In this document: piece by piece, positions 1 through 64,000 of the stretch | How positions within the stretch are numbered: position 1 is the stretch's first letter | How the letters are laid out: each line of letters begins with the position of its first letter | Assembly: GCA_041665925.1 (NCBI GenBank) | Contig: JBAYHW010000003.1 | Location: 7,737 to 71,736 of the forward strand | Direction of reading: 5' to 3' | DNA: 64,000 bases | Source: Minisyncoccota bacterium | Lineage (GTDB): Bacteria > Patescibacteriota > Minisyncoccia > Phycocordibacterales > UBA9973 | Translations under genes and position numbers: made by a program | The notes under the pieces: generated by a model | The model's input: only the letters and a program-made list of their open reading frames with translations | Told to the model about the DNA's origin: nothing | Database searches by the model: none

Positions 1-225
1 CACACCGAGGGTGTGCCCTAAAACGATTGCAAATTGGCGGAAAGACTCTCCAGGTGGCATCTGAGAATCCAGACACCCTCCAGAGCTAAGAGCCAGCATC
101 CCGACCCGTCACTCACGGTCGGCCATAGAGCCCTCGGGCTCCCCTGGGCAAATCGCTCCTTCTTCATGCATTCCATGCTAGCAATGCATGCTTCCCAAAG
201 AGCCCCTCCGAATATATTTCTATAG
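1..225. other. GC-rich non-coding stretch, possibly a structured RNA that is partial at the window edge
   Basis: About 60% GC in a roughly 35% GC genome, many short hairpins (for example gagcccgagggctc), and no convincing ORF. The 63-aa ORF 34..225 has no protein-like composition. Confidence 0.3.
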
Positions 226-228
226 ATT

Positions 229-477
229 TCAGTTCAATTTGTCAACAAGTTTTAACTTATCGAATCGAGATAGAGATTTAATCCTGGCTTCTTCGTGAGA
301 AGCTGTAGACCTGTTTTTAAATTTCTTAAAATACACCATTTTCACCGGCCTGCGTCCGTGAGTATACTTCGCTCCCAAATTTGAGCTATTGTGCTCCTCC
401 ACTCGTCGTTTCAAATCCGTGGTAATCCCAGTATAGAAAGTCCCATCGGCGCATTTTAAAATATAAAGATGATACAT
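229..477 (-). CDS. GIY-YIG nuclease domain protein (small UPF0213/YhbQ-like)
   Basis: 82 aa with the YILKCADGTFYTGIT...RRVEEHN GIY-YIG motif. Confidence 0.8.
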   Translation of the reverse strand: MYHLYILKCADGTFYTGITTDLKRRVEEHNSSNLGAKYTHGRRPVKMVYFKKFKNRSTASHEEARIKSLSRFDKLKLVDKLN

Positions 478-480
478 AAT

Positions 481-519
481 TTATACTATTCTCCTATTCG
501 TACGAATTAGACAATAGAG
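481..519 (-). promoter_or_regulatory. 38-bp 5-prime element with 12-bp palindrome ATTCGTACGAAT, copy 1, directly upstream of the GIY-YIG start codon
   Basis: Near-identical copy at 768-805, seen directly in the sequence. Confidence 0.6.
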
Positions 520-767
520 ATGACGGCGCGGGCTAGGGGTGGGAGTTTCGGCGCGAGCGAATAATAGCACGCTAGGCTACGCTGCTCTTTCTCGACAAGG
601 TCTGCCCCGGACAAGACAGCGAGATGCTTAGAAGTCGCCTTGAAAGAAAGTTTGAGGTGCTGGGCTATGTCGCCGACGTTCGCCTCTTTCTTCAGCTTCA
701 AAAATTTCACGACTTGCAATCGTCTTTTATTCGCGAGCGCCTTTAAAATTTTTTCATATTCTCTCAT
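507..767 (-). CDS. ArsR/SmtB-family HTH transcriptional regulator
   Basis: 86 aa with a wHTH signature VGDIAQHLKLSFKATSKHLAVL. Confidence 0.75.
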   Translation of the reverse strand: MREYEKILKALANKRRLQVVKFLKLKKEANVGDIAQHLKLSFKATSKHLAVLSGADLVEKEQRSLACYYSLAPKLPPLARAVISIV

Positions 768-805
768 ATTACTATTCTACCATTCGTACGAATTAGACAA
801 TAGAG
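768..805 (-). promoter_or_regulatory. 38-bp 5-prime element with palindrome ATTCGTACGAAT, copy 2, directly upstream of the ArsR start codon. Candidate ArsR operator.
   Basis: Direct repeat of 481-519. The copy contains TGGTAGAAT, an extended -10-like sequence, just before the ATG. Confidence 0.6.
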
Positions 806-836
806 GGGTTGGGGGAAATTGAAAAGCGAAGGCGGT

Positions 837-1121
837 TTAGATTTTGTCTTTTGGCGGGCCCCACATCCATTTAGGTTTCTCCCCTTTTTTGTATCCGAAA
901 TAAAATATAAGAGCAACCATGAGCAAGACACCGAGGAGGGCTGCGCCTGGCGAGTCATCCGCGTCCCCAATACGAATACCAAGCAAAGCAATAGCAATGC
1001 CCACTAGAACCACAGCCCATCCCTGCCAGCGTACAGGCACCCAGCCCCAGCCATACATCTTCCGCTTAAACCACAAACGCTCCGGATTGTCTTTTAGATA
1101 CGCAATATATTCTTTGGTCAT
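837..1121 (-). CDS. small membrane protein, Trp-rich (KRKMYGWGWVPVRWQGW...KGEKPKWMWGP). Paralog of 23471..23794.
   Basis: ORF with a central TM helix and a conserved motif shared with a second copy in the window. Confidence 0.6.
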   Translation of the reverse strand: MTKEYIAYLKDNPERLWFKRKMYGWGWVPVRWQGWAVVLVGIAIALLGIRIGDADDSPGAALLGVLLMVALIFYFGYKKGEKPKWMWGPPKDKI

Positions 1122-1307
1122 GTAAGTATTATACTCCTTTTAACTTCCTCTTGCTCTTCTGCCTCATCAAAAATCAAACCTGTCCCGTACTAAATAATTT
1201 TTGCATTCGATTAATTATTTCAGTACTGGGATCATTCTCCCCGCCTGCTCCCGAACTATCGTGAGAGCGGGCAGGCTTTACCACCCCCGCCATTTAAGCT
1301 AATTTAT

Positions 1308-1330
1308 AATCATCTCCTTACACGTGTAAG
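1308..1330 (-). terminator. perfect hairpin ctccttacacgtgtaaggag downstream of 1340..1693
   Basis: 20-bp palindrome followed by an AT-rich run. Confidence 0.5.
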
Positions 1331-1339
1331 GAGATTAAT

Positions 1340-1693
1340 TTATTTAAAATAAGAAAAAATTGCTGCCAATACGGAAGAAACCCCAAAAATCCAAAATCCC
1401 CATTTTTCTGCTATCCTCCAGGGCTCTTTCTCCATATATTCAATCCCCTCCGGGGTTAAAATTAAAATTGTTCCCCCAGAATCTCCCCAGCGAAAGTACA
1501 GAGATCTTCCATAGTTTACCATTTGATATATGTCGGGTCCCGTTAGTTTGCCACTTGATCTATTAGCAACCTCTCCATATTGCATATTTGTAGAGTTTGA
1601 TTTTTTATACTCCTCATACATTATTTTTGTAGCAATTTTTTCTTTTTTTGTCATATTTATTTTACCTCTCCGATTATCTTTTTTATACGGCAA
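1340..1693 (-). CDS. hypothetical C-terminal tail-anchored protein. The likely start is an internal Met near 1654.
   Basis: ORF with a C-terminal TM helix. The 37-nt overlap with the upstream gene disappears if the internal start is used. Confidence 0.45.
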   Translation of the reverse strand: MPYKKDNRRGKINMTKKEKIATKIMYEEYKKSNSTNMQYGEVANRSSGKLTGPDIYQMVNYGRSLYFRWGDSGGTILILTPEGIEYMEKEPWRIAEKWGFWIFGVSSVLAAIFSYFK

Positions 1694-2433
1694 TAAGTCA
1701 ATCCATCCATTAACATAATATCAAAAATGTGCCCGACCCTCATAGGATCTTTATGCCAAGCAAAATCCATATTACCGAAGTATTTACTTTTCTTTGATAA
1801 CACCTCAAACCTATATTTGTATTCTTTGTGGGATTTCACCCATTCTGAGCTTACAATTTTTATTCTCAGTCTCTGCCCTTCGCCTTCAACACTACCGCGG
1901 ATTGTCATCTTGTTTGTGATTTTTCTACGAACATTTACATTTGATAAAACTCCTTTCAAAACGCCTTTCCTCGATTGTTTAGCCAATTTATCAACTGCTT
2001 CGTTGTGTTGATCTCCAGAATGACCTTTTACTTTCACAAAATCAACATAGACGCGAAATGTTTGACCCATTCTTCTCATTAAACGAAGGAGCTCCTTCCA
2101 TTGTTCAGTATTAGCAACTGGTTCACCATTACTTTTTAGCCATTTCATTCTTGGCCAAGTAAACATTGCTGTCTTGTAGTTATTAACCACATATTGTGAA
2201 TCGGTATAGACAACTATGTTTTCTGCTCCCTTAATATCATTTATTTTTAACACTTCTTTCAGAGCTAAAATTGGAGCTTGCAATTCCATCATGTTATTTG
2301 TGGCGCCTTTATATCCATAGGGCGTAAAATCTTTTATTTCACCACCTGGAAATATAAAACGCATACCAACACCACCCTTTCGTGGATTGGGAGCAGAAGA
2401 TCCATCTGTATATATTAAAAGGGGGTCGCTCAT
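1657..2433 (-). CDS. RNase HI domain protein with an uncharacterized C-terminal extension of about 100 aa
   Basis: The N-terminal 155 aa carry all RNase HI catalytic positions (YTDGS, MELQA, YTDSQY, GHSGDQHNEAVDKLA). The C-terminal 100 aa have no recognizable fold. Confidence 0.8.
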   Translation of the reverse strand: MSDPLLIYTDGSSAPNPRKGGVGMRFIFPGGEIKDFTPYGYKGATNNMMELQAPILALKEVLKINDIKGAENIVVYTDSQYVVNNYKTAMFTWPRMKWLKSNGEPVANTEQWKELLRLMRRMGQTFRVYVDFVKVKGHSGDQHNEAVDKLAKQSRKGVLKGVLSNVNVRRKITNKMTIRGSVEGEGQRLRIKIVSSEWVKSHKEYKYRFEVLSKKSKYFGNMDFAWHKDPMRVGHIFDIMLMDGLTYCRIKKIIGEVK

Positions 2434-2488
2434 ATTTCCACCTATTTTAACAAGTGCGGTTCTTGTTGAGCCAAATTTTTTAAATATG

Positions 2489-3124
2489 CTACCATTTCTT
2501 TTTTAATTCTTTGGATAAAAAATCCACTAGGGGTCTAGCCCAGTCTTTGAAACTAATAACGTGAGTAAATATTAATGTGCCAATCGTTATAAAGGAAATT
2601 GTATTAAAACTATATTTTTCGGACATTAAAGCAAGTAAACCAAAAGAGATAGAATTGTAGAAACAAAATGCGAAAATTTCCCCTGCATAAACCACTCTCT
2701 CTTTTAAATATTTTGCCTGAGCTTCCTTCGCGGCATAATCAAAATATATTTTTGCATCACCCCGTTGAATTGCATCAACCGCTGCATTTATTACTTCATC
2801 CATCTTTTCTTTAAAAATATCACCTTGCCTTTTTATCTCTTTCGCTTCAAAGTCTACTATTTCTCTTGTGTAAGAAATAGTTCCAATTACAGTAAAGAGG
2901 GAGAAAGTTAAAGACAAAATAAGAAATTGAAGATCTAATTGATCCTTGAAGAAAAACCCAATTCCCACAATAGCAACTACGAGGGTTGAGATTGTTTTAA
3001 ATAAATCTAATTGAGTAAGCAGTAGCTGAAAATTAGAATTTAGTTCGTAATCTGAATATTTATCTTTTAAACGGAACGAGTCCTCTATGGCTTTTACAAT
3101 TATTTTTTTATGTTCTTCGTGCAT
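2489..3124 (-). CDS. hypothetical 4-TM membrane protein
   Basis: Four hydrophobic helices with a soluble Lys/Glu-rich loop of about 60 aa. Confidence 0.55.
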   Translation of the reverse strand: MHEEHKKIIVKAIEDSFRLKDKYSDYELNSNFQLLLTQLDLFKTISTLVVAIVGIGFFFKDQLDLQFLILSLTFSLFTVIGTISYTREIVDFEAKEIKRQGDIFKEKMDEVINAAVDAIQRGDAKIYFDYAAKEAQAKYLKERVVYAGEIFAFCFYNSISFGLLALMSEKYSFNTISFITIGTLIFTHVISFKDWARPLVDFLSKELKKKW

Positions 3125-3153
3125 ATATAACTTGCAATGTATAATAGTAAAAA

Positions 3154-5199
3154 CTACTGTACATCATTATTGTTTAAAACTTTTATTACAACTCCCTGCA
3201 TTTGAATTTCTTCGTTCGATTTAAATTTCAATGGTTGGTGCTTGGAATTATCTGAGCGAGGATAGAGAACGATGAGACCATTTTCCCTACGATACTCTTT
3301 AATAGTAGCATCATCCCCAATTAGTGCCACAACCTTTTTCCCTTCTTCTGGTCTATAGTTTTTAACGCACAAAACAAGATCACCGTCATTTATTCCTGCT
3401 TTATTCATAGAATCTCCGGAAACACGCAAAACAAAATATTTTGAACCAGAAGACATATAATCCTTTCGAACAGAAATCATTTCTTGAACTGTTGGATCAG
3501 CATACATCAACTCGCCACAACCCACCGATTCAAACACGGGAACTTTTACCATTTCAAAAGTATATGGAGAGGCAATCTCTTCCTTTATCCTCTCTGGGGA
3601 ACTTGTAGGTATAGTCTTGTTATTTATAATTTTTTTGAAATATTCTCGAAGATTGTCGTCAACAATATAAATGTAAGTACCTTTTATTCCCCGAGTCAAA
3701 AGTGTCCGGTATATATTTATGATATATCTCTCTAATTCTTTAGGGTCTGCTACACCAGCGTGACCATTGCGATCACAATATTTACTCTTATCTACTACAA
3801 TCTTATTTTCATCTTTATCATAGGTAAGCTCTGGTCCAACAATGACGCCAACATAATTCATGCCGTAACCCTGGACTGTATGTATACAACCTACTTCATT
3901 AACTGCATTAGGAGAGTTGACCCAATCTTTCGTTTTACTATTCCATCGAAACTTATGCCCCTTTATTTCAATATCAAAATCTTGCTCCGGTACGCCGTTA
4001 GCTGGATTCGTAACCCAGGGCCAAGCAAACCCTGCGACCATACGTGAAAGTCCTAATTTTTTATCTTTTTCCTTTATTGCTTTGTGCATTTCCGACACGT
4101 CATCAAAAATGCTTAGTTCATAATTTTTTAAATCTGGAAACTTTGCTTTTCTTTGATTGAGGGTATCATCGATAAATAGAATATAGTCTTCCCCTGCTTG
4201 AATCCGCATTTGCTTTGTGAGTTGATAAAAGCTGGCACCTTTTTGTCGCAGGTCTACGTCATCAATATCAGCAGGAAGTACACTCTGCCCTTGATCATAA
4301 AAAAACACTTGTCTTTTCGTATTCTTAAGAATCCAATCGAGTTGAGTTGCCTCTCTCGACAATCCCAGTTGTTTATTAATCTCATCGAATGCTTTGAATG
4401 CTGCCCCCAGATTTTTGCGCTTTTTTAGCCTATGTGCTTCATCCACAATAACCAAGTCATATGACTCGTTTGTAATATCATAAGGCCCAATGACCATATT
4501 TGATTTAAGCCCAGGCGTAGCTTTAAACACTTTCTGCAGGGTGCCTCGCAAGCTAGTCATGGGCGCAATCAATGCGATTTTGAGATGCTTCGTGCTCTCG
4601 TGGTCTTTTAAGTATTTTATTAAATATGTCGCCAAGATTGTTTTGCCTGTCCCAGCTACACCTTCTACTACATAAGTAGTGGCTTTCTCATTTTCAATAT
4701 CTTTTACTAATTTTTTAACAAAAATATATTGTTCCTCGGTTAACGCTTTATACGGCGAATACTTGAAAAGATCGCTATTTTCGATCTCATAAATTTCTTT
4801 TCGGATAAGTCCTTTCTTTATTAACTCTTTCCAGATTATTTCACATTTTGCTCGATATTCTGATCTTTGATAATAATTATGATTTCTTATTCCGTCATTT
4901 TTATTCTGTAACATAAGCGACCCCTCAGCAGCTAAATGTTCTATAAGAAAAGCTTCAATATCTAGCGCTGCTGATTTGTTATATGTTTCATCGGTAATTA
5001 TATGAGCTTTCTTTAGCCTTCTGCGTTCATCATTTTCATAGTGCTGTCTACTGCGATTGAAAAAGTTTGTTGTCTCACCCACATATGCCTCATTTGTCGT
5101 TTCGAGCAAATAAACCACGGGCCAATCACATCCGTAGTGATATTTGTGTACTTCTTCAAAACCTTGCGGATTAAATTCAAAAGTTTCTATTTGCGCCAT
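3154..5199 (-). CDS. fusion of a GIY-YIG-like N-terminus, a DUF2075/Schlafen-like SF1 P-loop NTPase and a C-terminal LexA-type S24 peptidase
   Basis: N-terminal YVGETTNFFNRSRQH. Walker A GVAGTGKT and Walker B/DEAH-like LVIVDEAHRL. The C-terminus VLRVSGDSMNKAGINDGDLV...VVALIGDDATIKEY aligns with the LexA catalytic domain, including the Ser in GDSM and the Lys dyad. Confidence 0.8.
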   Translation of the reverse strand: MAQIETFEFNPQGFEEVHKYHYGCDWPVVYLLETTNEAYVGETTNFFNRSRQHYENDERRRLKKAHIITDETYNKSAALDIEAFLIEHLAAEGSLMLQNKNDGIRNHNYYQRSEYRAKCEIIWKELIKKGLIRKEIYEIENSDLFKYSPYKALTEEQYIFVKKLVKDIENEKATTYVVEGVAGTGKTILATYLIKYLKDHESTKHLKIALIAPMTSLRGTLQKVFKATPGLKSNMVIGPYDITNESYDLVIVDEAHRLKKRKNLGAAFKAFDEINKQLGLSREATQLDWILKNTKRQVFFYDQGQSVLPADIDDVDLRQKGASFYQLTKQMRIQAGEDYILFIDDTLNQRKAKFPDLKNYELSIFDDVSEMHKAIKEKDKKLGLSRMVAGFAWPWVTNPANGVPEQDFDIEIKGHKFRWNSKTKDWVNSPNAVNEVGCIHTVQGYGMNYVGVIVGPELTYDKDENKIVVDKSKYCDRNGHAGVADPKELERYIINIYRTLLTRGIKGTYIYIVDDNLREYFKKIINNKTIPTSSPERIKEEIASPYTFEMVKVPVFESVGCGELMYADPTVQEMISVRKDYMSSGSKYFVLRVSGDSMNKAGINDGDLVLCVKNYRPEEGKKVVALIGDDATIKEYRRENGLIVLYPRSDNSKHQPLKFKSNEEIQMQGVVIKVLNNNDVQ

Positions 5200-5202
5200 A
5201 TA

Positions 5203-5550
5203 CTAAAGTTCTGTGTATTTGTTGTGTCGGCCTTTGGCTTTTTTTATGGGGTATTTTTTATTATTTTCCTTCATTTTTTTTCTCAAAGCTTTTTCTATGT
5301 CTATATTTAAATCATCACTCAACAAAAGAACCCAATAAAAAACATCTGCCAGTTCATCCCCGATTTCATTTTTATTGGTTTTGATATATTTTTCAATTTC
5401 TTCTTTCGATTTCCATTGAAAGTGCTCCAGTACTTCCCCTGCCTCAAGAGACAAAGAGATTGCCACATCTTTTGGGTTGTGGAATTGTTTCCAATCTCTA
5501 GCTTCCCTGAAATCATTTATTAATTTTGTAAGAGATTTAATGGGATCCAT
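5203..5550 (-). CDS. MazG-like nucleoside triphosphate pyrophosphohydrolase
   Basis: EAGEVLEHFQWK...ELADVFYWVLLL...KYP motifs. The start was moved to the internal Met, which has an AAGGA/GGAAG RBS. The ORF-track start at 5640 adds a low-complexity N-terminus. Confidence 0.75.
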   Translation of the reverse strand: MDPIKSLTKLINDFREARDWKQFHNPKDVAISLSLEAGEVLEHFQWKSKEEIEKYIKTNKNEIGDELADVFYWVLLLSDDLNIDIEKALRKKMKENNKKYPIKKAKGRHNKYTEL

Positions 5551-5779
5551 TTTATTTCTTCCAATCCTTAATTTGAATCCCGCCGGGGATCTTTTTGACG
5601 ACCACTTTTTGCTTCTCCTTCCAGTTGAGCTTTCGGACAAGATCCATGGGTAAAGTGACAGCGAGCGATGCTCCGCCGACCTTGGTTAACTTCCTTATAT
5701 TGCTACTAGCTGATTTAGTTATTCCCATAAATACTTATTCGTTTACGCATTCGATTACGTACATCATACTCCAGCTAGG

Positions 5780-5919
5780 GGGTAAATTCAATCCCGTTAG
5801 AAGTCGCGAGGGATCTTATGACCCTCTACTTCTAACGGGACTAGTCTGAAAAAGAAATCGCCCCGACCGAAGCCGGGGCGACGAGCGTTCTGGCCGTGAG
5901 TACTAACTCGGCCAGAACG
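5780..5919 (-). terminator. cluster of three GC-rich hairpins downstream of the small GC-rich ORF
   Basis: cccgttagaagt...acttctaacggg, cgccccgaccgaagccggggcg, and gttctggccg...cggccagaac, which overlaps the stop codon. Confidence 0.45.
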
Positions 5920-6117
5920 TGATGAGGAACGGGAGCGCGACGGCCAGGGCTGTGGCGCCCCATCCGACCTGAAGCACCCGCCGCCGCAAGAAGACGAAGG
6001 GCTGTTGAGGCTCCTTGTCCTCGGCGATACGCAGCCGAAGCAACCCAGCACCGGCGAACGCCACTAGCGCCAGCGCTACCAGCACGAGGATCAAAACGTC
6101 AATTGGATTCATCTTAT
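5903..6117 (-). CDS. small 2-TM hydrophobic protein encoded in a GC-rich islet (about 62% GC)
   Basis: MNPIDVLILVLVALALVAFAGAG... with a strong AAGGAGGAG RBS. The composition is foreign to the surrounding genome. Confidence 0.4.
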
Positions 6118-6268
6118 TTCTCCTCCTTACGAACTCGGGATTTACATTACCACGATTTAAAAAAATTTCAAGGGCTGAGTCTATTCCCCTTTTTGGATAG
6201 AAATTTATTTTAAACAAGAACAATCCTTGCTGGTCAATGATGCAAAAGACACTCGCAAGGTTTGTTTT

Positions 6269-6460
6269 TTATTTTATAATCCGCGCCCAGATTCTTTCGT
6301 GCAGATAATAGAGAAAAGTTAAGATAAGCGCCAGGATTAAAGTAATCACAGTTGATTCTCTGAGTTCACCGGTGTAGAGATACACAACAATCCCTGTCGC
6401 GATGGTCGCCAAAATTCTCCAAGTTATGGCCTTTAAAATAGATTGTGTTTTAGTTTCCAT
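6269..6460 (-). CDS. DUF2061-like small membrane protein
   Basis: 63 aa with two TM helices, ITWRILATIATG motif. Confidence 0.45.
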   Translation of the reverse strand: METKTQSILKAITWRILATIATGIVVYLYTGELRESTVITLILALILTFLYYLHERIWARIIK

Positions 6461-6468
6461 ATTTATTT

Positions 6469-7200
6469 TTACAACTTCTCTACTTTAAAAGTGACTTTGT
6501 AGTTTGTATACGGCACAGGTTTACTTGCGAGAGGAAATGGTGAACTTGAGACTAAGGAAACTTTCCAAGTATCGAAGCCTCGAGGAGCATCGTTGTCCGC
6601 CATGTTTAAGGTCTCCTGATCAGTATTAGATTTCAAAGTAACATTAACGACGATGTTACCCGCCTGAATACAAGTAGCATCAGCAGGACAGCGACTGTCG
6701 GACAATATTTTATTCAAAGTGATCCGTACTCCATTTATATATTTAGTCTCACCCACCCCGACGATACCGGTAGTAGCAACTTCAGGTGTAGTTTCTTCTA
6801 TCATATCTACCTCGAGAGTGCTGCCAGTGGTAAAGGCCCCCTTCACTTTCACCGTCTTATTTACTAACGTTCCGAGGACGTTGCTTATTCTAGAAAATTT
6901 CAAGGGCATAGAGTATGAAACTTCTTGACCAGAATTTTCTGGCGCAGCAACTATCAAGAAAAAGTCTGCGCCCTGCTGTGACAACTTACCTGTAAATGAT
7001 TCTTGGTTTTGACAGGCTTGAAACTCACACTTAGGACCACTTCTGCCCACCCCGGAACCGTCCGGGCAAATGAGCGCATCCATGGTGCAAGCATATGGTT
7101 CGTCATCAGTTATGTCTGCAGTTTGTTTATCTTTAAAAAAGAAAAACAAGCCTGCTAGAACTGCTAAAATCACTAAAATTAGTATGTAGAATTTTTTCAT
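6469..7200 (-). CDS. secreted or anchored Cys-rich hypothetical protein
   Basis: N-terminal TM/signal and multiple Cys pairs. Confidence 0.55.
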   Translation of the reverse strand: MKKFYILILVILAVLAGLFFFFKDKQTADITDDEPYACTMDALICPDGSGVGRSGPKCEFQACQNQESFTGKLSQQGADFFLIVAAPENSGQEVSYSMPLKFSRISNVLGTLVNKTVKVKGAFTTGSTLEVDMIEETTPEVATTGIVGVGETKYINGVRITLNKILSDSRCPADATCIQAGNIVVNVTLKSNTDQETLNMADNDAPRGFDTWKVSLVSSSPFPLASKPVPYTNYKVTFKVEKL

Positions 7201-7219
7201 ATCTTTATATTATATTTTT

Positions 7220-8089
7220 TTAATCTATCGCGTCTACTGCGTCATAAGCCATGTCTTCGGCTTGGTTGGCATAACTTTTCGCTCGGCTGTAGTTCCCGTC
7301 ACCGTAGGCATCTTCAGCATCTTCGAGTCTGTCTTCGGCTTCATTTAAAAGATCCTCTGCGTCTCTGACGTCACGGCCTCTGTCGTCGGCATAGTCTATG
7401 TCATCTTGTGCTTCGTCTATGGCTTCTCGTGCATCATCTATGGCATCGTTAGCTTGAGTCCTCGAAGAAGAACTGCTACTCGTGGTCCCTCCAGCATCAT
7501 CGAAAGCATCCTCGGCGTTATTGAAGGCATCGTTCGCCTTGGTATAAGCCTTGGTATAATTACCGTCAACAAAATACGCTATCATTGCATCTACCATGTC
7601 TATCCGCGCATCGTCTAAACTATTTTCTGCGGAAGTTGTGTTGCGCCTAGAATCATCTATCTCATCTTGCGCATCTCGAATCATTTTGAGCGCCTCGGTT
7701 ATCCTCTGCATTGCGCGAGTAGTATCTCCTCCGTAATAATTGTTGTAATTCCCTCCACCTATGACGCCTCCAGTAATGGTAAGATACTTAGCTCGGGATG
7801 CCGCATCGAAATACCCAGAAGCGGTAAGTCCGTTACTTGCTTGCCAGGTCATAAGAGCTTGTCTCGTCATCATACCGAAAACTCCGTCTGGGTAACCAAT
7901 AGAATAATAACTAGAACCATAATACCCCACTGAAGAAGAAGTATTTAAATATTGCTGTAGACAGCGGACGTCTTCCCCTGAAGAACCTACCCATAAGTCG
8001 CGAGTAAAATTGCATCCGGTAGCCTCTGCATTAAAAGCAAACAAGGCTATGCCTGAAAGAATAAAAACTTTTAGAATAGTTGTTTTCAT
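7220..8089 (-). CDS. secreted protein with a peptidoglycan-binding (PG_binding_1-like) domain and acidic D/A-rich repeats
   Basis: Signal peptide, GEDVRCLQQYL...DGVFGMMTRQAL motif, and a repeated NY..A..ANDA..DAxDD unit. Confidence 0.65.
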   Translation of the reverse strand: MKTTILKVFILSGIALFAFNAEATGCNFTRDLWVGSSGEDVRCLQQYLNTSSSVGYYGSSYYSIGYPDGVFGMMTRQALMTWQASNGLTASGYFDAASRAKYLTITGGVIGGGNYNNYYGGDTTRAMQRITEALKMIRDAQDEIDDSRRNTTSAENSLDDARIDMVDAMIAYFVDGNYTKAYTKANDAFNNAEDAFDDAGGTTSSSSSSRTQANDAIDDAREAIDEAQDDIDYADDRGRDVRDAEDLLNEAEDRLEDAEDAYGDGNYSRAKSYANQAEDMAYDAVDAID

Positions 8090-8207
8090 GTGTTTTAAAT
8101 AAGATTAATAATGCTAAAACGGCCTTTTTCGCATTCTACTCCAACCCAAACATAAATTCAACACACTTGTATGTATTGAGAATTAATACGCATATTGCCA
8201 TTAATCT

Positions 8208-9098
8208 TTACCAAGAGCCACTGGATCCCCCGCCACCTGACATTCCCCCACCGAATCCTCCAAAGCCACCTCCGCCACCATGACCACCACGCCCACCGTG
8301 CCCGCCACCAAACCACCATGGATAACGTCCTAAAGTTTTCCTTTGAGCGTAAGCTTTAGAAACCATAAAATCAAAGAAGAGGCCGAGACCGATAAACATA
8401 AATACGACTGGGATAGCTGCAAGAATTGAAGAAATAAAGAAATGCCAAATGATAAGAGCCACTCCTCCACCCAAAACTCCTCCGCCCCACCAAGACTTCG
8501 AACGTCCTAAAACGGCAGTAAGAATTTGGAATAAAATAAAAAGGAAGAAGATGATGAACTCCCACGGAAAGTTCGAAGAATTTTCTGAAGTAGAATAGTC
8601 TTCGGGGATTATATTGGTCCCGCTAAGCAAAGCGATCATTTTATCTACTGCGCCATCTATCCCTGCATTATAATCTCCTGCCCTGAAAGCTGGAGTAATA
8701 ACCTCCGACTGGATATATGAAGTTCCTAAGTCTGTAAGATCTCCTTCTAATCCATAGCCAGTGTGAATTCTGGTTTTTTTGTCCGATAAAGAAATGAGAA
8801 GTAGGACTCCATTGTTTTTATCTTTTTTACCTATACCCCATTTAGTAAATATTTCTTGAGCTAAATTTTCTATGACATCACCATCTAAGGATTTAATGGT
8901 TACCACCGCTATTTCATTGGTAGTATTTTTTTCAAATGCTTGAAGTTTTGTCTCTAGTGCTGTCTTTTGCTCCGCGGAAAGCATTCCCGCATAATCTTGC
9001 ACAAAACCCGTAGGTTTCTCTGGAACAGAGAAAGCCATTACTGAAAAAGGTAAGACAAGTAAAAAAAGTAATAAAAATCTAAGTATTAAGCGAGACAT
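8208..9098 (-). CDS. TPM-domain (YgcG-like) membrane protein with a Gly-rich tail
   Basis: Signal peptide, then a TPM phosphatase-like domain, TM segments and a C-terminal GGGHGGRGGHGGGGG tract. Confidence 0.8.
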   Translation of the reverse strand: MSRLILRFLLLFLLVLPFSVMAFSVPEKPTGFVQDYAGMLSAEQKTALETKLQAFEKNTTNEIAVVTIKSLDGDVIENLAQEIFTKWGIGKKDKNNGVLLLISLSDKKTRIHTGYGLEGDLTDLGTSYIQSEVITPAFRAGDYNAGIDGAVDKMIALLSGTNIIPEDYSTSENSSNFPWEFIIFFLFILFQILTAVLGRSKSWWGGGVLGGGVALIIWHFFISSILAAIPVVFMFIGLGLFFDFMVSKAYAQRKTLGRYPWWFGGGHGGRGGHGGGGGFGGFGGGMSGGGGSSGSW

Positions 9099-9128
9099 AA
9101 ATTTAAGCTAAAGAAAATATTTCTCAAG

Positions 9129-9713
9129 CTAATCTACAAAATCAACTTTAGGTGCTGCTTGATTCTCGGCAGGAACATTGAAGTATGCCCTCTCGGTGAC
9201 TCCGAAAACTTTCGCTACTATAGACGTAGGAAAGGTTTTAATATTGGTATCAAAAACACGAACTAGCTCGTTATATTTCTGACGTTCTACGCTAATACGA
9301 TTTTCTGTACCTTCAAGAGATATGATTAAATCTCGGTAAGCTTGAGAAGACTGAAGAGTCGGATAATTTTCTGCAATTATGAGCAGACGACCGAGAGCAG
9401 ACTCTACTTGAGTTGCGGCTTGCGCTTTTTCGTTTGTAGTACCAGCTCCGGAATAACGCGTGCGGGCTTCAGCAATTGCTATAAAAACATCTTGCTCTTG
9501 CTTAGCTACACCTTTGACGGTATTGACGATGTTGGGGATAAGGTCAAAGCGCCTTTGGTACTGGTTTTCTACTTGGGCCCATTGTGCGGTAATCTGCTCC
9601 CCGCCTTTTACAAAACTATTGTATTTAGAAACTCCCCAAAGTGACAAAACAACAACAACTCCCAAAATTACAACCCATTTCATATTTTTCCCTAAGAAAT
9701 TTTTTTCTTCCAT
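9129..9713 (-). CDS. lemA: LemA family protein
   Basis: QWAQVENQYQRRFDLIPN...ENYPTLQSS...LEGTENRI motifs. It is adjacent to the TPM gene, the usual pairing. Confidence 0.85.
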   Translation of the reverse strand: MEEKNFLGKNMKWVVILGVVVVLSLWGVSKYNSFVKGGEQITAQWAQVENQYQRRFDLIPNIVNTVKGVAKQEQDVFIAIAEARTRYSGAGTTNEKAQAATQVESALGRLLIIAENYPTLQSSQAYRDLIISLEGTENRISVERQKYNELVRVFDTNIKTFPTSIVAKVFGVTERAYFNVPAENQAAPKVDFVD

Positions 9714-9784
9714 ATTTTTAATTAAATTTATTGAATAATATTGAGATTATAACACATTTTTATTTTCAATCTATAGCTAGAAGC

Positions 9785-9838
9785 TTGCTCGGGTGCCTGT
9801 GGCCCCGCCTACGCCAAGGCTTCGGACGGGCAAGCATT
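9785..9838 (-). terminator. long GC-rich hairpin downstream of the DUF167 gene
   Basis: gcttgctcggg...cccgcctacgccaaggcttcggacgggcaagc. Confidence 0.4.
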
Positions 9839-9840
9839 TA

Positions 9841-10062
9841 CTACTCAATAATTATTAACTTACTAGGGTGTTTATGACCGTTTACAATTCGGATTTTGGA
9901 AATTGGCACACGAAAATACTCGGCTATTATCTCTAGCACGCGAACATTTGCCATATTGCGCTCGGCTTTTTCTTTTACAGAAATTTCAAAATGATCGGGA
10001 GTCTTCTTTTTAAAATTTTCTTTCTTGGCACTGGCTGTGACTTTAACATGGATGTATTGCAC
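9841..10062 (-). CDS. DUF167/YggU family protein
   Basis: 73 aa with the family-typical IsVkEkAeRnmANvrVlEiIAeyFrVPiSkIrIVnGhkhpsKlI pattern. Confidence 0.65.
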   Translation of the reverse strand: MQYIHVKVTASAKKENFKKKTPDHFEISVKEKAERNMANVRVLEIIAEYFRVPISKIRIVNGHKHPSKLIIIE

Positions 10063-10150
10063 AAAATAATTCTACCATTTTCTTGATAAACTGAGTAGAA
10101 ATAAATAATGCGCAAAAGATCGCAAATAACTTAAATGTTATTTATTGTTT

Positions 10151-10357
10151 TTAATTCGCTGGTGCTTCGTTGTTTCCTGCAGGTAACTTAAGATTTACAT
10201 CTATGCTCCCGTTTTGAGGAGTATCATTGCGCATTGCTGGCAAACCAAACCTGAAAAACAAAAAGATAACTAGGATTGCTAGTATCACCCCTACAATTAT
10301 ACCCACCCCTGAACTATCTCCACTAGTACCACCTGGATTATTTATTACAGTTGACAT
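10151..10357 (-). CDS. small membrane protein
   Basis: 68 aa, single TM. Confidence 0.4.
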   Translation of the reverse strand: MSTVINNPGGTSGDSSGVGIIVGVILAILVIFLFFRFGLPAMRNDTPQNGSIDVNLKLPAGNNEAPAN

Positions 10358-10443
10358 AAATTTTTATAATTAGTTGTTAATATAGACCTAACTATTATGC
10401 CGTATGTGAAGAGATTTGATTTCAATTATTTTTATATCTCAAC

Positions 10444-11094
10444 TTACGGATAATTCCTGCCATCCCCGGTAATAGGGATAACGTCTCCTAAATATTTCGG
10501 CTTACTGTGAAATATTAAATTCAGCACAGCTTTCTCGTTGGCAAATACTTCTCGAACATAATTTTTAAAACGAATGTGTCCTTCGTCAGCTGACAGGCCA
10601 GAAGCCTCCAGTCCGAGCGCCCGAGCAATGAATACAGAACGTGGTAAATGAAAAGACTGAGTAGATATAATCACAGACTCAACTTGAAAAATATCTCGGG
10701 CACGGTACATAGTGCTATAAGTATCAAAACCCGCATGGTCAAGAAATATGTCGGCGTCGGGAATGCCTTTTTCTAAAAGATAATTGCGAACAGGATCCAC
10801 TTCGTTGTGAGCCACGGTGCTGTTGTCTCCGGAGACTAATATTTTTTTAACTTTTTTTGCCCGATATAGTTCTATGGCGGTATTGACTCTATCTTTAAAA
10901 ATAGACGAGATGGCCCCATTCTCTAATATTGCAGCTCCGGGAATAAGCGCCACCTGTGCCTCTCCTACGTCATCTATGTTTTTATAAATATGTGACTTTG
11001 ACCCGAAGTAAATAACCAAATTAGAAACAACAATAAAGAGGAGAAGAATTTCTGCTCCGTAGATAAGAAAAGTTATAAAACGTTTGAAATTCAT
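10444..11094 (-). CDS. DUF218/SanA-like (YdcF/ElyC family) membrane-anchored protein
   Basis: ILVSGDN...HNEVDPVRNYL...FLDHAGFDTYSTMYRAR motifs. Confidence 0.75.
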   Translation of the reverse strand: MNFKRFITFLIYGAEILLLFIVVSNLVIYFGSKSHIYKNIDDVGEAQVALIPGAAILENGAISSIFKDRVNTAIELYRAKKVKKILVSGDNSTVAHNEVDPVRNYLLEKGIPDADIFLDHAGFDTYSTMYRARDIFQVESVIISTQSFHLPRSVFIARALGLEASGLSADEGHIRFKNYVREVFANEKAVLNLIFHSKPKYLGDVIPITGDGRNYP

Positions 11095-11097
11095 TGT

Positions 11098-11250
11098 TTA
11101 CTGTAATGGATTTCTACCTTGAATGATGCGCACCAAAAACAAAACAACAGCTATCACCAAAAGCAGGTGAATAAAACTTCCCAAAACATGAAAGCCGAGG
11201 AACCCCAGAGCCCAAAGAATCACTAATAGAATTGCAATATTTGTAAGCAT
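11098..11250 (-). CDS. lmo0937-family mini membrane protein (50 aa). It is below the ORF-track size cutoff.
   Basis: Translation MLTNIAILLVILWALGFLGFHVLGSFIHLLLVIAVVLFLVRIIQGRNPLQ matches the conserved family pattern. Confidence 0.55.
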   Translation of the reverse strand: MLTNIAILLVILWALGFLGFHVLGSFIHLLLVIAVVLFLVRIIQGRNPLQ

Positions 11251-11274
11251 ATAATTTATGGTTAAGATAATAAT

Positions 11275-11631
11275 CTAATTTTCTTGATTTTCTAATTTAA
11301 CAGCCGCTTCAGGGGTAGAAACTGTCTTCCCCATCAAAAACATTTTGATAATCCCAAAAGCGATCAGCCAGTACACAAGCATAGCTAATAGCGTCGTCCA
11401 TTCAAAAATAGACCCTTCGACCCGAGACATTTTAAAGACACTCAAAAAAGGAGCTGCGAAAATATAACTAAGCTTATAAATAAAACTACTGAACCCAGCA
11501 TAAGGATTTGCTGCTAATAATTTCAAAACAAAACGAAATGCCAATAATACTTCTAAAACACCTAAAACATACCAAACTATTTGTGTCCCGCGATAAAGTG
11601 GCTTCGTGGTCGGAGAATGAAATGAATCCAT
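11275..11631 (-). CDS. YggT-like small membrane protein
   Basis: Membrane helices with an LLAFRFVLKLL motif. Confidence 0.4.
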   Translation of the reverse strand: MDSFHSPTTKPLYRGTQIVWYVLGVLEVLLAFRFVLKLLAANPYAGFSSFIYKLSYIFAAPFLSVFKMSRVEGSIFEWTTLLAMLVYWLIAFGIIKMFLMGKTVSTPEAAVKLENQEN

Positions 11632-11714
11632 ATATTTTTCTATTAATTATTATTGTTAATTACGACTAATAAAGACCTACATATAATGCCGTAGAGATAT
11701 AGAATTTATTTCAA

Positions 11715-12653
11715 TTATTTATTAGCGGAACACTTGACCTGAAGCTCAGCGAGGTCAGCCGCGGTCGCCACTTGATTGTCGCCTTGATTGAGCTCGTACA
11801 TTATCGCTTTCGGATCCTTCACATGCTCCAGGGCGAGAGCGTGCCCTAATTCATGAGCTAAAACACGCACAAGCTTTTCCCTACTACTAAATTCATAAAT
11901 ATCTATTTCCCTCTTTATCTCCTCCTCGATATATACTCCTTCTTCGAAAGACTCTCCGCGAGAAATATTTATGTCATTGTATTTTTCTACCGTGAGATTT
12001 AAAATTTTAGCCAATCTGTTAATCGCCACGACTATAGAGTTCACCTCAGAAGCTAATTCATTTACCTGCCTCTGTTTCTCTTCTAGTGTCCTACCGAGTG
12101 TCTGGAGAGCCTGGTGCTCTTTTTCTAATTTATTAAATTCATCTTCGGGGGCTCCGCCTTTTTTATTCCAAAAATTCACTTCTCGTTCGTAAGCACTCGT
12201 GCGAGCGTTGAAGGCGCTAATCTCTGCCTCGAGAGAACTTTTTTCTTTTTCATATTGAATCTTTAATGGTTCAAATTTTGCCCGCAGACTGTCGTACGAT
12301 GCCTTGTTGTCTTTCACTACAATGCCTAAGTCGTCGAGCTTGCTCGTAGCCTGCTGACGATAATCATATATAAGATTTATGGTTAAAACATTTGGTAATG
12401 TATTGGTAGGCTGATATTCGAAAAGATTCTTGCCATAAGGAGTCTCCCAGACTTGCTCTGCTTCTGACAATGCTTCCAGAAAATATTTCTCTGAAATACC
12501 GAAATTAATATTAAACTTGCCAATGTTATACGGTATGGGCTCGGTGCATGGTGCTGGCTGTAAAAATGGAATGTAATCCCGAAATGCATACACCACTGCT
12601 CCGAGAAAAATGAAAGTGGTGAAAAATTTTAAGATACTTGATATTAGCTTCAT
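11715..12653 (-). CDS. membrane-anchored matrixin-like zinc metalloprotease (metzincin)
   Basis: HELGHALALEH zinc motif plus an AIMY Met-turn. N-terminal TM and a coiled-coil middle region. Confidence 0.75.
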   Translation of the reverse strand: MKLISSILKFFTTFIFLGAVVYAFRDYIPFLQPAPCTEPIPYNIGKFNINFGISEKYFLEALSEAEQVWETPYGKNLFEYQPTNTLPNVLTINLIYDYRQQATSKLDDLGIVVKDNKASYDSLRAKFEPLKIQYEKEKSSLEAEISAFNARTSAYEREVNFWNKKGGAPEDEFNKLEKEHQALQTLGRTLEEKQRQVNELASEVNSIVVAINRLAKILNLTVEKYNDINISRGESFEEGVYIEEEIKREIDIYEFSSREKLVRVLAHELGHALALEHVKDPKAIMYELNQGDNQVATAADLAELQVKCSANK

Positions 12654-12658
12654 TTTAT

Positions 12659-12688
12659 TTTACTTGCTAGGTCTTGCCTAGCAAGTTT
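12659..12688. repeat. REP-like palindromic element, copy A: ttacttgctaggtcttgcctagcaagtttc
   Basis: Identical 30-mer at 13829-13858 and a partial inverted copy at 13384-13395. Confidence 0.7.
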
Positions 12689-13352
12689 CTATATCATTAT
12701 AAGATAACCATTCGAAAATTTCTCTTTTAAAAACTTCGGGTGATGAAAAATATCTTGGATAGTCCTTATAATTTATAATACCATTTTGCTTTCGCACCTT
12801 GCCTATGTAATCCGGATAACTCGAAAAATAATATTTTTGCAAAAAATCTATGGCTTTTGTTTTATTTTTTATACCATTTTCCTTCCAGTCCCCTTGAATC
12901 AATTTGACCGGGTTCAAATGTATATAGGAAAAAATGTATTTCAAATATCTATCATCTCCTAAATGCTCTGATTTAAATTTCCCCTCAAAAAGTCCGCCTG
13001 TTCTTTTATATTTATTATTAAAATACATTACATATGCTGTACTTACTTTCTGCATAAATTTACTGATACCATTTTCCTCTTTTTCAGTTACTAGGATATG
13101 AAAATGGTTAGGCATCAGTACAAAAGACCCGATACTTATCAAGGGCTTGCCTCTTTCAAAAAGATACGGGTCCTTTTCTTTCGTATTTTCCACTAAGAAA
13201 TTCCGAAAATTATTAGTCCCATTACAGGTATACAAAAGAGTGATAAAACGGTAATAATCTTCTTTTTCGAGAAAAATTTTTTGTTTACTATTCCCGCGAT
13301 TATACAAATGATAGTATTCTCCTACAGCAAATGATGTAGTGCGTACTGACAT
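12678..13352 (-). CDS. IS200-like Y1 (HUH) transposase, RAYT-like (REP-associated tyrosine transposase)
   Basis: YHLYNRG N-terminal motif, HUH motif MPNHFHILV, and catalytic Tyr in YIHLNPVK. At 224 aa it is longer than a classic IS200 TnpA, as RAYTs are. Confidence 0.8.
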   Translation of the reverse strand: MSVRTTSFAVGEYYHLYNRGNSKQKIFLEKEDYYRFITLLYTCNGTNNFRNFLVENTKEKDPYLFERGKPLISIGSFVLMPNHFHILVTEKEENGISKFMQKVSTAYVMYFNNKYKRTGGLFEGKFKSEHLGDDRYLKYIFSYIHLNPVKLIQGDWKENGIKNKTKAIDFLQKYYFSSYPDYIGKVRKQNGIINYKDYPRYFSSPEVFKREIFEWLSYNDIETC

Positions 13353-13383
13353 GCTTTAATTATACTCTATCCCGAATTTGCGA

Positions 13384-13395
13384 GGCAAGACCTAG
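13384..13395. repeat. partial REP-like half-site (ggcaagacctag) in inverted orientation
   Basis: Matches the core of the 30-bp element. Confidence 0.4.
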
Positions 13396-13416
13396 AAAAT
13401 CAGAAATCTTATCAAC

Positions 13417-13821
13417 TTAGTCAATCAAATTTTTAACCTTTAAATCATCAAAAACAAACTGACTTACAAGAGAGGTCAGTTCCTTCTTCGAGTAGTGAAA
13501 CCAGTCAATTGCACCTATTTCATTACTTGGCTTAAGTGTTCCTTGGTATTTTGCCTGATAGCATTTTAATTTAACTATCGTCCCTTCAGGCTTGCCATGC
13601 GCTTGAGCCTCGAAGGTCCCATAATACAATATAGTAACTGGATCTAAATCGACATTCAATTCCTCTTTGATTTCTCGTACAAGGGCTTGTTCATCACTTT
13701 CACCTTCTTCGCGTTTTCCGCCAGCAAAATACCAAGTATCCTTATTATGACTACGAGTTACCAAAACTTTTCGGTCTTGTATTTCAATAAGGGCTGATTT
13801 GTAGATGTATGTTTTTCCCAT
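13417..13821 (-). CDS. NUDIX hydrolase
   Basis: Nudix box GGKREEGESDEQALVREIKEELNV. Confidence 0.8.
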   Translation of the reverse strand: MGKTYIYKSALIEIQDRKVLVTRSHNKDTWYFAGGKREEGESDEQALVREIKEELNVDLDPVTILYYGTFEAQAHGKPEGTIVKLKCYQAKYQGTLKPSNEIGAIDWFHYSKKELTSLVSQFVFDDLKVKNLID

Positions 13822-13828
13822 TTTTTTC

Positions 13829-13866
13829 TTACTTGCTAGGTCTTGCCTAGCAAGTTTCCTAGCAAG
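13829..13866. repeat. REP-like palindromic element, copy B, plus an extra half-site cctagcaag
   Basis: Identical to 12659-12688. Confidence 0.7.
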
Positions 13867-13868
13867 TT

Positions 13869-14864
13869 TTATTTCTCGCTTAGAGTGTACCTGTCTAGAA
13901 TAGCTTCGAAGATAAGTGGGGCAACTATGGTGGCGTCAGACTCTATCACGAACATGGGGGTGTCTTTGGTTAATTTGTCCCAAGTGATTTTTTCATTCGG
14001 AGTAGCTCCAGAGTATGAGCCATATGAAGTAGTACTGTCTGAAATCTGACAGAAATAACCCCAAGGTCGGACGGGCTTCTTTAAATCATATTTAATAGAT
14101 GGCACGACGCAAATAGGAAAATCTCCAGAAATTCCTCCCCCTATCTGGAAAAATCCTAGCCCGGGACCTCCTGCGGAAAGTTCAAGATATTTATCGTAAA
14201 GATCCATCATGTATTCCACCCCAGTCTTCATGACACTAGACTTGACCTCCCCAGCTTTACAATAACCTGCGAAAATATTCCCCAAAGTAGAATCCTCCCA
14301 CCCAGGCACGACTATCGGCAAATTTTTCTTAGCAGCTTCGAGGAGCCAGCAATGCTCTGGATTACCTTCGTATTTATCTTTCAATTCATCAGACAAGAGA
14401 ATTTGATAAAAATATTCGTGCGGAAAATATCTCTCACCCTTGGCCTCGGCTTCTTTCCAGCGTTTCAAAATAATCGGCTCTACGACACGAAAAGCTTCTT
14501 CTTCGGGAATGGATGTATCTGTAACCCTTCGCTCCCCTCTTTCTAAAATTTTCTGATCGTCTTCTTTCGTAAAATACCTATAATCAGGATAATCCTTATA
14601 GCTATCGTGTGCCACTAAGCGAAAAACTGATTCCTCTAGGTTAGCTCCCGTACAGGAGATGGCATGAATTTTATTTTCTTTAATCATAGCCGCTAGGGTA
14701 ATGCCCATCTGTGCGGACGACATGGCTCCCCCCATAGCAAGCATCATTTTCCCCCCACCGTCCAAGTGCGCCTTGAAAGCGAGAGTGGCATCTTTCATAG
14801 CCCTCGAGTTAAAATTATGGAATAATTTCTGAAACAAGCCCAATATTGAAATTTCTTTTGACAT
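13869..14864 (-). CDS. deoxyhypusine synthase-like family protein
   Basis: GGAMSSAQ and QIGGGISGDFPI Gly-rich NAD-binding-like motifs. The assignment is tentative. Confidence 0.45.
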   Translation of the reverse strand: MSKEISILGLFQKLFHNFNSRAMKDATLAFKAHLDGGGKMMLAMGGAMSSAQMGITLAAMIKENKIHAISCTGANLEESVFRLVAHDSYKDYPDYRYFTKEDDQKILERGERRVTDTSIPEEEAFRVVEPIILKRWKEAEAKGERYFPHEYFYQILLSDELKDKYEGNPEHCWLLEAAKKNLPIVVPGWEDSTLGNIFAGYCKAGEVKSSVMKTGVEYMMDLYDKYLELSAGGPGLGFFQIGGGISGDFPICVVPSIKYDLKKPVRPWGYFCQISDSTTSYGSYSGATPNEKITWDKLTKDTPMFVIESDATIVAPLIFEAILDRYTLSEK

Positions 14865-14918
14865 ATATATAGTATAGCAACATTTGCCTTATTTTTCAAA
14901 ATATGCAATAATAGTGCA

Positions 14919-15161
14919 ATGATTTTAGTAGCGAAAATTCTGCCTTACGCGCAGATTATCCTTTCGGGAGTATTAGTAACCGCTATCTTGCTTCAGCAAA
15001 CAGCAGCAGGGTTGGGTGGAGCTTTAGGTGGTAGCGATACTGGCTCTTTTCATCATACTCGCCGAGGATTTGAAAAGTTTCTTTTTTACTTATCACTTGT
15101 CTGTGGAATTCTTTTTGCTTTATTTGCATTATTGTCTATAATTATAAAAGCTGCTGCGTAG
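14919..15161 (+). CDS. secG: preprotein translocase subunit SecG
   Basis: 80 aa with two TM helices and LLQQTAAGLGGALGGSDTGSFHHTRRG, the typical SecG core. Confidence 0.75.
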   Translation: MILVAKILPYAQIILSGVLVTAILLQQTAAGLGGALGGSDTGSFHHTRRGFEKFLFYLSLVCGILFALFALLSIIIKAAA

Positions 15162-15190
15162 GGAAAGTGAGAACGCTTTAGATTTCTTAT

Positions 15191-16945
15191 ATGGAAAAAT
15201 TTTATAGTCGGATACGCAATTTTAAATTGCCTAAAAAAGACGAACTTAATTCAGTTTTTCATTCCTTTTCAAAAAATGAATGGATTGTTTTTATTCTGCT
15301 TGTAGTTATATTTTTCATCAGCACGATAACTATAGTAGAAAGTATAAATAAGTCCTTGATGGTGAAAGTTCCATTCCGTGGTGGATCTATCTCTGAAGGA
15401 ATAATTGGAGCACCTCGTTTTATCAATCCAGTTTTAGCCAATTCTCCTGCTGATTTGGACATGGCGGCACTCGTATACTCAGGACTAATGAGAAAAAATG
15501 GAGATGGGACTCTTTCCCCAGACTTGGCAGAAAAATACGAGATGTCCAAAGATGGGTTGACTTACACATTCACGCTGAAAACAGGAATCGTGTTTCATGA
15601 TGGATTACCAATTACAGCGGATGACGTCATCTTTACTATTAACAAAGCAAAGGATTCAATTTTAAAAAGTCCAAGAAAAATAGACTGGGACGGAGTCACG
15701 GTTAAAAAAATAGACGACAGAACAATAGAATTTAACTTAAAACAACATATTCCAGCATTTCTAGAAAATGCAACTTTAGGAATAATGCCAGCGGCAATTT
15801 GGAGCGATTCGGCAATAGAATTAAATCCGGCTAACACATTCCCAATAGGATCTGGACCCTACATGATAAAAGATGTTGCGAAAGAATCTTCTGGAGTCAT
15901 AAATTCTTACGCCATGGAGGCCTTCGATAAATTTATTTTAGGTGAACCATACATTAATACAATGAACGTGCATTTTTATACTAACGAAAATGAACTCGTC
16001 AACGCCCTTGAAAATAAAGAAGTGGATCAAATAAGTTCTATCACCCCGCTCAATGCCGATATATTGAAAGAAAGAAATTTCCAAATTGAATCTTCGGTGT
16101 TGCCTAGAGTGTTCGGATTATTTTTTAATCAAAATCACAACCAACTTTTTACCAATAAAGTAATAACCAAAGCCATAGATCAGGCGATAGATAAAGATAA
16201 AATAGTAAGAGAAATGCTCTTCGGTTATGGTATCGCTATAGATGACCCAATTCCACCTAATCTGACCGCCTATCAAACACTTAGCCCTAAAAACACTCTC
16301 TCCCGCGAAGAGATATTAAAAAATGTAGAAAATAGCTTAGCAAAAGATGGTTGGTCGAAAGGCACAGATGGATTTTTGCAAAAAACTACAACTGATAAAA
16401 AGAAGAAGAAAACAACAGTTCCTCTAGAATTTTCTATCTCTACTGGTAATGCTCCGGAGCTTGCTAAAACAGCCGAACTAATAAAACAAGACTTAACGGC
16501 TATAGGAATGAAGGTAGATGTCAAAACCTTTGAAGTCGGTAATTTGAACGAAGGCGTCATTCGTCCTCGAGATTATGATGCTCTGTTGTTCGGACAAATT
16601 ATAAATCACGAATCAGACCTGTTTGCGTTCTGGCATTCATCTCAACGCAAGGACCCTGGACTCAATGTGGCGATGTATACCAATGCCAAGGTAGATAAAA
16701 TTCTAAAAGAAGCTTTCTCTATGATTGATGAACAGGCTCGAATAAAACAATATGCGATATTTGAAAGTGAAATTAAAAAAGATATGCCAGCTGTATTTTT
16801 ATACAGTCCAAATTTCATATACGCTCTCTCTGGCAAACTCCAGGGATTGTCTATCGATCATATAACATCCCCTGCGGATCGTTTTTCAAATGTATATTCT
16901 TGGTATACTCAAACAGAAAATGTTTGGAAAATATTCTCTAAATAA
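15191..16945 (+). CDS. ABC transporter substrate-binding protein, family 5 (peptide/nickel type), membrane-anchored
   Basis: SBP_bac_5 signature region DGLTYTFTLKTGIVFHDGLPITADDVIFTI with an N-terminal TM anchor. Confidence 0.8.
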   Translation: MEKFYSRIRNFKLPKKDELNSVFHSFSKNEWIVFILLVVIFFISTITIVESINKSLMVKVPFRGGSISEGIIGAPRFINPVLANSPADLDMAALVYSGLMRKNGDGTLSPDLAEKYEMSKDGLTYTFTLKTGIVFHDGLPITADDVIFTINKAKDSILKSPRKIDWDGVTVKKIDDRTIEFNLKQHIPAFLENATLGIMPAAIWSDSAIELNPANTFPIGSGPYMIKDVAKESSGVINSYAMEAFDKFILGEPYINTMNVHFYTNENELVNALENKEVDQISSITPLNADILKERNFQIESSVLPRVFGLFFNQNHNQLFTNKVITKAIDQAIDKDKIVREMLFGYGIAIDDPIPPNLTAYQTLSPKNTLSREEILKNVENSLAKDGWSKGTDGFLQKTTTDKKKKKTTVPLEFSISTGNAPELAKTAELIKQDLTAIGMKVDVKTFEVGNLNEGVIRPRDYDALLFGQIINHESDLFAFWHSSQRKDPGLNVAMYTNAKVDKILKEAFSMIDEQARIKQYAIFESEIKKDMPAVFLYSPNFIYALSGKLQGLSIDHITSPADRFSNVYSWYTQTENVWKIFSK

Positions 16946-16975
16946 CCCCGACGTAAAGTCGGGGTCCCGACCTAA
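16926..16975 (+). terminator. tandem hairpins ccccgacgtaaagtcgggg and cccgacctaaaagcgtcggg
   Basis: The same cgacgtaaagtcggg core recurs at 21243-21290. Confidence 0.5.
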
Positions 16976-17020
16976 AAGCGTCGGGATTATTAATAAAAAA
17001 CATAAAGTAAAAAAATCATA

Positions 17021-18967
17021 ATGAAAAAAACAAGACTATCTTTCAGCTCGATTAGTATCGAAGAAAAAAAAGAAGAAACCAAAGCACCGGCTCGCCCGAC
17101 GACCCACAGCTCTGCCAGCACGTCTCCCCATGCGCGAACCAATGAACACAAGACCCACGACAGAAAAAGAAATGCAAAGACTTCTACCTACCAATATTCT
17201 AAAAATGGCCAAGGCAGAGGTGGTAGCCGACCCTACAACGGGAATAGCCAAAATAAGAAAAAAATAGAAAGTAAAATTCCTCCCACAGAAAAAGGAGTAA
17301 TTCGTATTATTCCCTTCGGTGGAGTAGAAGAAGTCGGTAGAAATATGTTAATAGTTGAATCTGAAGATGATATCATCGTCCTCGACATTGGTTTCCACTT
17401 CATTGACGAAGAAGAAGCTCTGGGCGCCGACTATACTCTTCCCAACTTTAAATATATTGAAGAAAGAAAACATAAAATTCGCGCAGTAGCTATAACTCAC
17501 GGCCACTTGGACCACATAGGTGGTATTCCGTTTATAATGGAACGAATCGGCAATCCCCCAATTTATACCCAGTACCTCACGAGCTTGATGATAAAGAAAC
17601 GTCAAGAAGAATTTGTCGGGAAACAACCTCTCGACATACGTGTAGTAGACCAAGACAGCAAAGTAAAATTTAACCAGCTCTCTTTGGGCTTCTTCCCTGT
17701 TTACCACTCCATCCCTGACTCCATGGGTGTAATAATCGGTACTGAATACGGAAATGTCATAGTTTCGGGAGACTTGAAACTTGATCATGAAAAAGGTAAA
17801 GCCACCCCTGCTGAAGAAAAAAAGTGGGGAGCTTTGGGAAAAGAAAAAAATCTGCTCATGATTGCCGACTCTACTAACGCGGAAGTCCCAGGATTTTCTA
17901 TTTCTGAAAAAGAGGTTCAAAAAAATATTGAAGAAATAATCAAAACTATTAATGGCCGACTCATTATAGGTACTTTCGCTTCACAGTTCGACCGAATGAT
18001 AAAAATAGTAGAAATTTGTGAACGCTATCATAAAAAAATCGTAGTAGAAGGACGAAGCATGAAATCAAACATAGAGATAGCCAAGCTCGCTGGTTTAGTA
18101 AAGCCGAAGGCTGATACCTTTATCAACGCGCAAGATATGGAAAATTATCCACCAGACAAAATTGTGATAATAGCTACCGGCGCTCAGGGTGAAGAGTTCG
18201 CAGCGTTGATGCGAATGGCAACCAATAATCATAAGTATATTCGCCTAAACTCTAAAGACACTATTATCTTTTCATCTTCTGTTATACCTGGAAATGAGGT
18301 AAACATCCAAAAACTAAAAGACAATCTATACCGCCACGACTTGAAGTTAATCCACTATGGAATATCAGAAGTACATTCCGGTGGTCACGCTAGGCAGGAA
18401 GATTTAGTATGGATAAACAAAACAGTTCATCCGAAATTCTTTATGCCAGGGTATGGCAACCATTCCATGCTTCGTATCCATGCACAGCTTATTCATGAGC
18501 GAAATCATATGCCAAAAGAAAACATTGTTGTTCCAGACAACGGTATGATCGTGGAAATTGTAGACAAGGGTACAAAGATAACAACCCGCAAAGAAAAAGC
18601 ACCAGCTAGTATGATGGTCGTGGATGGGCTATCTATCGGCGACGTGCAAGACGTTGTGGTCCGAGACCGGGTTATGCTGGCACAAGATGGAATGTTCGTG
18701 ATTATCGCCCTTGTTGATCAAAAGACTGGAAAATTAAAAAAGTCCCCAGACCTTATCTCTCGTGGATTCGTTTACCTTAAAGAAAATCAAGAACTTTTGC
18801 GCCAAGTGAGAATTATGATTAAAAAATCAGTCGAAGATTCTACCGCAAAGATGCCCCTAGTAGACTTTGACGTTATTAAGGGAAATCTAGGTGAAGGAAT
18901 TTCAAAATTCCTATATCAAAAGACCGCTAAAAAACCTTTAGTCATTCCTGTGATATTGAGCGTATAG
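17021..18967 (+). CDS. rnj: ribonuclease J (metallo-beta-lactamase/beta-CASP) with a basic low-complexity N-terminal extension
   Basis: HGHLDHIGG motif and full-length beta-CASP architecture. The first 90 aa or so are Lys/Arg/Ser-rich. Confidence 0.9.
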   Translation: MKKTRLSFSSISIEEKKEETKAPARPTTHSSASTSPHARTNEHKTHDRKRNAKTSTYQYSKNGQGRGGSRPYNGNSQNKKKIESKIPPTEKGVIRIIPFGGVEEVGRNMLIVESEDDIIVLDIGFHFIDEEEALGADYTLPNFKYIEERKHKIRAVAITHGHLDHIGGIPFIMERIGNPPIYTQYLTSLMIKKRQEEFVGKQPLDIRVVDQDSKVKFNQLSLGFFPVYHSIPDSMGVIIGTEYGNVIVSGDLKLDHEKGKATPAEEKKWGALGKEKNLLMIADSTNAEVPGFSISEKEVQKNIEEIIKTINGRLIIGTFASQFDRMIKIVEICERYHKKIVVEGRSMKSNIEIAKLAGLVKPKADTFINAQDMENYPPDKIVIIATGAQGEEFAALMRMATNNHKYIRLNSKDTIIFSSSVIPGNEVNIQKLKDNLYRHDLKLIHYGISEVHSGGHARQEDLVWINKTVHPKFFMPGYGNHSMLRIHAQLIHERNHMPKENIVVPDNGMIVEIVDKGTKITTRKEKAPASMMVVDGLSIGDVQDVVVRDRVMLAQDGMFVIIALVDQKTGKLKKSPDLISRGFVYLKENQELLRQVRIMIKKSVEDSTAKMPLVDFDVIKGNLGEGISKFLYQKTAKKPLVIPVILSV

Positions 18968-18971
18968 AAAA

Positions 18972-20120
18972 ATGAAGCACAACAGACACATAATATATCT
19001 TGCTGGTTTCTTGTTTTCTATCCCTATTGCTTTAACTTCGTACATAAACTCAAGCTTCCTGGAGGGATATTTGAACAAATACTACGTTAGTGTTTTGTAC
19101 GTTGTTGCTTCCCTCATCAGCATCGTCGGCATGCTCCAAATGCCGAAGATTCTAGAACGCTTGGGCAACCGCCGAGCGACCTTTTGGTTTAGTTTTGTAT
19201 TCTTTTTATCCTTACTCACTCTAGCTCTAGTAAATAATGCAACCCTTGTTGTCTTGGCTTTCGTCCTGTATTGGATATCGGCAAGTTTTATCTTTGCGAC
19301 ACTTGATATTTTCGTAGAGGATTTCTCTAAAAGCTCCACGATCGGTAAACTGCGAGGATTGTACCTTTCTATAATCAACATAGCTTGGGTGCTGTCGCAA
19401 ATGATCTCCGGAAGTATCATAGCCAGAAGCTCGTTCTCTGGAATTTATTTACTCTCGGCTTTATTCACTATCTTGTTTGGAATTATATTTGTATTTTTCT
19501 TGCACAATTTCGTAGATCCAAAATATAAGAAAGTCTCTATCGTAAAGACAATAAAACACTTCATCCAAAATAAAAATATTTCAAAAATATATTTTATAGA
19601 TTTAACTATAAAATTCTTCTATGCCTGGATGGTAATCTACACCCCAATATATCTAAACGAGTATCTCGGCTTTTCTTGGGACAAGATTGGAATTATGTTT
19701 ACCATTATGTTGATACCTTTTGTGGTCTTATCTTTTCCACTAGGTCAGCTATCTGATAAAATCGGAGAGAAGAAGATAATGATTATTGGATTTTTAATAA
19801 TGAGCTTGTCTACCCTATCTATCCCATTCATAACTGAACAAAAAGTCTGGCTCTGGGCCCTCGTGCTTCTGTGCACTCGAATAGGCGCCGCCTCTGCCGA
19901 AGCCGTAACCGAAAGTTATTTCTTTAAAGTCGTCAGTGAAGAAAATGCCGACATGATCAGCTTCTTCCGTAATGCTTCTCCTGTAGCATATATTGTCGGC
20001 CCACTTCTAGCTATCCCGGTTTTATTTTTTATTCCTTCGTTCAAATATATATTTTTTGTTCTGGGTGCAATCTTACTGATCGCCTTCTTTATATCTCTAC
20101 GACTTAAGGATGTGAAGTAA
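18972..20120 (+). CDS. MFS transporter
   Basis: About 12 TM helices. Confidence 0.7.
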   Translation: MKHNRHIIYLAGFLFSIPIALTSYINSSFLEGYLNKYYVSVLYVVASLISIVGMLQMPKILERLGNRRATFWFSFVFFLSLLTLALVNNATLVVLAFVLYWISASFIFATLDIFVEDFSKSSTIGKLRGLYLSIINIAWVLSQMISGSIIARSSFSGIYLLSALFTILFGIIFVFFLHNFVDPKYKKVSIVKTIKHFIQNKNISKIYFIDLTIKFFYAWMVIYTPIYLNEYLGFSWDKIGIMFTIMLIPFVVLSFPLGQLSDKIGEKKIMIIGFLIMSLSTLSIPFITEQKVWLWALVLLCTRIGAASAEAVTESYFFKVVSEENADMISFFRNASPVAYIVGPLLAIPVLFFIPSFKYIFFVLGAILLIAFFISLRLKDVK

Positions 20121-20531
20121 GTGGTTTTTATAAATTTTTTCCTTATAGGGCTTAAGACGGATAACTTTTACCCTTAGACCTCCCTTTTTTAAATCTTTTT
20201 TCAGATTCAAAACATACGCTTTTTGGTCATACCCGAGAGCTATAATATCTGGTCTGATTTTCAAAATATGAGGAATGTGATTTTTAACCCCAGACAGCAC
20301 AACTCCGTCGACTAACTTAGACTTTTTAACTAAACCTAATCGGGCTTTTTCGTTATGGTGGGGATATTTACCTTTTATTTTATAAACATTTTTATCTCTA
20401 GCAATAGACACAACTAAAAAGCTATTTTTCACTAAATTTCTAGCCTGCTTGAATAAATTAAGATGTCCTGGATGCAGACCATCAAAGGTTCCAAAAAGCA
20501 TTATTTTTTTATCCCCAGTTTTTTTTGACAT
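20097..20531 (-). CDS. cytidylyltransferase-like nucleotidyltransferase (HxGH superfamily)
   Basis: MLFGTFDGLHPGHLNLF motif. The start was trimmed to MSKKTG; the ORF-track start at 20558 is likely too long. Confidence 0.65.
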   Translation of the reverse strand: MSKKTGDKKIMLFGTFDGLHPGHLNLFKQARNLVKNSFLVVSIARDKNVYKIKGKYPHHNEKARLGLVKKSKLVDGVVLSGVKNHIPHILKIRPDIIALGYDQKAYVLNLKKDLKKGGLRVKVIRLKPYKEKIYKNHLLHILKS

Positions 20532-20587
20532 AGCACAAGACCAGTATATACTATACAAAGTTCTTTTTAAAATTTAAAGAAATGATT

Positions 20588-20760
20588 TGGGGAAACTGGT
20601 TCAATTCCAGTACAGTGCCGCTACGGTAAGCCTCGTCAAACGAGGACAAGTCCGACTACCATTCATTTCGCGTATCCCGAGCAGGAGTAAAGCCTTCTTT
20701 TTTGAAGGACAACGAATTCTGCTACGGCAGGATTTTTTTATTTCTACAAGCAAGGAGCAT
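20588..20760 (+). ncRNA. candidate cobalamin (B12) riboswitch with a terminator-type expression platform
   Basis: GGGGAAACUGGUUCAAUUCCAGUACAGUGCCGCUACGGUAAG resembles the GGGAA..GGUGAAAAUCC..CCCGCCACUGU core. The downstream AAGUCCGACUACC resembles the conserved 3-prime AAGUCAGGAUACC element. A hairpin ctgctacggcag plus a U-run follows. The downstream genes are DUF4430 proteins. Confidence 0.5.
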
Positions 20761-20821
20761 AAACAAATTTATTTGTTTAATGTCCGAGTCACCGTAGAAC
20801 TATAGTATTACTATATTTTAT

Positions 20822-21241
20822 ATGTCAAAAAAAGCAAAAATAGCAATATCAACAACTCTAGGATTACTATCTGTATTTTTGTATTTATACGTTATCTCGC
20901 CAGTAAAAATAGCCCCAGCCACATCCACCACCCAACTTGTGCCCACGAAGGAAACGAACAAGAACTTGCCAAGTCCTACAGAGTTATCTTTTATTACCAG
21001 AGAACAAGATACTGTTTACGGTTTCATGGAAAAACTCAAGAAAGAAGGAAAAATAAACTTTGTAGATAAAACTTATTCCGGCATGGGGAAACTTATATTG
21101 TCTATCAATGGACAGAAAAGTAACGGCAATAAAACCTGGATATATTATGTAAACGGCAAGGAGGCCAATGTGGGAATTTCTAATTACCAGATTAAACCAG
21201 GAGATATAGTTTCCTGGAAATATGAATCAGTGCATTATTAA
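20822..21241 (+). CDS. DUF4430 domain protein (transcobalamin beta-domain-like, putative B12-binding), membrane-anchored
   Basis: N-terminal TM, then TWIYYVNGKEANVGISNYQIKPGDIVSWKY, typical of the DUF4430 C-terminus. Confidence 0.65.
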   Translation: MSKKAKIAISTTLGLLSVFLYLYVISPVKIAPATSTTQLVPTKETNKNLPSPTELSFITREQDTVYGFMEKLKKEGKINFVDKTYSGMGKLILSINGQKSNGNKTWIYYVNGKEANVGISNYQIKPGDIVSWKYESVHY

Positions 21242-21242
21242 T

Positions 21243-21290
21243 CCCGACGTAAAGTCGGGACCCCGACATAAATTTATTTGGCGTCGGGGT
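21243..21290 (+). terminator. hairpins cccgacgtaaagtcggg and ccccgacataaatttatttggcgtcgggg
   Basis: Shares a 15-nt core with the terminator at 16926. Confidence 0.5.
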
Positions 21291-21305
21291 TAATATTTAA
21301 AAAAG

Positions 21306-23048
21306 ATGGAAAAATTTTTGCAATTTATATTTATTTTAATGTTAGTAATCGGTGCCGGGAATATGGCGTCTGCAGAAGATACTCCGCTCACCATACACCT
21401 TACTCTCAGAGCTGGAGAAGTTTTCTTCTCAGAAGATGTCCCGCTGTATCCTGACAGCACTGTTTTATCTATTTTAAAAGAAGCCGATACTGCAAGTGAC
21501 ATCTTTACGGTTTCTAATATTCAAGAATTTTCTTTTGGTTCATATTTAAAATGTATCAACATAAAAGATATAGGGAATAAGTGTGATGACTGGCAATACA
21601 CCGTAAACGGAAGTTACCCAAGCACCAGCATTGATCAAACTACCCTATCAGGCTCCGGAAGTGTGTACTTTTATTTTAGTGCGAAAAACAGAATTTCTTT
21701 AAGTAGTGACGTTATTCAAACATCTGACACCGTCGTGGTAACTGTAGAAAAATATGATTATGAAGATGGATTATGGTCGGCAGAAGATACTGCCACAATA
21801 GGAGTAACTCAGCCAGACCCTTTGGGGTCTTTTAATCCCCCAACAGAAATAATGACCGGCACAGTGGATGGAAGCGGTCAAGTCAGCTTTTCTTCTATCC
21901 CTGTTGGAATTTATGACGTCGGCATAAGAGACGAATACGGGTATTATTTCCCAACAAAGCCGTTGACGGTTAATCCTGTAGTGCAACACACGGGAGGATC
22001 ATCCTCTTCTCTCTCGATACCTCTACAACAACCCGCAGGCAAAGTCCTAGGTGCGGAAACAAAAATCGGTTTTGACATGACAAAAGCCGTAGAATTCTTA
22101 ATATCTCAGCAGACTGAAAATGGAGCTTTCGGCGAAGATATGTATACGGATTGGACAACGGTAGCTCTAGCTTCTACTGAAGTACAAATACAAAAAATAC
22201 AGCCAATCTTAAAACTGGTAAAGTATTTATCACTTAACAAACCAGCTGGGGCCATGCTGACAGATTATGAACGCCACGCTATGGCCATTATGTCGCTCGG
22301 ATTAAATCCACATAATGCAAATGGAGAAAATTACGTTGAGAAAATTGTGAGTAGTTTCGATGGTAAGCAGTTCGGAGACATTAATGAAGACAATGATGAC
22401 ATCTTCGCTTTAGTGGTCTTAAATAATGCTGGTTATGGAGAGAAAGAAAAAATTATTGAAGAAAGTTTGAAATTTGTACTAGAAAGACAGAAGGAAAATG
22501 GATCTTGGGATGAGAGTATAGATATGACCGGTGCCGGAATACAAGCTTTGTCTAATTTTAAAGAAAACGAAAAGGTAAAAAGCGTGCTAATAAAAGCGAA
22601 GACATTTCTCGAAAAAACACAAGGAGAAAACGGTAGCTGGAATGATGATGCGTCGTCGACAGCTTGGGCCATAGGAGGAATAACGGCACTAGGAGAAAAA
22701 ATAGAAGATTGGAAAAAGAAAGACAGATCTCCTCTCGATTATCTCGCCACAATTCAAGATGCGGATGGAGGGGTGAAAGACGAAAATATTAAAAACAAAA
22801 TCTGGAAAACAGCTTATGTTGTCTCTGCGCTGTCGGGTAAAACTTGGAACCAGGCCATGGAAAAATTCGAAAAAATAGAAACGCAAAAAAATATTGAAAA
22901 ACCAAAAAAAATACTTAAACAAAAAGTAGCCGAGACGGCTCCTGCCACCCCAGCCACTTTAACTCCCCCTTTACCATCAGAATCACCAATAGAAAATTCC
23001 GAGGAAGGTTGGTTCGGTAAGTTCTTCCAGTATATTTTTAATTTTTAA
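21306..23048 (+). CDS. secreted protein with an N-terminal DUF4430-like domain and an alpha/alpha-toroid (prenyltransferase/squalene-cyclase-like) domain, plus a Lys/Pro-rich tail
   Basis: Signal peptide. WQYTVNGSYPS...GSVYFYF DUF4430-like motif. AVEFLISQQTENGAFGED..WTTVALA and QKENGSWDES repeats typical of an alpha6/alpha6 barrel. Confidence 0.6.
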   Translation: MEKFLQFIFILMLVIGAGNMASAEDTPLTIHLTLRAGEVFFSEDVPLYPDSTVLSILKEADTASDIFTVSNIQEFSFGSYLKCINIKDIGNKCDDWQYTVNGSYPSTSIDQTTLSGSGSVYFYFSAKNRISLSSDVIQTSDTVVVTVEKYDYEDGLWSAEDTATIGVTQPDPLGSFNPPTEIMTGTVDGSGQVSFSSIPVGIYDVGIRDEYGYYFPTKPLTVNPVVQHTGGSSSSLSIPLQQPAGKVLGAETKIGFDMTKAVEFLISQQTENGAFGEDMYTDWTTVALASTEVQIQKIQPILKLVKYLSLNKPAGAMLTDYERHAMAIMSLGLNPHNANGENYVEKIVSSFDGKQFGDINEDNDDIFALVVLNNAGYGEKEKIIEESLKFVLERQKENGSWDESIDMTGAGIQALSNFKENEKVKSVLIKAKTFLEKTQGENGSWNDDASSTAWAIGGITALGEKIEDWKKKDRSPLDYLATIQDADGGVKDENIKNKIWKTAYVVSALSGKTWNQAMEKFEKIETQKNIEKPKKILKQKVAETAPATPATLTPPLPSESPIENSEEGWFGKFFQYIFNF

Positions 23049-23431
23049 AACAAAGATAAAACCCAAGGAGTCGGAATCGCCAGAAACATAAGCAACGCAC
23101 CAATGAGACCTAGATTTTTGTAGAAATTAACTCTCTCCCCCATTCTCGCCATCTGATCAGTAACTTCCCAATATCGGTGCATTTTTACTAATGTTCCAAG
23201 TAAAAACAGCACAAGTAAAAGCACAGCATATTCTACATAGACTCCTAGAAGAATCCCCAGACCACCTAAAAGCATCATAGCTCCTGTCAGCAAAACTGCT
23301 TCTTTCGCTTTTGGTACCCCCTTTGACTGCGCATAACCCGTAAGCATTCCAACATTTTTGAAGTGATTATAAGCATTTTGTAAAAAATAACCCCCGAATA
23401 TAATCCTCCCCAACATAAATAAATAAATCAT
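23045..23431 (-). CDS. DoxX family membrane protein
   Basis: 128 aa, 4 TM, DoxX-like pattern. Confidence 0.7.
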   Translation of the reverse strand: MIYLFMLGRIIFGGYFLQNAYNHFKNVGMLTGYAQSKGVPKAKEAVLLTGAMMLLGGLGILLGVYVEYAVLLLVLFLLGTLVKMHRYWEVTDQMARMGERVNFYKNLGLIGALLMFLAIPTPWVLSLF

Positions 23432-23470
23432 ATAGTTCTTATAAGTTATTGATAATGGAACATTATACTA

Positions 23471-23794
23471 CTAAAATTTATCTTTGTCTCCAGATAATCT
23501 CGACAAGAGGGGCTGGATGGGGCCCCAAGACCACTTAGTCTTTTCTCCCTTCCATAGGCATACCCCAACAAAAATTAAAGTTAAAAAAATAAATCTAGGA
23601 ATAAAACTTGCAAGAGTAGCACTAAATGAATTGTGTGAATCATTGATAAACTTTAGGTCTCCCGCAAGAGAAAGTATATAAATAATCGTTACAGCCCAAC
23701 CTTCCCAGGAAATCGGCATCCAGCCCCAACCATACATCCTTCTCTTAAACCAAAGTTTTTTTACTTTTTTATTTCCTTGTATATTTTCTTCCAT
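23471..23794 (-). CDS. small Trp-rich membrane protein, paralog of 837..1121
   Basis: Shared motif LWFKRRMYGWGWMPISWEGW...KGEKTKWSWGP. Confidence 0.6.
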   Translation of the reverse strand: MEENIQGNKKVKKLWFKRRMYGWGWMPISWEGWAVTIIYILSLAGDLKFINDSHNSFSATLASFIPRFIFLTLIFVGVCLWKGEKTKWSWGPIQPLLSRLSGDKDKF

Positions 23795-23829
23795 ATCTGG
23801 ATAAAATTGACGTAATAGCTCTAAATTAG

Positions 23830-24360
23830 TTACAACTTTATATAGAATATTAATTTTTGTCTACCTTTCTCTGCAAGTTTTTTGAAACAAAAACCATTAT
23901 TTTTTTCTATAACCCTCTTTGACGCGTAGTTTTTAGCATCACAACCAACGATGATTTTTTTAATCCCCATTGATTTTGCTTTTCGGACTCCCCATCTTAG
24001 TATTTGCGTGGCGTAACCTTTATTCCTCTCCGTTGGCACAATCGCATAGCCTATGTGGCTAGCATACTTGCTTCTCCATAACCGATGCCTTATCTTTAAA
24101 AGCCCAATAAACCTACTCCCCTTAATGGCCCAATAAACTGTCTGCGGAACGTGGTCTTTGTCTAAACCAATACCAAGTCGATCGTTTCTTTTTTTAATTA
24201 AATATGCAGGGAAATCTTTCTTATTTTTAAAAAACTTAAGTTCACTAGTCCATGGTAAAGCATAAGGCTTTTTAGGTTCCCGTCTTACTTCTTGCATCCC
24301 ATTATAAAAACTATTTAAGTATTTTTTGTTTGGTAAAACAAGTTTTAACTTGGTTTTCAT
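23830..24360 (-). CDS. GNAT family N-acetyltransferase
   Basis: Acetyl-CoA-binding motif GYATQILRWGVRKAKSMG. Confidence 0.8.
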   Translation of the reverse strand: MKTKLKLVLPNKKYLNSFYNGMQEVRREPKKPYALPWTSELKFFKNKKDFPAYLIKKRNDRLGIGLDKDHVPQTVYWAIKGSRFIGLLKIRHRLWRSKYASHIGYAIVPTERNKGYATQILRWGVRKAKSMGIKKIIVGCDAKNYASKRVIEKNNGFCFKKLAEKGRQKLIFYIKL

Positions 24361-25001
24361 CTTTTATATTCTATAATTTTTCCAGCCCTGATTTCAACAT
24401 TATCCGCCTTGCGAAGCTTTTTAACATAGGACCTGGGAACGATATCAAAATGTTTTATTTTATCTAACTCTGCATCTATCCCCCACAGGTCCCCTTCCAA
24501 AAGTTCCCAACCCCCGCCCGAACGACTGGCATCGTCCAGTCGGGCAGGTTTTCCGAAAGCATTTAAATTTAGCAACGCGGAATACTGCCGCAAGGTTTTC
24601 TGTCCGTTATTTAAAAAATATTCGTGAAAATAAGACAACGCCAGCTCGCGTATGTTTTTATATACTGGTTCGCGATACCGTAAAACAGCATGATTGGTTT
24701 TAGATAATGCTCCCCAAAATTTCCCTATTTTAAAAGGCACAATTACGTGGTCATAATCCTCCTTTTCCGCTTTCAAGTGGACTAAATAGGGCCTAAAACC
24801 GTGCTGGGACAAGACGTAAGCCCCAAGGAGGGCACCCTCAAAGCAATGCGCCTCTTTATGCCTTAAAACAAAAAGTGGGCTTCTGAGCGTCTCCCCGTGT
24901 GCTTCAAAATTAAACCGTAAATTATTCAGAAAATCCTGCACCTTCTCTGGTGTATTTAATTTTTTAATTAATATTTTTTCTTTTTTAGTAAAACTGTTCA
25001 T
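24357..25001 (-). CDS. hypothetical protein, possibly a transglutaminase-like cysteine peptidase fold
   Basis: A Cys (HCFEGALLG), a His and an Asp in the order expected for a papain-like triad. Weak. Confidence 0.35.
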   Translation of the reverse strand: MNSFTKKEKILIKKLNTPEKVQDFLNNLRFNFEAHGETLRSPLFVLRHKEAHCFEGALLGAYVLSQHGFRPYLVHLKAEKEDYDHVIVPFKIGKFWGALSKTNHAVLRYREPVYKNIRELALSYFHEYFLNNGQKTLRQYSALLNLNAFGKPARLDDASRSGGGWELLEGDLWGIDAELDKIKHFDIVPRSYVKKLRKADNVEIRAGKIIEYKR

Positions 25002-25004
25002 TGT

Positions 25005-26540
25005 TTATTCAAACTCTGTAGTCGCTGGAGGTTTAGTCGTCCAGTCGAAGAATACGCGAACAATTTTCGGATGTTTGATGAGGGTACTGATTATTTCTTC
25101 ACAAACTTTTGGCTCTAAGTAAAAACCTTTAATAGTCATAAAATCTACCGTCTCAACAGTACGAACAACGAGAGAATATCCGTACACCCTGCCATCCCCT
25201 TTTACCCCGACAGTATTTACTCCAAGAAGCGCGATGATGGTCTGCGAGATTTTATCATAGACATTATGCTTTTTAAGAATTTGAGTAACTTCATAATCTG
25301 CATCCCGCACTATTTCTAAAAATTCCGAAGTAACCGGTGTCCCCACTATTCGTAAATATAATCCAGGGCCCGGAAAAGGTTGCCTGCCCGAAACTAATTC
25401 CTCTAGCCCAAACTCTCGTGCCAATTCTCGCACTTCAAATTTAAAATAATCAGAAAGCGGCATGATTTCTTTTAATCCTAGATCTAGGTCCACGTTGTGG
25501 TGGGTTTTGATCAAAGCCGAATTCCCAGCACTACCAGACTCTATTAAATCCGTCGCCAAGGTGCCCTGAAGCATATGCGTCGCCCCGTAATTCTGTGCAA
25601 CTTCTTTAAATACTTCTCCGTAGACTTTTCTAAAGGCCGAGCGTTTTTCTTCAGCATCTATGGTCTTGCCTATTTCTTCTATAAATTTATTTTTATATTT
25701 ATCAATTATTTCTAAATTTATTCCCGCTTTCTTGGCAATGTCTTTCACATGTTCAATCTCATTTTTACGCATTCCACCCGTATCTATCATAAAAGCTTTC
25801 AATTGACTGCCTAGCGTTGGCGCCAATATGGCGGCAAGAGTAGTAGAATCCACGCCTCCGGAAACTCCAATAATAGCTGTGCCACTCCCTAGGGCTTCTT
25901 TTGTCCTTGCACGAATTTCTTCTATGACACTACCTTTATCATAATCTTTCTCACAGCCACAAATATTCACAATAAAATTATTTAAAATAATATTTTCATC
26001 TTCGGTCTGCTCTACTTCTGGATGAAATTGCACGGCCCAAATTTTCTTATCTGCGCACTCCATAGCTTCTACGACACCCCCACTTTTTGAAGTAGCAATG
26101 ATATTAAAATCACTTGGTACAGTCTTTACAGAATCTCCATGTGAAGACCAAGCATTTATTCTTGCTGGTAAATTTTCAAAAAGTTTACTTTTTTCTAGGG
26201 TTACCTCTACTGGTCCATAAGACTTCCCTTCTTTAATCGCTTGAATTGAATTCTTGTCATTTATATATGCGAGCCATTGCATCCCGAGGCAAATACCTAA
26301 AACCGGAATATCCATTTTTATAACCCCTTCCGGAATATCTGGCATGTCAACATCATACACACTGGCATTGCCTCCAGATAGAATTACTCCTTTAGGTTTA
26401 TTTTCTTTGATCCAACCGAGCGATGCTTCCGAAGATAAAATAATGGAGTGAAATCCTAAATAACGCAGGCTACGTCTGATAATCTCCGTATACTGACTCC
26501 CGAGGTCTATGATTAAAATTTGAGGATTTTTATTTTTCAT
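25005..26540 (-). CDS. guaA: GMP synthase (glutamine-hydrolyzing)
   Basis: N-terminal GATase1 with the LGICLGMQ Cys site, then the SGGVDS PP-loop and a C-terminal dimerization domain. Confidence 0.9.
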   Translation of the reverse strand: MKNKNPQILIIDLGSQYTEIIRRSLRYLGFHSIILSSEASLGWIKENKPKGVILSGGNASVYDVDMPDIPEGVIKMDIPVLGICLGMQWLAYINDKNSIQAIKEGKSYGPVEVTLEKSKLFENLPARINAWSSHGDSVKTVPSDFNIIATSKSGGVVEAMECADKKIWAVQFHPEVEQTEDENIILNNFIVNICGCEKDYDKGSVIEEIRARTKEALGSGTAIIGVSGGVDSTTLAAILAPTLGSQLKAFMIDTGGMRKNEIEHVKDIAKKAGINLEIIDKYKNKFIEEIGKTIDAEEKRSAFRKVYGEVFKEVAQNYGATHMLQGTLATDLIESGSAGNSALIKTHHNVDLDLGLKEIMPLSDYFKFEVRELAREFGLEELVSGRQPFPGPGLYLRIVGTPVTSEFLEIVRDADYEVTQILKKHNVYDKISQTIIALLGVNTVGVKGDGRVYGYSLVVRTVETVDFMTIKGFYLEPKVCEEIISTLIKHPKIVRVFFDWTTKPPATTEFE

Positions 26541-26580
26541 TTATGAAAGATATGATAACATTTTTAAGGAAAAACAAAAA

Positions 26581-26600
26581 TCTCGAGCGCGTGCTCGAGA
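26581..26600 (-). terminator. palindrome ctcgagcgcgtgctcgag flanked by A- and T-runs
   Basis: Lies between the mini-ORF/DsbB transcript and the guaA start. Confidence 0.5.
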
Positions 26601-26609
26601 TTTTTACCT

Positions 26610-26675
26610 CTATTTTTTCTTTGCCTTTTTTGGCTTTTTTACGTCTTTACGATATGCATTGTTTCCTTTTCCCAT
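26610..26675 (-). CDS. possible 21-aa highly basic mini-protein MGKGNNAYRKDVKKPKKAKKK
   Basis: Short ORF between dsbB and the terminator. Speculative. Confidence 0.2.
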   Translation of the reverse strand: MGKGNNAYRKDVKKPKKAKKK

Positions 26676-26702
26676 GATTTTGTGATTATGCTAATAATGA
26701 AA

Positions 26703-27257
26703 TTAAACTTCTTTTTTATAAAAATGCGCTACGGCAAGTAAAGTAAGTAGCGCAAAGAACGCAGTCAGGGCCATCATGGGAATAGAAATATAGCCACCAA
26801 ATTCCGATACTAAACGCTGATAGCAAGAGACGCCGGAAGCATCACACGGCAAATTAGAACTTTCTCCAAAATAATAAAAGAAATTCTGATACAGAGAAAT
26901 TAGAAACCCAAAACACAAAAGGGGCAAGACATAACGAATAACTTTCCTGTCTTTATCCCATAAAGCAACACCGAACATCAAAAAGGTCGGGAACATAAAC
27001 ACTCTCTGCCACCAACAAAGAGCGCATGCTAAAAATCCAATAATTTCAGAATACACTAAAGGAAAAACCGAAGAAAACAGAGAAATCAAAAAAGCTAGAA
27101 TTAAAAAATGCTTATTTATAAAATCCAAATAAACATTTCCTCCCTTCCCGTTTGACCTAAAGAAAAGTAAAAATATAGCAACAACAGAAAGAACTTGAAG
27201 AAGAATAACTCCTAGCCCGAGAAACACATTGAGATAATGTATAGCTTCAGTGCTCAT
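26703..27257 (-). CDS. DsbB-family disulfide bond formation protein
   Basis: 4-5 TM with ACALCWWQR (CxxC...QR) and a second Cys pair CDASGVSC in a loop. Confidence 0.65.
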   Translation of the reverse strand: MSTEAIHYLNVFLGLGVILLQVLSVVAIFLLFFRSNGKGGNVYLDFINKHFLILAFLISLFSSVFPLVYSEIIGFLACALCWWQRVFMFPTFLMFGVALWDKDRKVIRYVLPLLCFGFLISLYQNFFYYFGESSNLPCDASGVSCYQRLVSEFGGYISIPMMALTAFFALLTLLAVAHFYKKEV

Positions 27258-27258
27258 T

Positions 27259-27648
27259 TTATTCTGGTAAAACGCAAGCAGTTTTCTCGGCTAGTTTTTG
27301 AAGTGGAATTTCTCCGTTCATTCGAGACCCATCAGCAAATTCCCAAGTAGGATAGCCTTCGATTTTTTTATCTGTACAAACTGGTAGCTGTCCTTGCCCA
27401 TTAGCCGTAGAACATTCTACATAAGGAATCAATTTCTGAGAAGAGCCGAAAAGCTTTTTCTGTGACTGACAGTGAGGGCACCAGTAAGCTCCATAAAACA
27501 CAGCACCTTTGTCTTTCAAGCAAGTAGCAAATTCGTCATATTTCCCAGGGCCAGGAGGAGTAGCGTCCGACTGAAGTACAACTGTAGCAATCGTACCCAA
27601 AATTAAAAGACCAACAACCGATATGAAAATTTTTACGTTTTTATCCAT
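27259..27648 (-). CDS. membrane-anchored thioredoxin-fold thiol-disulfide oxidoreductase (DsbA/BdbA-like)
   Basis: WCPHC active site and an N-terminal TM. It is adjacent to the DsbB-like gene. Confidence 0.7.
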   Translation of the reverse strand: MDKNVKIFISVVGLLILGTIATVVLQSDATPPGPGKYDEFATCLKDKGAVFYGAYWCPHCQSQKKLFGSSQKLIPYVECSTANGQGQLPVCTDKKIEGYPTWEFADGSRMNGEIPLQKLAEKTACVLPE

Positions 27649-27665
27649 CCCGTAATTCTAACAAG

Positions 27666-28064
27666 TTAAAATATTTTAGGCAAGAAAATTATGACCCCAA
27701 CGATGACAGATACAAACACAGACAGGAGCACTGCTGCGGCGGCAACGTCTTTCGTATCACGAGCATAGGGATGATATTCTGGAGATGTTAAATCTATGTC
27801 TATTTCTATCGCAGTATTGAAGGCTTCAGCAATTATCACAAAACCAATAGCAAAAACCAAAGCAATCCATTCAATGCCTGAGATTTTAAAATAAAATCCT
27901 AAAACTATTACAACAAAAGCCACTCCAGTATGAGTAAGTAAATTACTAGTCGTCATCCAGAAAACTTTCAACCCCCGAAAAGCGTTTAAAAATTTCTCTT
28001 GTGTCTTTACCTCCCGCCAGGCTTTTTTTTCTGTTGTAAAATCCAATACTTTATCTTCGTGCAT
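27666..28064 (-). CDS. dgkA: diacylglycerol kinase / undecaprenol kinase family (DgkA)
   Basis: AEAFNTAIEIDIDLTSPEYHPYARDTKDVAAAAVL. Confidence 0.8.
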   Translation of the reverse strand: MHEDKVLDFTTEKKAWREVKTQEKFLNAFRGLKVFWMTTSNLLTHTGVAFVVIVLGFYFKISGIEWIALVFAIGFVIIAEAFNTAIEIDIDLTSPEYHPYARDTKDVAAAAVLLSVFVSVIVGVIIFLPKIF

Positions 28065-28281
28065 AAGGATTGCGATCTATTATGTTTTCTTCAACCTCCT
28101 GTTCTCTTTTTTTAATCATATCAATCTCAGCTTGCTCTTCAGGAGTTAAAGTTCTTTTAGGAACTCCCACTGAGGGAACAACCTCAGCAGGTTTTTCAAC
28201 TGATTTTTCTGGCTTAAACTCTGGAATCTCTCTGGGGACTCTATTAAATCGAAACTCCCCTTGTTTTTCTTGTTTAGACAT
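28051..28281 (-). CDS. hypothetical charged protein
   Basis: ORF only. Confidence 0.35.
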   Translation of the reverse strand: MSKQEKQGEFRFNRVPREIPEFKPEKSVEKPAEVVPSVGVPKRTLTPEEQAEIDMIKKREQEVEENIIDRNPYARR

Positions 28282-28299
28282 ATCTATATTATACCACTT

Positions 28300-29478
28300 C
28301 TACTGATATTGTATATATATCGGTCTAGGGTTTAATTGTAAAAGAGTTCCTGGGGTCATTAGGGTTGTGCCTGGATCTAATATGTCATTTTTATAAAATA
28401 ATTTAAAGCCGGTAAATTGTACGGGTTCTGGATAAATAAAGTTTTTATAAGTACCAATTTTTTTCGCCTGCCCGCCCCAGCCATCCATATGCATGATGAT
28501 TTGCACTTCGGGTAATATCTTTATACTTTGGTAATTCGTAACCATTTTCTGTGTATAGCGATGGATGATTAAAATTTTCGGAGTTAAGTTGTTTTCTTTT
28601 ACCAATTTCGCTAAATAATTTGAAGCAAAATTTATATCGGCTGCATCTAGTGTCCCCACGACCTTCCCTGGACGAATCCCGCTTTTCATAGAAAATTCAG
28701 GATCAATCCCCAGATGGACGTTCGGCATTTTTAAATATTTTTCTAGCAATGGAATTTCTGTTTCTACTGTAGAAAATCCAACTTGAAGATCTAAAAACAC
28801 AATCGCATTGATCTTCTCTGCTATCGCTAAAACTTTGTCTATTTCAGACGAAGGCATACGCGCGCGATATTTGCCATCTGCGCCTGCGCTCCCCTGCGCC
28901 ACAACAGCGATGTAGTGAAGTGCGGGAATCACTGGCGTAGCTGGATCTGCTACTTCCCATTTTTTAATTTCATTTTTTAGCCGAGTCAGCATCTCGGCTT
29001 CTGGGTATTCTCCAAGTACACCCATTTTCGTAGAATATAAATTCCCATAATATGCAATGATGCGATTAAATGGGAGTAAGGCTCCATCGTTCGGATAAAG
29101 AGTTTTAACTGGCCAAGGGCTGGGCAGAGTTGGTTTCGGCGGGATGGTGACCGTGGTTATTGCTCCAGTTTTAGGATCTTTAACTGTTTTCGTCGTTGGT
29201 GGTAGAGGTGGAGGATTGTTGGCTAGCTCATTTAACTTTTTATCATATAACTCCACGTCTAAGGGAGGAGCTGGTATAGCCTTTTTTTCTTCAGAGAGAA
29301 TATTGGCCACAATATAATCACTTTTACTGTAATTTACTCCGTTACTAAAAACTCTCGGGAAAAAATAAAACACAGCGAAAAATAACGCACCAGCCACTAA
29401 ACACCAAAATAAGGTATTCTTTATACTACCTTGTATTGTCCTAGCAATTCTATTTTTCATTACTTTGCAGTATATCAA
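28300..29478 (-). CDS. membrane-anchored hypothetical protein with a Pro-rich linker. Possible glycoside-hydrolase-like TIM-barrel fold, weak.
   Basis: N-terminal TM, PPLPPTT linker, HLGIDPEF/MDGWGG motifs. Confidence 0.45.
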   Translation of the reverse strand: MIYCKVMKNRIARTIQGSIKNTLFWCLVAGALFFAVFYFFPRVFSNGVNYSKSDYIVANILSEEKKAIPAPPLDVELYDKKLNELANNPPPLPPTTKTVKDPKTGAITTVTIPPKPTLPSPWPVKTLYPNDGALLPFNRIIAYYGNLYSTKMGVLGEYPEAEMLTRLKNEIKKWEVADPATPVIPALHYIAVVAQGSAGADGKYRARMPSSEIDKVLAIAEKINAIVFLDLQVGFSTVETEIPLLEKYLKMPNVHLGIDPEFSMKSGIRPGKVVGTLDAADINFASNYLAKLVKENNLTPKILIIHRYTQKMVTNYQSIKILPEVQIIMHMDGWGGQAKKIGTYKNFIYPEPVQFTGFKLFYKNDILDPGTTLMTPGTLLQLNPRPIYIQYQ

Positions 29479-29513
29479 AATAGTACAAATATAACACTAG
29501 GCGAAAGGCATAG

Positions 29514-30365
29514 TTGTGTTGTCTGGACAAAAACTTTATAATACTCTATATGAAAAACTTTTTATATTTAGTGGTAGCTGTATGCGTTTTATCATTAGGT
29601 TTTAATACGCAACAAGCAACTGCTCAGTATGGTTTTGGAGACGACGTGGATTCTGTTGACTTTGGAAGTGACGGTAGTATTAAACTCACCGACCCTGTGG
29701 ATTCTATTGATGTCGGCGGAACTACTACTAACTCTTCAGGTGATGTTGAGTTGAAAAATGTAAAATTAAAAGATTCAGTAGATTCAATCAAGGTTGAGTC
29801 AATAAATACTACAAGCACTGGCAACGTAAAAGTACAAAACGCCGAATTGAACGGAGATATAAAAGTCCAAAATGTGGAAACAAACGAAGAAGATTCTACT
29901 TTTGAAATTACAATAGATACAGACAGTGCTTCCGTGTATACAGATTCGAACTCTTCAGTAACAAGCGCCAGCGAAGTAAAAACTGCTGATGACCTGACAA
30001 TGTACGTTGCTGGAACAGTTAAAGATGACGAAGCTTTACAAAAAGTTAATTTCAAAAATGATAATCTAGAGGTAGAATATGGTCTTCCTGGAAGACTCTT
30101 CGCTCTTATTCCGATAAACATTCCATACAAAGTCAGTGTTGACTCGTCTACAAATGCAGTTAGCGTAAAACTTCCATGGTGGCAAATATTTGCTACAAAA
30201 AAAGTAAAGGCTGCTAAAGTCAGCTCGGAGCTAAAAACAGAACTCAAGGCAAACGCTCCTACAATAACAGGGCAACCAGTTTCCCTATCCGGTCAAGCAA
30301 AGATAAAAGCCAAGGCAGGCACATTCTCTATAGTTATTGAAACTCTCTCCACGGAAGTCAAATAA
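29514..30365 (+). CDS. secreted repeat protein with VDSIxV repeats
   Basis: Signal peptide and tandem degenerate repeats of roughly 14 aa. Confidence 0.5.
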   Translation: MCCLDKNFIILYMKNFLYLVVAVCVLSLGFNTQQATAQYGFGDDVDSVDFGSDGSIKLTDPVDSIDVGGTTTNSSGDVELKNVKLKDSVDSIKVESINTTSTGNVKVQNAELNGDIKVQNVETNEEDSTFEITIDTDSASVYTDSNSSVTSASEVKTADDLTMYVAGTVKDDEALQKVNFKNDNLEVEYGLPGRLFALIPINIPYKVSVDSSTNAVSVKLPWWQIFATKKVKAAKVSSELKTELKANAPTITGQPVSLSGQAKIKAKAGTFSIVIETLSTEVK

Positions 30366-30451
30366 AATCAATATCCCGCCAAGCTAGCCATTAAGCTGGT
30401 TTTGGTGGTTTAGTGGGGCAATGCATTGTTTAGAGTTTTGTAAATACAAGT

Positions 30452-30964
30452 TTATGAAATAACTTTTGTAATTTCTTCCACATCATAATTCTCAGCCGCA
30501 TTGATGTGAACTATTCTTATACCTACTTTATTCAACATATCCCCTAGGAAATGATCTTTCCCGGGTTCATGCGCTCCTCCGTGCCCGTGCCCATGTCCAC
30601 CATCATGCGGCTTTTCATCCAATTCAATTACGAGATGCGGAGTAAAAAATGCTTTATTGAACAGGGCAAAATCTACGGATTTGATATGAGTCTGGTCTAT
30701 GGGCGCGTACTCCCAATTTCTATCCTTTTCTACTTGCACTAGCTTTGAGAGCTGAAGCTTGGGAACTATGTAATACCTCTCGGCCACAGCTTCTTCTAAA
30801 ACTTTAAAAAAAGCATGCTCATCTTTACTCATAAGGTGATCTTTCTTGGTGTAAGATAAATATTCGAGATGATCTTGAGCGATGTGTTTCCTAAGTAGTG
30901 GCGCATAGTAAATAGACGCCAGGGCCACAAGAATAAAAAAAGCAATAAGTAATGTTATCATCAC
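30452..30964 (-). CDS. DUF2726-like (restriction-endonuclease-fold) domain protein with a His/Gly-rich insert
   Basis: N-terminal TM, then VDFALF...LVIELDEKPH...GIRIVHI pattern with a DGGHGHGHGGAHEPG insert. Confidence 0.5.
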   Translation of the reverse strand: MMITLLIAFFILVALASIYYAPLLRKHIAQDHLEYLSYTKKDHLMSKDEHAFFKVLEEAVAERYYIVPKLQLSKLVQVEKDRNWEYAPIDQTHIKSVDFALFNKAFFTPHLVIELDEKPHDGGHGHGHGGAHEPGKDHFLGDMLNKVGIRIVHINAAENYDVEEITKVIS

Positions 30965-31065
30965 TTATTTTATACCATGTACATCACTTAATTCCTATTT
31001 GACATACATTTTTATATTTCTTGTAAAAGAATGATTTTCAACATAGAATCTGCTATATTTTTATT

Positions 31066-31485
31066 ATGAGTGAATTTTCCCCAGAAAATAAAATTTCCCC
31101 ACCAGGCACGTTAATAAACAACGCGCAGGCGCTAGAAGCTCTTCGAGAATATCTTTCATTTTTCTCTAAACATTTATATCCTCCATATATTTATGAACTG
31201 CCGTCCCATACACTAACAACAGAAGACGCAAATTATTATCACTATATGTGCAGGGGTAACGCCGTCCAAGTAATTTCTGGATTTATGAATATAGTTGTGG
31301 ATGATGCAGATATCTTGAGATTAACAAACGAGCAAAAAATCAAAATCAAAGAAATGGAAAATTCACTTCTTGAGATGAAGAGTGGCTCATTGCGAACGCC
31401 AGAAGATATGGTTTATCTAAAAAATTCCATCCAAACTGTGGTTGATATCCTAACAGAACAGGAAAGAAAATTGTTGGAAAACTAA
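31066..31485 (+). CDS. hypothetical protein
   Basis: ORF only. Confidence 0.45.
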   Translation: MSEFSPENKISPPGTLINNAQALEALREYLSFFSKHLYPPYIYELPSHTLTTEDANYYHYMCRGNAVQVISGFMNIVVDDADILRLTNEQKIKIKEMENSLLEMKSGSLRTPEDMVYLKNSIQTVVDILTEQERKLLEN

Positions 31486-31535
31486 CATGATATTTCTTGT
31501 AAAATAAACACTTTTGGAGTATTCTAACTTTGTAT

Positions 31536-31560
31536 TGCGGGTTCGTCTAATGGTGGGAAT
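31536..31560 (+). pseudogene. tRNA 5-prime-half-like fragment (tgcgggttcgtctaatggtgggaat) with no matching 3-prime half
   Basis: Homologous to the 5-prime acceptor/D-arm of the adjacent tRNA-Gln (shared tcgtctaa.ggt). No T-arm or acceptor complement within 200 nt. Confidence 0.3.
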
Positions 31561-31627
31561 AAAAATGAATCTGCTTTCATTTTTATCTGATTCTCTGAAG
31601 AAATCATTGTTATTTTGTATCCAAAGC

Positions 31628-31698
31628 TGGGAGATCGTCTAACGGTAGGACATATCCCTCTGGAGGATATTATCTTGGTTCGAATCCAAGTCTCCCAG
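31628..31698 (+). tRNA. tRNA-Gln (anticodon CUG)
   Basis: Manual fold: acceptor tgggaga/tctccca with U1-A72 (a tRNA-Gln hallmark), D-arm gtct/ggac, anticodon stem tatcc/ggata with loop cuCUGga, T-arm cttgg-ttcgaat-ccaag. No encoded CCA. Confidence 0.75.
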
Positions 31699-31842
31699 CT
31701 TTGTATATAAAATCAGCAATAAGGGAAGGAATCTGGAGGATTAATCTCCTGACCCACAGCAGTCATATGCTAAGTCAGGTGTCTGACACGCATAGGATAA
31801 ACTAATCAGTCATAGCATACCCGCTGAGAGCGGTATTCAGAA

Positions 31843-31872
31843 CAAAAAAGCACCTCTTGGGTGCTTTTTTGT
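31843..31872. terminator. bidirectional intrinsic terminator aaaaaagcacctcttgggtgctttttt
   Basis: Hairpin flanked by A- and T-runs between convergent transcription units. Confidence 0.7.
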
Positions 31873-31963
31873 TTGAGTAAGTTTAAGACTTCTTTTTTCT
31901 AATTTTGGATATAATAGAGTGCTCGTCAAGAAGTCTAAGAAGTAAACTAGCTAGACTAAGATA

Positions 31964-32374
31964 CTAGATAGTTTTCAGTGGATCATTTTGGATGAAATTA
32001 ATGTGTGCCTTTCTATCCCTTACACCGACGACTCCCTTATATAAATACATTAATCCACGCTGCTCAGCTTTATCCAAGCCACCAACGAGAGAATTAAATT
32101 TAATCTTAGGAACCTGATCACCATCACAACCAAAAATCTTGTTCATTAAATCATCACCGTCTAAATCCCTACCATTTTTATCTTTTCGACGTCCTGTTTT
32201 AGTTTTTACTTGATCAACAACCTCAATAAATGCATTCAATATCGCACCCTTAAAATCATTACTTGATAAGCGTGAAGCAGTGCGAGCTACGCCCTTACCC
32301 TTACCTTCGTCACCCCATTGAAGGCCGATGATCGGAATAATTTTAGAAATTTTTTTTGCTTTCATATTACGCAC
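31964..32374 (-). CDS. hypothetical 136-aa protein with a PurA-type P-loop motif QWGDEGKGKG but no further PurA similarity
   Basis: Motif identical to the adenylosuccinate synthetase GTP-binding loop. The remaining sequence is unrelated. Confidence 0.4.
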   Translation of the reverse strand: MRNMKAKKISKIIPIIGLQWGDEGKGKGVARTASRLSSNDFKGAILNAFIEVVDQVKTKTGRRKDKNGRDLDGDDLMNKIFGCDGDQVPKIKFNSLVGGLDKAEQRGLMYLYKGVVGVRDRKAHINFIQNDPLKTI

Positions 32375-32497
32375 TAACTATATCACTCTACCCATTGTGG
32401 AAAAGGTGGATAAGGTGGATAACTTTCCTTTCCTTCTTGAGTTTAAAGTTGTATATTTATAAATGTAAATTAATTAATATTTTAACTTAAGTTAAAA

Positions 32498-33133
32498 ATG
32501 AAAAAACTTTTAAATAAGAAACTATTTATTTCAAGTTTCTTGATCCTCTTCCTAGTAATGCAGTTCTACGCTTTGACAGAGTACGCTTTTGCTGTCACTG
32601 ATAACGTCGTCGTTACACTTGACGTGGATTCCGGAATTACAATTTCGGATGGTGCAGCGGTTACCATGGCTCCGAACATTAGCATCACTACAGATAGCTC
32701 CATAGGTAGCTCTGCATGGACTGTCATTACAAATGGGGCAAGCGGATATTCACTTGCAGTCAAGGCTTCCGCATCTCCAGCGCTCGTCTCCGGCAGCAAT
32801 TCTTTTGCTGATTACACTGAGGCTGTGGCTGGTACTCCGGAAGCTTGGTCTGTTGCTTCCGGTGATAAAGAGTTTGGCTATTCTGCATACGGTACCGACA
32901 CTTCAACGGCAGAATATGGAGCAGCCGCTACGTGCGGAGCTGCTGGCGTACCAGATGTCGGTCAGAATTATGAAGGGTTTGCAACTTCAGACAACATAAT
33001 CGCCACAAGAGCTACTGTTACTCCTGTCGCTGGTATAGCCACGACTATCTGCTTTGCTGCTGAACAAAATGGAGTTTTTGCTCCAGTGGGAACCTACACG
33101 GCAACAATAACGGGCACGGCTGTCACTTTATAA
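32498..33133 (+). CDS. secreted WxL-domain-like cell-surface protein (csc-like cluster member)
   Basis: Signal peptide. SAWTVITNGASGYSLAVKASASPAL and a C-terminal YTATITGTAVTL. Paralog of 34131..34907. Confidence 0.5.
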   Translation: MKKLLNKKLFISSFLILFLVMQFYALTEYAFAVTDNVVVTLDVDSGITISDGAAVTMAPNISITTDSSIGSSAWTVITNGASGYSLAVKASASPALVSGSNSFADYTEAVAGTPEAWSVASGDKEFGYSAYGTDTSTAEYGAAATCGAAGVPDVGQNYEGFATSDNIIATRATVTPVAGIATTICFAAEQNGVFAPVGTYTATITGTAVTL

Positions 33134-33148
33134 TGAATTAGTCATCCT

Positions 33149-34126
33149 TTGATCTTCCTTATGAAAAAAACCTTATACAGCTCCATCTTTGGAATATTAG
33201 CTATAAGCTTTTTTTTCTTACCTGACCACTCATACGCTTATACAAAGATTAAGGTTGACGTTACTCCCCAAAATGACTTTGTGGTAGAACCAGGTAAAAC
33301 TGAAGTTTTTCTAAATCCTGGAGAAAGTATGGTAAAAAATATTTCAGTTACGAACCGAGTCAATAAGACTGTGAAGTTTAAACTGAGCACAGAAGATTTC
33401 GTCGGTACAGATGATGCAAATCAACCAGTCATACTTTTAGGAGACACGCACAGCCCGTATTCACTCAAGGATTTTATTACACCTGAAATTACAGAATTCA
33501 GTTTGGAGTTCGGGGAAAAAATCACTATCCCCGTCTCTGTTTCCGTACCTCTGAACGCTGAACCACGCGGATTTTACGGAGCCTTGATTGTCTCCAATGA
33601 TCCAGACAAATTAACAAATGAAGTCATTTCTGAAGCCCAGGGTAAAACTCGCATTGTTTCTCGAATCGGTTCTTTGTTTCTTCTAAAAATAAACGGTGAA
33701 GGTATTGAAAGTGGAGATATTGAAAACTTTAAAGTCATAGGTCCATCAAAATTATTTTATAGTGAAAGACCAGATGGATTCGAGATTGCCTACAAAAACA
33801 CCGGGAACGTTCACTTAGTTCCCTACGGTACGATTACTATCAAAAATATATTCGGGAAAGCAGTCGCTGTATTGCCTGTCGATGCTTATTTTGCACTCCC
33901 TGACTCTGTTCGTTATCGAGAGGTAATGTGGGAAGATGGCTTTAACCTTGGACGTTATACCGCTCACCTTTCTCTTTATAAAGGATACAATGAAGAATAC
34001 GTTGACGCTAAAGTTTCTTTTTGGATAATTCCGTGGAAAATATTAATACCAGTATTTGTCGGAATATTACTTCTCGTCACACTGGTTTATTATATTTTGA
34101 CACGTTTTGAATTAAAGAGAAAATAA
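33149..34126 (+). CDS. cell-surface protein with an N-terminal signal and a C-terminal TM anchor (DUF916/CscA-like architecture)
   Basis: Signal peptide, a beta-rich ectodomain, and a C-terminal hydrophobic helix plus KRK stop-transfer. Confidence 0.5.
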   Translation: MIFLMKKTLYSSIFGILAISFFFLPDHSYAYTKIKVDVTPQNDFVVEPGKTEVFLNPGESMVKNISVTNRVNKTVKFKLSTEDFVGTDDANQPVILLGDTHSPYSLKDFITPEITEFSLEFGEKITIPVSVSVPLNAEPRGFYGALIVSNDPDKLTNEVISEAQGKTRIVSRIGSLFLLKINGEGIESGDIENFKVIGPSKLFYSERPDGFEIAYKNTGNVHLVPYGTITIKNIFGKAVAVLPVDAYFALPDSVRYREVMWEDGFNLGRYTAHLSLYKGYNEEYVDAKVSFWIIPWKILIPVFVGILLLVTLVYYILTRFELKRK

Positions 34127-34130
34127 TATA

Positions 34131-34907
34131 ATGAAAAAGTACGCTTCCTTTTTCCAAATAAAGCGAAGTGTTGCTCTGATTCTTACCTTCTCCACATTGT
34201 CGATTCTTCCTTCTCTTATTTTTGCTCAGACAATGCAAAGCACCACTTATAAAATAATCACTGACAGTGTCAATGTCGGAGGAGATGACAATTCCGCGAG
34301 TACAAATTATATAATTGGTGATACTTTGGGCGAGCTAAGCTCTGGAGATTCTAATAGTGCGAATTATTATATGCATGCAGGTTTTTGGCAGATGCAATCA
34401 AGCTATATTTCTATTACTAGCCCATCTGATTTGGCACTTACGTCGATCGGAGGCATCAATGGTGAAAATACTGAAGGTACCATGTCCTGGACCGTATTGA
34501 CTGACAATGTGGCAGGCTATTCTATGAGCATTAAAACACTTACCTCTCCTGCCCTGGCGTCAGCCGAAGATTCTTTTGATGATTATGCCCCAGCGGGCGC
34601 GGATCCAGATTATAATTTTTCAATTGCTACTTCTGTGTCTGAATTCGGATTTACTCCTGAAGGTGCAGATACAAACTCACGTTTCAAAGATAATGGATCG
34701 AGCTGCAATACGGGCTCGGGTGAGACCTCGGCTAAGTGTTGGGACGGACTTTCATTAGTAGATAAAATAATTGCGGGCAAAAGCTCGAGCAATCATCCTT
34801 CGGGCAGTACGACGACAGTGAGATTCCGTGCTGAATCTGGTAGTGCCCATATTCAAACTTCTGGTGCTTATTCGGCTTCAATAGTAGTAACTGCGGTCAC
34901 TTTGTAA
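34131..34907 (+). CDS. secreted WxL-domain-like cell-surface protein, paralog of 32498..33133
   Basis: MSWTVLTDNVAGYSMSIKTLTSPALAS and a C-terminal YSASIVVTAVTL. Confidence 0.5.
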   Translation: MKKYASFFQIKRSVALILTFSTLSILPSLIFAQTMQSTTYKIITDSVNVGGDDNSASTNYIIGDTLGELSSGDSNSANYYMHAGFWQMQSSYISITSPSDLALTSIGGINGENTEGTMSWTVLTDNVAGYSMSIKTLTSPALASAEDSFDDYAPAGADPDYNFSIATSVSEFGFTPEGADTNSRFKDNGSSCNTGSGETSAKCWDGLSLVDKIIAGKSSSNHPSGSTTTVRFRAESGSAHIQTSGAYSASIVVTAVTL

Positions 34908-34909
34908 AA

Positions 34910-36232
34910 ATGCAAACAAAAATTATTTTTTTCAGTGCCCTGCTAATCGCGATTATATTTATGGGAAGCGGGAGCTTTGCTAGTGCCGACGCAAACTCAA
35001 TCCAAATAAACCTTGGAGTCGATGGTTGCAATCTAAACGGTATTTGCGAGGCGGGACTGGGCGAAACAATCGCCAATTGTGCAGTAGACTGTACACCTCC
35101 TTCCCCTGCTGGAAATGCCACGAACACGACAGGCTTTAAATTGCCTGATGTATACAATGTGACTGTTTCTCCTGAACTTTATAGTGCAATTATTACTTGG
35201 AATACAGGCAGGAGCACGATTAGTACTGTGAGATGGGGCACAACGCCCGAGACAAAGGATGGGACAACCCGTAACATTTTTTTTGCTCGTAATCATAAAA
35301 TTCAAATCATCAATCTCGCTCCCGGCACCATGTATTATTTTACTCTTGAGAATTATGATATCTATGGAAACAATTATAGTACTCCCCCTACTTATTTCTT
35401 TACAAAATTTTTAATAGACACAGCATACCCATTGAATCCTAGAAATGTCAGAACTTCTACCGAAGAAAAAGGTATTAGGATTTTGTGGTTAAATCCTGCG
35501 GATGAAAATTTTTCTTATGTGAGAATAATGCGACATCAAAATAAATTTACCGGAGATCCATTTGTGGGCAAATTGATTTATGAAGGAAATAGTGAAAATT
35601 TTTTAGACACAAACGTGTTAGCCGGGAAAAAATATTTTTACTCACTTTTTTCTCGTAATTTAGATGGTAGGTATTCTAGCGGGGTCGGAACACAAGGTAT
35701 CGCTTTTTCTAAAATAATAATTCCAAAAATTTCAGAACCAGAACCCGAGAATATTACTGAAAGACAAGTTGGAGATTTCTTTGTACACCAATACAATCAA
35801 CCGGTCGTGCTTCTTGCAAAAGAATCTATTATTGAAATTAAAAACAACACAAATACTATAGTAGATACAAGTGACAAGACTGAAGCGGATGATTATTTGG
35901 TTGTCTCATATGAAGATGGTGAAAAGTTTGGACAATATTTGTTTTCTTATAACCAAGATAGTGCAAGATACCAAAGTGTGGTCTCTCCATTACCTCGAAC
36001 TGGAAAATATACTTTTGAAGTACTTAGGTTTGTCAATAATGAGAAAAAAATAATTGCCCAGGGCTGGGTTCTAGTAGAAGAAGCCCAGGAAAATATTAGG
36101 ATAATTCCCGTGAAAGAACCTCCGGCGTACCCTTATCTTATTTTCCTATGGATTTTGCTTCTAATCCTCTTAATTTTAGCGATTTTTATATTACTTCGTA
36201 GGCGAAAAAACGAAGAATCACAAGGGTTATAG
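34910..36232 (+). CDS. surface protein with FN3-like domain(s) and a C-terminal TM anchor
   Basis: Signal peptide, TWNTGRSTISTVRWGTTPE...YYFTLENYDIYGN FN3-like block, and a C-terminal LIFLWILLLILLILAIFILLRRRK. Confidence 0.55.
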   Translation: MQTKIIFFSALLIAIIFMGSGSFASADANSIQINLGVDGCNLNGICEAGLGETIANCAVDCTPPSPAGNATNTTGFKLPDVYNVTVSPELYSAIITWNTGRSTISTVRWGTTPETKDGTTRNIFFARNHKIQIINLAPGTMYYFTLENYDIYGNNYSTPPTYFFTKFLIDTAYPLNPRNVRTSTEEKGIRILWLNPADENFSYVRIMRHQNKFTGDPFVGKLIYEGNSENFLDTNVLAGKKYFYSLFSRNLDGRYSSGVGTQGIAFSKIIIPKISEPEPENITERQVGDFFVHQYNQPVVLLAKESIIEIKNNTNTIVDTSDKTEADDYLVVSYEDGEKFGQYLFSYNQDSARYQSVVSPLPRTGKYTFEVLRFVNNEKKIIAQGWVLVEEAQENIRIIPVKEPPAYPYLIFLWILLLILLILAIFILLRRRKNEESQGL

Positions 36233-36377
36233 CCATTTATACCAAAACTGTGGATAACTAGTGGATACTAGGTGTATTAACTAGTATAATATAGGAGATA
36301 TAAAGAATATCGCTTATCCGAGATTTTATTTTCAACTATCTCGTTTATCCAATAAATCCTTTTATATCTTGATATAA

Positions 36378-36761
36378 ATGGAAAAACTTAAAAAAGTTCT
36401 ATCATTAAGTGAGGCATCAAAAATTTCAGGTTATCACCCTGATTATTTGAGTGCTCTCATCCGTAAAGGAGAGCTCAGGGGCGAAAAAACGGGAGGAACT
36501 TGGTTTACCACAGAAGATGATGTCAGGGATTATATATTCAAACAAAAAGTGAGGCACAACCGTCCAGCCTTTTTTGATTTCTTGTCGCAAAAGCGAACTC
36601 AAAATATTGTAATTTATTCTGGAATTATATTCTGTCTCATTTCCCTGCTCGGTTTTTATTTCTATGGAATAAATCATAAGAATTTTACTCCTGAAGCCAA
36701 GAAAACTTTATCTCCTGACACAGAAGCAATAAAAGAAATAAAAACAGAAATTAACCAATGA
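36378..36761 (+). CDS. small HTH (excisionase/MerR-like) protein with a C-terminal TM helix
   Basis: LSLSEASKISGYHPDYLSALIRKGEL HTH, then one TM. Confidence 0.45.
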   Translation: MEKLKKVLSLSEASKISGYHPDYLSALIRKGELRGEKTGGTWFTTEDDVRDYIFKQKVRHNRPAFFDFLSQKRTQNIVIYSGIIFCLISLLGFYFYGINHKNFTPEAKKTLSPDTEAIKEIKTEINQ

Positions 36762-39655
36762 GAAAAATATTTTTACAAAAAAAATATTCACTTGTAAAAA
36801 AAATCGCTCTCACTATTTTCTCCTTAACTTATATTTTCGTTGCGATATTTTTTCACAACTCAAATGCTTACGCAGTTTTTAATAAGCAAATAAATTATCA
36901 AGGAAAACTTACAAATTCGAGCAGTGTTGCGGTTCCTGACGGATCATACAATATGGAGCTTGCACTCTACACCGTGGATTCTGGTGGCACTGCGATTTGG
37001 ACAGAGACCAGGATCGAAGCGAATCGCGTCGCAGTAGCTAACGGATTATTTAGTATATTGCTTGGCGAAGTTTCTTCACTAGCTTCCATAGATTTTAATC
37101 AGACGCTTTATCTTGGCGTAAACATTGGCGGAACTACAAACACTCCGACTCCTACCTGGGACGGCGAAATGGCTCCGAGAAAAAAACTTGGATCTGTTCC
37201 TGCAGCTTTTGAGGCAGTGAATGCGCTTACTGCCACTGCCGGGTTTACCGTGTCTGGAGGAAACCTCGTCTCCCCTATTCTCGTCGGCGGTTCTGGTACA
37301 ACTCAAGACCTGACCCTTCAAACCACGACAGGTGTGGGTGCCTCCGGTGCTGATATGCATTTTCTCGTCGGCAACAACGGTGGCACGGAAGCCATGACGA
37401 TACTAAATGATGGGAATATGGGCATAGGAATATTAAGCCCAAGCGCTGTTCTCCACCTTAAGGCCGGCACAGCATCTGCCGGTACTGGACCACTTAAATT
37501 TACCGCGGGGGCTAATTTGACCTCTCCTGAATCGGGCACATTAGAATTTGATGGCAGTAATTATTTTGGTTCAGTTGAAAGTGTTGGAACAAACTACACT
37601 TCCCAGTACCCATCTGCACATTCTAGCACTTACGTCAAATCTACATCGAGCTATAGCGCTAACTTCGAACCCTGGTTTGCTACCGATCCAGCTAAATCAC
37701 TGACGGGCGACTGGACAAATACGCAATGGGTGTCAGGTAGTGGTTCCCCTGCTTCGCAAAGATTGCATATTGATCTCGGTTCAGCTACAGTTATCAAAAG
37801 AATATATTACGAAAATTCTCATACCTCCGGCGGGTTTACCACTACAGGAGCCAAAAATTTTACCTTGTGGGGCTCTAATGATTCATCGGCTTTTTCGGAC
37901 ACAACCTATGGTTCAGATACAAACTGGACACAACTCTCTACTTCCGCTTCCCAATTTGATCAACACGCCGCATCTAATACCGCTGACCCCAAATATATAA
38001 CTGTTACGAACTCTACCGCATATAGATACTATGCAATAAAAATTGCAGACAACTGGGGCTACGCCGACTATATGGGCATTCGGCGCATTGAATTACAAAC
38101 AGCTGACTCCGTTACTGCGGACAGGCTAGGGTTGGTTATGGATAATGGCACCAGGTTGACTTCGGGTAGAATGCCTTACATAACTACCGATGGCAGACTA
38201 AAAGATACAACAAACTTTGTTTTTGATGGTACCAACCTGGGCATTGGTGATTCTTCACCGGATTATATGCTTGATGTTGCTGGCACTGCAGGATTTGATG
38301 GATTACTAACGGCCACAGCTGGACTAAACATTAGCAACGGAGCGACTTCGGCTGGGGTGCTCACTCTTTTGGAAGATACAGACGATGGTAGCAACTTTGC
38401 ATCTTTCCAAGTTCCTGCACTAGCGGCCAATACTGTGTATGTGTTGCCTGCCAATGACGGTGATGCATCCCAAGTGCTTACCACTAACGGTTCTGGGACA
38501 TTAAGCTGGGCGGCTGCATCTGCGGGCACGCCTACAGCGATTACAGTCGCCAACGAAGCGGCGGACACGACTTCATTTATAAGTTTCTTTACCGCGGCGA
38601 CGGGTGATCTCGGGCCAAAAACAAATGCAGCGCTTACCTTTGATGCTTCGACGGCGAAGCTTAGCGCAACTCAACTGGGTTCCACTGCAACGACAGGCAC
38701 TGCTCCCCTCACCGTAGCTTCTACCACGGTCGTAACAAATTTAAATGCGGATTATTTGGACGGACTGGACGGTTCCGCTTTCACTTCGCTTATTAATGAT
38801 GTTATTGGTAAGACCTCTTCCCTGCTCGGCTTTGCCCAATTTGGTGGCGATGGTTCTGACGGCGCTGGCCCAGCTTCAGGAGCGTTAACCTCCGATCCGA
38901 AACAATACACCAGCTGGACAATCACTGGAGCTGTTACTGTAAGTACTTCAGCGCCAGCGGGGTTGTTTGTGGGCGTGCAAGGCACCCTTACGTTAGATAC
39001 GGGCGGAAGTATTTCAGCAAACGGCAAAGGGCATGACCCCGGGAGTCCCCTTAACACAACCACTGGTATTGGAGAAAATTGTTTAGGTAATGTTAGTCAA
39101 ACCATGGAAGGAGGGTGTATTACAGGGGCTGGTGGAGGTGGTGGTGCCGATTCAGCTAATGCTGACGGGGCAGCTGGTGGAGGTGCGGGAGGTACGGGAG
39201 GTACGGGAGCAACACACGCTGGTGTCTCTGGTGGTGCTGCGGGGACAACAAGTGTAGCCAAAAAAACAGCAGCTAGGTTGGTGAAAGAATATTTGTTTTA
39301 CAATCCTTGGGCCAGTGGTAGGGGTTTAGTTGCGGGAGCAGGAGGAGGGACGGGCCGTACCTATGGCACTGGTGGTATGGGGGGAGGAATAATATATATT
39401 GAAGCAGACACTGTAACCATAACTCCAACTACAGCTGTTGTTACAGCGAATGGAGAGAATGCTGCCAATGATTCAAGTGGTAACGGTGGCGGCGGCGGCG
39501 GTGGCGGTGGTCTTGTGTGGATACGCGCTCGAACTCTAAGTGGGGTCAACACTACCACAGTTACTGCGAACGGCGGTACAGGAGGCACGTCAACTACAGG
39601 GTCGGCTGGAGGTAATGGCGCTGCTGGCGCGGTGATTATCGAAGATATTGATTAA
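36758..39655 (+). CDS. giant secreted protein with fibre-like repeats, a discoidin (F5/8 type C) domain and a Gly-rich C-terminus
   Basis: Signal/TM at the N-terminus. Discoidin-like block WTNTQWVSGSGSPASQRLHIDLGS...YYAIKIADNWGYADYMGIRRIELQ. C-terminal poly-Gly tract encoded by (ggc/ggt)n at 39481-39510. Confidence 0.7.
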   Translation: MRKIFLQKKYSLVKKIALTIFSLTYIFVAIFFHNSNAYAVFNKQINYQGKLTNSSSVAVPDGSYNMELALYTVDSGGTAIWTETRIEANRVAVANGLFSILLGEVSSLASIDFNQTLYLGVNIGGTTNTPTPTWDGEMAPRKKLGSVPAAFEAVNALTATAGFTVSGGNLVSPILVGGSGTTQDLTLQTTTGVGASGADMHFLVGNNGGTEAMTILNDGNMGIGILSPSAVLHLKAGTASAGTGPLKFTAGANLTSPESGTLEFDGSNYFGSVESVGTNYTSQYPSAHSSTYVKSTSSYSANFEPWFATDPAKSLTGDWTNTQWVSGSGSPASQRLHIDLGSATVIKRIYYENSHTSGGFTTTGAKNFTLWGSNDSSAFSDTTYGSDTNWTQLSTSASQFDQHAASNTADPKYITVTNSTAYRYYAIKIADNWGYADYMGIRRIELQTADSVTADRLGLVMDNGTRLTSGRMPYITTDGRLKDTTNFVFDGTNLGIGDSSPDYMLDVAGTAGFDGLLTATAGLNISNGATSAGVLTLLEDTDDGSNFASFQVPALAANTVYVLPANDGDASQVLTTNGSGTLSWAAASAGTPTAITVANEAADTTSFISFFTAATGDLGPKTNAALTFDASTAKLSATQLGSTATTGTAPLTVASTTVVTNLNADYLDGLDGSAFTSLINDVIGKTSSLLGFAQFGGDGSDGAGPASGALTSDPKQYTSWTITGAVTVSTSAPAGLFVGVQGTLTLDTGGSISANGKGHDPGSPLNTTTGIGENCLGNVSQTMEGGCITGAGGGGGADSANADGAAGGGAGGTGGTGATHAGVSGGAAGTTSVAKKTAARLVKEYLFYNPWASGRGLVAGAGGGTGRTYGTGGMGGGIIYIEADTVTITPTTAVVTANGENAANDSSGNGGGGGGGGGLVWIRARTLSGVNTTTVTANGGTGGTSTTGSAGGNGAAGAVIIEDID

Positions 39656-39674
39656 TTAAATTATTAAATAAAGA

Positions 39675-40787
39675 ATGAAAAAAAATAAACTTACAATCTT
39701 GATAATTCTCGTCTTAATATTTGCAGTGAGTTGCGGGTTTGCTAGTGCAGAAGAAATTCTGCCTGTTCCTCCAACGGAACAAACTTCGACGACTCCTGCT
39801 GACCCGGCACCAGAAGACACAAGTACTCCGCCTGCGGAAACTCCTCCCGTGACACCGGATCCCCAAACTCCACCCGCTGGAACGCCAGACCCAGGCACCG
39901 AAACCGGAACTCCCGCCGAAGACCCTGTCGTGCCACCAGCCGAAGCTCCTGCAGACCCTGCGCCAGAGATCCCCGTGGAGCCCATCCTGCCACCAGAGGC
40001 GCCAGTCGTTGTTGAAGAAACAGGCGACACCAATCCGCCGAATCGCATCAATGATTTGTCGCTCGAACGAGCGGGGCCGAAATCCGCGGATATTTCTTGG
40101 ACTGTGCCAGACATTGATGTAAAAAGTTATGATGTTCGTATATCACTGAAAGATCTCACGGAATCCAATTGGAGTAAGGCAGTCCAAATCACCGGCGGAG
40201 AAAATTCCAAAGAAGAAGGCGACGTCGAGATGGCAAGCTTGAGTGACTTGCCTCAAAACACGACGCTTTATGTCGCCGTGCGGACTTATGACAAGTCCGG
40301 CAACCCCTCCCCTATTTCCAATGTTCTTGAAATTGAAACCGAAGGCAAAGTAGAAAAAAGCAGGATTGCCGAGCTACGAGCAGGCGGAGCGGATGATGAA
40401 AACTTAAGTCCAGAAAATAGCGGGGTTGTCCGGCTGGTCTTGCAAGAAGAGGGTACTAAGTCCCCTATCTCCGACGAGTTAATCTTTGTGAATTTCATAA
40501 ATAAAAGAACGGGTGTAAGCACCGGAGGCGCTGTCACCGACGGCATGCTCGCTATGGAAATTCCGGCAGGAGAATATACAGTCAAGCTCATACTGCCGCC
40601 GACACTAAACGTCGCGGACGAATTGCCGACATTCGATATGGAAGAAGGTGGAGATGTGGATCTCGGTATTGTCAGGTTGACGCCCTCAGGTATGGCTGAA
40701 AACACAGATGGCTCTCTTTCTTTTGTAATCAAACTTTTGTTTGAAATAATTAAACTCTTACAAGAAATATTAACTAAACTTGGATAA
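39675..40787 (+). CDS. secreted Pro/Thr/Glu-rich protein with an FN3-like domain
   Basis: Signal peptide, PETPP-rich linker, and ISWTVPDIDVKSYDVRI...LYVAVRTYDKSGNPSP FN3 block. Confidence 0.6.
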   Translation: MKKNKLTILIILVLIFAVSCGFASAEEILPVPPTEQTSTTPADPAPEDTSTPPAETPPVTPDPQTPPAGTPDPGTETGTPAEDPVVPPAEAPADPAPEIPVEPILPPEAPVVVEETGDTNPPNRINDLSLERAGPKSADISWTVPDIDVKSYDVRISLKDLTESNWSKAVQITGGENSKEEGDVEMASLSDLPQNTTLYVAVRTYDKSGNPSPISNVLEIETEGKVEKSRIAELRAGGADDENLSPENSGVVRLVLQEEGTKSPISDELIFVNFINKRTGVSTGGAVTDGMLAMEIPAGEYTVKLILPPTLNVADELPTFDMEEGGDVDLGIVRLTPSGMAENTDGSLSFVIKLLFEIIKLLQEILTKLG

Positions 40788-40790
40788 CAA

Positions 40791-41849
40791 ATGTTGGGAC
40801 GATTGTTAAAAAAAATATTTCGGACGGAAGAACGTTTCAATCGTTTTATTATATTTATTTTGGCACTTTTGGCTGTGTTCGCACTTATGTGGCTCGCGAG
40901 CCGAGTATTTAAAAATGTGCCTTTTATAAGCACGCCGGAAGAAAATTCTGACAAGTGGCTAGACGATACTTTCAATTGGCAAAATTTAGATAAGACTATA
41001 TACGCGGTTCCCGAAAATATCTATCCTCGCGGGTTCAATCTTTTGTTCGTCGCCGATGATTTTCTGTCCTTCGATGAGTTCAAGGTTTCTGTGAAAAAAA
41101 TTGTTGCGGAGATGAAGAAAGTTGAACCCTGGAAAAGTCATTCCGAAATCAATATTTTCATGATTTATCAAAATGATCCGATTTTGTGCGAAGTAAAAGA
41201 AGAAAAAATGTATGCACCGATGCTAAAGTGTGGCAAAGATTTGATTAAACTAGTGCAGACATTACCCTTAATCAAGGTAAAAGTAATCGTCGTTTCGAGA
41301 GAACAATTTGTTTCTTGGTCTAACACCTCGAGACTAGAGAATACTTTTGTATTTTATAGTCTGCCCGCAAATAAAGAAGAAGACGCTTTTAACTACAAAA
41401 TATTTTTACACGAGCTAGCTATGGGCTTCGGATTGCGTGAAGAAATGCGAAGCATTATGGCGGAGTCTGGGTCAGCTCCAGCACGCCCTGAAGGGCCAAA
41501 CTGCGCGCCTACGGTAGATATTGCCAAAGATTGGTGGGGTGATTTTGTGCGCCGGGCTGACAGTACTCTCGTCTTTAGCCGGGCAAAAAATGATGTTGGA
41601 TTTTATTTTGGTTGCGCCGGTAACCAAGATTACATCCGTCCAACTCAAAAATCCCTGATGAATATCCAAGATTTTCCAGATGCAGAGACCTATGGACCGG
41701 TTTCAGAAGATTATTTGAAAAAAGTTTTACAATATTGCTTCTCAGGCAAAATATATGACAAAAAAACTGATTCAATATTCTTTGAACAATATAAAGAGTT
41801 CAAGGCTTGTTTAGGAGAAGAACAAACCTCTCTTTCTGACTCTATTTAA
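40791..41849 (+). CDS. membrane-anchored hypothetical protein
   Basis: N-terminal TM. No confident domain. LHELAMGFG is not a canonical HExxH. Confidence 0.5.
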   Translation: MLGRLLKKIFRTEERFNRFIIFILALLAVFALMWLASRVFKNVPFISTPEENSDKWLDDTFNWQNLDKTIYAVPENIYPRGFNLLFVADDFLSFDEFKVSVKKIVAEMKKVEPWKSHSEINIFMIYQNDPILCEVKEEKMYAPMLKCGKDLIKLVQTLPLIKVKVIVVSREQFVSWSNTSRLENTFVFYSLPANKEEDAFNYKIFLHELAMGFGLREEMRSIMAESGSAPARPEGPNCAPTVDIAKDWWGDFVRRADSTLVFSRAKNDVGFYFGCAGNQDYIRPTQKSLMNIQDFPDAETYGPVSEDYLKKVLQYCFSGKIYDKKTDSIFFEQYKEFKACLGEEQTSLSDSI

Positions 41850-42093
41850 GCTTGCTTTTGAGTTCGGGGGCTTGCTCTACGGCCATGACCTCAAACCTTA
41901 TTTGCCCAATTTCTTGTCCGCTTTCCGTTTTAACTTGAACTCTCCATTTCCCGGCTCGAATATTGTGACGTACGGAATATGTACGGAATCCTCCGTCCCG
42001 CCCGCCCCGGACAGCCAAGCCCACTGATTGATTTTTTGCCGAGAAAGAAAACTTCTTTGTAAGATTAGATACGGTAATGGAATTAGTATTCAT
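41842..42093 (-). CDS. hypothetical small protein
   Basis: ORF only. Confidence 0.3.
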   Translation of the reverse strand: MNTNSITVSNLTKKFSFSAKNQSVGLAVRGGRDGGFRTYSVRHNIRAGKWRVQVKTESGQEIGQIRFEVMAVEQAPELKSKLK

Positions 42094-42358
42094 AAACTAT
42101 ATTTTAGCACTTTTGATTCATTTTTCATTTATAGCCATTTTAGTTAGTTATACTAAGCAGACTTTCTTTTCTCTAAACATGAGTTTACTTTTCATACACG
42201 ATAGCAGTTCTCGCTTTTCCTTTATAGAGCTTGGAATGAGTATGACTGAGACGCCTCAATTTGCTATACTGAAAGTCGTCAAGAAACGCTTGTGGGATCT
42301 CACAGGCTAAGGTTCTAGACTGAGTCAGTCAGCCAATTTTCGAATCATAAATATTTTT

Positions 42359-43267
42359 ATGCCTTCAAAAGCACAGTTTGTAAAAACAAGAGATAAGTTA
42401 GAAATATATACCGAATCATTCGGCAATCCACAAAACTCGGCGATTCTATTGATAATGGGTGCAATGAATCAGGGTATTTTTTGGTATGACTCCTTTTGCG
42501 AAGAATTGGTAAATACTGGATTTTTTGTAATCAGATATGACCATAGAGATACAGGTTTTTCTTCTGTAATAGATTTTAAAAACAACCAGTACAATCTAGA
42601 TGATTTAACGAATGATGCTATTGATATTTTAAATGCATATAAAATTTCAAAAGCTAATATTGTGGGTGTATCGATGGGTGGTTACATTGGGCAATTATTA
42701 GCTATTAATTATCCGGATAGGGTTGAATCACTAACTTTGATTTCGACAACAGCTGATCATAGACCATACATGGATGTAACTATGGATAATTTTTCCAATA
42801 AATACGAACTTTCATACCCATCAGAAAAATTTATTAAATACATAGAAAGTAGTAAAAATAATCCACCTAAAACAGAAGAGGAATTTAAAAATGCTCAAGT
42901 GGAAGGTTGGAAAATATTTTTTGGAAAAGAATTACTTGAAGAAGATTTAAAAGAATTGATTAAGTTGATAGATTTATCAAACAAAAGAAATAAAAATAAG
43001 GTTTCACCATTTAATCACGGTCTCGCTGTCGCAAATTCCAAAGACAGATTGGAGATTGTTAAAAATATAAAAGCCCCTACTCTTATCATTCATGGAGAAA
43101 ATGATGTTTGTTTCCTGGTAGACCATAGCAAATATTTAAACAGTCAGATATCTAATTCAAGATTGGAGATTATAAAAGACATGGGACACATGTTTTCTCT
43201 GGGTGAATCAATAAAAATTGTTAAATATATTGAAGATTTTATTTTAATACCAAATTGTCCACAATGA
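42359..43267 (+). CDS. alpha/beta hydrolase
   Basis: GVSMGG nucleophile elbow plus conserved Asp/His positions. Confidence 0.8.
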   Translation: MPSKAQFVKTRDKLEIYTESFGNPQNSAILLIMGAMNQGIFWYDSFCEELVNTGFFVIRYDHRDTGFSSVIDFKNNQYNLDDLTNDAIDILNAYKISKANIVGVSMGGYIGQLLAINYPDRVESLTLISTTADHRPYMDVTMDNFSNKYELSYPSEKFIKYIESSKNNPPKTEEEFKNAQVEGWKIFFGKELLEEDLKELIKLIDLSNKRNKNKVSPFNHGLAVANSKDRLEIVKNIKAPTLIIHGENDVCFLVDHSKYLNSQISNSRLEIIKDMGHMFSLGESIKIVKYIEDFILIPNCPQ

Positions 43268-43318
43268 ATTTAAGAAAATTCCGTGTAATATTAATATTAT
43301 AAAAACGACTAAATAACT

Positions 43319-44305
43319 ATGAAAAGCAATTTTAAAATAATCGTCTTAGTATTTATAATTATCGTAATAGCTATTTTTGTATATTTAATAAACAGCAGAG
43401 ATGTGGTGGAAGAACTTCCTCTAGCGGGCACAGAGACTTCAATAAAAGGATGCTATGTTGCCCATCTTGAGAAAGATATTTATACCCTGGTTATACAGTC
43501 AGAGAAAGATGGAGCCGTCACTGGCGCCCTGGCCTACAATAATTACCAAAAGGATAGCTCTTCTGGAAGCTTTACAGGAACTTTCAAAGATAATATCCTC
43601 CTTGGGATTTACTCTTTCGACTCAGAAGGAATGCATTCTAATAGTCAGGTAATATTTAAAAAAGTTGGAGACAGCTTCATGCAAGGTTTCGGCACAGTAA
43701 AAGTAGTTGGTGATACATCATCTATCGACCCTATTTCTTCTGTAGAATACAACCCAAAATCAACATTTATAAAATCAGAGAATTGCCTAGAGAAAATTAC
43801 CGACTCAAATAATATTCTGACTTTCGACTACAATCCATTCTTTAAATATGTAGAAGGAAATAACTCCCCTTCTTTTGACTGGAGGTTAGACTCCAGGGAG
43901 CCAGGTGCAATTTTAGCAAGTGTTATCATCCCACGAACATATCTCCCTGGTACCAATTTCTCTGATGCGAAGCTTACCGTGGGTAGAGCAACGACCCCGA
44001 GTGCCATAAAGGGTTGCTCTACAGATGTGGTAAATGGTGAAGCGAAGATTGGTGAAGTCCAAATCAGTGACTATCCTTTTACTAAATTTTCTTCGAATGG
44101 GGCAGCGGCGGGTAACTTCTATGAGACCACTAGCTACCGAGGCATAGTGGACGGAGATTGTTATGCTGTGGAATATACCATCCATTCAACCAACATCAAC
44201 AATTATTCTCCAGATCAAAATATAAAGGAATTCAACAAAACATTCATACAAGATGAACTTGAGAAAATAATTCAGAGTTTGAAATTCCTAATAAATAGTG
44301 ACTAG
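43319..44305 (+). CDS. membrane-anchored or secreted hypothetical protein
   Basis: N-terminal TM. Confidence 0.5.
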   Translation: MKSNFKIIVLVFIIIVIAIFVYLINSRDVVEELPLAGTETSIKGCYVAHLEKDIYTLVIQSEKDGAVTGALAYNNYQKDSSSGSFTGTFKDNILLGIYSFDSEGMHSNSQVIFKKVGDSFMQGFGTVKVVGDTSSIDPISSVEYNPKSTFIKSENCLEKITDSNNILTFDYNPFFKYVEGNNSPSFDWRLDSREPGAILASVIIPRTYLPGTNFSDAKLTVGRATTPSAIKGCSTDVVNGEAKIGEVQISDYPFTKFSSNGAAAGNFYETTSYRGIVDGDCYAVEYTIHSTNINNYSPDQNIKEFNKTFIQDELEKIIQSLKFLINSD

Positions 44306-44313
44306 AAATATTT

Positions 44314-45459
44314 TTATCTCCACTCTTTAGCTACTTTCCACTTTATGCCAAGAGCAGCACCTAGAGATATAGCTACGGAGACACATCCTGCAAGCCAGCC
44401 GATGAAAGGTATCAAGCAAAGTAAGAAATAAACTACAGTGCCGAGTAGTATGGTTTTCCAATTGACTACATACCCTGACCCCTTAGATATCCATTTGTAA
44501 ACTAGAGCTCCGAGGAAAATAGGGGTGATTATGGAAGCAAAAACTAATAACATTGCGAAAGAAAGAAATCCAATTATCCCGAGAGGAATTCCTACGACAG
44601 TAATGAGAAGAAAAACAGAAAATACTGGAAGGACTATGAGAGTAACGACACCTCGCCCGAGCTCTTTGAGAGGATTTTCTGTAGCTTTTTCTACAAGCTC
44701 TCTGCTGTATCTCTTGAAACCAAGCCCAATGAGAAGAGCGGTGAAAAACAACATCAAGAATTTAGCCACGAATACGAAAGTAAAGAACCCAATTACTCCT
44801 GCAGTTATGCCTCTATTGGTCTTGTCGCGTCCAGACAATTGAGTGAAAACTGTATCTCCACGAACCCTGCCTCCCTCTTCAATAATGACCGGCTTTGCTC
44901 CTTTATATTTAAGATTACCTATGATATCTGCATTTGGCCCTAGGGTTAACTTTTCAGCTCTGATGTTCGCATCTCCTCCGATGGGTGCATTGATATAAAC
45001 TTCTCCCCCAGCAATTTTTGCATTTCCTTTAACTTCAGAATCTACCCTCACTGCCCCGCCGGCTATGGCTGCATCGCCACCTATTAATTTACCAGATAGA
45101 ATTATTTGCCCTCCACCAATAAGAGCATCTCCCATAACATTGCCGCTTACAATGATATTACCACCACCTATGCGTGCATCTCCTCTAACTTGGTTTGAAA
45201 CTGTAATATTCCCACCTACGACAAACAAATCCCCAGTAACTGGCCCAGACACTAATGCAGTACCACCAGCAACTAGAAGATCTTCCCCTGCTGCTCCAGC
45301 ACTAACGACACTCCCACCTGCCATGTATAAATTCTCTTCTGCTTTTTCTCCAGAAGAAAAAGATGGCTGCTGTCCTGCCTTAAATTCTGCAGCAAAGACC
45401 AAAACCGGAAACACCAATAAAATAAGCACAAAAATTTTGTTTAAGTTTTTCATATGCAT
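44314..45459 (-). CDS. membrane protein with beta-helical bactofilin/DUF4097-like repeats and a C-terminal multi-TM domain
   Basis: Signal peptide. Repeated GGxI/V-xVSG units (GDLFVVGGNITVSNQVRGDARIGGGNIIVSGNV...). Three or four C-terminal TM helices. Confidence 0.5.
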   Translation of the reverse strand: MHMKNLNKIFVLILLVFPVLVFAAEFKAGQQPSFSSGEKAEENLYMAGGSVVSAGAAGEDLLVAGGTALVSGPVTGDLFVVGGNITVSNQVRGDARIGGGNIIVSGNVMGDALIGGGQIILSGKLIGGDAAIAGGAVRVDSEVKGNAKIAGGEVYINAPIGGDANIRAEKLTLGPNADIIGNLKYKGAKPVIIEEGGRVRGDTVFTQLSGRDKTNRGITAGVIGFFTFVFVAKFLMLFFTALLIGLGFKRYSRELVEKATENPLKELGRGVVTLIVLPVFSVFLLITVVGIPLGIIGFLSFAMLLVFASIITPIFLGALVYKWISKGSGYVVNWKTILLGTVVYFLLCLIPFIGWLAGCVSVAISLGAALGIKWKVAKEWR

Positions 45460-45511
45460 ACATTATACAACGCATTTTTGTACATGCAAGAATATGTTAT
45501 AGTTAATAAAT

Positions 45512-45814
45512 ATGAAAAAACCTTTATTATTTGCATCGGGAGCAGCGCTATATATTATTGTTATCGTTAACGTCACACAAGCTTTATCATTTCTCTTAAA
45601 GAACCAAAATGAAACGATTATCATCCCTATGACTATGCTGAGTCTGTTTGTGTTGTCAGCTGCTGTGATGGGATTTTTATTTTTATCTGAACCTCTTTCG
45701 CTACTTATGGAAAACAAGAAACAAGAAGCCATCATCTTCTTTGCTAAGATTGTCGGATTTTTCGCTTGCTTCGTCGTTATCTTTGCCGTCTTACTTTTTC
45801 TTAATAAAATATGA
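45512..45814 (+). CDS. small 3-TM membrane protein
   Basis: Hydrophobic ORF. Confidence 0.45.
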   Translation: MKKPLLFASGAALYIIVIVNVTQALSFLLKNQNETIIIPMTMLSLFVLSAAVMGFLFLSEPLSLLMENKKQEAIIFFAKIVGFFACFVVIFAVLLFLNKI

Positions 45815-46251
45815 ACGAAGAAAACGAAATCCAGATTAAATGTCGGGCTGTTATCCTACATGAAGGAAAATTGTTAACAGTTAAGCATCCGCATGACAAG
45901 AGCTTCGCAGCACTTCCGGGTGGACATTTAGAATATGGAGAAGATGTAAAAGAATGCTTGATAAGAGAAATAATAGAAGAGCTTGGGGTTAAGCCAGACG
46001 TAGGTAGACTGTTTTATATCAATACTTATCTACAGAGCGACAACAAACAATACATTGAATTTTTCTTTGAGGTAAAGAACGGCATGGATTATTTAAACAT
46101 TGAAAAACTTCCCCGCTCACACGCACACGAAATTGCTGAAATAGTATGGGTAAGCCCAGATGATGATATCCGAATCCTGCCAAAAAGTTTAGGTGATGAC
46201 TTCAAGGCTGGAAAAATAATCTCCAACGAGGTTAGATATATAAAAGGTTAA
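45811..46251 (+). CDS. NUDIX hydrolase
   Basis: GGHLEYGEDVKECLIREIIEELGV Nudix box. Confidence 0.8.
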   Translation: MNEENEIQIKCRAVILHEGKLLTVKHPHDKSFAALPGGHLEYGEDVKECLIREIIEELGVKPDVGRLFYINTYLQSDNKQYIEFFFEVKNGMDYLNIEKLPRSHAHEIAEIVWVSPDDDIRILPKSLGDDFKAGKIISNEVRYIKG

Positions 46252-46279
46252 TTAATTTTGATATTAAATACTTAACAAA

Positions 46280-46306
46280 AACAACCAACAGCTGGTTGTT
46301 TTTTTT
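46280..46306 (+). terminator. intrinsic terminator aacaaccaacagctggttgtt plus a T-run
   Basis: Hairpin plus T8. Confidence 0.7.
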
Positions 46307-46432
46307 GATGTTTTGCATTAAACCACACATTAAGTTGTCATTAAAATACACCCATAACGTCAGGTATCTATACGAGAAGGTGGTCGGTTATTTCTCGATT
46401 AAAAATAACATTAAAAAATTAACAAAAAAATT

Positions 46433-48043
46433 ATGAAAAAAATCTTAAACTTAATTAAAAAATCAACTGCTGTATTTATGCTTTTAGCATTTTCAGTATC
46501 AACATTCGGAAATGGAGCAATGAATATTGCACATGCAGTAGCAACCCCAAACTGGGATGTTACTGGTAGTTATGTAATAAATATGGAATATCAAGGTACA
46601 CAATACCCTCATGATCTTTCATTAGTTCAAGACAATGTCGGCAACTTAACCGGAAACGGTGGTAGCCCTGCTGGAGGTAATGTCTATACTTACGACTTAA
46701 CCTCTGGATTAGTAGATGGAGATACAATTGACTTCTTGGCCAGCTACACAGCTACCCCAGATGCAGTCACTCCACAAACAATTATGCATGTCATGGGTAC
46801 AATTGCCGAAGATGGCACAATTTCCGGGACATGGACAGACAATTATCAGGGTGGTGAACGATCTGGTGCTGTATCGACCGTTAGTGGTAATGCAGTCTCA
46901 GTCGGATCTATGGATGCTGAAGACTTTGGAGTCATGGATTCAAGCGGAGTAAAAGGTTACACTGCTGGATTTGGATTAAATGATGCAACATTTGCAGGAG
47001 CTACTTCTGTAGTTATTAAATTATACTCAGATGCTACTCTATTGCAGACAAACACTCTTAGTGGTCCAAACGCAGCTTTAATAATTGGAGACCAAATCTC
47101 ATCACCATTTGATGTTTTTGGAACTTTTGATTATGCAGCTGACGGATACTGGGTAAATGTTCGAGGTGCTGAATACGGCCAAACCTTAATCCCAACAAAA
47201 GTTACAGCAACTGCTACTCTAGAAAATGGCAAGGTTGTTACAGCAGAAAATACGAACTTAACTGGAGATCCAGAAACAATCTTCCCAGCAAGTGGAAACG
47301 TTACTACGAATGCAGCAACTGCTATAACATCTTCAGACGCAACCTTAAATGGTATGAATAATGAAAACGCAGCTATTGGTCATTCATTTTGGGCTTCATT
47401 AAGTCCATTTAGTACCGAAAGTCCTACACTTCCTAGTGGAGTTTACTCAACACCTGACCTTGGAGCTATTAACGCTGATACATCTTTCTCAGCATCTCTT
47501 TCTTCAGTCTCAGGTCTTCCTGCAATCACAGAAAACACTACTTACTACTTTGCTGCCTGGACTAATGTCGATGGCACTTGGTATCCTGGTGCAGTCTTAA
47601 GCTTCAATACAGGAGATAACACTATTGGTGGTGAAGTAATTCCTGGTAATGGAGAACTCGAAGTTACATCAGTTGAAACTATTGATTCTTCAGCTACAGC
47701 AAATGGAACATTCGAAGACGGATGGGAATATGTGTTCAACATTACTGTGCCTACAGATGAAACTCACTTAGCAATGAAATTTGCTGATTGGGCAAAAACT
47801 GGAGGTGGTGGTACTATCGCAGCAGCAAACAATATCAGAATTTCTTCTCCACAGGCAGACAATGCTGGAGCAACAGTTCTAATTACTGCAGCAAATACGT
47901 ACTCTTCTCCTACACTAAACATGATTACTGACCTTAATCCTTCTATGGATGGAATTCAAGTGAAGGTTACAGTTGAAACATCTATCCCTGTAGGTTCTGC
48001 AACTGGAGCTTATACTACAAGTTACGGCGTATTAACAAATTAA
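46433..48043 (+). CDS. secreted hypothetical protein, Thr/Ser/Gly-rich and beta-rich
   Basis: Signal peptide. Confidence 0.55.
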   Translation: MKKILNLIKKSTAVFMLLAFSVSTFGNGAMNIAHAVATPNWDVTGSYVINMEYQGTQYPHDLSLVQDNVGNLTGNGGSPAGGNVYTYDLTSGLVDGDTIDFLASYTATPDAVTPQTIMHVMGTIAEDGTISGTWTDNYQGGERSGAVSTVSGNAVSVGSMDAEDFGVMDSSGVKGYTAGFGLNDATFAGATSVVIKLYSDATLLQTNTLSGPNAALIIGDQISSPFDVFGTFDYAADGYWVNVRGAEYGQTLIPTKVTATATLENGKVVTAENTNLTGDPETIFPASGNVTTNAATAITSSDATLNGMNNENAAIGHSFWASLSPFSTESPTLPSGVYSTPDLGAINADTSFSASLSSVSGLPAITENTTYYFAAWTNVDGTWYPGAVLSFNTGDNTIGGEVIPGNGELEVTSVETIDSSATANGTFEDGWEYVFNITVPTDETHLAMKFADWAKTGGGGTIAAANNIRISSPQADNAGATVLITAANTYSSPTLNMITDLNPSMDGIQVKVTVETSIPVGSATGAYTTSYGVLTN

Positions 48044-48053
48044 ATAAGTAATT

Positions 48054-48617
48054 ATGAAACACAACATATTATTAAAATCATTCCTTGTGCTCACGTTGAT
48101 CTTTACTCTATCTTCACACGCGTATGCATCAGAAGTAACGGGTACTTTATCTTCGTCAAACACAGGAAATGAAAATAGTACGAGTGGCTCTATGTCTGGA
48201 ACAGTTTCATCTCCTCCATCAGAAAGTGGTGGAGGTGATGGTTCTTCCAGCAGTAGTGGAAGCAGAAGAAGCACGGGTACTGTACTTGGTGCATCAACAG
48301 AACCCACAAATGCCACTACAACAAATTACTTTTCTAACGATGGCACAGCGTTCGTACCTTCATCTCGTAGTCTGGCAATTAGCCCCGGAACAGATGAGGC
48401 AACAGACGACTCAGCCATGATCACCAATAATGAAGACGTATTAGGTGCTGAAACTGCAGAAGCTGCTTCGCCGACACAAGTTGCGGCAGCTGGAGTAGGC
48501 TTGGGCAACTTGAGCGGTATGGCTTGGTTTTGGATTATTCTTCTAATTTTACTTCTTCTCGCAGTTATAATTTATGTTTATACTCGTCAAGGAAAAAGTA
48601 GAACACGAATTCCATAA
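48054..48617 (+). CDS. secreted Ser/Thr-rich protein with a C-terminal TM anchor
   Basis: Signal peptide, low-complexity S/T/G region, C-terminal WFWIILLILLLLAVIIYVY helix. Confidence 0.55.
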   Translation: MKHNILLKSFLVLTLIFTLSSHAYASEVTGTLSSSNTGNENSTSGSMSGTVSSPPSESGGGDGSSSSSGSRRSTGTVLGASTEPTNATTTNYFSNDGTAFVPSSRSLAISPGTDEATDDSAMITNNEDVLGAETAEAASPTQVAAAGVGLGNLSGMAWFWIILLILLLLAVIIYVYTRQGKSRTRIP

Positions 48618-48633
48618 CTTAAATTAGCCGTCA

Positions 48634-48666
48634 AACAAAAAACCCGCAAAAGCGGGTTTTTTGTTT
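48634..48666. terminator. bidirectional intrinsic terminator aaaaaacccgcaaaagcgggtttttt
   Basis: Hairpin with flanking A- and T-runs between convergent genes. Confidence 0.75.
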
Positions 48667-48676
48667 GACTACTTTT

Positions 48677-49186
48677 TTATTTTTTATACAAACCTTTAAG
48701 TAATTCTGTCCCTCTATGTATCTGCACAGCAATGGTATTTTTCAACTGACCAGTAATCTCTGACATCTCATCTAGGGTTAATTCATCTAAATATCGCATT
48801 CGCATAACTTTCTGATATTTGGGCGGAAGACAATCAATCAAAAGAATGGCTTCTCTTCCGTCAAGTTTAGATATTGTCCTCTTAGAGTCATCAATACTCG
48901 GCTCAAAACCCTTGGTTAGAAGAGTGTCTAAACTAACTGTCTTGTGTTTCCTGTACTCATCCACTATTAAATTGTTAAGTATATGATACAAGAATGCTTT
49001 CATGGTTTCTATTTTCCCTCCCTTTACTAAATAATTCCAAGTTTTTAAGAAAGTATTCTGCACTAGGTCTTCGGCGAGAGTACCATCACTTACTTTATAA
49101 TATGCTCGCCTTTTGAGATCATTTGCATAACTCCCATGGGCTTCTGTTAATAACATCTTAAGTTGTATTTCTTGTTGTATTGTCAT
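48677..49186 (-). CDS. sigma-70 family (ECF-type) RNA polymerase sigma factor
   Basis: Region 2 EDLVQNTFLKTW and a region 4 HTH LDEMSEITGQLKNTIAVQIHRG. Confidence 0.7.
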   Translation of the reverse strand: MTIQQEIQLKMLLTEAHGSYANDLKRRAYYKVSDGTLAEDLVQNTFLKTWNYLVKGGKIETMKAFLYHILNNLIVDEYRKHKTVSLDTLLTKGFEPSIDDSKRTISKLDGREAILLIDCLPPKYQKVMRMRYLDELTLDEMSEITGQLKNTIAVQIHRGTELLKGLYKK

Positions 49187-49339
49187 TTTATTGTATGGTT
49201 ACTAATAATTTTAATTAGATATTTAATCTAATTTTAATATTATAGGAAGATGCCCACAATAAGTCAACAAGAAATAACCCTTATTTGGGGATAAAATGTG
49301 TATAACTTTAATATAATTTTAATATTGGTATTTACTGAG

Positions 49340-50578
49340 TTAAATAACCTTTATTGGCAAGGTTACACTGAAAATACTACCCTTAGATTTTGTGCTTTTA
49401 AGTTCAACACTTCCCTTGTGTGTCTCCGCTACCCATTTGACAATAGCAAGTCCTAACCCAGTTCTATTACCGTCAGAATTATGAGATTTATCACCCCGAT
49501 AAAATCTTTCAAAGACATGCTTAATGTCCTCTTTTGATACTCCGACACCATTATCTTCCACGCTTATTTTGACAAAACCTTTTGAGACTTTAGCCGACAC
49601 AGTGGTACGCCCGTTTTGATGACCATAAGTAATAGAATTTTTAATAAGATTCATAAACATTTTTTCAAGATAATCTTCATTTCCAGGAATTTTTATTGAA
49701 GGAATGTTCTTAATAAAAATAGAAATGTTTTTAGGACTAGCAAGAGTAGCACATCTGTTTACTACGCTCTTAATGAGGGATTTGAGATCAATCTTATGGT
49801 AAATAATAGCATCTGTCTGCCCACGTCCTCCTTGCGAAGTTAGAAGAGCCAGGTCTGATACTATGTCTGAAAGCCGATTTACTTCTTCATCAACAGACAC
49901 CAGTATTTCTTTATTAAATTTAGTATCAGAGTTTTTAATCCTTCTCACCAAGTCAATGTTCCCTTTTATTATCGCAAGCGGAGTTCGTATTTCGTGAGTC
50001 GCGTTGGCTATAAAATCATTTTTTAATTTTTCTTGAGAAAGTAGAACCTCTACTGTTTTTTGTTTTTCTGCTAAAACAAGGGCTTTTTGTTCATTTTCAT
50101 TCATCCAATTTATTGTAATAGCTTGAGCTATCGTATTCCCTGCTGTATTAGAAAAAACTATTTCTCCTGCCGAAAAATCATGTTTTTGTTTATAACATAA
50201 AATTATTTCTCCATAAACACGATCTCCGTAATGTATGGGAATAATAATGTAACTTTTTAATAATCTCCAAAAAATTGACTCGTAATTTTCTTTTTTTACA
50301 TTACTATCAAACCATAATTTCCCACCTACTGTCTTCTTCTTTGTTTTTTTTCTATCAGGAAGAGTAGGAACACCAGGGGTATTTAAACTCTTGTATACAA
50401 GCCTGTATTGATCAGCATCATTGAATTTTCCCCAAGCAAAACCAAAATCTGCCTCAAAAATATCAATGCATTGATCAGTAAATTTTTTAACAATAGAAAT
50501 ATTACTCTCTTCGGCCATTGCGTAAAGAGTGGTTTTATTAAAATCCTCTAATTTTTTTGAAGCTACTGTTTTAGTCAT
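49340..50578 (-). CDS. sensor histidine kinase (cytoplasmic, GAF/PAS-like N-terminus)
   Basis: H-box ATHEIRTPL plus an HATPase_c with N, G1 and G2 boxes (EDNGVGV, GLGLAIVK). Confidence 0.85.
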   Translation of the reverse strand: MTKTVASKKLEDFNKTTLYAMAEESNISIVKKFTDQCIDIFEADFGFAWGKFNDADQYRLVYKSLNTPGVPTLPDRKKTKKKTVGGKLWFDSNVKKENYESIFWRLLKSYIIIPIHYGDRVYGEIILCYKQKHDFSAGEIVFSNTAGNTIAQAITINWMNENEQKALVLAEKQKTVEVLLSQEKLKNDFIANATHEIRTPLAIIKGNIDLVRRIKNSDTKFNKEILVSVDEEVNRLSDIVSDLALLTSQGGRGQTDAIIYHKIDLKSLIKSVVNRCATLASPKNISIFIKNIPSIKIPGNEDYLEKMFMNLIKNSITYGHQNGRTTVSAKVSKGFVKISVEDNGVGVSKEDIKHVFERFYRGDKSHNSDGNRTGLGLAIVKWVAETHKGSVELKSTKSKGSIFSVTLPIKVI

Positions 50579-51177
50579 TTTATATACTTTAGCACAAGGG
50601 GAATTTCTTCACGAAAAACAAATGGCATAAATACCTCAATGTTATCATGTTTAAGTAATAACTCTTTAGATATTTTTTGAAAACCTCCTCCAGGAATTCC
50701 TGATTCTTTTATTATTTTTTGAAAATTAACAGGTGATTTGTAAATATATACTGAACGTATAAAATTATTAATCTTTAGTCCTAAATTTTTTTCTTTATCC
50801 TCTAACCCTCTAAGCTTACCCAGGAGAATTAAGTCTGATGTTGCTATAGAAATACCGGTTTCTTCTTCCATTTCTCGAACTGCAGCTTCTAAATAATCCT
50901 CTCCCTGGTTAACGTGCCCACCAGCAGTAGCGTCAAGTAACCCAGCAGACCTGGCGTGTAACCCTCTTTTCTGGAAAATAATATTGAAATCCTTATCAAA
51001 CATCCACACGTGAACTTCGCGGTGAAGCAAGCCCAGTCGATGAACTTCGGTTCGCGTTTGAGCACCGACAACCTCATCATCTTCGGTTACTACCTCGAGT
51101 AGTCTTTTGTTTTCGTAATCTAAATTTGTCATACCTTGTTTCAGTTTTCGCTCTTTTGAGCTCATCAGCGGGGACAC
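50575..51177 (-). CDS. NUDIX hydrolase with a C-terminal extension
   Basis: GGHVNQGEDYLEAAVREMEEETGI Nudix box. Confidence 0.75.
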   Translation of the reverse strand: MSPLMSSKERKLKQGMTNLDYENKRLLEVVTEDDEVVGAQTRTEVHRLGLLHREVHVWMFDKDFNIIFQKRGLHARSAGLLDATAGGHVNQGEDYLEAAVREMEEETGISIATSDLILLGKLRGLEDKEKNLGLKINNFIRSVYIYKSPVNFQKIIKESGIPGGGFQKISKELLLKHDNIEVFMPFVFREEIPLVLKYIK

Positions 51178-51198
51178 ACATCCCTGTAACTGCGATCC

Positions 51199-51918
51199 TC
51201 AACGAACCGCAGTCTGGTTCGTTGGGATCATTGCCGGACGAAGCCCGGCGATTACTTCGAGTTGACGGACACATTCCTCAATTGTGCCGTCGTTGTAGAT
51301 GACGTGATCGTAGAGGACACCGAAGTCGTCACCGAAGTGGTCGACGTTCTTGGCCCACTTGGAGCCAAAATCGATGTTCTCTTTGCGGCACCTCTTGTAG
51401 AGCCGTTTGCGCATCTTTTCGGTGTCAGTCATAGTGATAAAGACTGTCACCATGCTGAGACTGTTGGGAAGTCTACGCACTGCCGTGCGGAAGACGTCCC
51501 AATGCTTCTTAATCTCAGGAGAAGCGTATCCGGACGTGAACAAAACAACATCCACGTAAGGAGACGCTTCCAGCGCTGGCCAGAGCCTCGGGTTCGGAAT
51601 ACCGGTCAGGTAGGGTTTCTTGCGCACTGAAACCCTGTGACTGGTCGAGAACCAGATGTCGTTACCAGGGTCAAACGCGTCAGGAGGGCGTTGTCCTTCC
51701 TCATAAACTACATCGAGTTCTCTTTTCCCGCTCGTAAGACGCCACTCGTATTCCTCCAAGCTCACAAACTCATACTCGGTATTGCGCCGTTCGCGCTTAC
51801 GAGGAGGCCGAGTGGTTACTCTGGGTATCCACAAAACCCGGTTACGCTCCGAGAGAAGCTGGAGCACGGTGCTCTTACCCACTCCCGAAAACCCGTTTAC
51901 TGACAAAATTATACTCAT
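51199..51918 (-). CDS. guanylate-kinase-like P-loop kinase, GC-rich gene
   Basis: GFSGVGKSTV P-loop and TTRPPRKRERRNTEYEFVSLEEY (a GK-like motif). The start was trimmed to the Met that has an AAAGGAGGGG RBS. Local GC is about 50%. Confidence 0.55.
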   Translation of the reverse strand: MSIILSVNGFSGVGKSTVLQLLSERNRVLWIPRVTTRPPRKRERRNTEYEFVSLEEYEWRLTSGKRELDVVYEEGQRPPDAFDPGNDIWFSTSHRVSVRKKPYLTGIPNPRLWPALEASPYVDVVLFTSGYASPEIKKHWDVFRTAVRRLPNSLSMVTVFITMTDTEKMRKRLYKRCRKENIDFGSKWAKNVDHFGDDFGVLYDHVIYNDGTIEECVRQLEVIAGLRPAMIPTNQTAVR

Positions 51919-52041
51919 ATCCCCTCCTTTAGGGATTTTGTTAAATCCCATAGTGAAGGGACAGTTGTTAATGTTCACTTCTTTCACTCTCTTAATACCA
52001 CAAAAACACCTTTTTTGCAAGGTTAAAATGTAATTAAATAT

Positions 52042-52710
52042 TTATTCTTTCAAAACAAATCCGACTCCGCGAACTGTATGTATTAGAGATTTATTTTTAG
52101 CGCCATCAACTTTTGTACGCAAATATCGTATATGCACGTTAAGCTCGTTGTTTGTTTCTTTAAATGCAGGACCCCAGGCATGATCTATGAGTTTACGCCT
52201 ACTGATAGCCTCTCCTTGATTAGAAATAAGTGTGTCTAGAAGTTTATATTCTTTGGGAGTAAGTGGAAGTATTTTCCCCGCACGGGTCACTTCGTGTTTC
52301 TTTTTATCCATTATCAAATCCCCTACTTTAACTATATTGGCATCAGTTATCTTTGGTCGACGCAAAACTGCTCGTACTCGTGCGAAAAGTTCCGTTAATC
52401 CGAATGGCTTTACTAAATAATCATCCGCACCCACATCAAGTCCGTTGACCTTATCTTCTGTGCTGCCTCGTGCAGTAAGCATAATTATAGGAGTATGGAT
52501 GTGGTGTTCACGAAGCTCTTTACATACAGCAAAACCATCTTTTTTGGGCAACATTATATCAAGCAAAATCAAGGCATAATTATTCTTAAGTGCTTTCTTT
52601 AAACCCTCTTCTCCGTCATAAGCCACATCCGTAGAAAAACGTTCGCTTTTAAGCGCCTTTTTTAATATGTCTACCAACTTCTTTTCATCTTCCACAATTA
52701 AAATTGACAT
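52042..52710 (-). CDS. OmpR-family response regulator
   Basis: Receiver domain (ILLDIMLPKKDGF) plus a winged-helix output domain. Confidence 0.9.
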   Translation of the reverse strand: MSILIVEDEKKLVDILKKALKSERFSTDVAYDGEEGLKKALKNNYALILLDIMLPKKDGFAVCKELREHHIHTPIIMLTARGSTEDKVNGLDVGADDYLVKPFGLTELFARVRAVLRRPKITDANIVKVGDLIMDKKKHEVTRAGKILPLTPKEYKLLDTLISNQGEAISRRKLIDHAWGPAFKETNNELNVHIRYLRTKVDGAKNKSLIHTVRGVGFVLKE

Positions 52711-52850
52711 ATCTTATATATACCATTAAATATAACGTTTTGCAACGAACATTAAATATATATTAACATATTACACAAGTTTATCCACAATTTTCAACCA
52801 TTAGAATAAAAAACTGTAATAACTACTTTTCAAAAACGGCTTTACAATAG

Positions 52851-53438
52851 ATGAAAAAAACAAAAATGAAGACTGAAAAAGGCATAAGGCTGAACGGGCA
52901 GCTTTATATTAATAAACTTGGGGAAGAGGGTTGGACATACATTAAAACCGTAGTAGATATTGTACGAGAACCAATTTTAATTCTAGATCAGGATCTACGC
53001 GTAGTAGCTGCCAATGAACCTTTTTATACAACATTTAAGGTAGAGACAAAAGATACAGAAAATAAAATTTTGTATGAATTAGGTAATGGACAATGGAACA
53101 TCCCTGAATTACGAAAGTTATTAGAAGATATTTTACCAAAAAATACTTATTTTAAGGGATTTGAGGTTACGCAAGATTTCCCAGGAATTGGACGCAAGAT
53201 AATGATCTTAAATGGCAGGCAAATTTATTTAAAAGAGGTTTCTGCGGCACAACTATACCCACCCATCATTCTCCTTGCGATAGAAGATATTACAGACATG
53301 ATGGATGTAGCAGATATGCTTGCCCGGCACACAAACGAATTTGAGGAAAAAATGGCAGAAAAAACAGGGCAACTAGAAATTCGCATTAAAGAACTAGAAA
53401 AGGAGATAGCGATGCTAATTAGTAGAATAAAAATTTAA
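52851..53438 (+). CDS. PAS-like sensor domain protein with a C-terminal coiled coil
   Basis: PILILDQDLRVVAANEPFYTTF PAS-like core. Tentative. Confidence 0.45.
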   Translation: MKKTKMKTEKGIRLNGQLYINKLGEEGWTYIKTVVDIVREPILILDQDLRVVAANEPFYTTFKVETKDTENKILYELGNGQWNIPELRKLLEDILPKNTYFKGFEVTQDFPGIGRKIMILNGRQIYLKEVSAAQLYPPIILLAIEDITDMMDVADMLARHTNEFEEKMAEKTGQLEIRIKELEKEIAMLISRIKI

Positions 53439-53450
53439 TTTTTGTTTCCC

Positions 53451-55079
53451 TTATTTAATACACGCTTTAATGAACGCAGTAAATAGCGGATGTGGCGCAA
53501 GCGGACGGCTAAGAAATTCTGGATGAAACTGTGTGCCTAGATAAAACGGATGCACGTTTTTGGGAAGTTCAGCTATTTCCATCAAAATTCCATCGGGAGA
53601 TCTGCCGGAAAATACCAATCCTGCATTTTCGAGCTGTTCAATGTATTTCGGATTGACTTCATAGCGATGACGGTGACGCTCGGAGATTTCAGCCTGTCCA
53701 TAGCTCACGCGAGCAATACTACCCTCTTTGAGTAGTGCCTTATAAGCCCCCAAGCGCATACTAGCTCCGTAATTTTTATTTTTAATCTTATCTACTTGGT
53801 CGGCCATAGTAGCGATAACTGGGTGAATAGTATTGGCATCCATTTCTGTGGAGTTGGCTTCCCGAAGTCCTAAGACATTACGGGCATAAGAAATAGTCAG
53901 GATCTGCATTCCAAGACATAAACCGAAATATGGAATTTTCTTCTTGCGTGCATAATCCGCGGCCAGAATCATACCCTCTGTGCCTCTCTTACCGAATCCT
54001 CCAGGAACGATGATACCATCTAGGCCGTCGAGCTCTTTTAACTTATCTTTGTCGTTTTCAAATTTTTCAGTATCAATCCAGACAATGTTGGGTTTATAAT
54101 TTTGAGCCCAGGTGGCATGATTGATAGATTCAATGACTGAAATATAAGTATCTTTACAGGACTTGAAATTAAAATATTTTCCAACAATCCCGATACGCAC
54201 TTCCTTTTTAATTTTTTTAATCTTATTCGCAAGGGTTGTCCATTCGGCTAGATCTTTATGTCGTGCTGGTAAGCCCATGGTCTTGAGTAACGTGGCACCA
54301 AAGTTTTCTTTTTCAAAATTTACTGGTACGTCATATATAGAGTAGACGTCTGGAGCAGAGATTATTCTTTCAATAGGCAAACTGCAGACGTTGCTAATGG
54401 TACGTTTAATGTCAGGAGTCGCTGGCTGATCAGCGCGACAAATCACAAAGTCTGGATTTAGTCCGACAGAGAAGAGGTCGGTGATAGCGTGCTGAGTCGG
54501 TTTAGACTTTTGCTCTCCAAGTAGTGACGGCGTCGGCAGATAACTTATGAGAACAATTAAAACATCCGCTGGATTTTTAGACTTCATCATTCTCGCTGCT
54601 TCCAAAAATGGCAGAAGCTGGTATTCCCCTACTGTACCGCCGTATTCTATTATTACCACTTCGGAATTATTTTTATCTTTGCAGGCTTTAATGCGTCTGA
54701 TTATTTCCTTAGGAATATCTGGGTAAACTTCCACATCTTCGCCTTCGTATTCTAAATTGCGTTCACGCTTAATAACTTCGGCATATATTTGCCCTGTGGT
54801 TAAGTAATTTTCGCGAGTACTAGTTTGGTTGGTAAATCTTTCGTAATTCCCGAGGTCTTGGTCAGCCTCAATACCATCTTCACCGACGAAAACTTCTCCG
54901 TGTTCGGCAGGGCGAATAGTACCAGCATCTATATTCACATACATATCTGCCTTTACGTTCGTGACTCTATAACCACGAGACTGAAGTATCTTTCCGATAG
55001 AAGAGGCTGCAATTCCTTTGCCTACTGAAGACATAACCCCTCCCACTACAAAAATATACTTTGTCTCTTTTTTGCTCAT
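53451..55079 (-). CDS. pyrG: CTP synthase
   Basis: N-terminal synthetase domain plus a C-terminal GATase with GLCLGMQ. Confidence 0.9.
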   Translation of the reverse strand: MSKKETKYIFVVGGVMSSVGKGIAASSIGKILQSRGYRVTNVKADMYVNIDAGTIRPAEHGEVFVGEDGIEADQDLGNYERFTNQTSTRENYLTTGQIYAEVIKRERNLEYEGEDVEVYPDIPKEIIRRIKACKDKNNSEVVIIEYGGTVGEYQLLPFLEAARMMKSKNPADVLIVLISYLPTPSLLGEQKSKPTQHAITDLFSVGLNPDFVICRADQPATPDIKRTISNVCSLPIERIISAPDVYSIYDVPVNFEKENFGATLLKTMGLPARHKDLAEWTTLANKIKKIKKEVRIGIVGKYFNFKSCKDTYISVIESINHATWAQNYKPNIVWIDTEKFENDKDKLKELDGLDGIIVPGGFGKRGTEGMILAADYARKKKIPYFGLCLGMQILTISYARNVLGLREANSTEMDANTIHPVIATMADQVDKIKNKNYGASMRLGAYKALLKEGSIARVSYGQAEISERHRHRYEVNPKYIEQLENAGLVFSGRSPDGILMEIAELPKNVHPFYLGTQFHPEFLSRPLAPHPLFTAFIKACIK

Positions 55080-55084
55080 TTATT

Positions 55085-56008
55085 TTATCTATTTAAATAT
55101 TTTCTAGCTGCTAAGAAGCTGGAAATAATCCCTAAGATTATACCTGATAATAGAAGTATTGCAAAAATTGTAAGGAGGTTTGAAACATAATAACCATACA
55201 TGTCAATTCCTAGAAAATCAGTCATATTCTTGCCTAGCCATGCTGTTGCCGGCCAAAACAAGGCAAGGGTAATCAATGTAGCTACTGTGCCATAAATTGC
55301 CCCTTCTATCATAAATGGCCCACGCACATGCATCTTAGAAGCTCCAACGAGCCGCATTACCCCTATCTCTTCTTTTGATATAAAAATAGTCAGACGAATA
55401 GTGTTGAAAGTGATGATAATAGATATAATAACCATAAGTAAAGTAATCAGGAAACCTAATTTCTGCGCTCCGGAAATAATGGTATTTAATCTATCTATAA
55501 CTAATTTATTTTTATAATAATTAACATGATCAACGATAGAAGCAGAGCCAAGCACGAGGGCATTGTCGGACTTCATAAAGTTCGCGATACTTTCATACTG
55601 CCCAACTTCTTTAGCTTTCACATTCAAATACCCCCCGAGTGGATTTTCTTTTATCTCATCTAAGGCTTGAATCGTCGGATAGTCATTGGAGTGTCGTTCA
55701 CGAAAAAGCTTTAAAGCTTCTTCGGCGCTGGTATAAGACACCGCAGAAATCTCTGGTAACTTTTCTAACGAGGACTTCAGGGCTATAATCTTATCTTCGC
55801 TCGCCCCGACGGTGAAGTAAATTTTCACATCCACTTTATCTTTAATTTGAGTGAGAGAAAAATGCAAGACAGCTTGAAGCAGAATAATCATTGTAATCAC
55901 CGAAAGTGTAATAGTCACCACTAGTACCGCCGCCCAAGAAACGAGTCCATTTCTTTTAAAATTTATAAATCCTGATTTTATTATTCTTTTTAGGGTAACG
56001 ATGGTCAT
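55085..56008 (-). CDS. ftsX: cell division ABC transporter permease FtsX
   Basis: 4-TM FtsX topology with a large extracytoplasmic loop. It is adjacent to ftsE. Confidence 0.8.
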   Translation of the reverse strand: MTIVTLKRIIKSGFINFKRNGLVSWAAVLVVTITLSVITMIILLQAVLHFSLTQIKDKVDVKIYFTVGASEDKIIALKSSLEKLPEISAVSYTSAEEALKLFRERHSNDYPTIQALDEIKENPLGGYLNVKAKEVGQYESIANFMKSDNALVLGSASIVDHVNYYKNKLVIDRLNTIISGAQKLGFLITLLMVIISIIITFNTIRLTIFISKEEIGVMRLVGASKMHVRGPFMIEGAIYGTVATLITLALFWPATAWLGKNMTDFLGIDMYGYYVSNLLTIFAILLLSGIILGIISSFLAARKYLNR

Positions 56009-56026
56009 TATTTTAGTATAACATAC

Positions 56027-56695
56027 CTACTTATGATGCTTAGTGTCTCGTATTACCTTTCCATTTTCCATAGTAATCACTCTTTTATTAATGGACTCTA
56101 TCACTCCACGATTGTGCGTCGTTAGAATTACTGTAGTACCAAGATCATTTATTTTCTTTAAAATTTGGACTATTTCGTGAGTGTTCACTGGGTCTAAGTT
56201 CCCTGTCGGCTCATCGGCAATTATAAGCTCGGGTTGATTGATGATAGCTCTCGCTATAGCCAAGCGCTGTTGCTCCCCGCCAGACATCTGTCCTGGAAAG
56301 TGTGTTGACCTGTGGCTTAAATCAACAAGTTCTAAGACATGAGGAACGTCGCTTCGGATTTCTTCTTCTGTTTTACCCACAGCTTCCATAGCGAAAGCTA
56401 TATTTTCATAAGCAGTTTTATTAGAAAGTAATTTGAAATCTTGGAAAACAACTCCAATGCGCCTACGTAATTTAGTTAGATCTTTGTTTTTTAATTTACT
56501 AACATTAATAGACTCGAAGAATACCGTTCCGTCCGAAGGATTTTCTTCTGCCATAATCATCCTGGTTAGAGTCGTTTTCCCTGCACCTGAATGCCCTACT
56601 ATGGAAACAAACTCCCCCCCCTCAATAGTAAAGGTAACATCTTCGAGAGCTGTCGCATCTCTATAAATTTTTGAAACATTATTAAAATAGATCAC
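56027..56695 (-). CDS. ftsE: cell division ATP-binding protein FtsE
   Basis: GHSGAGKTT Walker A, LSGGEQQR signature, Walker B IIADEPTGNLD. Confidence 0.9.
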   Translation of the reverse strand: MIYFNNVSKIYRDATALEDVTFTIEGGEFVSIVGHSGAGKTTLTRMIMAEENPSDGTVFFESINVSKLKNKDLTKLRRRIGVVFQDFKLLSNKTAYENIAFAMEAVGKTEEEIRSDVPHVLELVDLSHRSTHFPGQMSGGEQQRLAIARAIINQPELIIADEPTGNLDPVNTHEIVQILKKINDLGTTVILTTHNRGVIESINKRVITMENGKVIRDTKHHK

Positions 56696-56707
56696 TTTCT
56701 TATACTA

Positions 56708-57595
56708 TCATAAATCCCTCTCTGCTTCAATGAAAAGGTTCAATTCACCCCCTAAAACTGCATCGACATTCGATGTTTCTACTCCTGTCCTGTGGTCTTT
56801 AACCATTTTATATGGATGTAGCACATAAGACCGTATCTGACTCCCCCATTCTATTTCTGTATTCTTAGTAACTTGCATACTTTCTTCAACACTCTTCTTT
56901 TCTTCTTCGGCTTTTTTGAAAATCTTAGCGCGAAGAATGGATAGGGCCAATTCTCGATTTTGTTCCTGGGATCTTTCAGTAGAAACATGCACCGCAATAC
57001 TTGTAGGAACATGAACAATACGAACAGAAGTCTCTCTTTTGTTCACATTCTGGCCACCAGGTCCACTTGAACGAGCAAACTCTATTTTTAAATCGTCTGG
57101 TTTTAAAACAACATCTTTTTCTTCCATTTTGGAAAACTTGGGTAGAACTTCTACTAATGAAAAGGAGGTATGGCGAAGCTTTTTCGCATTAAATGGTGAG
57201 ATTCGAACCAGGCGATGTACTCCAGATTCATTTTTTAATTTTCCATACGCATTTTTCCCAGAAACTTCTACGGTGATAAACCGGTACCCCCCATGGTCAT
57301 TCTTGTGTTCGTTAACAAGAGACATGACCCATTTTTCATTTTTCGCATATTTGGCATACATTTGAAAAAGTATGGCAGAGAAGTCCTCCGCATCGTCTCC
57401 TCCCGCTCCCGAAATTATAGATACAATTGCATTACCTCTGTCGTATTTACCCAAGCCTTCTTTTTTAGACTTTAATTCTGCAAGTTCCTTAAGAATGCTT
57501 TGGGCCTTTATTTTGTCACTCCAAAAATCTGGGCTTTGTACCACGGTTTCTAGTTTGGCTATTTCGATTTCTACTTCATTGGTGTCATTTTTCAT
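56708..57595 (-). CDS. prfB: peptide chain release factor 2, encoded in a single frame
   Basis: SPF tripeptide motif (RISPFNAKK) and GGQ loop SGPGGQNVNK. The start was set at MKNDTN, which has an AGGGAAAG RBS. No programmed +1 site was found. Confidence 0.85.
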   Translation of the reverse strand: MKNDTNEVEIEIAKLETVVQSPDFWSDKIKAQSILKELAELKSKKEGLGKYDRGNAIVSIISGAGGDDAEDFSAILFQMYAKYAKNEKWVMSLVNEHKNDHGGYRFITVEVSGKNAYGKLKNESGVHRLVRISPFNAKKLRHTSFSLVEVLPKFSKMEEKDVVLKPDDLKIEFARSSGPGGQNVNKRETSVRIVHVPTSIAVHVSTERSQEQNRELALSILRAKIFKKAEEEKKSVEESMQVTKNTEIEWGSQIRSYVLHPYKMVKDHRTGVETSNVDAVLGGELNLFIEAERDL

Positions 57596-57664
57596 AAAAA
57601 ATACTTTCCCTGTGCACACAACTTACTTTATCAAAAATCACAGTTATTTGCTATACTTATAGAT

Positions 57665-58378
57665 ATGGAACTACACCGACAGATAAATAAAAATTATATA
57701 CACCACCAGAAATCTTCTATTGCTAATGTTTTGAAAGAAGTAGTTTTTGGAATAGAAGACGGGATGGTTTCGACTCTTGGCTCAATCACGGGTATCGCCA
57801 TTGGAAGCAACAATCACTCAATTGTTATTTTGGCAGGCATAGTAATTATCTCTGTAGAATCTATCTCTATGGGAATAGGATCTTATCTTTCGAATATTTC
57901 TCATGAGGAAATGAATAAAAGAAAAATTGAAGAGGAAAAAGAAGAATTGCGAGATTTCCCTGAAGAAGAAAAGGAGGAGTTATATCAAATGTATTTAGTA
58001 AACGGTTGGCCTAAGGACCTAGCTAGGGAAATGTCAGAAGCAGCTTCGAAAAATGAAACTCTAATCCTACAGGAAATGACCATGCATGAACTAAATATTC
58101 CTGGTGATCAGGAATCTATCTCAATAAAAGGAGGTGTTTTTATGTTTTTCTCATATATCCTTGGTGGGGTTATCCCACTGTTGCCATATTTCATTCTAAG
58201 CACTAAAGACGCCATAGCAACATCTATTGTAATTACCTTAATTGGGCTATTTGCCCTTGGGATGGGCACGGCAAAATTCACGAAGCAACCCCTATTAAAA
58301 GCGAGTTTCCGAGTACTTATTCTGGGTGGAATAGCGCTGGCTGTTGGACTTGTCGCAGGTATACTACTAGGACAATAA
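57665..58378 (+). CDS. VIT1/CCC1 family iron/manganese transporter
   Basis: VFGIEDGMVSTLGSITGIAIGS motif and 5 TM. Confidence 0.7.
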   Translation: MELHRQINKNYIHHQKSSIANVLKEVVFGIEDGMVSTLGSITGIAIGSNNHSIVILAGIVIISVESISMGIGSYLSNISHEEMNKRKIEEEKEELRDFPEEEKEELYQMYLVNGWPKDLAREMSEAASKNETLILQEMTMHELNIPGDQESISIKGGVFMFFSYILGGVIPLLPYFILSTKDAIATSIVITLIGLFALGMGTAKFTKQPLLKASFRVLILGGIALAVGLVAGILLGQ

Positions 58379-58446
58379 ATTTGAGCCGCTGGGATGACTT
58401 GCACATCCGACCCACGAATTACGAATTCGTTGCTCTACTACCTGAG

Positions 58447-58908
58447 CTACAGCGGCATATTTTTTGCTAACAAACGTCCTTCTTTAACTCTTTTACTTAG
58501 AGATCTATTTTGTCGACCATTCCCCCTATTAGATCCAGAATATGTTGGGGTCAGTGAATCACAGTTAGGGCAAATTAATCTTAAATTATTTTCCACATTG
58601 TTTCTCCAATTACCATCAACATGATCGGCAACAAGTGGAACCAATCCAGTTTTTTTATTAACTTCTGACCATCCACATAAGCAACATTTATTACCGTACT
58701 TTTCACGTAAATAAATTTTTACAGAAGTAGAAACAATACCTAAGCTTTGTAGTCCGTTTACTTTGCCTTCCTTCCATTTTTTTAAATAACGATCACGCTG
58801 GTAAGCAATTTGACATTTATTACTACAATATTTATACCTAGCTCGCGCTGTTTCTTTTTTACACTTTAAACACTTTTCTCGAATCATCTTAGGTAATGAC
58901 ATAATCAT
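58447..58908 (-). CDS. HNH endonuclease (free-standing, candidate homing endonuclease)
   Basis: CCLCGW...ADHVDGNWRNNVENNLRLICPNCD HNH motif plus N-terminal CxxC pairs. Confidence 0.8.
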   Translation of the reverse strand: MIMSLPKMIREKCLKCKKETARARYKYCSNKCQIAYQRDRYLKKWKEGKVNGLQSLGIVSTSVKIYLREKYGNKCCLCGWSEVNKKTGLVPLVADHVDGNWRNNVENNLRLICPNCDSLTPTYSGSNRGNGRQNRSLSKRVKEGRLLAKNMPL

Positions 58909-58974
58909 ATTGTATTAACTAATACTACCACTGTCAAATTTAAAAGTGGTTGCAAATTCCAATATTCGTTCTCT

Positions 58975-59239
58975 TTGATTGCTGAGCCGTTGATCGGGAT
59001 TGAACCGATGACCTCGTCATTCGTTTACACCCCTATTTCACCACATCGGCTTATAAGAGGACTAGACTGTATCTTACGCATACCTTTCGGTGTAGCGTCC
59101 CTTGTCAGTCGTTCGGGCGAAATTTCTTTCGCCACGGTCTTGTCCTTTACAGGATATTAACCGTAATTCGGGATTCACAAACAAGTTTCCCTGCAAGTGG
59201 GCTATTAACGATAACCAATGACGTGCTCTACCAACTGAG
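58975..59239 (-). tRNA. tRNA-Thr (anticodon GGU) interrupted by a group I intron of about 192 nt at anticodon loop position 36/37. The intron spans about 59012-59203.
   Basis: 5-prime exon gccgttgtagctcagttggtagagcacgtcattggt. 3-prime exon aatgacgaggtcatcggttcaatcccgatcaacggct. The acceptor is perfectly paired and the anticodon stem cgtca/tgacg is restored on splicing. The intron has an R-like element cgaacgactgacaag and an S-like element gtaagatacagtctagtcc. The 5-prime exon ends in U and the intron ends in G. Confidence 0.6.
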
Positions 59240-59614
59240 CTACAACGGCAAAACGACTTTTCGACCTACCAAAACAGCTACAACGGCAACACTCAATCAT
59301 ACTAGTGCATTTTTACTTATTTTGCAAAAACCTTTACCTGATATATAAATAATTTACTTATTAAGTTCTTTCTCTGCTTGGTTGGCTAAGTCAATGATGA
59401 CACCTATTTCTTCCATCGTCAGTTTTTAGGCTTTGTATCTAAAATAACCAACCTATTAACTGCTTCAATTCTTTTTTCTTCATCTACCCCCGTTGGCGCA
59501 TTTTGCATCAATTAATAATACAATTTTTAATTGCGTCTGTAAATAAAAACACACAGAGGTTATCCCCATTTAACTTGAAAAGAGTTTTTAATTCAAGCGA
59601 GGAACTGCGGTTCA

Positions 59615-59965
59615 TTATTTAAAAATATTATAATGAGAAGTAACAAAAATAAAAGCAATCGCTAAGACAAAAAATACCAGCACCCCAAAAGCAATTGCCT
59701 TGTTTGATCCAATTTTAGGCGCAAAATAAATAATAGTAATCATATACGGTATCCATGATACAATAGTTCCCCACAAAACAAACTTAGCATGTTGACTTAC
59801 GGCAAATCCTCCTCCTAGGTGTCCTATAAAAATATAGGAAATGAGAGTAAAAACTGGAATAAGAGCCATAAAACCAGACAACGGACGAAAACCTCTCTCT
59901 TCAAGAAAGACTATCAAGGTAGTAAATAGCCCGCCACTTATGAAATAAATAATTAAATTTTTCAT
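59615..59965 (-). CDS. small 4-TM membrane protein
   Basis: Hydrophobic ORF. Confidence 0.5.
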   Translation of the reverse strand: MKNLIIYFISGGLFTTLIVFLEERGFRPLSGFMALIPVFTLISYIFIGHLGGGFAVSQHAKFVLWGTIVSWIPYMITIIYFAPKIGSNKAIAFGVLVFFVLAIAFIFVTSHYNIFK

Positions 59966-59976
59966 TTATAAATATT

Positions 59977-60072
59977 ACCACAGTTCCCCGTCCACTACAC
60001 CCGTGAACTTTATATGCTTATTTTATTGAGTTAAAACCTTTGCGCGAACTAGTGAACGGTGTTAGAACTGCT
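59977..60072. repeat. repeat element of about 95 bp bounded by inverted repeats, copy 1, with an extended -10 (TGGTAATAT) facing the downstream minus-strand gene
   Basis: About 85-90% identical to copies at 60509-60603 and 61329-61426. Termini cagttccccgtccactac and ctagtgaacggtgttagaactg are inverted repeats. Confidence 0.65.
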
Positions 60073-60495
60073 ATTTTGCTGAATCATTTGAGTATTTTTT
60101 CTAAGAGAAAGGTATGAGATTTCTATAATTACAAAAGCTAACAAAACAATGGCGGTCATGGTCATAATCCCACCCGTCCATGCTAGTTCAGTTTTAGTTG
60201 AAGAAGATAATAAATAGACTATGTATAAAAATAAGATTACGGGTGGTAACGGCAAAGCAAAAGCGGCCCAGTGTTTGTCTTTTCTAAAAGCCAGAGCAAT
60301 TATTATTGAGAGTACACCAACGATAAGCCAAAACACTGCTTCAGTAAAACCCTGTGATAATGAAATCCCGTAGTAATACTGATTACCAGTATCTTGAGTT
60401 GCGAGCCTTATTAAGTGCAATAAATTATTTACACCGCCATAAAAACCAATGAGCAAACCTAGGAGCACATTAATAATTATAAAAAATGTTTTCAT
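60049..60495 (-). CDS. 4-TM membrane protein
   Basis: Hydrophobic ORF. Its last 8 codons overlap the repeat arm. Confidence 0.5.
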   Translation of the reverse strand: MKTFFIIINVLLGLLIGFYGGVNNLLHLIRLATQDTGNQYYYGISLSQGFTEAVFWLIVGVLSIIIALAFRKDKHWAAFALPLPPVILFLYIVYLLSSSTKTELAWTGGIMTMTAIVLLAFVIIEISYLSLRKNTQMIQQNSSSNTVH

Positions 60496-60508
60496 ATACC
60501 CAAATCAT

Positions 60509-60603
60509 ACCATAGTTCAAGTCCAATACACCCGTGAACTTTCTGTCCTTATTTTATTGAGTCAAAACCTTGGCGCGACTTAGTGGATGGTGTTAGAACT
60601 ACT
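60509..60603. repeat. repeat element of about 95 bp, copy 2 (extended -10 TGGTATGAT)
   Basis: See copy 1. Confidence 0.65.
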
Positions 60604-60633
60604 TTTCATCTTGTTTAAATTTTATTTCATTTC

Positions 60634-61284
60634 CTAATAAAGCGACCAGGTTAGGAGAGCGGCAATATCATATGCTGCCAAATGAATCATGAAGTTATAT
60701 ACATAGCCATTTCTTACCTTCAATAACATATAAGGAAATATAAACGAAGCTAATATCGCAAAGAAAGTGAAACCAAGGCCAATAATTGTATCCGCTTTGA
60801 ATATTAGAAAAATGTGAATAGCTCCGAAAAATACAACAAAAAGTGTGATTATCTTCTTTAAGCTCATGCCAGATTGATACAATTTAGTCACCAAAATAGT
60901 GATTAGTAGTTGTTGCACGAATATTTCAAGTGGTTTTGCATAAATAAAGAAATTATTCATTAGTAAAAAGGAAATCCCACGACTCTCAAATGGCCATGCG
61001 GGTTGATCCACAAAATTGAGAATAAAATAAGAAGTAATCCCATGAAAAATAAGGGGGAGAACAACAAGAATAATAAACTCATGCCTGTGTGTTCTCTGTA
61101 TAACTTCAGTAAATACTTTTTTGAAAAAGACCATAAGTGCTAGTGCCATGAGGGACAAAAATGACCCAATTAAGATGTATCTACTGTGAGTAAATATCAG
61201 GCTGGGAAATAAAGTAGTAACACTGAAAGCCAACACAAAAAAGAGTATCGGGGATGTGGTGTTGTTTTTAATTAAAGAAACCAT
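60634..61284 (-). CDS. polytopic membrane protein (6-7 TM)
   Basis: Hydrophobic ORF. No convincing CPBP motifs. Confidence 0.5.
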   Translation of the reverse strand: MVSLIKNNTTSPILFFVLAFSVTTLFPSLIFTHSRYILIGSFLSLMALALMVFFKKVFTEVIQRTHRHEFIILVVLPLIFHGITSYFILNFVDQPAWPFESRGISFLLMNNFFIYAKPLEIFVQQLLITILVTKLYQSGMSLKKIITLFVVFFGAIHIFLIFKADTIIGLGFTFFAILASFIFPYMLLKVRNGYVYNFMIHLAAYDIAALLTWSLY

Positions 61285-61328
61285 TTTTTATACAATAAAA
61301 TAAATCGGGGTTATTTATACCAAAATCA

Positions 61329-61426
61329 TACCACAGTTCCCCGTCCACTACACCCGTGAAGTTTTTGTGCTTATTTTATTGAGTTAAAACCTTTGCGCGG
61401 GCTAGTGTATGACATTAGAACTGCTT
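61329..61426. repeat. repeat element of about 95 bp, copy 3 (extended -10 TGGTATGAT)
   Basis: See copy 1. Confidence 0.65.
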
Positions 61427-61504
61427 TTGAAGAAAAAAACGATACCACAATCTATATCCCCCAACTAGTATAAAATATCGTCAGTATCGTAAATAGCTTA
61501 CAAA

Positions 61505-62443
61505 TTAAAAATACTTTGGAAAAACAGTTTTAAACTTTTCAGCTACCGCTAGAAGCCACGAAAAGTAGATTTCCCATTTTCCCTCATCTTCAAAGTTACC
61601 AGGATAAGAAAGTCTTATACGACTAGCTTTCTTCTCTGGAAGCTCCATCCATTCCAGACTTTCCGATAAATCAGATTGAATTTTATCCTTGTTTTCAAAG
61701 AAATGCTGAAAAAGCTCTTTGTTGTCGGGGATGTATATATCGCAAGTAAAAACTTCATCTCTAGTGTTCACTGTCAGTGCAATATGGCAATCACTATTAC
61801 CGATACTTATATTAGTCCAATGTTGAGGATAACTTTTTTGAAACCGAAGAGTTGTTTTAGCCTGCTTGGCATAACTTTTGAAGGAATCCCAGAATTGTAG
61901 TTGTTTTATTTTAGTATCCGTAAGTTCAGCGCTTTCGGCAGAACTTTTCACTGCCTTGGCCCAATCGTTAGGTTTTGAAATGATTTCAAATTTTGGAGCT
62001 AATGGAGAGTCAGCAATTTGCCAAAGTTCAATCTTTAATAAATAAAACCCGATTTCTTCATTTGTATTTTCGTTTAACCAATCAATAGCTTGTCTATGCT
62101 CCTCTCTCACATCCTTTACTACCCATACAATAATTCTAGCATCGTAGCCAGAGGCATAGGTGATAATTTTACCTAAATGATCGTGATTAGTAACTTCCAA
62201 TTGATTTTCAATAATGATCTTATGCCCTGTAGTTTCTTCTTCTGCTAAAATATCAACATTAAAACTTCCAACTTTTGCCTCAGTCTGTATTAGTTTAATA
62301 TCAAACCCAATTTCATCACTCAAAAGCTTGAGATTTTCCTCTTGCGCTAGCCATTGTGTAAAATCATTAGCTTCGTGTCTCCATCCCTCTCTTAATTCAA
62401 TTTTCTTTAGTTTGCCTAGATTCATATTTTTATTATACAACAT
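61505..62443 (-). CDS. PD-(D/E)XK nuclease-like (NucS/DUF91-like N-terminus) protein with a DUF4268-like C-terminus
   Basis: The N-terminal segment (WRHEANDFTQWL...KVGSFNVDILAEEETTGHKIIIENQL...HDHLGKIITYASGY) fits a restriction-endonuclease-like fold pattern. Tentative. Confidence 0.4.
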   Translation of the reverse strand: MLYNKNMNLGKLKKIELREGWRHEANDFTQWLAQEENLKLLSDEIGFDIKLIQTEAKVGSFNVDILAEEETTGHKIIIENQLEVTNHDHLGKIITYASGYDARIIVWVVKDVREEHRQAIDWLNENTNEEIGFYLLKIELWQIADSPLAPKFEIISKPNDWAKAVKSSAESAELTDTKIKQLQFWDSFKSYAKQAKTTLRFQKSYPQHWTNISIGNSDCHIALTVNTRDEVFTCDIYIPDNKELFQHFFENKDKIQSDLSESLEWMELPEKKASRIRLSYPGNFEDEGKWEIYFSWLLAVAEKFKTVFPKYF

Positions 62444-62465
62444 AAATATAAACTTTTATATAGAT

Positions 62466-63572
62466 TTAACGCTTATTTACTACTAAATTAATAACATCAC
62501 TAACAGCTATTTTTTGTTCAGAAAAATCTTTCAATACTTGATCTAGTTGGGTATTTGTTTGAAAATAATCAAAACTCAAAACAGGTACAACTTTCCACTC
62601 ATTTTTTTCAGCAACTCTTTGGAGCACCTGTTTATTAAATTCTTCAACTAGGTAATTTCTAAGATCGTTTAAATGCTTTCTATATCTTATTACTGTATAA
62701 ACATCATAATATTGAGTTATATTTAATCCTGGACTGACAACATTTTTGAACGTTGTCATTAGTTTACTTTTTAAAAGGAGATTTTCTCTATTCTTGTTTT
62801 TGTATGTTTTGTATCTAGCTTTTTCCAACGCGATGGTATGGTTATCTGGTTCTAAAGAAGTCCTTTGTTGATTAATACCAAATTGCCAAAAATTTCTCAA
62901 AACTGGAACAAGTTTATATGTTCTTTGAACTGGAGATTTCCCATGAAAGGGATATTTGAAATAGATTACTTCTTCATCCTTAAATTTAAATTTTCTTTTA
63001 TAGGTTTCATCTTCGCCGTATAATTTTTTGAATTGATGATCTGTGAAGTAAGAAATTAAACTATATTTTTGACGAAAGCCGCTACCGAAAAAAGACTTCC
63101 TTGTACTTGAAACATCTAGGGCATGAAAAGATGTAGGTAAAATATATTTCTTTTTACTAATCTCAACCTCTTGCCATTCTATTGCGCAAAAAGATTTTCC
63201 ATATATGAGTAAGTTACGCAAGGACATAGAAAACATATCTGATAAATTATCCCTGCCTTCATATAGGCCTTCGGAGAATCTAGAATGTTTATCCAAAAAA
63301 TATGACTCTAGAACTTCTTTTGTTTTGTCGTTTGGGTGACTAATGTGAAAATAGTCGTGTTCATGAGTGACATAACCAAGATGTCTGGGAGAAGGCACTT
63401 CTCGTGATGGAAAAATTGCATATTGAAAAGCATCTACCATGTTTCGCAATCCCTCTAGTCCATCATCCACAGCCTTAGTTAAAGCTGAATAACCTTTTAT
63501 GTAATGTTTAAAATTATCAGTAAACCAAAGCCCTTTTTCTTCACTTCTTTTTTTTCTGGGTTTCATTTTCAT
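62466..63572 (-). CDS. hypothetical protein
   Basis: ORF. Its start lies 1 nt after the upstream stop, suggesting translational coupling. Confidence 0.5.
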   Translation of the reverse strand: MKMKPRKKRSEEKGLWFTDNFKHYIKGYSALTKAVDDGLEGLRNMVDAFQYAIFPSREVPSPRHLGYVTHEHDYFHISHPNDKTKEVLESYFLDKHSRFSEGLYEGRDNLSDMFSMSLRNLLIYGKSFCAIEWQEVEISKKKYILPTSFHALDVSSTRKSFFGSGFRQKYSLISYFTDHQFKKLYGEDETYKRKFKFKDEEVIYFKYPFHGKSPVQRTYKLVPVLRNFWQFGINQQRTSLEPDNHTIALEKARYKTYKNKNRENLLLKSKLMTTFKNVVSPGLNITQYYDVYTVIRYRKHLNDLRNYLVEEFNKQVLQRVAEKNEWKVVPVLSFDYFQTNTQLDQVLKDFSEQKIAVSDVINLVVNKR

Positions 63573-63573
63573 A

Positions 63574-64000
63574 CTACTTTTTCAAAAGCAATGCCGAGAT
63601 TAGTTTTTTCATAATCTCTCTTTTTTCGACCCATTCAGCAAAAGTTTCTATTATCTTATCTTGATGAAACCCGATGTCGTGGCTTAATTCACGAATAAAT
63701 TTACTTGGATGATCTGCGACTTCTTGTAGTCCTCCGTAAAAGCGCACATGATCGTAAGTTTTCGGAAGGTTGTCTATTTTTTGATGCATCTGGCCGAACC
63801 AATGATGATATCTATTTGTTTCTGTTTGTATTAATTTAATTTGTAAATTTAGGCCTCCAGCTTCTTTTGGCTTAGATAAAAGAGGTATGGTATTTGAAAG
63901 GAAGTTTTCTGGATAAGTTTTTTCAATTAAATCTACATATCGTATTAGAAAAGAATTATTTTCTTTGAACTGCGCTTGTAAGTAGATAAATCCACCAAGA
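63574..64000 (-). CDS. hypothetical protein, 5-prime partial (continues beyond the window end)
   Basis: The reading frame stays open with no stop from 64000 down to 63574. The ORF-track Met at 63789 is internal. Confidence 0.5.
   Translation of the reverse strand, partial: LGGFIYLQAQFKENNSFLIRYVDLIEKTYPENFLSNTIPLLSKPKEAGGLNLQIKLIQTETNRYHHWFGQMHQKIDNLPKTYDHVRFYGGLQEVADHPSKFIRELSHDIGFHQDKIIETFAEWVEKREIMKKLISALLLKK

Follow-up and report, generated by a model that had tools for sequence, protein, structure and literature searches.

The window analyzed here, the whole 64,000-nucleotide stretch of DNA from a Candidatus Paceibacterota (Patescibacteria) bacterium, contains two adjacent genes preceded by a structured leader (Table 1). 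The first gene encodes a small membrane-anchored protein with a DUF4430 domain, and the second a large secreted protein in which a DUF4430-like domain is combined with a helical toroid. The leader consists of a compact aptamer of the cobalamin riboswitch clan, a conserved box and an intrinsic terminator, and is preceded by a putative sigma-70-like promoter. Promoter and terminator were both picked up independently by scan, and a block, AAGTATATACTAA, the equivalent of the promoter, is kept upstream of the aptamer in relatives. The hairpins between the two genes were seen in this window only, with their arms recurring at 16946-16985; in relatives, the two genes abut.

Table 1. The module and its leader: positions in the window and basis of each assignment
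Feature	Position	Strand	Basis
Putative sigma-70-like promoter, TTGACA, 16 nt, TATACT	20525..20552	+	11/12 consensus matches
Cobalamin riboswitch aptamer, compact, class-II-like	20576..20673	+	RF01689 match, custom covariance model, covariation
Invariant box UCCCGAGCAGGA, putative P13 hairpin UCC[CGAGCA]GGA	20675..20686	+	Conservation, pairing
Spacer hairpin CCUUC-U6-GAAGG	20693..20708	+	MFE folds of the window copy and most relatives
Intrinsic terminator GAAUUCUGC-UACG-GCAGGAUUU into U7 tract	20714..20739	+	Scan, 9 pairs
Gene 1, 139-aa type-II membrane-anchored DUF4430 protein (transcobalamin-like beta-grasp)	20822..21241	+	PF14478, model, Foldseek
Two GC-rich REP-like hairpins between the genes	21243..21290	+	-26.4 kcal/mol
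Gene 2, 580-aa secreted protein	21306..23048	+	Pfam matches, structure model

The leader RNA and its expression platform

The leader is a riboswitch of the cobalamin clan followed by a terminator, as an earlier note on this DNA had proposed; cobalamin binding by the RNA is predicted. The aptamer comprises P1/P2, the T-loop hairpin, P5 with L5 GCC, P6 with a simple variable hairpin, and the B12 box AAGUCCGACUACC. The single variable hairpin, which shows compensatory changes, sits between CGGUAA and ACAAGUCCG; the P6 extension (P7-P11) is absent and the aptamer spans about 98 nt, the features of class II. The best Rfam model for the window copy is the 81-position RF01689 (AdoCbl-II), which matches the leader over its full length (20579-20669, model positions 1-81 of 81, 33.8 bits, E = 2.3e-6), about 3 bits short of the gathering score of 36.5 bits. 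The window aptamer falls under the gathering score of every model of Rfam clan CL00101, and a search of the whole window at Rfam gathering thresholds recovers two tRNAs only and no riboswitch call, a result that, taken alone, would have led to the riboswitch being wrongly dismissed. The earlier note had specified an Infernal search with RF00174, the lack of a match counting against a riboswitch. There is no RF00174 call for the window copy, yet this outcome is misleading because each column of the element has its counterpart in leaders from relatives that pass RF00174 or RF01482. At the gathering score, the leaders of 11 of the 14 genome relatives are recognized (RF00174 in 10, RF01482 in L013), and additional passes are found among homologous copies (RF01482 in L098 and RF01689 in L064).

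Against a custom covariance model, R1, built from 15 copies of the element, the window copy reaches 94.4 bits (E = 1.3e-23) over the full extent given in Table 1; the element itself was correctly spotted in the earlier note, but its 5' end had been placed at 20588, whereas the true end lies about 10 nt farther upstream. Under a 27-pair structure, 95.9% of the cells are paired across 72 distinct copies, and 18 of the 27 pairs have changed on both sides; in the controls, slid structures were 22-47% paired and 0 of 500 shuffles scored as high. Exactly one riboswitch copy is present per locus in all 83 loci that reach far enough upstream (of 95 sources), always on the gene strand and ahead of a DUF4430 gene.

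Downstream of the aptamer, the terminator and an antiterminator are mutually exclusive. Of 71 distinct leaders, 70 have an unaltered copy of a 10-nt box, CCCGAGCAGG, whose 3' side provides the 5' strand of the antiterminator. Pairing of the box with the 5' half of the terminator was seen in 67 of 67 leaders (duplex of about -9 to -18 kcal/mol), including those of the sister clade, in which the stem sequence differs. The terminator scan places the hairpin of the window at 20714-20735, followed by T7, and an equivalent hairpin and U-run occur in 67 of the 70 distinct box-bearing leaders, where the count required a hairpin running into a U-tract. The antiterminator helix encloses the spacer hairpin, which separates the box from the terminator. 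The loop of the box may engage L5 in a kissing contact: four G-C pairs, with one A bulged out, are possible between GCCG of L5 and CG(A)GC of the box. Both are invariant in 70 of the 71 leaders and, because neither side varies, the L5-L13 pairing gives no covariation. A GGC within the terminator loops was considered as a partner of L5 and rejected, as it is not conserved.

The two proteins

The description of the gene 1 product as a membrane-anchored DUF4430 protein is borne out by a PF14478 match at 49.3 bits (cutoff 23.8 bits) and by a structure model (pLDDT 79) with an N-terminal transmembrane helix at residues 3-25, along with a hydrophobic segment, and a beta-grasp domain at residues 54-136. 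In the model, its ectodomain adopts the transcobalamin-type beta-grasp fold, and it may bind B12. The proposed relationship to the beta-domains of transcobalamin and intrinsic factor likewise holds: the top 10 Foldseek matches are the beta-domains of transcobalamin, intrinsic factor and haptocorrin together with the bacterial DUF4430 protein 3u7z, at a probability of 0.96-1.00, which drops to about 0.05 thereafter, and the TM-score against the isolated transcobalamin beta-domain 5no0 is 0.60. Gene 1 adjoins gene 2 in 14 of 14 genome loci.

Gene 2 encodes, as had been suggested, a large secreted protein in which a DUF4430-like domain and a toroid are joined. The signal peptide (residues 1-23, ending in ASA, before ED) is followed by the DUF4430-like domain (about 29-125), an Ig-like sandwich (128-223), a disordered linker (230-252), the alpha/alpha toroid (256-520), a Pro/Thr/Lys-rich tail (528-568) and a short conserved C-terminal helix (569-577). 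The structure model is confident (pLDDT 85.7) and comprises the beta-grasp-like domain, the Ig-like sandwich, the disordered linker and the helical toroid; the Ig-like sandwich had not figured in the earlier description. In Pfam, the protein matches DUF4430 (PF14478) at 26.9 bits over residues 50-125 and SQHop_cyclase_C at 34.3 bits. Among the relatives of gene 2, PF14478 is matched by 39 of 63 at E <= 0.01, and a DUF4430 domain is fused in all family members. The DUF4430 domains of gene 1 and gene 2 share no more than a remote relationship (hhalign E = 0.007).

The affinities of the toroid are broader. The gene 2 protein has no match to PF01122 at E <= 0.01; 26 of its 63 relatives do match (best E = 3e-8, 25.9-33.5 bits, with a cutoff of 25 bits), in the C-terminal third of the toroid only. 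Single-sequence and profile searches against PDB sequences gave no significant transcobalamin match (TCN1 at E = 0.29), squalene-hopene cyclase being dominant. Class II terpene cyclases and the TED domains of alpha2-macroglobulin match the toroid no less closely than transcobalamin does, and by a slight margin better; the toroid has the alpha/alpha architecture with QW-type repeats that is a feature of these cyclases. Structure comparison places intrinsic factor and transcobalamin within the top 11 of 48,164 chains. A [D/N/Y]NDD motif (NDD at 363-365), the first position of which varies, is conserved in the gene 2 family, the alignment of which has no invariant His or Cys as a possible cobalt ligand. 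The two proteins had been thought to reconstitute, between them, both halves of the eukaryotic B12 carrier. Both folds are indeed present, but the division of labor between the genes does not stand: gene 2 alone has both, in reversed order. Since this single chain already contains both halves, gene 1 supplies an extra beta-domain rather than a missing half. B12 binding is predicted for the gene 2 protein, too.

Gene context, mechanism and alternative readings

Among the approximately 70 ORFs of the window, there is no ECF, BtuCDF, B12-dependent enzyme, adenosyltransferase or candidate corrinoid transporter, in agreement with the previous observation that no ECF or BtuCDF transporter is adjacent, and in none of the 83 loci is a transporter gene found downstream of the riboswitch. 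In the window clade, the neighborhood (SBP5, RNase J, MFS, cytidylyltransferase, module, DoxX) is merely syntenic and, as such, uninformative; the MFS transporter at 18972-20120 was set aside as a functional partner, given the synteny of the entire region and the position of its gene, upstream of the riboswitch. The sister clade is more telling. In 8 distinct loci of this clade, the module comes after an ECF-S-like gene, which stands upstream of the riboswitch, and a gene for class II ribonucleotide reductase (RNR, with PF21995), and in three loci (L065, L085 and L091), a PduO-type adenosyltransferase (PF01923) is encoded between the RNR and the riboswitch. The operon of S-like protein, RNR, adenosyltransferase and ArsR recurs without the module, with the PduO-type enzyme swapping with a CobA-type adenosyltransferase. 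In L098, the corresponding slot is occupied by a cobalamin riboswitch whose target is a single DUF4430-like protein, anchored at the surface and without a toroid. The S-like protein, of the PF07155/PF20221 type, has more than 2,400 relatives; its profile finds no match among PDB sequences. The operon linkage to a B12-dependent RNR in related genomes makes this ECF-S-component-like protein the best candidate for the importer. It is possible, if rather doubtful, that Patescibacteria employ an undescribed route in which a lone ECF-S-like protein imports B12 and is fed by riboswitch-controlled, tethered, transcobalamin-like binders. Transporters of the S-component type are generally held not to use extracytoplasmic substrate-capture proteins; if such a route exists, they would work with capture proteins of this kind.

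[quoted passage not shown] The surface B12-scavenging function proposed in the earlier note is in line with the cobalamin riboswitch, the carrier beta-domain fold and the linkage to B12 genes in the sister clade, and this reading of the two-gene module is well supported computationally. Under the mechanism that we envisage, transcription from the near-consensus promoter would enter the compact aptamer; when cobalamin is bound inside the cell, L5 (GCCG) would kiss the loop of UCC[CGAGCA]GGA and thereby steady the weak P13 hairpin, so that the downstream terminator could form and transcription would end before gene 1. Without cobalamin, the box would capture the 5' half of the terminator to form an antiterminator, allowing transcription of the two genes. 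On a flexible stalk, the gene 1 protein would then hold a transcobalamin-beta-like domain clear of the membrane, and the secreted gene 2 protein would contribute a transcobalamin-alpha-like toroid and an Ig-like spacer along with a second beta-like domain; the two proteins could jointly bind external B12 or related corrinoids and hand them over to a membrane transporter encoded elsewhere.

With respect to the RNA, the hairpin might act mainly on translation, or on translation as well as transcription, by blocking ribosome loading. In most relatives, 0-15 nt separate the end of the U-tract from the start codon and, in most of the 14 genome relatives (e.g., L002, L007 and L011), the ATG directly follows the U-run with no visible Shine-Dalgarno sequence. 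In the window, however, about 80 nt with hairpins of their own separate the U-tract from the ATG, so that occlusion of the start codon cannot work there, and the hairpin followed by 5-9 U has the canonical form of an intrinsic terminator, which 67 of 70 leaders retain; a translational switch is unlikely. The nature of the ligand is a separate matter. It seems quite unlikely that a different tetrapyrrole, heme or an incomplete corrinoid such as cobinamide, is captured, with the riboswitch merely reporting the cobalamin status: the cobalamin riboswitch that controls the module at 83 of 83 loci, the setting of the module among B12-dependent RNR and cobalamin adenosyltransferases, and the lack of any sign of genes for corrin-ring or lower-ligand assembly near the module all argue against it. 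The case for another ligand draws on the wording of Burroughs et al. (PMC1796856), who leave room for 'B12 or its precursors', on the lack in the gene 2 family of an invariant residue to serve as cobalt ligand, and on an operon of L. sakei in which separate transcobalamin beta-like and alpha-like proteins are encoded beside an ECF transporter and heme import has been proposed, a proposal that rests on docking and homology models.

Two further readings accept less of the scavenging scheme. The module could bind B12 and yet feed no importer, with the proteins hoarding or sequestering B12 at the surface as a reservoir, or serving in competition with, or attachment to, a host cell. The lack of a transporter gene under riboswitch control throughout the 83 loci fits such a role, as does the description, in the portions of the literature covered, of Bacteroides surface proteins as extracellular B12 reservoirs. 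Nevertheless, being repressed by B12 inside the cell marks a function as one of acquisition, and the sister-clade loci show physical linkage of the module to genes for a candidate transporter and for enzymes that use or activate B12, so that we regard hoarding as very unlikely. It is highly improbable, finally, that gene 2 specifies a terpene-cyclase-, prenyltransferase- or TED-type protein, either an extracellular enzyme or a component of the envelope, unrelated to B12 binding and repressed for some other reason, e.g., a B12-independent alternative function. The NDD motif aligns with the repeat position at about 446-454 of squalene-hopene cyclase, not with the catalytic DxDD; the protein is secreted, with a single toroid that is invariably fused to DUF4430, and is co-operonic with another DUF4430 protein; in L098, the same riboswitch slot is occupied by a DUF4430-like protein that has no toroid at all; and the high rank of intrinsic factor and transcobalamin in the structure comparison points in the same direction.

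The cells of Patescibacteria (CPR) are ultra-small, most of these bacteria are uncultured, and their biosynthetic capacity is minimal; the means by which they obtain cofactors from hosts or neighbors have been little described. A search of the literature on Patescibacteria or CPR together with cobalamin riboswitches or RNR found nothing relevant. The locus and its relatives provide a concrete, testable B12 parts list, namely, a sensor RNA and two surface binders with the folds of animal carriers, to which the sister genomes add a candidate importer, an activating adenosyltransferase and a B12-dependent class II ribonucleotide reductase. If the scavenging reading is correct, this would be the first regulatory evidence for the 2007 prediction that bacterial DUF4430-toroid proteins bind B12 and that the animal carriers were acquired from such proteins; in our literature search, we found no test of B12 scavenging by this kind of device since that prediction, and no ligand-binding report for bacterial DUF4430 members. 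The compact aptamer and the invariant platform box, in turn, appear to be well suited as a natural model system for the P13/kissing-loop/terminator mechanism. Current concepts are left unchanged by these findings, which place parts of established kinds in a new lineage.

Relation to known systems

The RNA shares with the models of Rfam clan CL00101 (RF01689, RF01482 and RF00174) a common core, which consists of the GGGAA junction, the GGUUNNAUUCC T-loop hairpin, GCCGCUACGGUAA and the B12 box, as well as an identical helix order and a short L5 with CCG; the Patescibacteria leaders fall between these three models. [quoted passage not shown]

On the protein side, the eukaryotic transcobalamin, intrinsic factor and haptocorrin (PF01122 and PF14478) are organized as toroid and then beta-domain, whereas the order in gene 2 is reversed (beta-like, Ig, toroid), and the Patescibacteria module possesses an extra Ig-like domain as well as an extra, separate beta-domain protein. 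The window protein further differs from these carriers in that it has no PF01122 match, is 12-19% identical in sequence, and has no conserved His as cobalt ligand. Functional analogy extends to the Bacteroides proteins BtuG, BtuH, the DUF4465 proteins and BtuJ, which, so far as the parts of these reports that were available describe them, also combine extracellular high-affinity corrinoid capture, hand-over to a transporter and B12-regulated loci. BtuG is a beta-propeller, and the Bacteroides binders, on the same partial sources, belong to different families that work with the outer-membrane BtuB in diderm cells, being analogues rather than relatives. BtuH was considered as a homologue and rejected: the papers on Bacteroides binders, in the portions covered, concern other families, e.g., DUF4465, and none turned up in the DUF4430 literature search.

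Similar in layout, judging by its description, is the lsa1836-1840 operon of L. sakei, which encodes an ECF-like transporter, the beta-like Lsa1839 and the alpha-like Lsa1840 (bioRxiv 10.1101/864751). Here, too, it is proposed that two extracellular proteins with the two transcobalamin folds bind a tetrapyrrole and supply it to an ECF-type importer; in this case, however, the proposed ligand is heme, the ECF A, T and S genes are in the operon, and no riboswitch has been reported. The idea of B12 scavenging by the DUF4430-toroid architecture is already known: Burroughs, Balaji, Iyer and Aravind predicted it in 2007 for SLBB (DUF4430) and toroid surface proteins from domain and operon context, which included a second paralogous protein in the operon (PMC1796856). 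The proteins they described resemble those of the Patescibacteria module in the secreted or anchored beta-grasp, a toroid that is N- or C-terminal, the Ig-like domains and the paralogous SLBB protein in the operon; they come from organisms without B12 synthesis, were described in Gram-positive bacteria and some archaea, and are usually encoded with CbiO/CbiQ (ECF) genes. The Patescibacteria module, in contrast, has no adjacent ECF A/T genes, the linked membrane protein in relatives being a lone S-component-like protein, and is controlled by a cobalamin riboswitch, a mode of regulation that is not mentioned in that study (PMC1796856). What the present analysis adds to that earlier prediction is, then, the Patescibacteria lineage, the link to a riboswitch and a candidate transporter.

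Identity and layout of the leader RNA

At gathering thresholds, an Rfam scan of the whole 64-kb window returned two tRNAs and no riboswitch. Searched on its own, the leader matched AdoCbl-II (RF01689) over the full length of the model (1-81/81; 20579-20669, 33.8 bits, E 2.3e-6), below the gathering score of 36.5 and with two further, weaker matches of the same clan hidden behind it; by Rfam alone, the window leader would be rated borderline. We therefore rely on comparison with 14 related loci from species-representative genomes and 80 from metagenomes. In all 14 genome loci, homologues of gene 1 (the small DUF4430 protein) and gene 2 (the large DUF4430/toroid protein) are adjacent, and exactly one copy of the aptamer core lies just upstream of the pair. 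RF00174 passes its threshold in 10 of these loci, RF01482 does so in the related locus L013, and additional copies pass the RF01482 or RF01689 thresholds. The window leader aligns column for column with the leaders of relatives that pass, the longer RF00174 matches of which reflect only an extension 5' into the conserved promoter.

The RF01689 consensus structure was projected onto the 15-copy alignment, with slid 3' partners and 500 shuffles as controls: 90.8% of cells were paired, compared with 21-50% after sliding, both sides changed in 13 of 27 pairs, and in four of five measures, none of the 500 shuffles reached the observed values. The covariance model built from this alignment and searched against 95 sources found exactly one match per source in 83, always on the gene strand and upstream of the small gene (window copy: 20576-20673, 94.4 bits, E 1.3e-23); the other 12 sources are all contigs that stop no more than about 440 nt from where the toroid match starts and hence lack the leader region. 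In the alignment of the 72 distinct copies, pairing reaches 95.9% of cells, both sides change in 18 of 27 pairs (218 cells), and 0/500 shuffles are as high, although these counts lean towards the structure because the alignment was fitted to the covariance model. The single variable hairpin that closes P6 and the length of about 98 nt indicate a class II architecture without the peripheral extension. Taken together, the comparative and covariation evidence identifies the leader RNA as a genuine, new member of the cobalamin riboswitch clan, the window copy of which current Rfam thresholds narrowly miss. The reading of 20588-20760 as a cobalamin riboswitch with a terminator hairpin, put forward in the earlier note, is thus borne out by the full-length RF01689 match, conservation across 83 loci, covariation, and the terminator; RF00174, proposed there as the check, formally fails to exceed its threshold in the window, which is outweighed by its matches in the homologous leaders and by the covariation.

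Promoter, structured leader, gene 1, spacer and gene 2 follow one another on the + strand within 20525-23048. The window derives from a Candidatus Paceibacterota (Patescibacteria/CPR) metagenome-assembled genome, and the gene 2 product is 100% identical to an NCBI protein encoded on a 93-kb contig of such an assembly. The spacer carries palindromic GC-rich arms (CCCCGAC...GTCGGGG) that form two strong hairpins (21243-21290, -26.4 kcal/mol); the arms recur at 16946-16985, in the gap between SBP5 and RNase J, and both sites resemble a small intergenic repeat of the REP type. The two module genes abut in relatives, which lack this hairpin spacer. A mechanical 72-aa ORF (20587-20805, +) overlaps aptamer, box and terminator, and is almost certainly not a gene.

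Features of the module and transport-related genes of the window
Feature	Position	Strand	Remark
Family-5 solute-binding protein (SBP5)	15191-16945		transport-related
MFS transporter	18972-20120		transport-related
FtsEX			transport-related, within 64 kb
Cytidylyltransferase-like gene	20097-20558	-	divergent flank
Sigma-70-like near-consensus promoter	20525-20552	+	TTGACA-16-TATACT; scan
L5	G20617-C-C-G20620	+
Putative P13 (box)	U20675-C-C[CGAGCA]G-G-A20686	+
Intrinsic terminator + U7	20714-20735	+	also found independently by scan
Gene 1	20822-21241	+	139 aa
Gene 1/gene 2 spacer	between 21241 and 21306		64 nt
Gene 2	21306-23048	+	580 aa
Beta-grasp-like domain	gene 2 residues ~29-125		model
Ig-like sandwich	gene 2 residues 128-223		model
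Disordered linker	gene 2 residues 230-252		model
Helical toroid	gene 2 residues 256-520		model
Pro/Thr/Lys-rich disordered tail	gene 2 residues 528-568		model
DoxX gene	23045-23431	-	convergent flank

A putative P13 and the expression platform

Every leader contains, 3' of P1, the box UCCCGAGCAGGA, the 10-mer CCCGAGCAGG of which occurs without mismatch in 70 of 71 distinct leaders. The box is followed by a small hairpin and then by a hairpin running into 5-9 U, a terminator that is present in 67 of the 70 box-carrying leaders. In each of these 67 leaders, the 5' half of the terminator can base-pair with the box; the resulting duplex (about -9 to -18 kcal/mol) generally equals or exceeds the terminator hairpin in stability. 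In the sister clade, that is, the loci in which the module adjoins a ribonucleotide reductase (RNR) operon, the terminator stem differs (ACUCCUC...GGAGU) and the box still pairs, via CCGAG:CUCGG, which helps to explain why the whole box is conserved.

This layout corresponds to that of the mutationally dissected Priestia megaterium metE switch, in which the bound corrinoid favours a kissing loop between L5 (CCG) and L13 (CGG); P13 is thereby stabilised and the terminator can form (PMC10327014). In the window, GCCG of L5 would be able to pair with CG(A)GC in the putative P13 loop, and by analogy with metE, we infer a kissing contact between L5 and the box loop; both candidate partners are invariant among the leaders and accordingly offer no covariation signal. 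Conceivably, the hairpin also acts on translation in those relatives, the majority, where the U-tract directly abuts the ATG, whereas in the window, some 80 nt separate the two.

The two DUF4430 proteins

Gene 1 matches PF14478 (DUF4430) at 49.3 bits (cutoff 23.8), and its AlphaFold model (72 sequences, mean pLDDT 79) consists of an N-terminal helix (3-25), a disordered stalk (27-49) and a beta-grasp domain (54-136). A basic start (MSKKAK) and only one hydrophobic segment imply an N-in topology in which the domain faces outwards. When the model is searched against the PDB with Foldseek, the ten best hits comprise beta-domains of transcobalamin, intrinsic factor and haptocorrin, among them the isolated transcobalamin domain 5no0 (TM-score 0.60), together with 3u7z, a Ruminococcus gnavus protein described in its PDB entry as putative metal-binding (probability 0.96-1.00), after which the probability drops to about 0.05. 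The membrane-anchored homologue of the transcobalamin/intrinsic-factor beta domain that the earlier note had seen in gene 1 is recovered here by profile, helix and fold alike.

In gene 2, the signal peptide (ending ASA|ED), the DUF4430 match (26.9 bits, residues 50-125) and the toroid fold (SQHop_cyclase_C, 34.3 bits; model from 63 sequences, pLDDT 85.7) agree with the secreted DUF4430-toroid protein originally described, and an Ig-like domain that had gone unmentioned lies between the two. The eukaryotic cobalamin-binding family PF01122 is matched by 26 of 63 gene 2 family members (best E-value 3e-8), in all cases on the C-terminal third of the toroid and mostly above the Pfam cutoff; gene 2 of the window gives no match to it. 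The modelled fold thus supports a transcobalamin-alpha-like toroid, as does the sequence in some family members, whereas the reversed domain order and the intervening Ig-like domain place gene 2 outside the eukaryotic carrier family. The DUF4430 domains of the two proteins are distant paralogues only (hhalign E 0.007, with a shared W-x-Y-x-V-N-G region).

Gene 2 ends, after its tail, in a short conserved aromatic helix (GWFGKFFQYIFNF; residues 528-580 correspond to 22887-23045), with W569 nearly invariant in the family; too short for a transmembrane helix, it may be an in-plane membrane or envelope anchor. The N-terminal domain contains an invariant cysteine pair (C83/C93), and DsbB-like and thioredoxin-like (WCPHC) genes (26703-27648 in the window) lie near the module in most loci, directly 3' of the toroid gene on the same strand in L013 and another relative, L089. 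Given the cysteine pair, these genes may be linked to disulfide formation in the secreted binder.

Genomic context and relation to known systems

No ECF, BtuCDF or B12-dependent enzyme genes turned up when some 70 ORFs of the window were scanned against Pfam, in accord with the adjacent-transporter gap noted earlier; transport-related genes are limited to FtsEX, the MFS transporter and SBP5. The neighbourhood (SBP5, RNase J, MFS, cytidylyltransferase, module, DoxX, and so on) is syntenic in most relatives and hence functionally uninformative. Elsewhere, a 681-aa protein (3154-5640) joins a GIY-YIG domain to a Schlafen-group-3-like helicase and, at its C-terminus, an S24 peptidase domain; with the MazG-like gene that follows, it may belong to a module for defence or stress. 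An IS200-like (Y1 transposase) gene (12678-13352) also occurs, at varying positions, in the related loci L011, L022, L027, L036, L041, L081, L084, L087 and L094, which suggests that the element is active or recently active in the lineage. At 32498-41849 and 46433-48617, large proteins that are secreted or anchored and have hardly any Pfam matches follow one another, one of them 965 aa long and Gly-rich in its C-terminal half (36758-39655); they are uncharacterised surface proteins of a kind typical of CPR genomes.

The sister clade (9 loci, 8 distinct), which also has the most divergent riboswitch copies, is more telling. Here, the genes immediately upstream of the module, on its strand, encode an ECF-S-component-like (S-like) membrane protein (PF07155, up to 29.8 bits; cutoff 26.7) and a class II RNR with ATP-cone, RNR_Alpha and the B12-dependent RNR insertion domain PF21995; in L065, L085 and L091, a PduO-type cobalamin adenosyltransferase (PF01923, 136-153 bits) intervenes between RNR and riboswitch, and in L065, L079 and L091, an ArsR regulator gene follows the module. 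In module-less genomes, S-like protein, RNR, adenosyltransferase and ArsR form a tight operon with overlapping stop and start codons. Widespread in Patescibacteria, the operon is represented, with or without the module, in L095-L100 (L095 at 10001-13788), L013 (1594-4494), L064, L065, L079, L085, L089 and L091. The adenosyltransferase slot is occupied by the PduO type in one set and by the CobA/BtuR type (PF02572) in another, a non-orthologous swap that argues for a functional unit. The S-like family (PF07155/PF20221 types; 2,496 relatives at E<=1e-5), several members of which, among the matches listed, bear the NCBI name "ECF transporter S component", gave no profile match to PDB sequences; its protein is the best importer candidate, possibly a lone corrinoid importer.

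In the related locus L098 (13345-14254), an RF01482 riboswitch (64.2 bits, cutoff 50) occupies the module's slot directly after a CobA-type adenosyltransferase gene and precedes a 247-aa protein with a signal peptide, acidic linker, DUF4430-like domain, Ser-rich linker and C-terminal TM anchor. The domain resembles the N-terminal one of gene 2 (CDNWLYKIDG motif; 22.3 bits, just under the cutoff), and the set is a toroid-less version of the module. Together with the sister-clade contexts, it points to a recurring unit, a cobalamin riboswitch and a surface DUF4430 protein beside B12-using and B12-activating genes. As a predicted function, the surface B12 scavenging proposed in the earlier note is supported by the riboswitch in 83 of 83 loci, the folds, and the RNR/adenosyltransferase contexts.

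In the incompletely covered literature, we found no experimental B12 binding by DUF4430 proteins of bacteria, nor any work on Patescibacteria that deals with B12 uptake or cobalamin riboswitches. A beta-like and alpha-like pair comparable to genes 1 and 2 lies beside an ECF transporter in Latilactobacillus sakei, where the modelled ligand is heme, in a proposed heme-uptake device (bioRxiv 10.1101/864751). The 2007 study of Burroughs, Balaji, Iyer and Aravind (PMC1796856), in which the transcobalamin-like clade was defined within the SLBB beta-grasp superfamily, describes signal peptides, alpha/alpha toroids fused on either side and Ig-like domains, operons with a second paralogous SLBB protein and CbiO/CbiQ genes, and occurrence in bacteria lacking B12 synthesis. 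Its authors predicted that these proteins scavenge B12 and proposed that the animal carriers originated in bacteria; riboswitches are not mentioned. The two proteins are new members of a family with a long-predicted role in B12 capture, to which we add the strict riboswitch link, the invariant P13-like box, the extension to Patescibacteria, and the tie to the S-like/B12-dependent RNR/adenosyltransferase operon with its candidate transporter: for the specialist, little surprise, but a useful, testable lead on cofactor acquisition in CPR bacteria.

What the first reader, a model, noticed from the sequence alone, without database searches (positions are those of the whole stretch)
32498..36232. 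csc-like surface complex cluster with two WxL-like paralogs in a CPR-type genome
There are four co-directional secreted proteins. Two are paralogs with WxL-domain-like signatures (sWTV.T...GYS.s.K and a C-terminal ..TAVTL). One has a DUF916-like architecture with a signal peptide and a C-terminal TM anchor. One is an FN3-containing protein with a C-terminal anchor. This mirrors the cell-surface-complex (csc) clusters of lactobacilli and enterococci, which mediate non-covalent cell-wall attachment and adhesion. It is followed by an HTH mini-protein and giant discoidin and FN3 surface proteins (36758-40787). For an episymbiont this is a plausible host-attachment locus.
Basis: partly seen in the sequence, partly recalled or inferred. 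Interest (0 to 1): 0.55.

Follow-up and report, generated by a model that had tools for sequence, protein, structure and literature searches.

The report
Chaperone-built surface fibre operon of Paceibacteria
Four neighbouring genes in an ultrasmall (CPR, Paceibacteria) bacterium most likely build a thin surface fibre from two pilin-like proteins, with help from a membrane-tethered helper protein that is a distant relative of one found in gut Gram-positive bacteria; it is a stripped-down version of a pilus system first described in 2026.

Summary
Window 32498-36232 carries four co-directional secreted proteins: A (211 aa), B (321/325 aa), C (258 aa) and D (440 aa).

- **A and C are paralogs** (BLASTP E=2e-22; hhalign 99.9%).
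- **B** has two Ig-like domains and a C-terminal membrane helix.
- **D** has tandem FnIII domains and a C-terminal membrane helix.

The csc/WxL interpretation is half right.

- **B is a true remote homolog of WxLIP/CscA (DUF916-DUF3324).** WxLIP 9i1y/9i25 is the top Foldseek hit. A diverse B-family profile hits it at E=4e-12. hhalign gives 98.5% over both domains.
- **A and C are not WxL proteins.** None of 123 family members match Pfam WxL. hhalign gives about 1%. Neither protein contains a W-x-L tripeptide.

Best reading: a minimal, usher-less, chaperone-assisted Pam-type pilus or surface fibre. Polymerisation is inferred, not shown. It is a new variant of a known kind, of moderate interest because it links Pam pili to WxL clusters.

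The parts
32498..33133 (+). ORF A (211 aa): secreted single-domain pilin-like protein, candidate major fibre subunit. Signal peptide covers about aa 1-32 (..EYAFA|VTDN). A conserved N-terminal strand lies at aa 35-46 (DNVVVTLDVDSG, nt 32600-32635). There is a conserved Cys pair (C146/C185) and a conserved C-terminal strand, TYTATITGTAVTL.
   Evidence: ORF. Paralog of C. The family has 358 database relatives, all annotated 'hypothetical', with a single precomputed Pfam entry (PF18998) on one 280-aa member. Alignment A4 shows L41, V43, G46, C146 and C185 invariant. The most conserved 10-aa windows are the C-terminal strand (0.90) and, among the top five, the N-terminal strand (0.76, family mean 0.64). 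0 of 52 members match Pfam WxL.
33149..34126 (+). ORF B (325 aa from TTG 33149; 321 aa from ATG 33161, as deposited): signal peptide, two Ig-like beta-sandwich domains (aa 28-146 and 167-289 of the 321-aa form), a low-confidence loop at 149-166 followed by the highly conserved strand SRIGSLFLL (nt about 33605-33691), and a C-terminal TM helix at aa 292-320 (nt about 34034-34120) with a KRK tail. Membrane-tethered WxLIP-type / PapD-like chaperone candidate.
   Evidence: AF2 model pLDDT 79.8. Foldseek: WxLIP 9i1y/9i25 E=1.5e-11, then CU chaperones CfaA, CsuC, Caf1M, FimC and PapD at 1e-8 to 1e-5. Diverse profile against PDB sequences: EfmWxLIP1 E=4.2e-12. 92 of 132 relatives match PF06030. hhalign against WxLIP: 98.5%. 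The superfamily has 6059 50%-identity clusters at E<=1e-3.
34131..34907 (+). ORF C (258 aa): secreted PamT-like pilin. Signal peptide covers aa 1-34. An N-terminal region (aa 35-90, nt 34233-34400) carries two conserved S-x-N-Y beta-hairpin motifs and is disordered in the monomer model. The C-terminal pilin domain (aa 91-258) has a Cys pair C192/C203 and ends ..VVTAVTL.
34910..36232 (+). ORF D (440 aa): signal peptide; N-terminal strand IQINLGV (aa 31-37, nt about 35000-35020) that resembles the N-terminal strand of A; a four-Cys motif (C40, C46, C57, C61); two tandem FnIII domains (about aa 80-262); a further beta-rich region; a C-terminal TM helix at aa about 407-429 (nt about 36128-36196) with an RRRK tail. 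PamR-like anchor/terminator candidate.
   Evidence: Pfam on the window protein. 36-38 of 46 orthologs match fn3 or Pur_ac_phosph_N. The profile hits titin, neogenin and DCC tandem FnIII with two stretches. The four Cys are invariant in alignment A5. N-terminal motif shared with A. The LPRTG at aa 361 is not conserved and lies 45 aa before the TM helix, so it is not a sorting signal.
36378..36761 (+). ORF E (127 aa): N-terminal helix-turn-helix (aa about 1-60) plus a single TM helix (aa 77-98). Conserved member of the module. Its stop codon overlaps the start codon of F (ATGA).
   Evidence: HTH_17 E=3e-5; TIGR01764 excisionase-type HTH 6e-4. An ortholog sits between D and F in most loci. The HTH and the TM position are conserved in 33 sequences.
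36758..39655 (+). ORF F (965 aa): large secreted or anchored tail-fibre-like protein. The N-terminal ~200 aa are conserved. The remainder is variable, here a discoidin-like domain (aa about 296-445) and a Gly-rich C-terminal region. Candidate adhesin or specificity determinant.
   Evidence: DUF5000 3.1e-9; F5_F8_type_C 3.1e-4. Orthologs of 976-1422 aa follow E; the 997- and 976-aa orthologs in L001/L002 (one contig in two assemblies) carry Peptidase_S74, the tail-fibre intramolecular chaperone domain. Only aa 1-200 give tblastn matches across loci. The Pam paper reports a 'tail fibre-like protein' consistently next to pam operons.

Best explanation
The locus encodes a minimal, usher-less, chaperone-assisted surface fibre. 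It is a Pam-type pilus variant of a Paceibacteria (CPR) bacterium.

1. A, B, C and D are exported by Sec.
2. B stays tethered in the cytoplasmic membrane by its C-terminal helix. It exposes two Ig-like domains homologous to DUF916-DUF3324 (WxLIP) and shaped like PapD/FimC chaperones.
3. B's flexible loop and the conserved strand after it (aa 149-177) are proposed to complete the incomplete Ig fold of newly exported A and C. This is donor-strand complementation.
4. A, the small first-gene subunit, is proposed to polymerise head-to-tail. Its conserved N-terminal strand (VxVTLxV) would fill the groove of the preceding subunit, next to that subunit's highly conserved C-terminal strand.
5. C, the PamT-like paralog with an extra N-terminal S-x-N-Y hairpin module, would sit at the distal tip.
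6. D would end growth and hold the fibre. Its N-terminal strand (IxINLxV) mimics that of A, its two FnIII domains form a stalk, and its TM helix anchors in the membrane.
7. The conserved downstream pair is part of the same module: E, a membrane-bound HTH protein, and F, a tail-fibre-like protein with a conserved N-terminus and a variable C-terminus. F probably supplies binding specificity.

**Shown here:**
- gene content and synteny;
- paralogy of A and C;
- homology of B to WxLIP;
- HMM-level relationship of C to PamT;
- pilin-like predicted fold of C and chaperone-like predicted fold of B;
- tandem FnIII plus TM architecture of D.

**Inferred:** the B-subunit strand complementation, polymerisation of A, the order C-A(n)-D, and a role in host attachment.
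For: - **C is related to PamT.** NF058579 scores E=1.5e-11 for the window protein. All 71 family members match, with a best E-value of 1.6e-15.
- **A is a paralog of C's pilin domain.** It carries an extra conserved N-terminal strand upstream of the aligned core. The terminal strands are among the most conserved windows in the A family. The Pam paper reports the same pattern for the donor strand and its binding site in Pam pilins.
- **B resembles a tethered chaperone.** It has two Ig domains, a TM helix and a disordered loop before a near-invariant strand. Its fold matches WxLIP first and then CU chaperones. Sequence-profile homology to WxLIP is significant. For WxLIP, AlphaFold2 predicts (PMC10599100) that a loop strand inserts into and completes the beta-sandwich of its partner protein; a solved WxLIP-WxL complex, 9i25, is in the PDB.
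- **D matches PamR in architecture.** It has tandem FnIII domains, a C-terminal TM helix and an N-terminal beta-strand, as described for PamR.
- **The components match the Pam model.** That model needs no usher and uses membrane-anchored chaperones, a single-domain tip pilin and an FnIII membrane tether. Pam pili themselves were solved by cryo-EM.
- **Synteny is strong.** A-B-C-D(-E-F) is conserved in 52 of 64 species loci while the flanking genes differ.
- **A tail-fibre-like neighbour is present**, as reported next to pam operons.
- **Divergent loci bridge the two systems.** L066 and L067 combine B-family paralogs with 361-370-aa pilin-like proteins. The 361/362-aa ones carry the same S-x-N-Y N-terminus as C.
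Against: - **No filament has been seen** for this organism or for any member of its class.
- **Polymerisation and the B-subunit contact are inferred.** No complex prediction could be run.
- **The PamT match is weak.** It scores 44 bits against an equivalog cutoff of 240 and covers only the N-terminal half of the model.
- **The defining Pam pilins are absent.** There are no two-domain PamA/PamB-type pilins, and there is one chaperone rather than two.
- **B and D match no Pam-named NCBIfam model**. Whether such models exist is unknown.
- **B's closest solved relative points the other way.** WxLIP is described as a stable partner of a non-polymeric surface protein, not as a transient chaperone.
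- **The motif shared by the N-termini of A and D is short** and typical of beta-strands. Its background rate is 0.7 per 1000 aa.
- **ATP synthase genes are not adjacent** in the stretch examined upstream, although the paper reports them next to pam operons.
Confidence: 0.6

Rival explanations
1. A csc/WxL-type non-polymeric surface complex. B (WxLIP-like) is a permanent membrane anchor. It holds monomeric A and C on the cell surface by strand complementation, and D is a separate anchored adhesin. There is no pilus.
For: - B's best structural and sequence relatives are WxLIP proteins.
- WxLIP forms a stable complex with WxL proteins (PDB 9i25) and is proposed to stabilise them at the surface.
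- The gene architecture of small secreted paralogs next to a DUF916-DUF3324-TM gene matches genuine clusters in Enterococcus and Listeria.
- Nothing here demonstrates polymerisation.
Against: - A and C fail every WxL test.
- C matches PamT and CU-type pilins, which are polymerising subunits.
- A has a conserved N-terminal extension strand, as self-polymerising pilins do, and D carries a look-alike strand.
- There is no LPXTG partner or sortase in the module.
- The related CPR system does form filaments.
Confidence: 0.27
2. A phage-derived or mobile tail-fibre module. The cluster would be a prophage remnant whose tail-fibre-like protein F and accessory proteins are not a cellular appendage.
For: - The F orthologs in L001/L002 carry the Peptidase_S74 tail-fibre chaperone domain.
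- E has an excisionase-type HTH.
- F's C-terminus is hypervariable.
Against: - The six genes are conserved in order in dozens of species.
- The flanks are housekeeping genes that differ between genomes: RF-1/FtsEX in one case, S16/KhpA/TrmD in another.
- No phage structural, integrase or replication genes lie next to the cluster.
- A to D carry signal peptides and membrane anchors typical of cell-envelope proteins.
Confidence: 0.03
3. Functionally unlinked secreted and cell-envelope proteins, for example wall or S-layer-associated structural proteins, that happen to be neighbours.
For: All four are annotated 'hypothetical'. The window proteins A to C have no significant Pfam hit, and D's FnIII matches fall below Pfam's cutoffs.
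Against: - Synteny is tight, with 2-28-nt gaps, across 52 of 64 species.
- The folds are complementary: a chaperone-like protein with pilin-like proteins.
- Homologous components co-occur in both the Pam and the WxL systems.
Confidence: 0.05

Closest known systems
Pam pilus system of CPR bacteria (Candidatus Mycosynbacter amalyticus; Troman et al., bioRxiv 10.64898/2026.03.03.709456, 2026)
   Same: - CPR host and Sec-exported components, with no usher.
- A PapD/FimC-like chaperone carrying a C-terminal TM helix (B, like PamC/PamD).
- A single-domain pilin related to PamT (C; NCBIfam hit in 71 of 71 family members).
- A tandem-FnIII protein with a C-terminal TM helix and an N-terminal strand (D, like PamR).
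- Conserved Cys pairs in the pilins.
- A tail-fibre-like gene next door.
   Different: - No two-domain PamA/PamB/PamE pilins. Both subunits here are single-domain (about 180 and 225 aa when mature).
- One chaperone instead of two.
- D is larger than PamR (48 against 33 kDa) and has an extra Cys-rich motif and a third domain.
- The PamT match is far below the equivalog cutoff.
- The host is class Paceibacteria/Nomurabacteria. The paper reports Pam pilins mainly in Saccharimonadia and Microgenomatia and never mentions Paceibacteria.
- The gene order differs, and ATP synthase is not adjacent in the stretch examined.
csc / WxL cell-surface clusters of Lactobacillales and Bacillales (Siezen 2006, PMC1534035; Hassan & Williamson 2023, PMC10599100; PDB 9i1y, 9i25)
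   Same: - B is a remote homolog of WxLIP/CscA over both the DUF916 and the DUF3324 domains, and it has the same C-terminal TM helix.
- Small secreted paralogous beta-sandwich proteins are encoded next to it.
- The proposed contact, in which a loop strand of the DUF916 domain completes the partner's sandwich, is the same principle.
   Different: - A and C are not WxL domains by HMM, profile-profile, motif or fold tests.
- There is no LPXTG protein (CscD) and no sortase.
- The host is not a firmicute.
- A peptidoglycan-binding role is untested.
- Here the partners look like polymerising pilins.
Chaperone-usher pili of Gram-negative bacteria, especially archaic Csu and alternate CFA/I types (PDB 7zl4, 5d6h, 4y2o)
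   Same: - The predicted fold of C is closest to CsuA/B and to Fim/Pap pilin domains.
- The predicted fold of B matches the CsuC, CfaA, Caf1M, FimC and PapD chaperones.
- A has an N-terminal extension strand and a C-terminal strand ending at the C-terminus, as donor-strand-exchange subunits do.
   Different: - There is no outer membrane and no usher gene.
- The chaperone is membrane-tethered.
- There is no significant sequence similarity to PapD-family chaperones. With the diverse B-family profile the only Fim-related PDB sequence matches are FimA pilins at E of 0.5-0.9, which is not significant.
- An FnIII-TM protein is the proposed anchor.
RbmA, the Vibrio cholerae biofilm scaffold (tandem FnIII; PDB 4kkp)
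   Same: D has two tandem FnIII domains, as do RbmA and the RbmA-like PamR.
   Different: - D's family profile did not retrieve RbmA by sequence.
- D has a signal peptide, a Cys-rich motif, a third domain and a TM anchor.
- No structure prediction was available for D.

Membership tests
WxL / csc cluster | At least one protein with a C-terminal WxL domain (Pfam PF13731) carrying two Trp-x-Leu motifs | tested here: not met
WxL / csc cluster | A DUF916-DUF3324 protein with a C-terminal transmembrane helix (WxLIP / CscA) | tested here: met
   Met at superfamily level. Foldseek's top hits are 9i1y/9i25 at E=1.5e-11. A diverse profile hits EfmWxLIP1 at E=4.2e-12. 92 of 132 relatives match PF06030. 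hhalign gives 98.5% over both domains. The TM helix lies at 292-320. The window protein alone is below Pfam detection.
WxL / csc cluster | A small LPXTG-anchored protein (CscD), and occurrence in Lactobacillales/Bacillales | tested here: not met
   There is no LPXTG sorting signal in A, B or C. The LPRTG in D is not conserved and lies 45 aa before the TM helix. The host is a Paceibacterota MAG.
Pam pilus (CPR) | Two-domain major pilins of the PamA/PamB type (nine-strand N-terminal sandwich, donor linker strand, truncated Ig C-terminal domain) | tested here: not met
   Only two pilin-like genes are present and both are single-domain (A 211 aa, C 258 aa). There are no further paralogs in the 64-kb window. 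Proteins of 361-370 aa that look like two-domain pilins occur only in the divergent loci L066 and L067.
Pam pilus (CPR) | PamT-type single-domain pilin (NCBIfam NF058579, equivalog cutoff 240 bits) | tested here: inconclusive
   The match is significant but sub-threshold. The window's C scores E=1.5e-11 and 44 bits, aligning aa 15-136 to model positions 8-127 of 241. 71 of 71 family members match, best 1.6e-15. This makes C a homolog, not an equivalog.
Pam pilus (CPR) | PapD/FimC-like chaperone with a C-terminal TM helix (PamC/PamD) | tested here: met
   Met by architecture and fold: two Ig domains plus a TM helix, and matches to the CU chaperones CfaA, CsuC, Caf1M, FimC and PapD at E of 1e-8 to 1e-5. 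Direct comparison with the PamC/PamD sequences was not possible because those sequences could not be obtained.
Pam pilus (CPR) | PamR-type tether: tandem FnIII domains, a C-terminal TM helix and an N-terminal beta-strand | tested here: met
   Met by architecture. fn3 or Pur_ac_phosph_N matches in 36-38 of 46 orthologs. The profile matches tandem-FnIII proteins with two stretches. There is a TM helix plus RRRK tail. The N-terminal strand motif resembles that of A. Sequence homology to PamR itself was not tested.
Pam pilus (CPR) | Assembly into donor-strand-exchanged filaments | not testable with these tools
   This needs complex prediction (AF-Multimer or AF3) or experiment.
Classical chaperone-usher pilus | An outer-membrane usher (PF00577) and a soluble periplasmic PapD-family chaperone (PF00345) | tested here: not met
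   No usher-sized beta-barrel gene lies in the module. B gets no PapD Pfam hit and is membrane-tethered.

The most novel reading that the evidence does not exclude
The WxL/csc clusters of Firmicutes and the Pam pili of CPR bacteria are two branches of one ancient, very widespread pathway in single-membrane bacteria. The B superfamily has more than 6000 clusters at 50% identity. In this pathway a membrane-tethered DUF916-DUF3324 chaperone completes incomplete Ig-fold surface subunits and hands them on, with no usher. The Paceibacteria four-gene operon would be its minimal polymerising form: a thin fibre of A, tipped by C, tethered by D and carrying a variable tail-fibre-like adhesin F. This reading would reinterpret WxLIP as a pilus-type chaperone. 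It would also give most of the largest CPR class a previously unannotated host-contact appendage.
Probability: 0.35. Interest if true: 0.75.

Novelty: new variant of a known kind. Interest (0 to 1): 0.58.

Why it matters
- **A candidate host-contact apparatus.** CPR/Patescibacteria live attached to other microbes. How most of them touch their hosts is unknown beyond type IV pili and the Pam pili described in 2026. This module is conserved across many Paceibacteria/Nomurabacteria species and is annotated as 'hypothetical' everywhere. It is therefore a concrete, testable candidate in a class with few cultured members.
- **A link between two poorly understood systems.** The helper protein is shown here to be homologous to WxLIP (DUF916-DUF3324) of enterococci, listeriae and lactobacilli, while its partners look like chaperone-usher or Pam pilins. 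That offers a mechanistic hypothesis for both systems: strand complementation by a membrane-tethered chaperone. No paper in the searched library mentions WxL together with CPR pili, and only one 2013 review contains both 'WxL' and 'donor strand'.
- **Small enough to test.** The system has only four core genes, which makes heterologous reconstitution feasible.

Tried and rejected
- **Pfam and NCBIfam on the window proteins alone.** There was no WxL, DUF916 or DUF3324 hit. That would have wrongly refuted the DUF916 idea. Only a profile from diverse representatives recovered it: the close-homolog profile A1 scored E=0.43, whereas the diverse profile A3 scored 4e-12.
- **afdb50 fold search.** The library was unavailable, so AlphaFold models of WxL proteins could not be compared. 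Solved structures were used instead.
- **Looking for Pam chaperone or tether models in NCBIfam.** I scanned 70 close and 132 diverse B relatives and the L066/L067 proteins. Nothing matched, and I cannot tell whether such models exist.
- **Profiles of the A and C families against PDB sequences.** No meaningful hit.
- **A possible motif resemblance to WxL.** The WxL hairpin 'VQVTDxRGxxxGWxLSV' looks a little like 'WTVxTNxxxGYSLxVK' in A and C. hhalign did not align these segments, so I treat it as anecdotal.
- **LPRTG in D.** Rejected as a sortase signal, because it is not conserved and is in the wrong position.
- **ORFs at 1657-2433 and 2489-3124.** They have the same lengths as C and A but are unrelated: an RNase H-like protein and a membrane protein.
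- **Promoter and terminator scan.** No clear promoter upstream of A and no convincing terminators, so it was uninformative.
- **G (39675-40787) and H (40791-41849).** Neither has a counterpart in any of the 67 related loci, so they are not part of the conserved module.
- **Pam protein sequences.** They could not be obtained from the paper or its supplement.

Full report
**1. What is in the sequence**

Window 32498-36232 holds four co-directional ORFs separated by 2-28 nt:

| ORF | Coordinates | Length |
|---|---|---|
| A | 32498-33133 | 211 aa |
| B | 33149/33161-34126 | 325/321 aa |
| C | 34131-34907 | 258 aa |
| D | 34910-36232 | 440 aa |

- All four start with Sec-type signal peptides.
- B and D end in a hydrophobic helix followed by basic residues.
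- A and C are paralogs. BLASTP gives 33% identity over 150 aa, E=2e-22. hhalign between the two family profiles gives 99.9%, E=5e-32.
- Downstream lie E (36378-36761), a 127-aa HTH protein with one TM helix. Its stop codon overlaps the start of F (36758-39655), a 965-aa protein with a discoidin-like domain. Then come a 370-aa fn3 protein and a 352-aa protein.
- The same proteins are deposited as hypothetical proteins WCT44_02210/15/20 of a 'Candidatus Paceibacterota bacterium' MAG.

**2. Is it more than chance?**

A scan of one genome per GTDB species with the B-family alignment returned 64 loci. Nearly all come from Nomurabacteria, Paceibacterota, Minisyncoccia or Nealsonbacteria MAGs; a few carry evidently wrong bin labels.

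- In 52 of the 64 loci the order is pilin-B-pilin-D.
- Nine of the other twelve are cut by contig ends.
- E and the N-terminus of F usually follow.
- The flanking genes differ between genomes: RF-1/FtsEX in one case, S16/KhpA/TrmD in another.
- G and H have no counterparts elsewhere.

The conserved unit is therefore A-B-C-D-E-F.

**3.

On the window proteins alone, Pfam finds no WxL, DUF916 or DUF3324 at E<=1. Going further splits the verdict.

*(a) B is a remote homolog of WxLIP.*
- Its AF2 model (pLDDT 79.8) has two beta-sandwich domains, a disordered loop at 149-166 and a TM helix at 292-320.
- The best solved-structure matches are the E. faecium WxLIP entries 9i1y and 9i25 (E=1.5e-11). Chaperone-usher chaperones follow (CfaA, CsuC, Caf1M, FimC, PapD; 1e-8 to 1e-5).
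- A profile of close homologs barely sees WxLIP (E=0.43).
- An exhaustive HMMER search showed that the family is very large: 6059 clusters at 50% identity.
- A profile of 132 diverse representatives hits EfmWxLIP1 at E=4.2e-12.
- 92 of those 132 representatives match Pfam PF06030 (WxLIP_PGBD, formerly DUF916).
- I fetched genuine WxL clusters from Enterococcus and Listeria plasmid records. hhalign of the B superfamily against their DUF916-DUF3324 proteins gives 98.5%, E=1.5e-15, over 256 columns covering both domains.

*(b) A and C are not WxL proteins.*
- 0 of 52 A-family and 0 of 71 C-family members match Pfam WxL at E<=1.
- hhalign against genuine WxL proteins gives 1.0% and 1.2%.
- Neither protein contains a W-x-L tripeptide.
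- The solved WxL chain 9i25_A exists in the PDB. It is not among the listed fold matches of the C model.

**4. What A and C are**

- NCBIfam matches C to NF058579, 'CPR-type pilus protein PamT': E=1.5e-11, 44 bits against a cutoff of 240, over the N-terminal half of the model.
- All 71 C-family members match that model.
- The model comes from a 2026 preprint. It solved two pilins of Ca. Mycosynbacter amalyticus by cryo-EM (PamA and PamB, which assemble by donor-strand exchange). It proposed an operon with membrane-anchored PapD/FimC-like chaperones (PamC/D), a single-domain tip pilin (PamT), a minor pilin (PamE) and an RbmA-like tandem-FnIII tether with a C-terminal TM helix and an N-terminal strand (PamR). 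A tail-fibre-like gene lies nearby.
- In C's AF2 model the domain at aa 90-258 is confident (pLDDT 85-93). The N-terminal region at aa 30-88, which carries two conserved S-x-N-Y hairpin motifs, is disordered.
- Foldseek gives only weak hits, but they are of the same kind.
- A aligns with C's pilin domain from 'SGITIS' onward. Upstream of that it has a 10-12-residue strand, xTDxVxVTLxV, directly after the signal peptide.
- In the A family the most conserved 10-residue window is the C-terminal strand (0.90). The N-terminal strand is also among the top five windows (0.76, against a mean of 0.64). The Pam paper reports the same pattern for the donor strand and its binding site.

**5. D, E and F**

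- D's family matches fn3 or Pur_ac_phosph_N in 36-38 of 46 members.
- Its profile hits tandem-FnIII proteins with two stretches.
- Four Cys near the N-terminus are invariant.
- Directly after its signal peptide D has the strand IQINLGV. This follows the pattern of A's VVVTLDV, and the motif recurs at that position in orthologs of both families. The pattern is short, so it counts only as suggestive.
- E has a conserved HTH and a conserved TM position.
- F is conserved only over its first ~200 residues. The F orthologs in L001/L002 carry the tail-fibre Peptidase_S74 domain.

**6. Most likely mechanism**

The components match those of an usher-less donor-strand system:
- a membrane-tethered two-Ig 'chaperone' (B);
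- two incomplete-Ig-type subunits, one with a plain N-terminal extension (A) and one PamT-like with a tip module (C);
- an FnIII-TM tether with a look-alike N-terminal strand (D).

I propose the following.
1. B's loop and strand (aa 149-177) complement A and C after export.
2. A polymerises through its N-terminal strand.
3. C caps the distal end.
4. D terminates the fibre and anchors it.
5. F provides variable binding specificity.

The homologies, the predicted folds, the architectures and the synteny are shown here. The contacts, the polymerisation, the subunit order and the function are inferred by analogy with Pam pili, with WxLIP-WxL (PDB 9i25) and with chaperone-usher systems.

The main rival is a WxL-type, non-polymeric complex in which B permanently holds A and C. 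I give it about 0.27. It differs only in whether A polymerises.

**7. Comparison with known systems**

- **Pam operon.** The module is not a canonical member. It lacks two-domain PamA/B/E pilins and has one chaperone rather than two. Its PamT match is far below the equivalog threshold. It occurs in Paceibacteria, which the paper does not mention.
- **csc/WxL cluster.** It is not a member, because it has no WxL domain and no LPXTG protein.
- **Chaperone-usher pilus.** It is not a member, because it has no usher and its chaperone is tethered.
- **What it shares.** It has homologous or isostructural parts with all three.
- **Bridging loci.** The divergent loci L066 and L067 combine two B-family paralogs with 361-370-aa pilin-like proteins. 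The 361/362-aa ones carry the same S-x-N-Y N-terminus as C. This supports continuity between this module and Pam-like operons.

**8. Novelty and interest**

I rate this a new variant of a known kind. The most interesting by-product is the demonstrated homology between the helper protein of this pilus-like module and WxLIP. No paper in the searched library mentions WxL together with CPR pili, and only one 2013 review contains both 'WxL' and 'donor strand'.

I could not test whether PamC and PamD themselves are DUF916-DUF3324 proteins, because their sequences could not be obtained.

Interest is 0.58. Everything downstream of the homology and fold results is still inference.

Noticed in passing
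window 26703-27648 (- strand): A DsbB-like gene (PF02600, E=1.2e-5) and a thioredoxin-fold gene (E=3.8e-4, below Pfam's cutoff) lie about 5 kb upstream of the cluster. They could supply extracytoplasmic disulfide formation for the conserved Cys pairs of A and C and the four invariant Cys of D.
   Followed up: no
window 34910-36232, aa 38-61 of D: A Cys-rich motif, GCNxNGICExGxGExxxxCxxDC, has four invariant cysteines in all 46 orthologs. It sits between the N-terminal strand and the first FnIII domain. Its function is unknown.
   Followed up: partly
L066:4303-9598 and L067:3784-9506: These are divergent operons whose B-like protein is 25-28% identical to the window's B. Each has two B-family paralogs. 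The 361/362-aa proteins begin with the same S-x-N-Y hairpins as C and end in a pilin-like C-terminal strand. L067 also has a 370-aa protein with a similar C-terminal strand but no S-x-N-Y motif. None hits an NCBIfam Pam model. They may be intermediates between this module and canonical Pam operons.
   Followed up: partly
related genome with locus tags WC609_03070/03075 (proteins P0404 and P0393); L004, L022 and L042 show about 700-nt gaps between the A hit and B: The A-type subunit gene is tandemly duplicated in some relatives, as often happens with major pilin genes.
   Followed up: no
window 38001-40000: GC content rises to 0.515, against about 0.38 elsewhere. This region covers the Gly-rich C-terminal part of F and the Pro-rich N-terminal part of G. 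The long antisense ORFs there (for example 39656-40114 on the minus strand) are probably composition artefacts.
   Followed up: no
window 31964-32374 (- strand): A 136-aa ORF combines a Hypoth_Ymh domain (E=6e-12) with an N-terminal stretch resembling the adenylosuccinate synthetase P-loop (GLQWGDEGKGKG; E=7e-4). It may be a fusion or a gene remnant, and it is transcribed divergently from the cluster.
   Followed up: no
window 36378-36761 and 36758-39655: The stop codon of E, a membrane-anchored HTH protein, overlaps the start codon of the tail-fibre-like F by 4 nt. E is conserved between D and F in most genomes. It is unexplained why an HTH protein with a TM helix is coupled to a giant surface protein.
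   Followed up: partly
window 1657-5640 (- strand): The window starts with an RNase H-like 258-aa protein, a 211-aa membrane protein, a 681-aa protein and a 145-aa protein. From reading the translations only, the 681-aa protein looked like a nuclease-helicase with a C-terminal LexA/S24-like part, and the 145-aa protein looked MazG-like. No search was run on them. This may be a defence or mobile island.
   Followed up: no

What the first reader, a model, noticed from the sequence alone, without database searches (positions are those of the whole stretch)
49340..52710. Two-component operon interrupted by a GC-rich guanylate-kinase-like gene and a NUDIX gene
The response regulator (52042..52710) and the histidine kinase (49340..50578) are separated by a P-loop kinase with a guanylate-kinase TTRPPR...EYEFVS motif and a NUDIX hydrolase. 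The kinase gene is about 50% GC against a genomic 35%. The kinase and NUDIX genes look like a horizontally inserted nucleotide-modifying pair wired into a signalling operon. They could form a regulated alarmone-like or nucleotide-signal-degrading module.
Basis: partly seen in the sequence, partly recalled or inferred. Interest (0 to 1): 0.5.

Follow-up and report, generated by a model that had tools for sequence, protein, structure and literature searches.

The report
Native kinase–NUDIX signalling operon with hammerhead
The GC-rich kinase-like gene and the NUDIX gene between the response regulator and the sensor kinase are an old, conserved part of this locus in Paceibacteria (CPR bacteria), not a recent foreign insertion, and the spacer between them holds a conserved self-cleaving hammerhead ribozyme that probably cuts the messenger RNA in two.

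Summary
On the minus strand lie an OmpR-type response regulator (52042-52710), a divergent guanylate-kinase-fold P-loop kinase (51199-51918; GC 52.8%, GC3 0.62, window GC 38.6%), a YfcD-like NUDIX hydrolase (50575-51132) and a cytoplasmic GAF histidine kinase (49340-50578).

The "horizontal insertion" reading does not hold. The order RR–kinase–NUDIX–HK, or the trio kinase–NUDIX–HK, recurs in about 10 Paceibacteria lineages. The kinase co-diverges with its neighbours. Its high synonymous GC is conserved in all 12 lineages examined, so it is a property of the gene family, and it remains unexplained.

The kinase is not canonical gmk: it scores below the NCBIfam cut-off and the guanine-binding Asp motif is replaced.

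New: the 66-nt kinase–NUDIX spacer contains a 53-nt type III hammerhead ribozyme (51141-51193). The catalytic core is intact, nine lineages carry it, and 8 of 15 base pairs covary. One lineage has a canonical promoter before NUDIX instead, preceded by a terminator-like hairpin that a second lineage shares.

The kinase also has its own promoter-like element and a leader hairpin that buries its Shine-Dalgarno sequence.

Most likely this is a native signalling unit whose mRNA is split by the ribozyme between two enzymes that may act in opposition on a phosphorylated metabolite. The substrate is unknown.

The parts
52042..52710 (-). OmpR-family response regulator (222 aa)
   Evidence: Pfam Response_reg plus Trans_reg_C. 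It is below every NCBIfam equivalog cut-off. Identity to orthologues at syntenic loci is 67-85%.
51992..52020 (-). Promoter-like element in front of the kinase gene: TTGCAA, 17 nt, then (TGTGG)TATTAA
   Evidence: Read by eye. The pattern TTGNNN-17-(TGTGG)TAnnAn recurs upstream of the kinase gene in window, L003, L006, L018, L021, L022 and L078. A TTGACT form occurs in L023 and L024. It is also present where no RR lies upstream. The consensus scan did not call it in the window.
51919..51962 (-). Leader hairpin that pairs the kinase Shine-Dalgarno (GGAGGGG) and ends at the start codon
   Evidence: MFE -20.9 kcal/mol, z -4.26, 0 of 200 shuffles fold as well. A consensus fold is kept in 5 loci.
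51199..51918 (-). Divergent guanylate-kinase-fold P-loop kinase (239 aa); GC-rich and RNA-structure-rich ORF
   Evidence: AF2 model pLDDT 86.5. Foldseek top hits are guanylate kinases. Family profile against PDB guanylate kinases gives E 2e-25. The mRNA MFE is below synonymous-codon shuffles (z -3.07).
51188..51214 (-). Hairpin enclosing the kinase stop codon. Its 3' strand overlaps the 5' strand of hammerhead stem III and would form the 3' end of the upstream cleavage product.
   Evidence: -16.3 kcal/mol, z -3.69. A hairpin sits at or overlapping this position in every hammerhead-bearing locus (by eye).
51141..51193 (-). Type III hammerhead self-cleaving ribozyme. Predicted cleavage is 3' of A51187 (triplet UUA).
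   Evidence: Rfam RF00008 scores 26.8 bits, E 0.007 in a 2.5-kb scan, below the gathering score of 48.5. The core CUGAUGA...GAA-A is intact. The orthologous element is found in 9 lineages. Model R1 scores 52-80 bits, with one hit per locus, always at this spacer. 97% of cells are paired, 8 of 15 pairs have compensatory changes, and 0 of 500 shuffles reach this.
50575..51132 (-). YfcD-like NUDIX hydrolase (185 aa). The start codon lies 8 nt after the ribozyme.
   Evidence: PF00293. Intact Nudix box. The best solved relative is E. coli YfcD, 2FKB. About 80 orthologues occur in Paceibacteria.
49340..50578 (-). Cytoplasmic GAF-HisKA-HATPase histidine kinase (412 aa). Its start overlaps the NUDIX stop by 4 nt (ATGA).
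   Evidence: No transmembrane segment: maximum KD(19) is 0.87, against 2.77 in the FtsX control. The identical protein is named 'GAF domain-containing sensor histidine kinase [Candidatus Paceibacterota bacterium]' by NCBI. Pfam GAF/GAF_2 hits are on record for many orthologues.
48677..49186 (-). ECF-type sigma factor, a neighbour conserved at several loci, with its own promoter at 49239-49267
   Evidence: Sigma70_r2 plus r4_2. TTGACT-17-TATAAT matches 11 of 12. It lies beside the module in L006, L021 and L018/L025.
52851..53438 (+). Small PAS-like protein, divergent from the RR; a possible accessory
   Evidence: Weak PAS_8/PAS_9 hits. A 59%-identical orthologue lies downstream of the HK in L018/L025.

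Best explanation
This is a native, lineage-specific signalling locus of Paceibacteria (CPR/Patescibacteria). It is not an operon interrupted by foreign genes.

Layout: behind the response-regulator gene lies a unit with its own promoter-like element. The unit consists of:
- a leader hairpin that buries the ribosome-binding site;
- a fast-evolving guanylate-kinase-fold kinase, whose coding RNA is GC-rich and unusually structured in every lineage;
- a 53-nt type III hammerhead ribozyme;
- a YfcD-like NUDIX hydrolase;
- a cytoplasmic GAF histidine kinase, translationally coupled to the NUDIX gene.

Shown:
- the conservation and co-divergence of the genes;
- the kinase fold, and replacement of the guanine-binding Asp motif of true guanylate kinases;
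- the hammerhead sequence and structure, with covariation;
- replacement of the hammerhead by a canonical promoter in front of NUDIX in L029, preceded by a terminator-like hairpin that L023 also carries.

Inferred:
- The ribozyme cuts the transcript just after the kinase stop codon.
- The kinase mRNA is left ending in a stable hairpin with a 2',3'-cyclic phosphate.
- The NUDIX-HK mRNA is left with a 5'-OH, and its start codon is released from stem III.
- The two halves can then be translated and degraded independently.

More speculative:
- The kinase (X-P + ATP -> X-PP) and the NUDIX hydrolase (X-PP -> X-P + Pi) act in opposition on one phosphorylated nucleotide-like metabolite.
- The HK's GAF domain reads the level of that metabolite and passes it to the RR, and perhaps to the neighbouring ECF sigma factor.

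My sub-confidences: native conserved module 0.9; genuine hammerhead 0.9; hammerhead active in vivo 0.7; writer/eraser/GAF-reader circuit 0.3.
For: Synteny:
- RR-kinase-NUDIX-HK occurs in window, L006/L016, L021 and L018/L025-28.
- Kinase-NUDIX-HK, with the RR opposite or absent, occurs in L014, L029/L030 and L078. Its first two or three genes are also seen on the short contigs L017, L022 and L024.

Co-divergence: Mantel r is 0.83 (p 0.011) against HK and 0.44 (p 0.006) against NUDIX. Mean p-distances are kinase 0.65, NUDIX 0.44 and HK 0.49.

GC3 excess: present in all lineages.

Kinase:
- The family has about 29 clusters at E<=1e-10 among 1.84 billion representatives.
- Nearly invariant residues are the P-loop G/K, R37, R40, E48, Y49, W113, R172 and R176.
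- The fold is guanylate kinase.

Hammerhead.

Functional replacement: L029 has TTGACT-17-TATAAT before NUDIX, and the spacer hairpins are strong.

Other structural features:
- NUDIX and HK overlap by 4-13 nt in 6 lineages.
- The leader hairpin is supported.
- The GAF domain and the absence of a transmembrane segment are supported.

Precedent for hammerheads processing polycistronic RNA: Perreault et al. 2011, PMC3088659.
Against: - There is no biochemical or transcript evidence.
- The hammerhead scores below Rfam's gathering threshold in every locus (26.8-41.5 against 48.5).
- On thermodynamics alone the upstream hairpin out-competes the 5-bp stem III.
- L014 carries G12->A, and L018 has only 3 contiguous stem III pairs.
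- The cleavage triplet here is UUA, not the favoured GUC.
- The substrate of both enzymes is unknown.
- A NUDIX orthologue occurs without kinase or TCS in L031, so the enzymes need not be dedicated to signalling.
- I could not check whether the genome has a canonical gmk elsewhere (none in the window).
- The conserved GC and RNA-structure excess of the kinase ORF is not explained by this model.
Confidence: 0.6

Rival explanations
1. One reading: the kinase and NUDIX genes are a recently acquired GC-rich foreign cassette inserted into an RR-HK operon.
For: The kinase has GC 52.8% and GC3 0.62 in a 38.6% GC window. In L003 the kinase sits after the HK rather than before it, so the cassette has moved at least once. 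The same hammerhead subfamily is common in viral contigs.
Against: The same order is found in lineages whose RR is only 67-85% identical. The kinase co-diverges with its neighbours. The GC3 excess is conserved in 12 lineages at 26-67% protein identity, and a recent transfer cannot produce that. The NUDIX gene has host-like GC in relatives. No kinase relatives were found in IMG/VR, and no operon proteins occur in the hammerhead-bearing viral loci.
Confidence: 0.04
2. The kinase is simply this lineage's divergent housekeeping guanylate kinase, and the NUDIX a housekeeping pool-sanitising enzyme. They happen to sit beside a two-component system.
For: The fold is guanylate kinase. The P-loop, the TTRPxR motif, Tyr49 and the LID arginines are kept. 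There is no other gmk in the 64-kb window. CPR genomes are reduced (my own knowledge).
Against: TIGR03263 scores 50.7 against 160 bits. Only the N-terminal ~55 residues match the Pfam model. The Asp-containing 'DxDxQG' guanine-binding stretch is replaced by 'LSxFG'. An invariant Trp113 and an insertion of variable length replace the GMP-binding lobe. It is the fastest-evolving gene of the unit, which is unlike an essential enzyme. It has a buried ribosome-binding site. Its linkage to NUDIX-HK is strict across lineages.
Confidence: 0.1
3. The kinase and NUDIX are output enzymes, for example for nucleotide salvage or phosphate scavenging under a PhoR/PhoB-like system. They are co-transcribed with the sensor for autoregulation and do not make or remove the sensed signal. 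The hammerhead only sets relative expression.
For: The best NCBIfam matches for the HK and RR include PhoR and PhoB. A NUDIX orthologue stands alone beside HAD and PfkB genes in L031. PfkB and phosphatase-like genes lie near the module in L025 and L029.
Against: All PhoR and PhoB scores are far below their cut-offs. No pst or phoU genes were seen next to the module. The NUDIX-HK start/stop overlap and the trio persisting where the RR is elsewhere point to a tighter functional tie than ordinary regulon membership.
Confidence: 0.25
4. The hammerhead-like sequence is an inactive relic or a chance match, and the spacer is just a structured intergenic region.
For: It scores below the Rfam gathering score. 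The MFE fold of the isolated element is not the hammerhead fold. L014 has the catalytic G12 replaced.
Against: All 11 core nucleotides are kept in 8 of 9 lineages, while the stems change by compensatory substitutions. There is one hit per locus, always at the same spacer, and none elsewhere in 321 kb. The same 53-nt architecture occurs in 45 viral contigs with up to 4 copies each.
Confidence: 0.07

Closest known systems
Guanylate kinase (Gmk; Pfam PF00625, NCBIfam TIGR03263)
   Same: The fold is the same: Foldseek probability 1.0 and TM about 0.6-0.7 to solved guanylate kinases. The family profile aligns end to end with guanylate kinases, E 2e-25. The P-loop, TTRPxR, Tyr49 and the LID arginines are conserved.
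   Different: Identity is 15-20%. It scores below the equivalog cut-off. The guanine-contacting Asp motif is replaced, and Arg33 sits where guanylate kinases have the guanine-contacting Ser. There is an invariant Trp113 and a variable insertion in the NMP-binding lobe. It is restricted to roughly 30 clusters, and every locus with a named organism or source-named neighbouring protein is Paceibacteria. It is always linked to NUDIX-HK.
E. coli YfcD (PDB 2FKB) and the IDI-like clade of NUDIX proteins
   Same: YfcD is the best sequence match among solved structures. They share the N-terminal extension and the 'LHR..H' segment, and the Nudix box is intact.
   Different: It scores 57 bits against the 152-bit YfcD cut-off. 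It lacks the Cys of IPP isomerase (GGH instead of CGH, read from the alignment). YfcD itself has no established substrate (my knowledge), so the match does not give a function.
Type III hammerhead ribozymes of prophage and phage polycistronic transcripts (Perreault et al. 2011, PMC3088659)
   Same: The core and three-stem architecture are the same. Stem I has 6 bp and stem II 4 bp, and that 2-bp difference is what the paper links to loop-loop contacts. It sits between genes on the coding strand. The same 53-nt subfamily was found in 45 IMG/VR contigs.
   Different: Here it is a single copy at a fixed position inside a conserved chromosomal signalling unit of CPR bacteria. It is inherited with the flanking genes and is substituted by a promoter in front of NUDIX in a sister lineage, preceded by a terminator-like hairpin. 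It is not associated with phage genes.
glmS ribozyme (mRNA self-cleavage controlling expression of the adjacent enzyme gene; my own knowledge)
   Same: It works alike in principle: a self-cleaving RNA in an mRNA determines the fate of the downstream cistron through a 5'-OH end.
   Different: It is a different ribozyme class. No ligand dependence is indicated here, and the element lies between two cistrons rather than in a 5' UTR.
Kinase/Nudix antagonistic pairs such as plant isopentenyl-phosphate kinase with Nudix IPP hydrolases, and alarmone synthetase/hydrolase pairs (my own knowledge)
   Same: The proposed logic is the same: a kinase adds and a Nudix enzyme removes a terminal phosphate on the same metabolite, setting its level.
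   Different: No homology of the kinase to IPK or RelA/SpoT. No RelA_SpoT domain occurs in the window; only L014 has one next to its RR. The substrate is unknown.

Membership tests
Canonical guanylate kinase (Gmk) | Walker A P-loop and NMP-kinase/guanylate-kinase fold | tested here: met
   GFSGVGKST is present. AF2 model pLDDT is 86.5, and the top Foldseek hits are all guanylate kinases. Profile against PDB guanylate kinases gives E 2e-25.
Canonical guanylate kinase (Gmk) | Score above the curated equivalog cut-off (TIGR03263, 160.45 bits) | tested here: not met
   50.7 bits, matching residues 40-97 only.
Canonical guanylate kinase (Gmk) | Guanine-contacting residues of the GMP lobe (Ser34, Glu69, Asp100 in yeast numbering, which I recalled from memory) | tested here: not met
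   In alignments with canonical guanylate kinases, the 'D.D.QG' stretch aligns to 'LS.FG'/'FTSGYA', and the Ser position is Arg33. The residue mapping is by alignment, not by structure superposition.
Canonical guanylate kinase (Gmk) | GMP + ATP -> GDP + ADP activity | not testable with these tools
   Needs an enzyme assay.
NUDIX hydrolase superfamily | Nudix box GX5EX7REUXEEXGU and Pfam PF00293 above cut-off | tested here: met
   GHVNQGEDYLEAAVREMEEETGI at residue 72. PF00293 scores 44.8 bits against 21.1.
YfcD equivalog (NF011922) | Score above the 152-bit cut-off | tested here: not met
   57 bits.
Hammerhead ribozyme, type III (RF00008) | Conserved core C3 U4 G5 A6 N7 G8 A9, G12 A13 A14, the A15.1-U16.1 pair, and H17 | tested here: met
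   The window has CUGAUGA...GAA-A with the U16.1-A15.1 pair and H17 = A. The same holds in 8 of 9 lineages; L014 has G12->A.
Hammerhead ribozyme, type III (RF00008) | Three helices around the core, with stems I and II closed and stem III open, supported by covariation | tested here: met
   97% of cells paired, 8 of 15 pairs with compensatory changes, 0 of 500 shuffles, and slid controls 30-47% paired. The manual alignment gives the same result.
Hammerhead ribozyme, type III (RF00008) | Rfam gathering score (48.5 bits) | tested here: not met
   26.8 bits in the window and 27.6-41.5 bits in five orthologous loci. The Rfam model is built mainly on other subfamilies (my inference).
Hammerhead ribozyme, type III (RF00008) | Site-specific self-cleavage giving 2',3'-cP and 5'-OH ends | not testable with these tools
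   Needs in vitro transcription or 5'-OH/cP RNA-seq.
Two-component system (OmpR-type RR plus HisKA-family HK) | HisKA with the H-box His, HATPase_c, a receiver domain and a winged-helix output domain | tested here: met
   The H-box is 'ATHEIRTPL'.
PhoR/PhoB phosphate regulon system | Scores above the equivalog cut-offs | tested here: not met
   PhoR scores 192.8 against 334 bits and PhoB 203.6 against 296 bits.
(p)ppGpp alarmone synthetase/hydrolase module | RelA_SpoT synthetase or HD hydrolase domain in the unit | tested here: not met
   None among the four window proteins. A RelA_SpoT protein lies next to the RR only in L014.
Known anti-phage defence systems (PADLOC) | Significant match of any of the four proteins to a defence-system model | tested here: not met
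   Only generic domain-level hits, E >= 6e-8.

The most novel reading that the evidence does not exclude
The unit is a self-contained second-messenger circuit specific to CPR bacteria. A guanylate-kinase-derived 'writer' and a NUDIX 'eraser' set the level of a so far unknown phosphorylated nucleotide-like signal. The GAF domain of the co-translated histidine kinase reads that signal. The hammerhead ribozyme is a regulated switch: its stem III competes with a hairpin that contains the kinase stop codon, so cleavage could be coupled to translation of the kinase. The switch would set the writer-to-eraser ratio. The conserved GC-rich, highly structured kinase ORF and the buried ribosome-binding site would be part of this RNA-level control.
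Probability: 0.15. Interest if true: 0.85.

Novelty: new variant of a known kind. Interest (0 to 1): 0.62.

Why it matters

Here a hammerhead sits at one fixed position in a vertically inherited chromosomal operon. It lies between two enzymes that may act in opposition. In a sister lineage a canonical promoter before NUDIX, preceded by a terminator-like hairpin, stands in its place. Together these give a concrete, testable hypothesis: the ribozyme uncouples two cistrons.

The locus also defines an uncharacterised guanylate-kinase-derived enzyme family. That family is tied to a NUDIX hydrolase and a cytoplasmic GAF sensor in Paceibacteria, organisms whose signalling is almost unknown.

Finally, the finding is a caution. 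A strong GC and codon anomaly is not always horizontal transfer. Here it is a conserved, presumably selected, property of one gene.

Tried and rejected
- **Recent HGT.** Rejected by synteny, co-divergence and conservation of the GC3 excess.
- **Amino-acid composition as the cause of high GC.** Rejected. GC3 is 0.62, and both pyrimidine- and purine-ending third positions are shifted.
- **A conserved antisense gene in the GC-rich ORF.** Long antisense ORFs exist, but they lie in the codon-aligned frame, where GC-rich codon use removes stops. They break at different places in orthologues. Rejected.
- **Structured RNA gene instead of a protein gene.** Rejected. The protein motifs are conserved, the AF2 model is confident, and no Rfam family matches the ORF.
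- **Phage origin of the kinase.** No relatives were found in IMG/VR, and no operon proteins occur in hammerhead-bearing viral loci.
- **Known defence system.** Nothing in PADLOC.
- **Another ribozyme class in L029 and L023 at the same position.** No Rfam match. The hairpin plus U-run looks terminator-like but was not called by the scan.
- **Second GC-rich zone of the window (about 36.8-40.8 kb).** It contains no rRNA. It encodes two large secreted-looking proteins with only mildly raised GC3 (0.38-0.44), so it is a different phenomenon.
- **A first metagenome scan with the broad 31-sequence alignment.** It failed for lack of a conserved stretch. A 9-sequence alignment worked.
- **Literature searches.** No description of this module, or of hammerheads in CPR bacteria, was found.

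Full report
**What is in the window**

- An OmpR-type response regulator lies at 52042-52710.
- A P-loop kinase follows. Its real start is the ATG at 51918, behind an AGGAGG site, giving 239 aa at 51199-51918.
- A NUDIX hydrolase lies at 50575-51132 with an intact Nudix box.
- A HisKA/HATPase_c histidine kinase lies at 49340-50578. Its ATG overlaps the NUDIX stop (ATGA).

The HK has no hydrophobic segment. NCBI names the identical protein a GAF domain-containing sensor histidine kinase of a Candidatus Paceibacterota MAG, and many orthologues carry Pfam GAF hits. The organism is therefore a CPR/Patescibacteria bacterium. The same contig was found in ENA and Logan assemblies.

**The GC anomaly is real and synonymous**

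- The window averages 38.6% GC and the kinase gene 52.8%.
- Kinase GC3 is 0.62, against 0.24-0.37 in the neighbouring genes.
- Among 67 ORFs of the window, GC3 has mean 0.335 and sd 0.063. The kinase is the clear outlier.
- Both C-over-T and G-over-A at third positions are raised.

**The kinase is guanylate-kinase-like but not gmk**

- Pfam Guanylate_kin matches residues 42-92 only. TIGR03263 gives 50.7 bits against a cut-off of 160.
- In 5.8 billion proteins the word-indexed search found only two close relatives. Otherwise it found N-terminal matches to true guanylate kinases.
- A profile search of 1.84 billion representatives found about 29 clusters at E<=1e-10.
- Their alignment keeps the P-loop, R37, R40, E48, Y49 and the LID arginines R172 and R176. 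It also shows an invariant W113, Arg33, and 'LSxFG' where guanylate kinases have the Asp-rich guanine-binding 'DxDxQG'.
- An AlphaFold model built on this alignment is confident (pLDDT 86.5). Its best PDB matches are all guanylate kinases at 15-20% identity.

I conclude it is an ATP-dependent phosphotransferase of the guanylate-kinase fold. It keeps the phosphate-binding half of the acceptor site and has lost the guanine-binding half. The substrate is unknown.

The NUDIX protein is closest to E. coli YfcD (2FKB) and the IDI-like clade. It lacks the isomerase Cys and is below the YfcD cut-off.

**Not a recent insertion**

Related loci were gathered by exact-protein look-ups and pattern scans.
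- The order RR-kinase-NUDIX-HK occurs in L006/L016 (a Candidatus Paceibacterota MAG), in L021, and in L018/L025-28, whose NUDIX (P0218) and HK (P0337) are proteins that NCBI assigns to a Candidatus Nomurabacteria RIFCSPHIGHO2_01_FULL_42 genome. An ECF sigma factor is often alongside.
- The trio kinase-NUDIX-HK occurs with the RR on the other strand in L014 and L029/L030, and with no RR nearby in L078.
- The short contigs L017, L022 and L024 show the first two or three genes of the trio.
- L003 has RR-HK(PAS type)-kinase, and the contig ends 49 nt later.
- One NUDIX orthologue (L031) stands alone.

Identity to the window falls in the same rank order for all genes. The kinase distance matrix correlates with those of HK (Mantel r 0.83, p 0.011) and NUDIX (r 0.44, p 0.006). 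The kinase is the fastest-evolving gene, with mean p-distance 0.65 against 0.44 and 0.49.

The kinase gene is GC-richer than its neighbours in every one of 12 lineages: GC3 0.45-0.63, an excess of 0.10-0.35. A compositional signature that persists through divergence to 26-67% protein identity cannot be a fresh transfer. It must be maintained. The NUDIX gene has host-like composition in relatives.

**The unexpected element: a hammerhead ribozyme**

A permissive Rfam scan of the region gave one hit. It was Hammerhead_3 (type III) at 51140-51194 on the coding strand, 26.8 bits, E 0.007 for 2.5 kb. That is exactly the 66-nt kinase-NUDIX spacer. On its own this is weak and below the gathering score. 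The whole-window scan at gathering threshold reported only two tRNAs.

The orthologous spacers decide the matter. Window, L006, L021, L018, L022, L017, L024 and L014, and later L078, all carry the following, in order:
- 5' stem III strand, then H17;
- a 6-bp stem I with loop UGUGUG-like;
- CUGAYGA;
- stem II GCUC-AAAA-GAGC;
- GAA;
- 3' stem III strand.

On a manual alignment of seven sequences, 8 of 16 pairs show compensatory changes. A covariance model built from it finds exactly one hit per locus, always at this spacer, at 52-80 bits. It finds nothing else in the window or in 23 loci.

On nine lineages, 97% of cells pair, 8 of 15 pairs covary, 0 of 500 shuffles reach this, and slid controls give 30-47% pairing. 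Rfam's own model independently hits five orthologues at 27.6-41.5 bits.

The core is complete in 8 of 9 lineages. L014 has G12->A and a 31-nt insertion in stem II. L018 has only three contiguous stem III pairs.

The same compact 53-nt type III architecture is frequent in IMG/VR. The pattern found 45 contigs, the model gave 70 hits, and some contigs carry up to four copies. This matches the known use of hammerheads to process phage polycistronic RNAs (Perreault et al. 2011, PMC3088659).

**Context of the ribozyme**

- *Upstream hairpin.* The predicted cleavage site is 3' of A51187, 12 nt after the kinase stop codon. An 11-bp hairpin (51188-51214; -16.3 kcal/mol, z -3.7) encloses that stop codon. 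Its 3' strand is also the 5' strand of stem III. A hairpin at or overlapping this position is present in all hammerhead loci (by eye). It would cap the 3' end of the upstream product. It could alternatively act as a competitor that gates ribozyme folding. Thermodynamic folding of the 93-nt context prefers it to stem III, so this is a genuine uncertainty.
- *NUDIX start codon.* It lies 0-14 nt after stem III in the nine lineages, often without room for a Shine-Dalgarno sequence. Release of stem III by cleavage should therefore expose the initiation region.
- *Lineages without the hammerhead.* In L029 the spacer contains two strong hairpins, the second followed by a U-run. It also contains a TTGACT-17-TATAAT promoter directly before NUDIX. 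L023 shares that second hairpin with its U-run, but its contig ends soon after, so no promoter or NUDIX can be seen there. In L029 a transcriptional device thus stands where the others have an RNA-cleaving one. This is my main argument that the ribozyme's job is to uncouple the kinase cistron from NUDIX-HK.

**Control of the kinase gene**

- *Own promoter-like element.* Upstream of the kinase gene, including at loci where no RR precedes it, lies TTGNNN-17-(TGTGG)TAnnAn (by eye; window 51992-52020). The simple scan did not call it.
- *Buried ribosome-binding site.* The leader folds into a hairpin that pairs the Shine-Dalgarno sequence up to the start codon (-20.9 kcal/mol, z -4.3). It is kept in five loci.
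- *Structured coding RNA.* The kinase coding RNA folds more stably than synonymous-codon-shuffled versions in 6 of 6 orthologues (z -1.0 to -3.1). The window RR and NUDIX genes give +3.1 and +1.0 (40 shuffles each, so these are rough).

Together these suggest strong RNA-level restraint on kinase expression. That may be the reason for the conserved GC excess, but this is not shown.

**How I think it works**

- *Shown:* a native, conserved Paceibacteria unit of leader, kinase, hammerhead, NUDIX and GAF-HK, next to or near its RR.
- *Inferred, with good support:* the transcript self-cleaves between kinase and NUDIX, which separates the fates of the two mRNAs.
- *Inferred, with weak support:* the kinase and the NUDIX act in opposition on one phosphorylated metabolite, X-P and X-PP. 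A guanylate-kinase-fold enzyme phosphorylates a phosphate acceptor, and NUDIX enzymes hydrolyse diphosphate linkages. The soluble GAF domain of the co-translated HK senses that metabolite.

Supporting hints for the last step are the NUDIX-HK start/stop overlap in six lineages and the persistence of the trio without an adjacent RR. A RelA_SpoT protein also lies beside the RR in L014 only.

Rival readings are given separately: housekeeping gmk, ordinary regulon output under a PhoR/PhoB-like system, and inactive hammerhead. The PhoR and PhoB scores are well below their cut-offs, and PADLOC gives nothing.

**Novelty**

Each component class is known: two-component system, guanylate-kinase fold, NUDIX, hammerhead. 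I found no description of this module, or of hammerheads in CPR bacteria, in the searchable literature. That library is incomplete.

The combination appears new. It comprises a single hammerhead fixed inside a vertically inherited chromosomal signalling operon, exchangeable in one lineage with a promoter in front of NUDIX (preceded by a terminator-like hairpin), and next to a gene with a conserved synonymous GC and structure excess. Few self-cleaving ribozymes have a known function (PMC8782182), so this would be a useful test case.

I rate it a new variant of known kinds, with interest 0.62.

Noticed in passing
window 51199-51918, and orthologues in L003, L006, L014, L017, L018, L021, L022, L023, L024, L029 and L078: The kinase ORF keeps GC3 at 0.45-0.63 in every lineage, although the neighbouring genes are at 0.24-0.47. 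Its mRNA is more structured than synonymous-codon shuffles in 6 of 6 orthologues. I have no explanation. The candidates are selection on RNA structure, on rare codons, or on mRNA stability.
   Followed up: partly
L033-L077 (IMG/VR contigs): The same compact 53-nt type III hammerhead occurs in 45 viral contigs, with up to four copies per contig. It has stem I of 6 bp with loop UG(U/A)GUG and stem II GCUC-AAAA-GAGC. The genes it flanks were not examined.
   Followed up: partly
L014 7045-7128: The Nomurabacteria orthologue of the hammerhead has a 31-nt insertion in stem II and A instead of the catalytic G12. It may be an inactive or altered variant.
   Followed up: no
L029 4835-4935 and L023 1400-1515: In the two lineages without the hammerhead, the spacer carries a conserved hairpin GCCGTCGAAGGA..CCAACGACGGC followed by a U-run, with a conserved loop sequence. 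No Rfam family matches it. It could be a terminator or another structured element.
   Followed up: partly
L014 10432-11130: A RelA_SpoT-domain protein (small alarmone synthetase-like, E 2e-15) lies next to the response regulator of the module in this one lineage. A PRPP-synthetase-like ORF follows it.
   Followed up: partly
L003 2503-4494: Relative to the window's synteny (prfB ... ftsE-ftsX-pyrG-RR), this relative has a diversity-generating retroelement (bAvd plus reverse transcriptase) and a MazEF pair inserted.
   Followed up: no
L003 8573-9688 and contig end at 10574 (also L004): In this close relative (RR 84% identical) the HK is a PAS-type kinase of 371 aa, and the GC-rich kinase gene, with the same leader, follows it. 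Two independent contigs both end 49 nt after the kinase stop, which suggests a repeat or strain-variable junction.
   Followed up: partly
window 36758-40787: A second GC-rich stretch (48-53% GC) is not rRNA. It encodes two large proteins with signal-peptide-like N-termini (965 and 370 aa). GC3 is only 0.38-0.44, so amino-acid composition largely explains it.
   Followed up: partly
window 837-1121 and 23471-23794: Two small paralogous ORFs share a 'LWFKR.MYGWGW.P' motif. The first has GC3 0.52 and the second 0.34.
   Followed up: no
window 45811-46251: A second, MutT-like NUDIX gene (146 aa) lies 3 kb away. It is unrelated to the YfcD-like one.
   Followed up: no
window 48630-48669: A perfect 18-bp palindromic hairpin with U-runs on both sides sits between the convergent sigma-factor gene and the 187-aa secreted-protein gene. 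It is a likely bidirectional terminator.
   Followed up: no
L031 4411-6582: A 52%-identical orthologue of the NUDIX protein occurs without kinase or two-component genes. It is flanked by a HAD hydrolase and a PfkB-family kinase.
   Followed up: no
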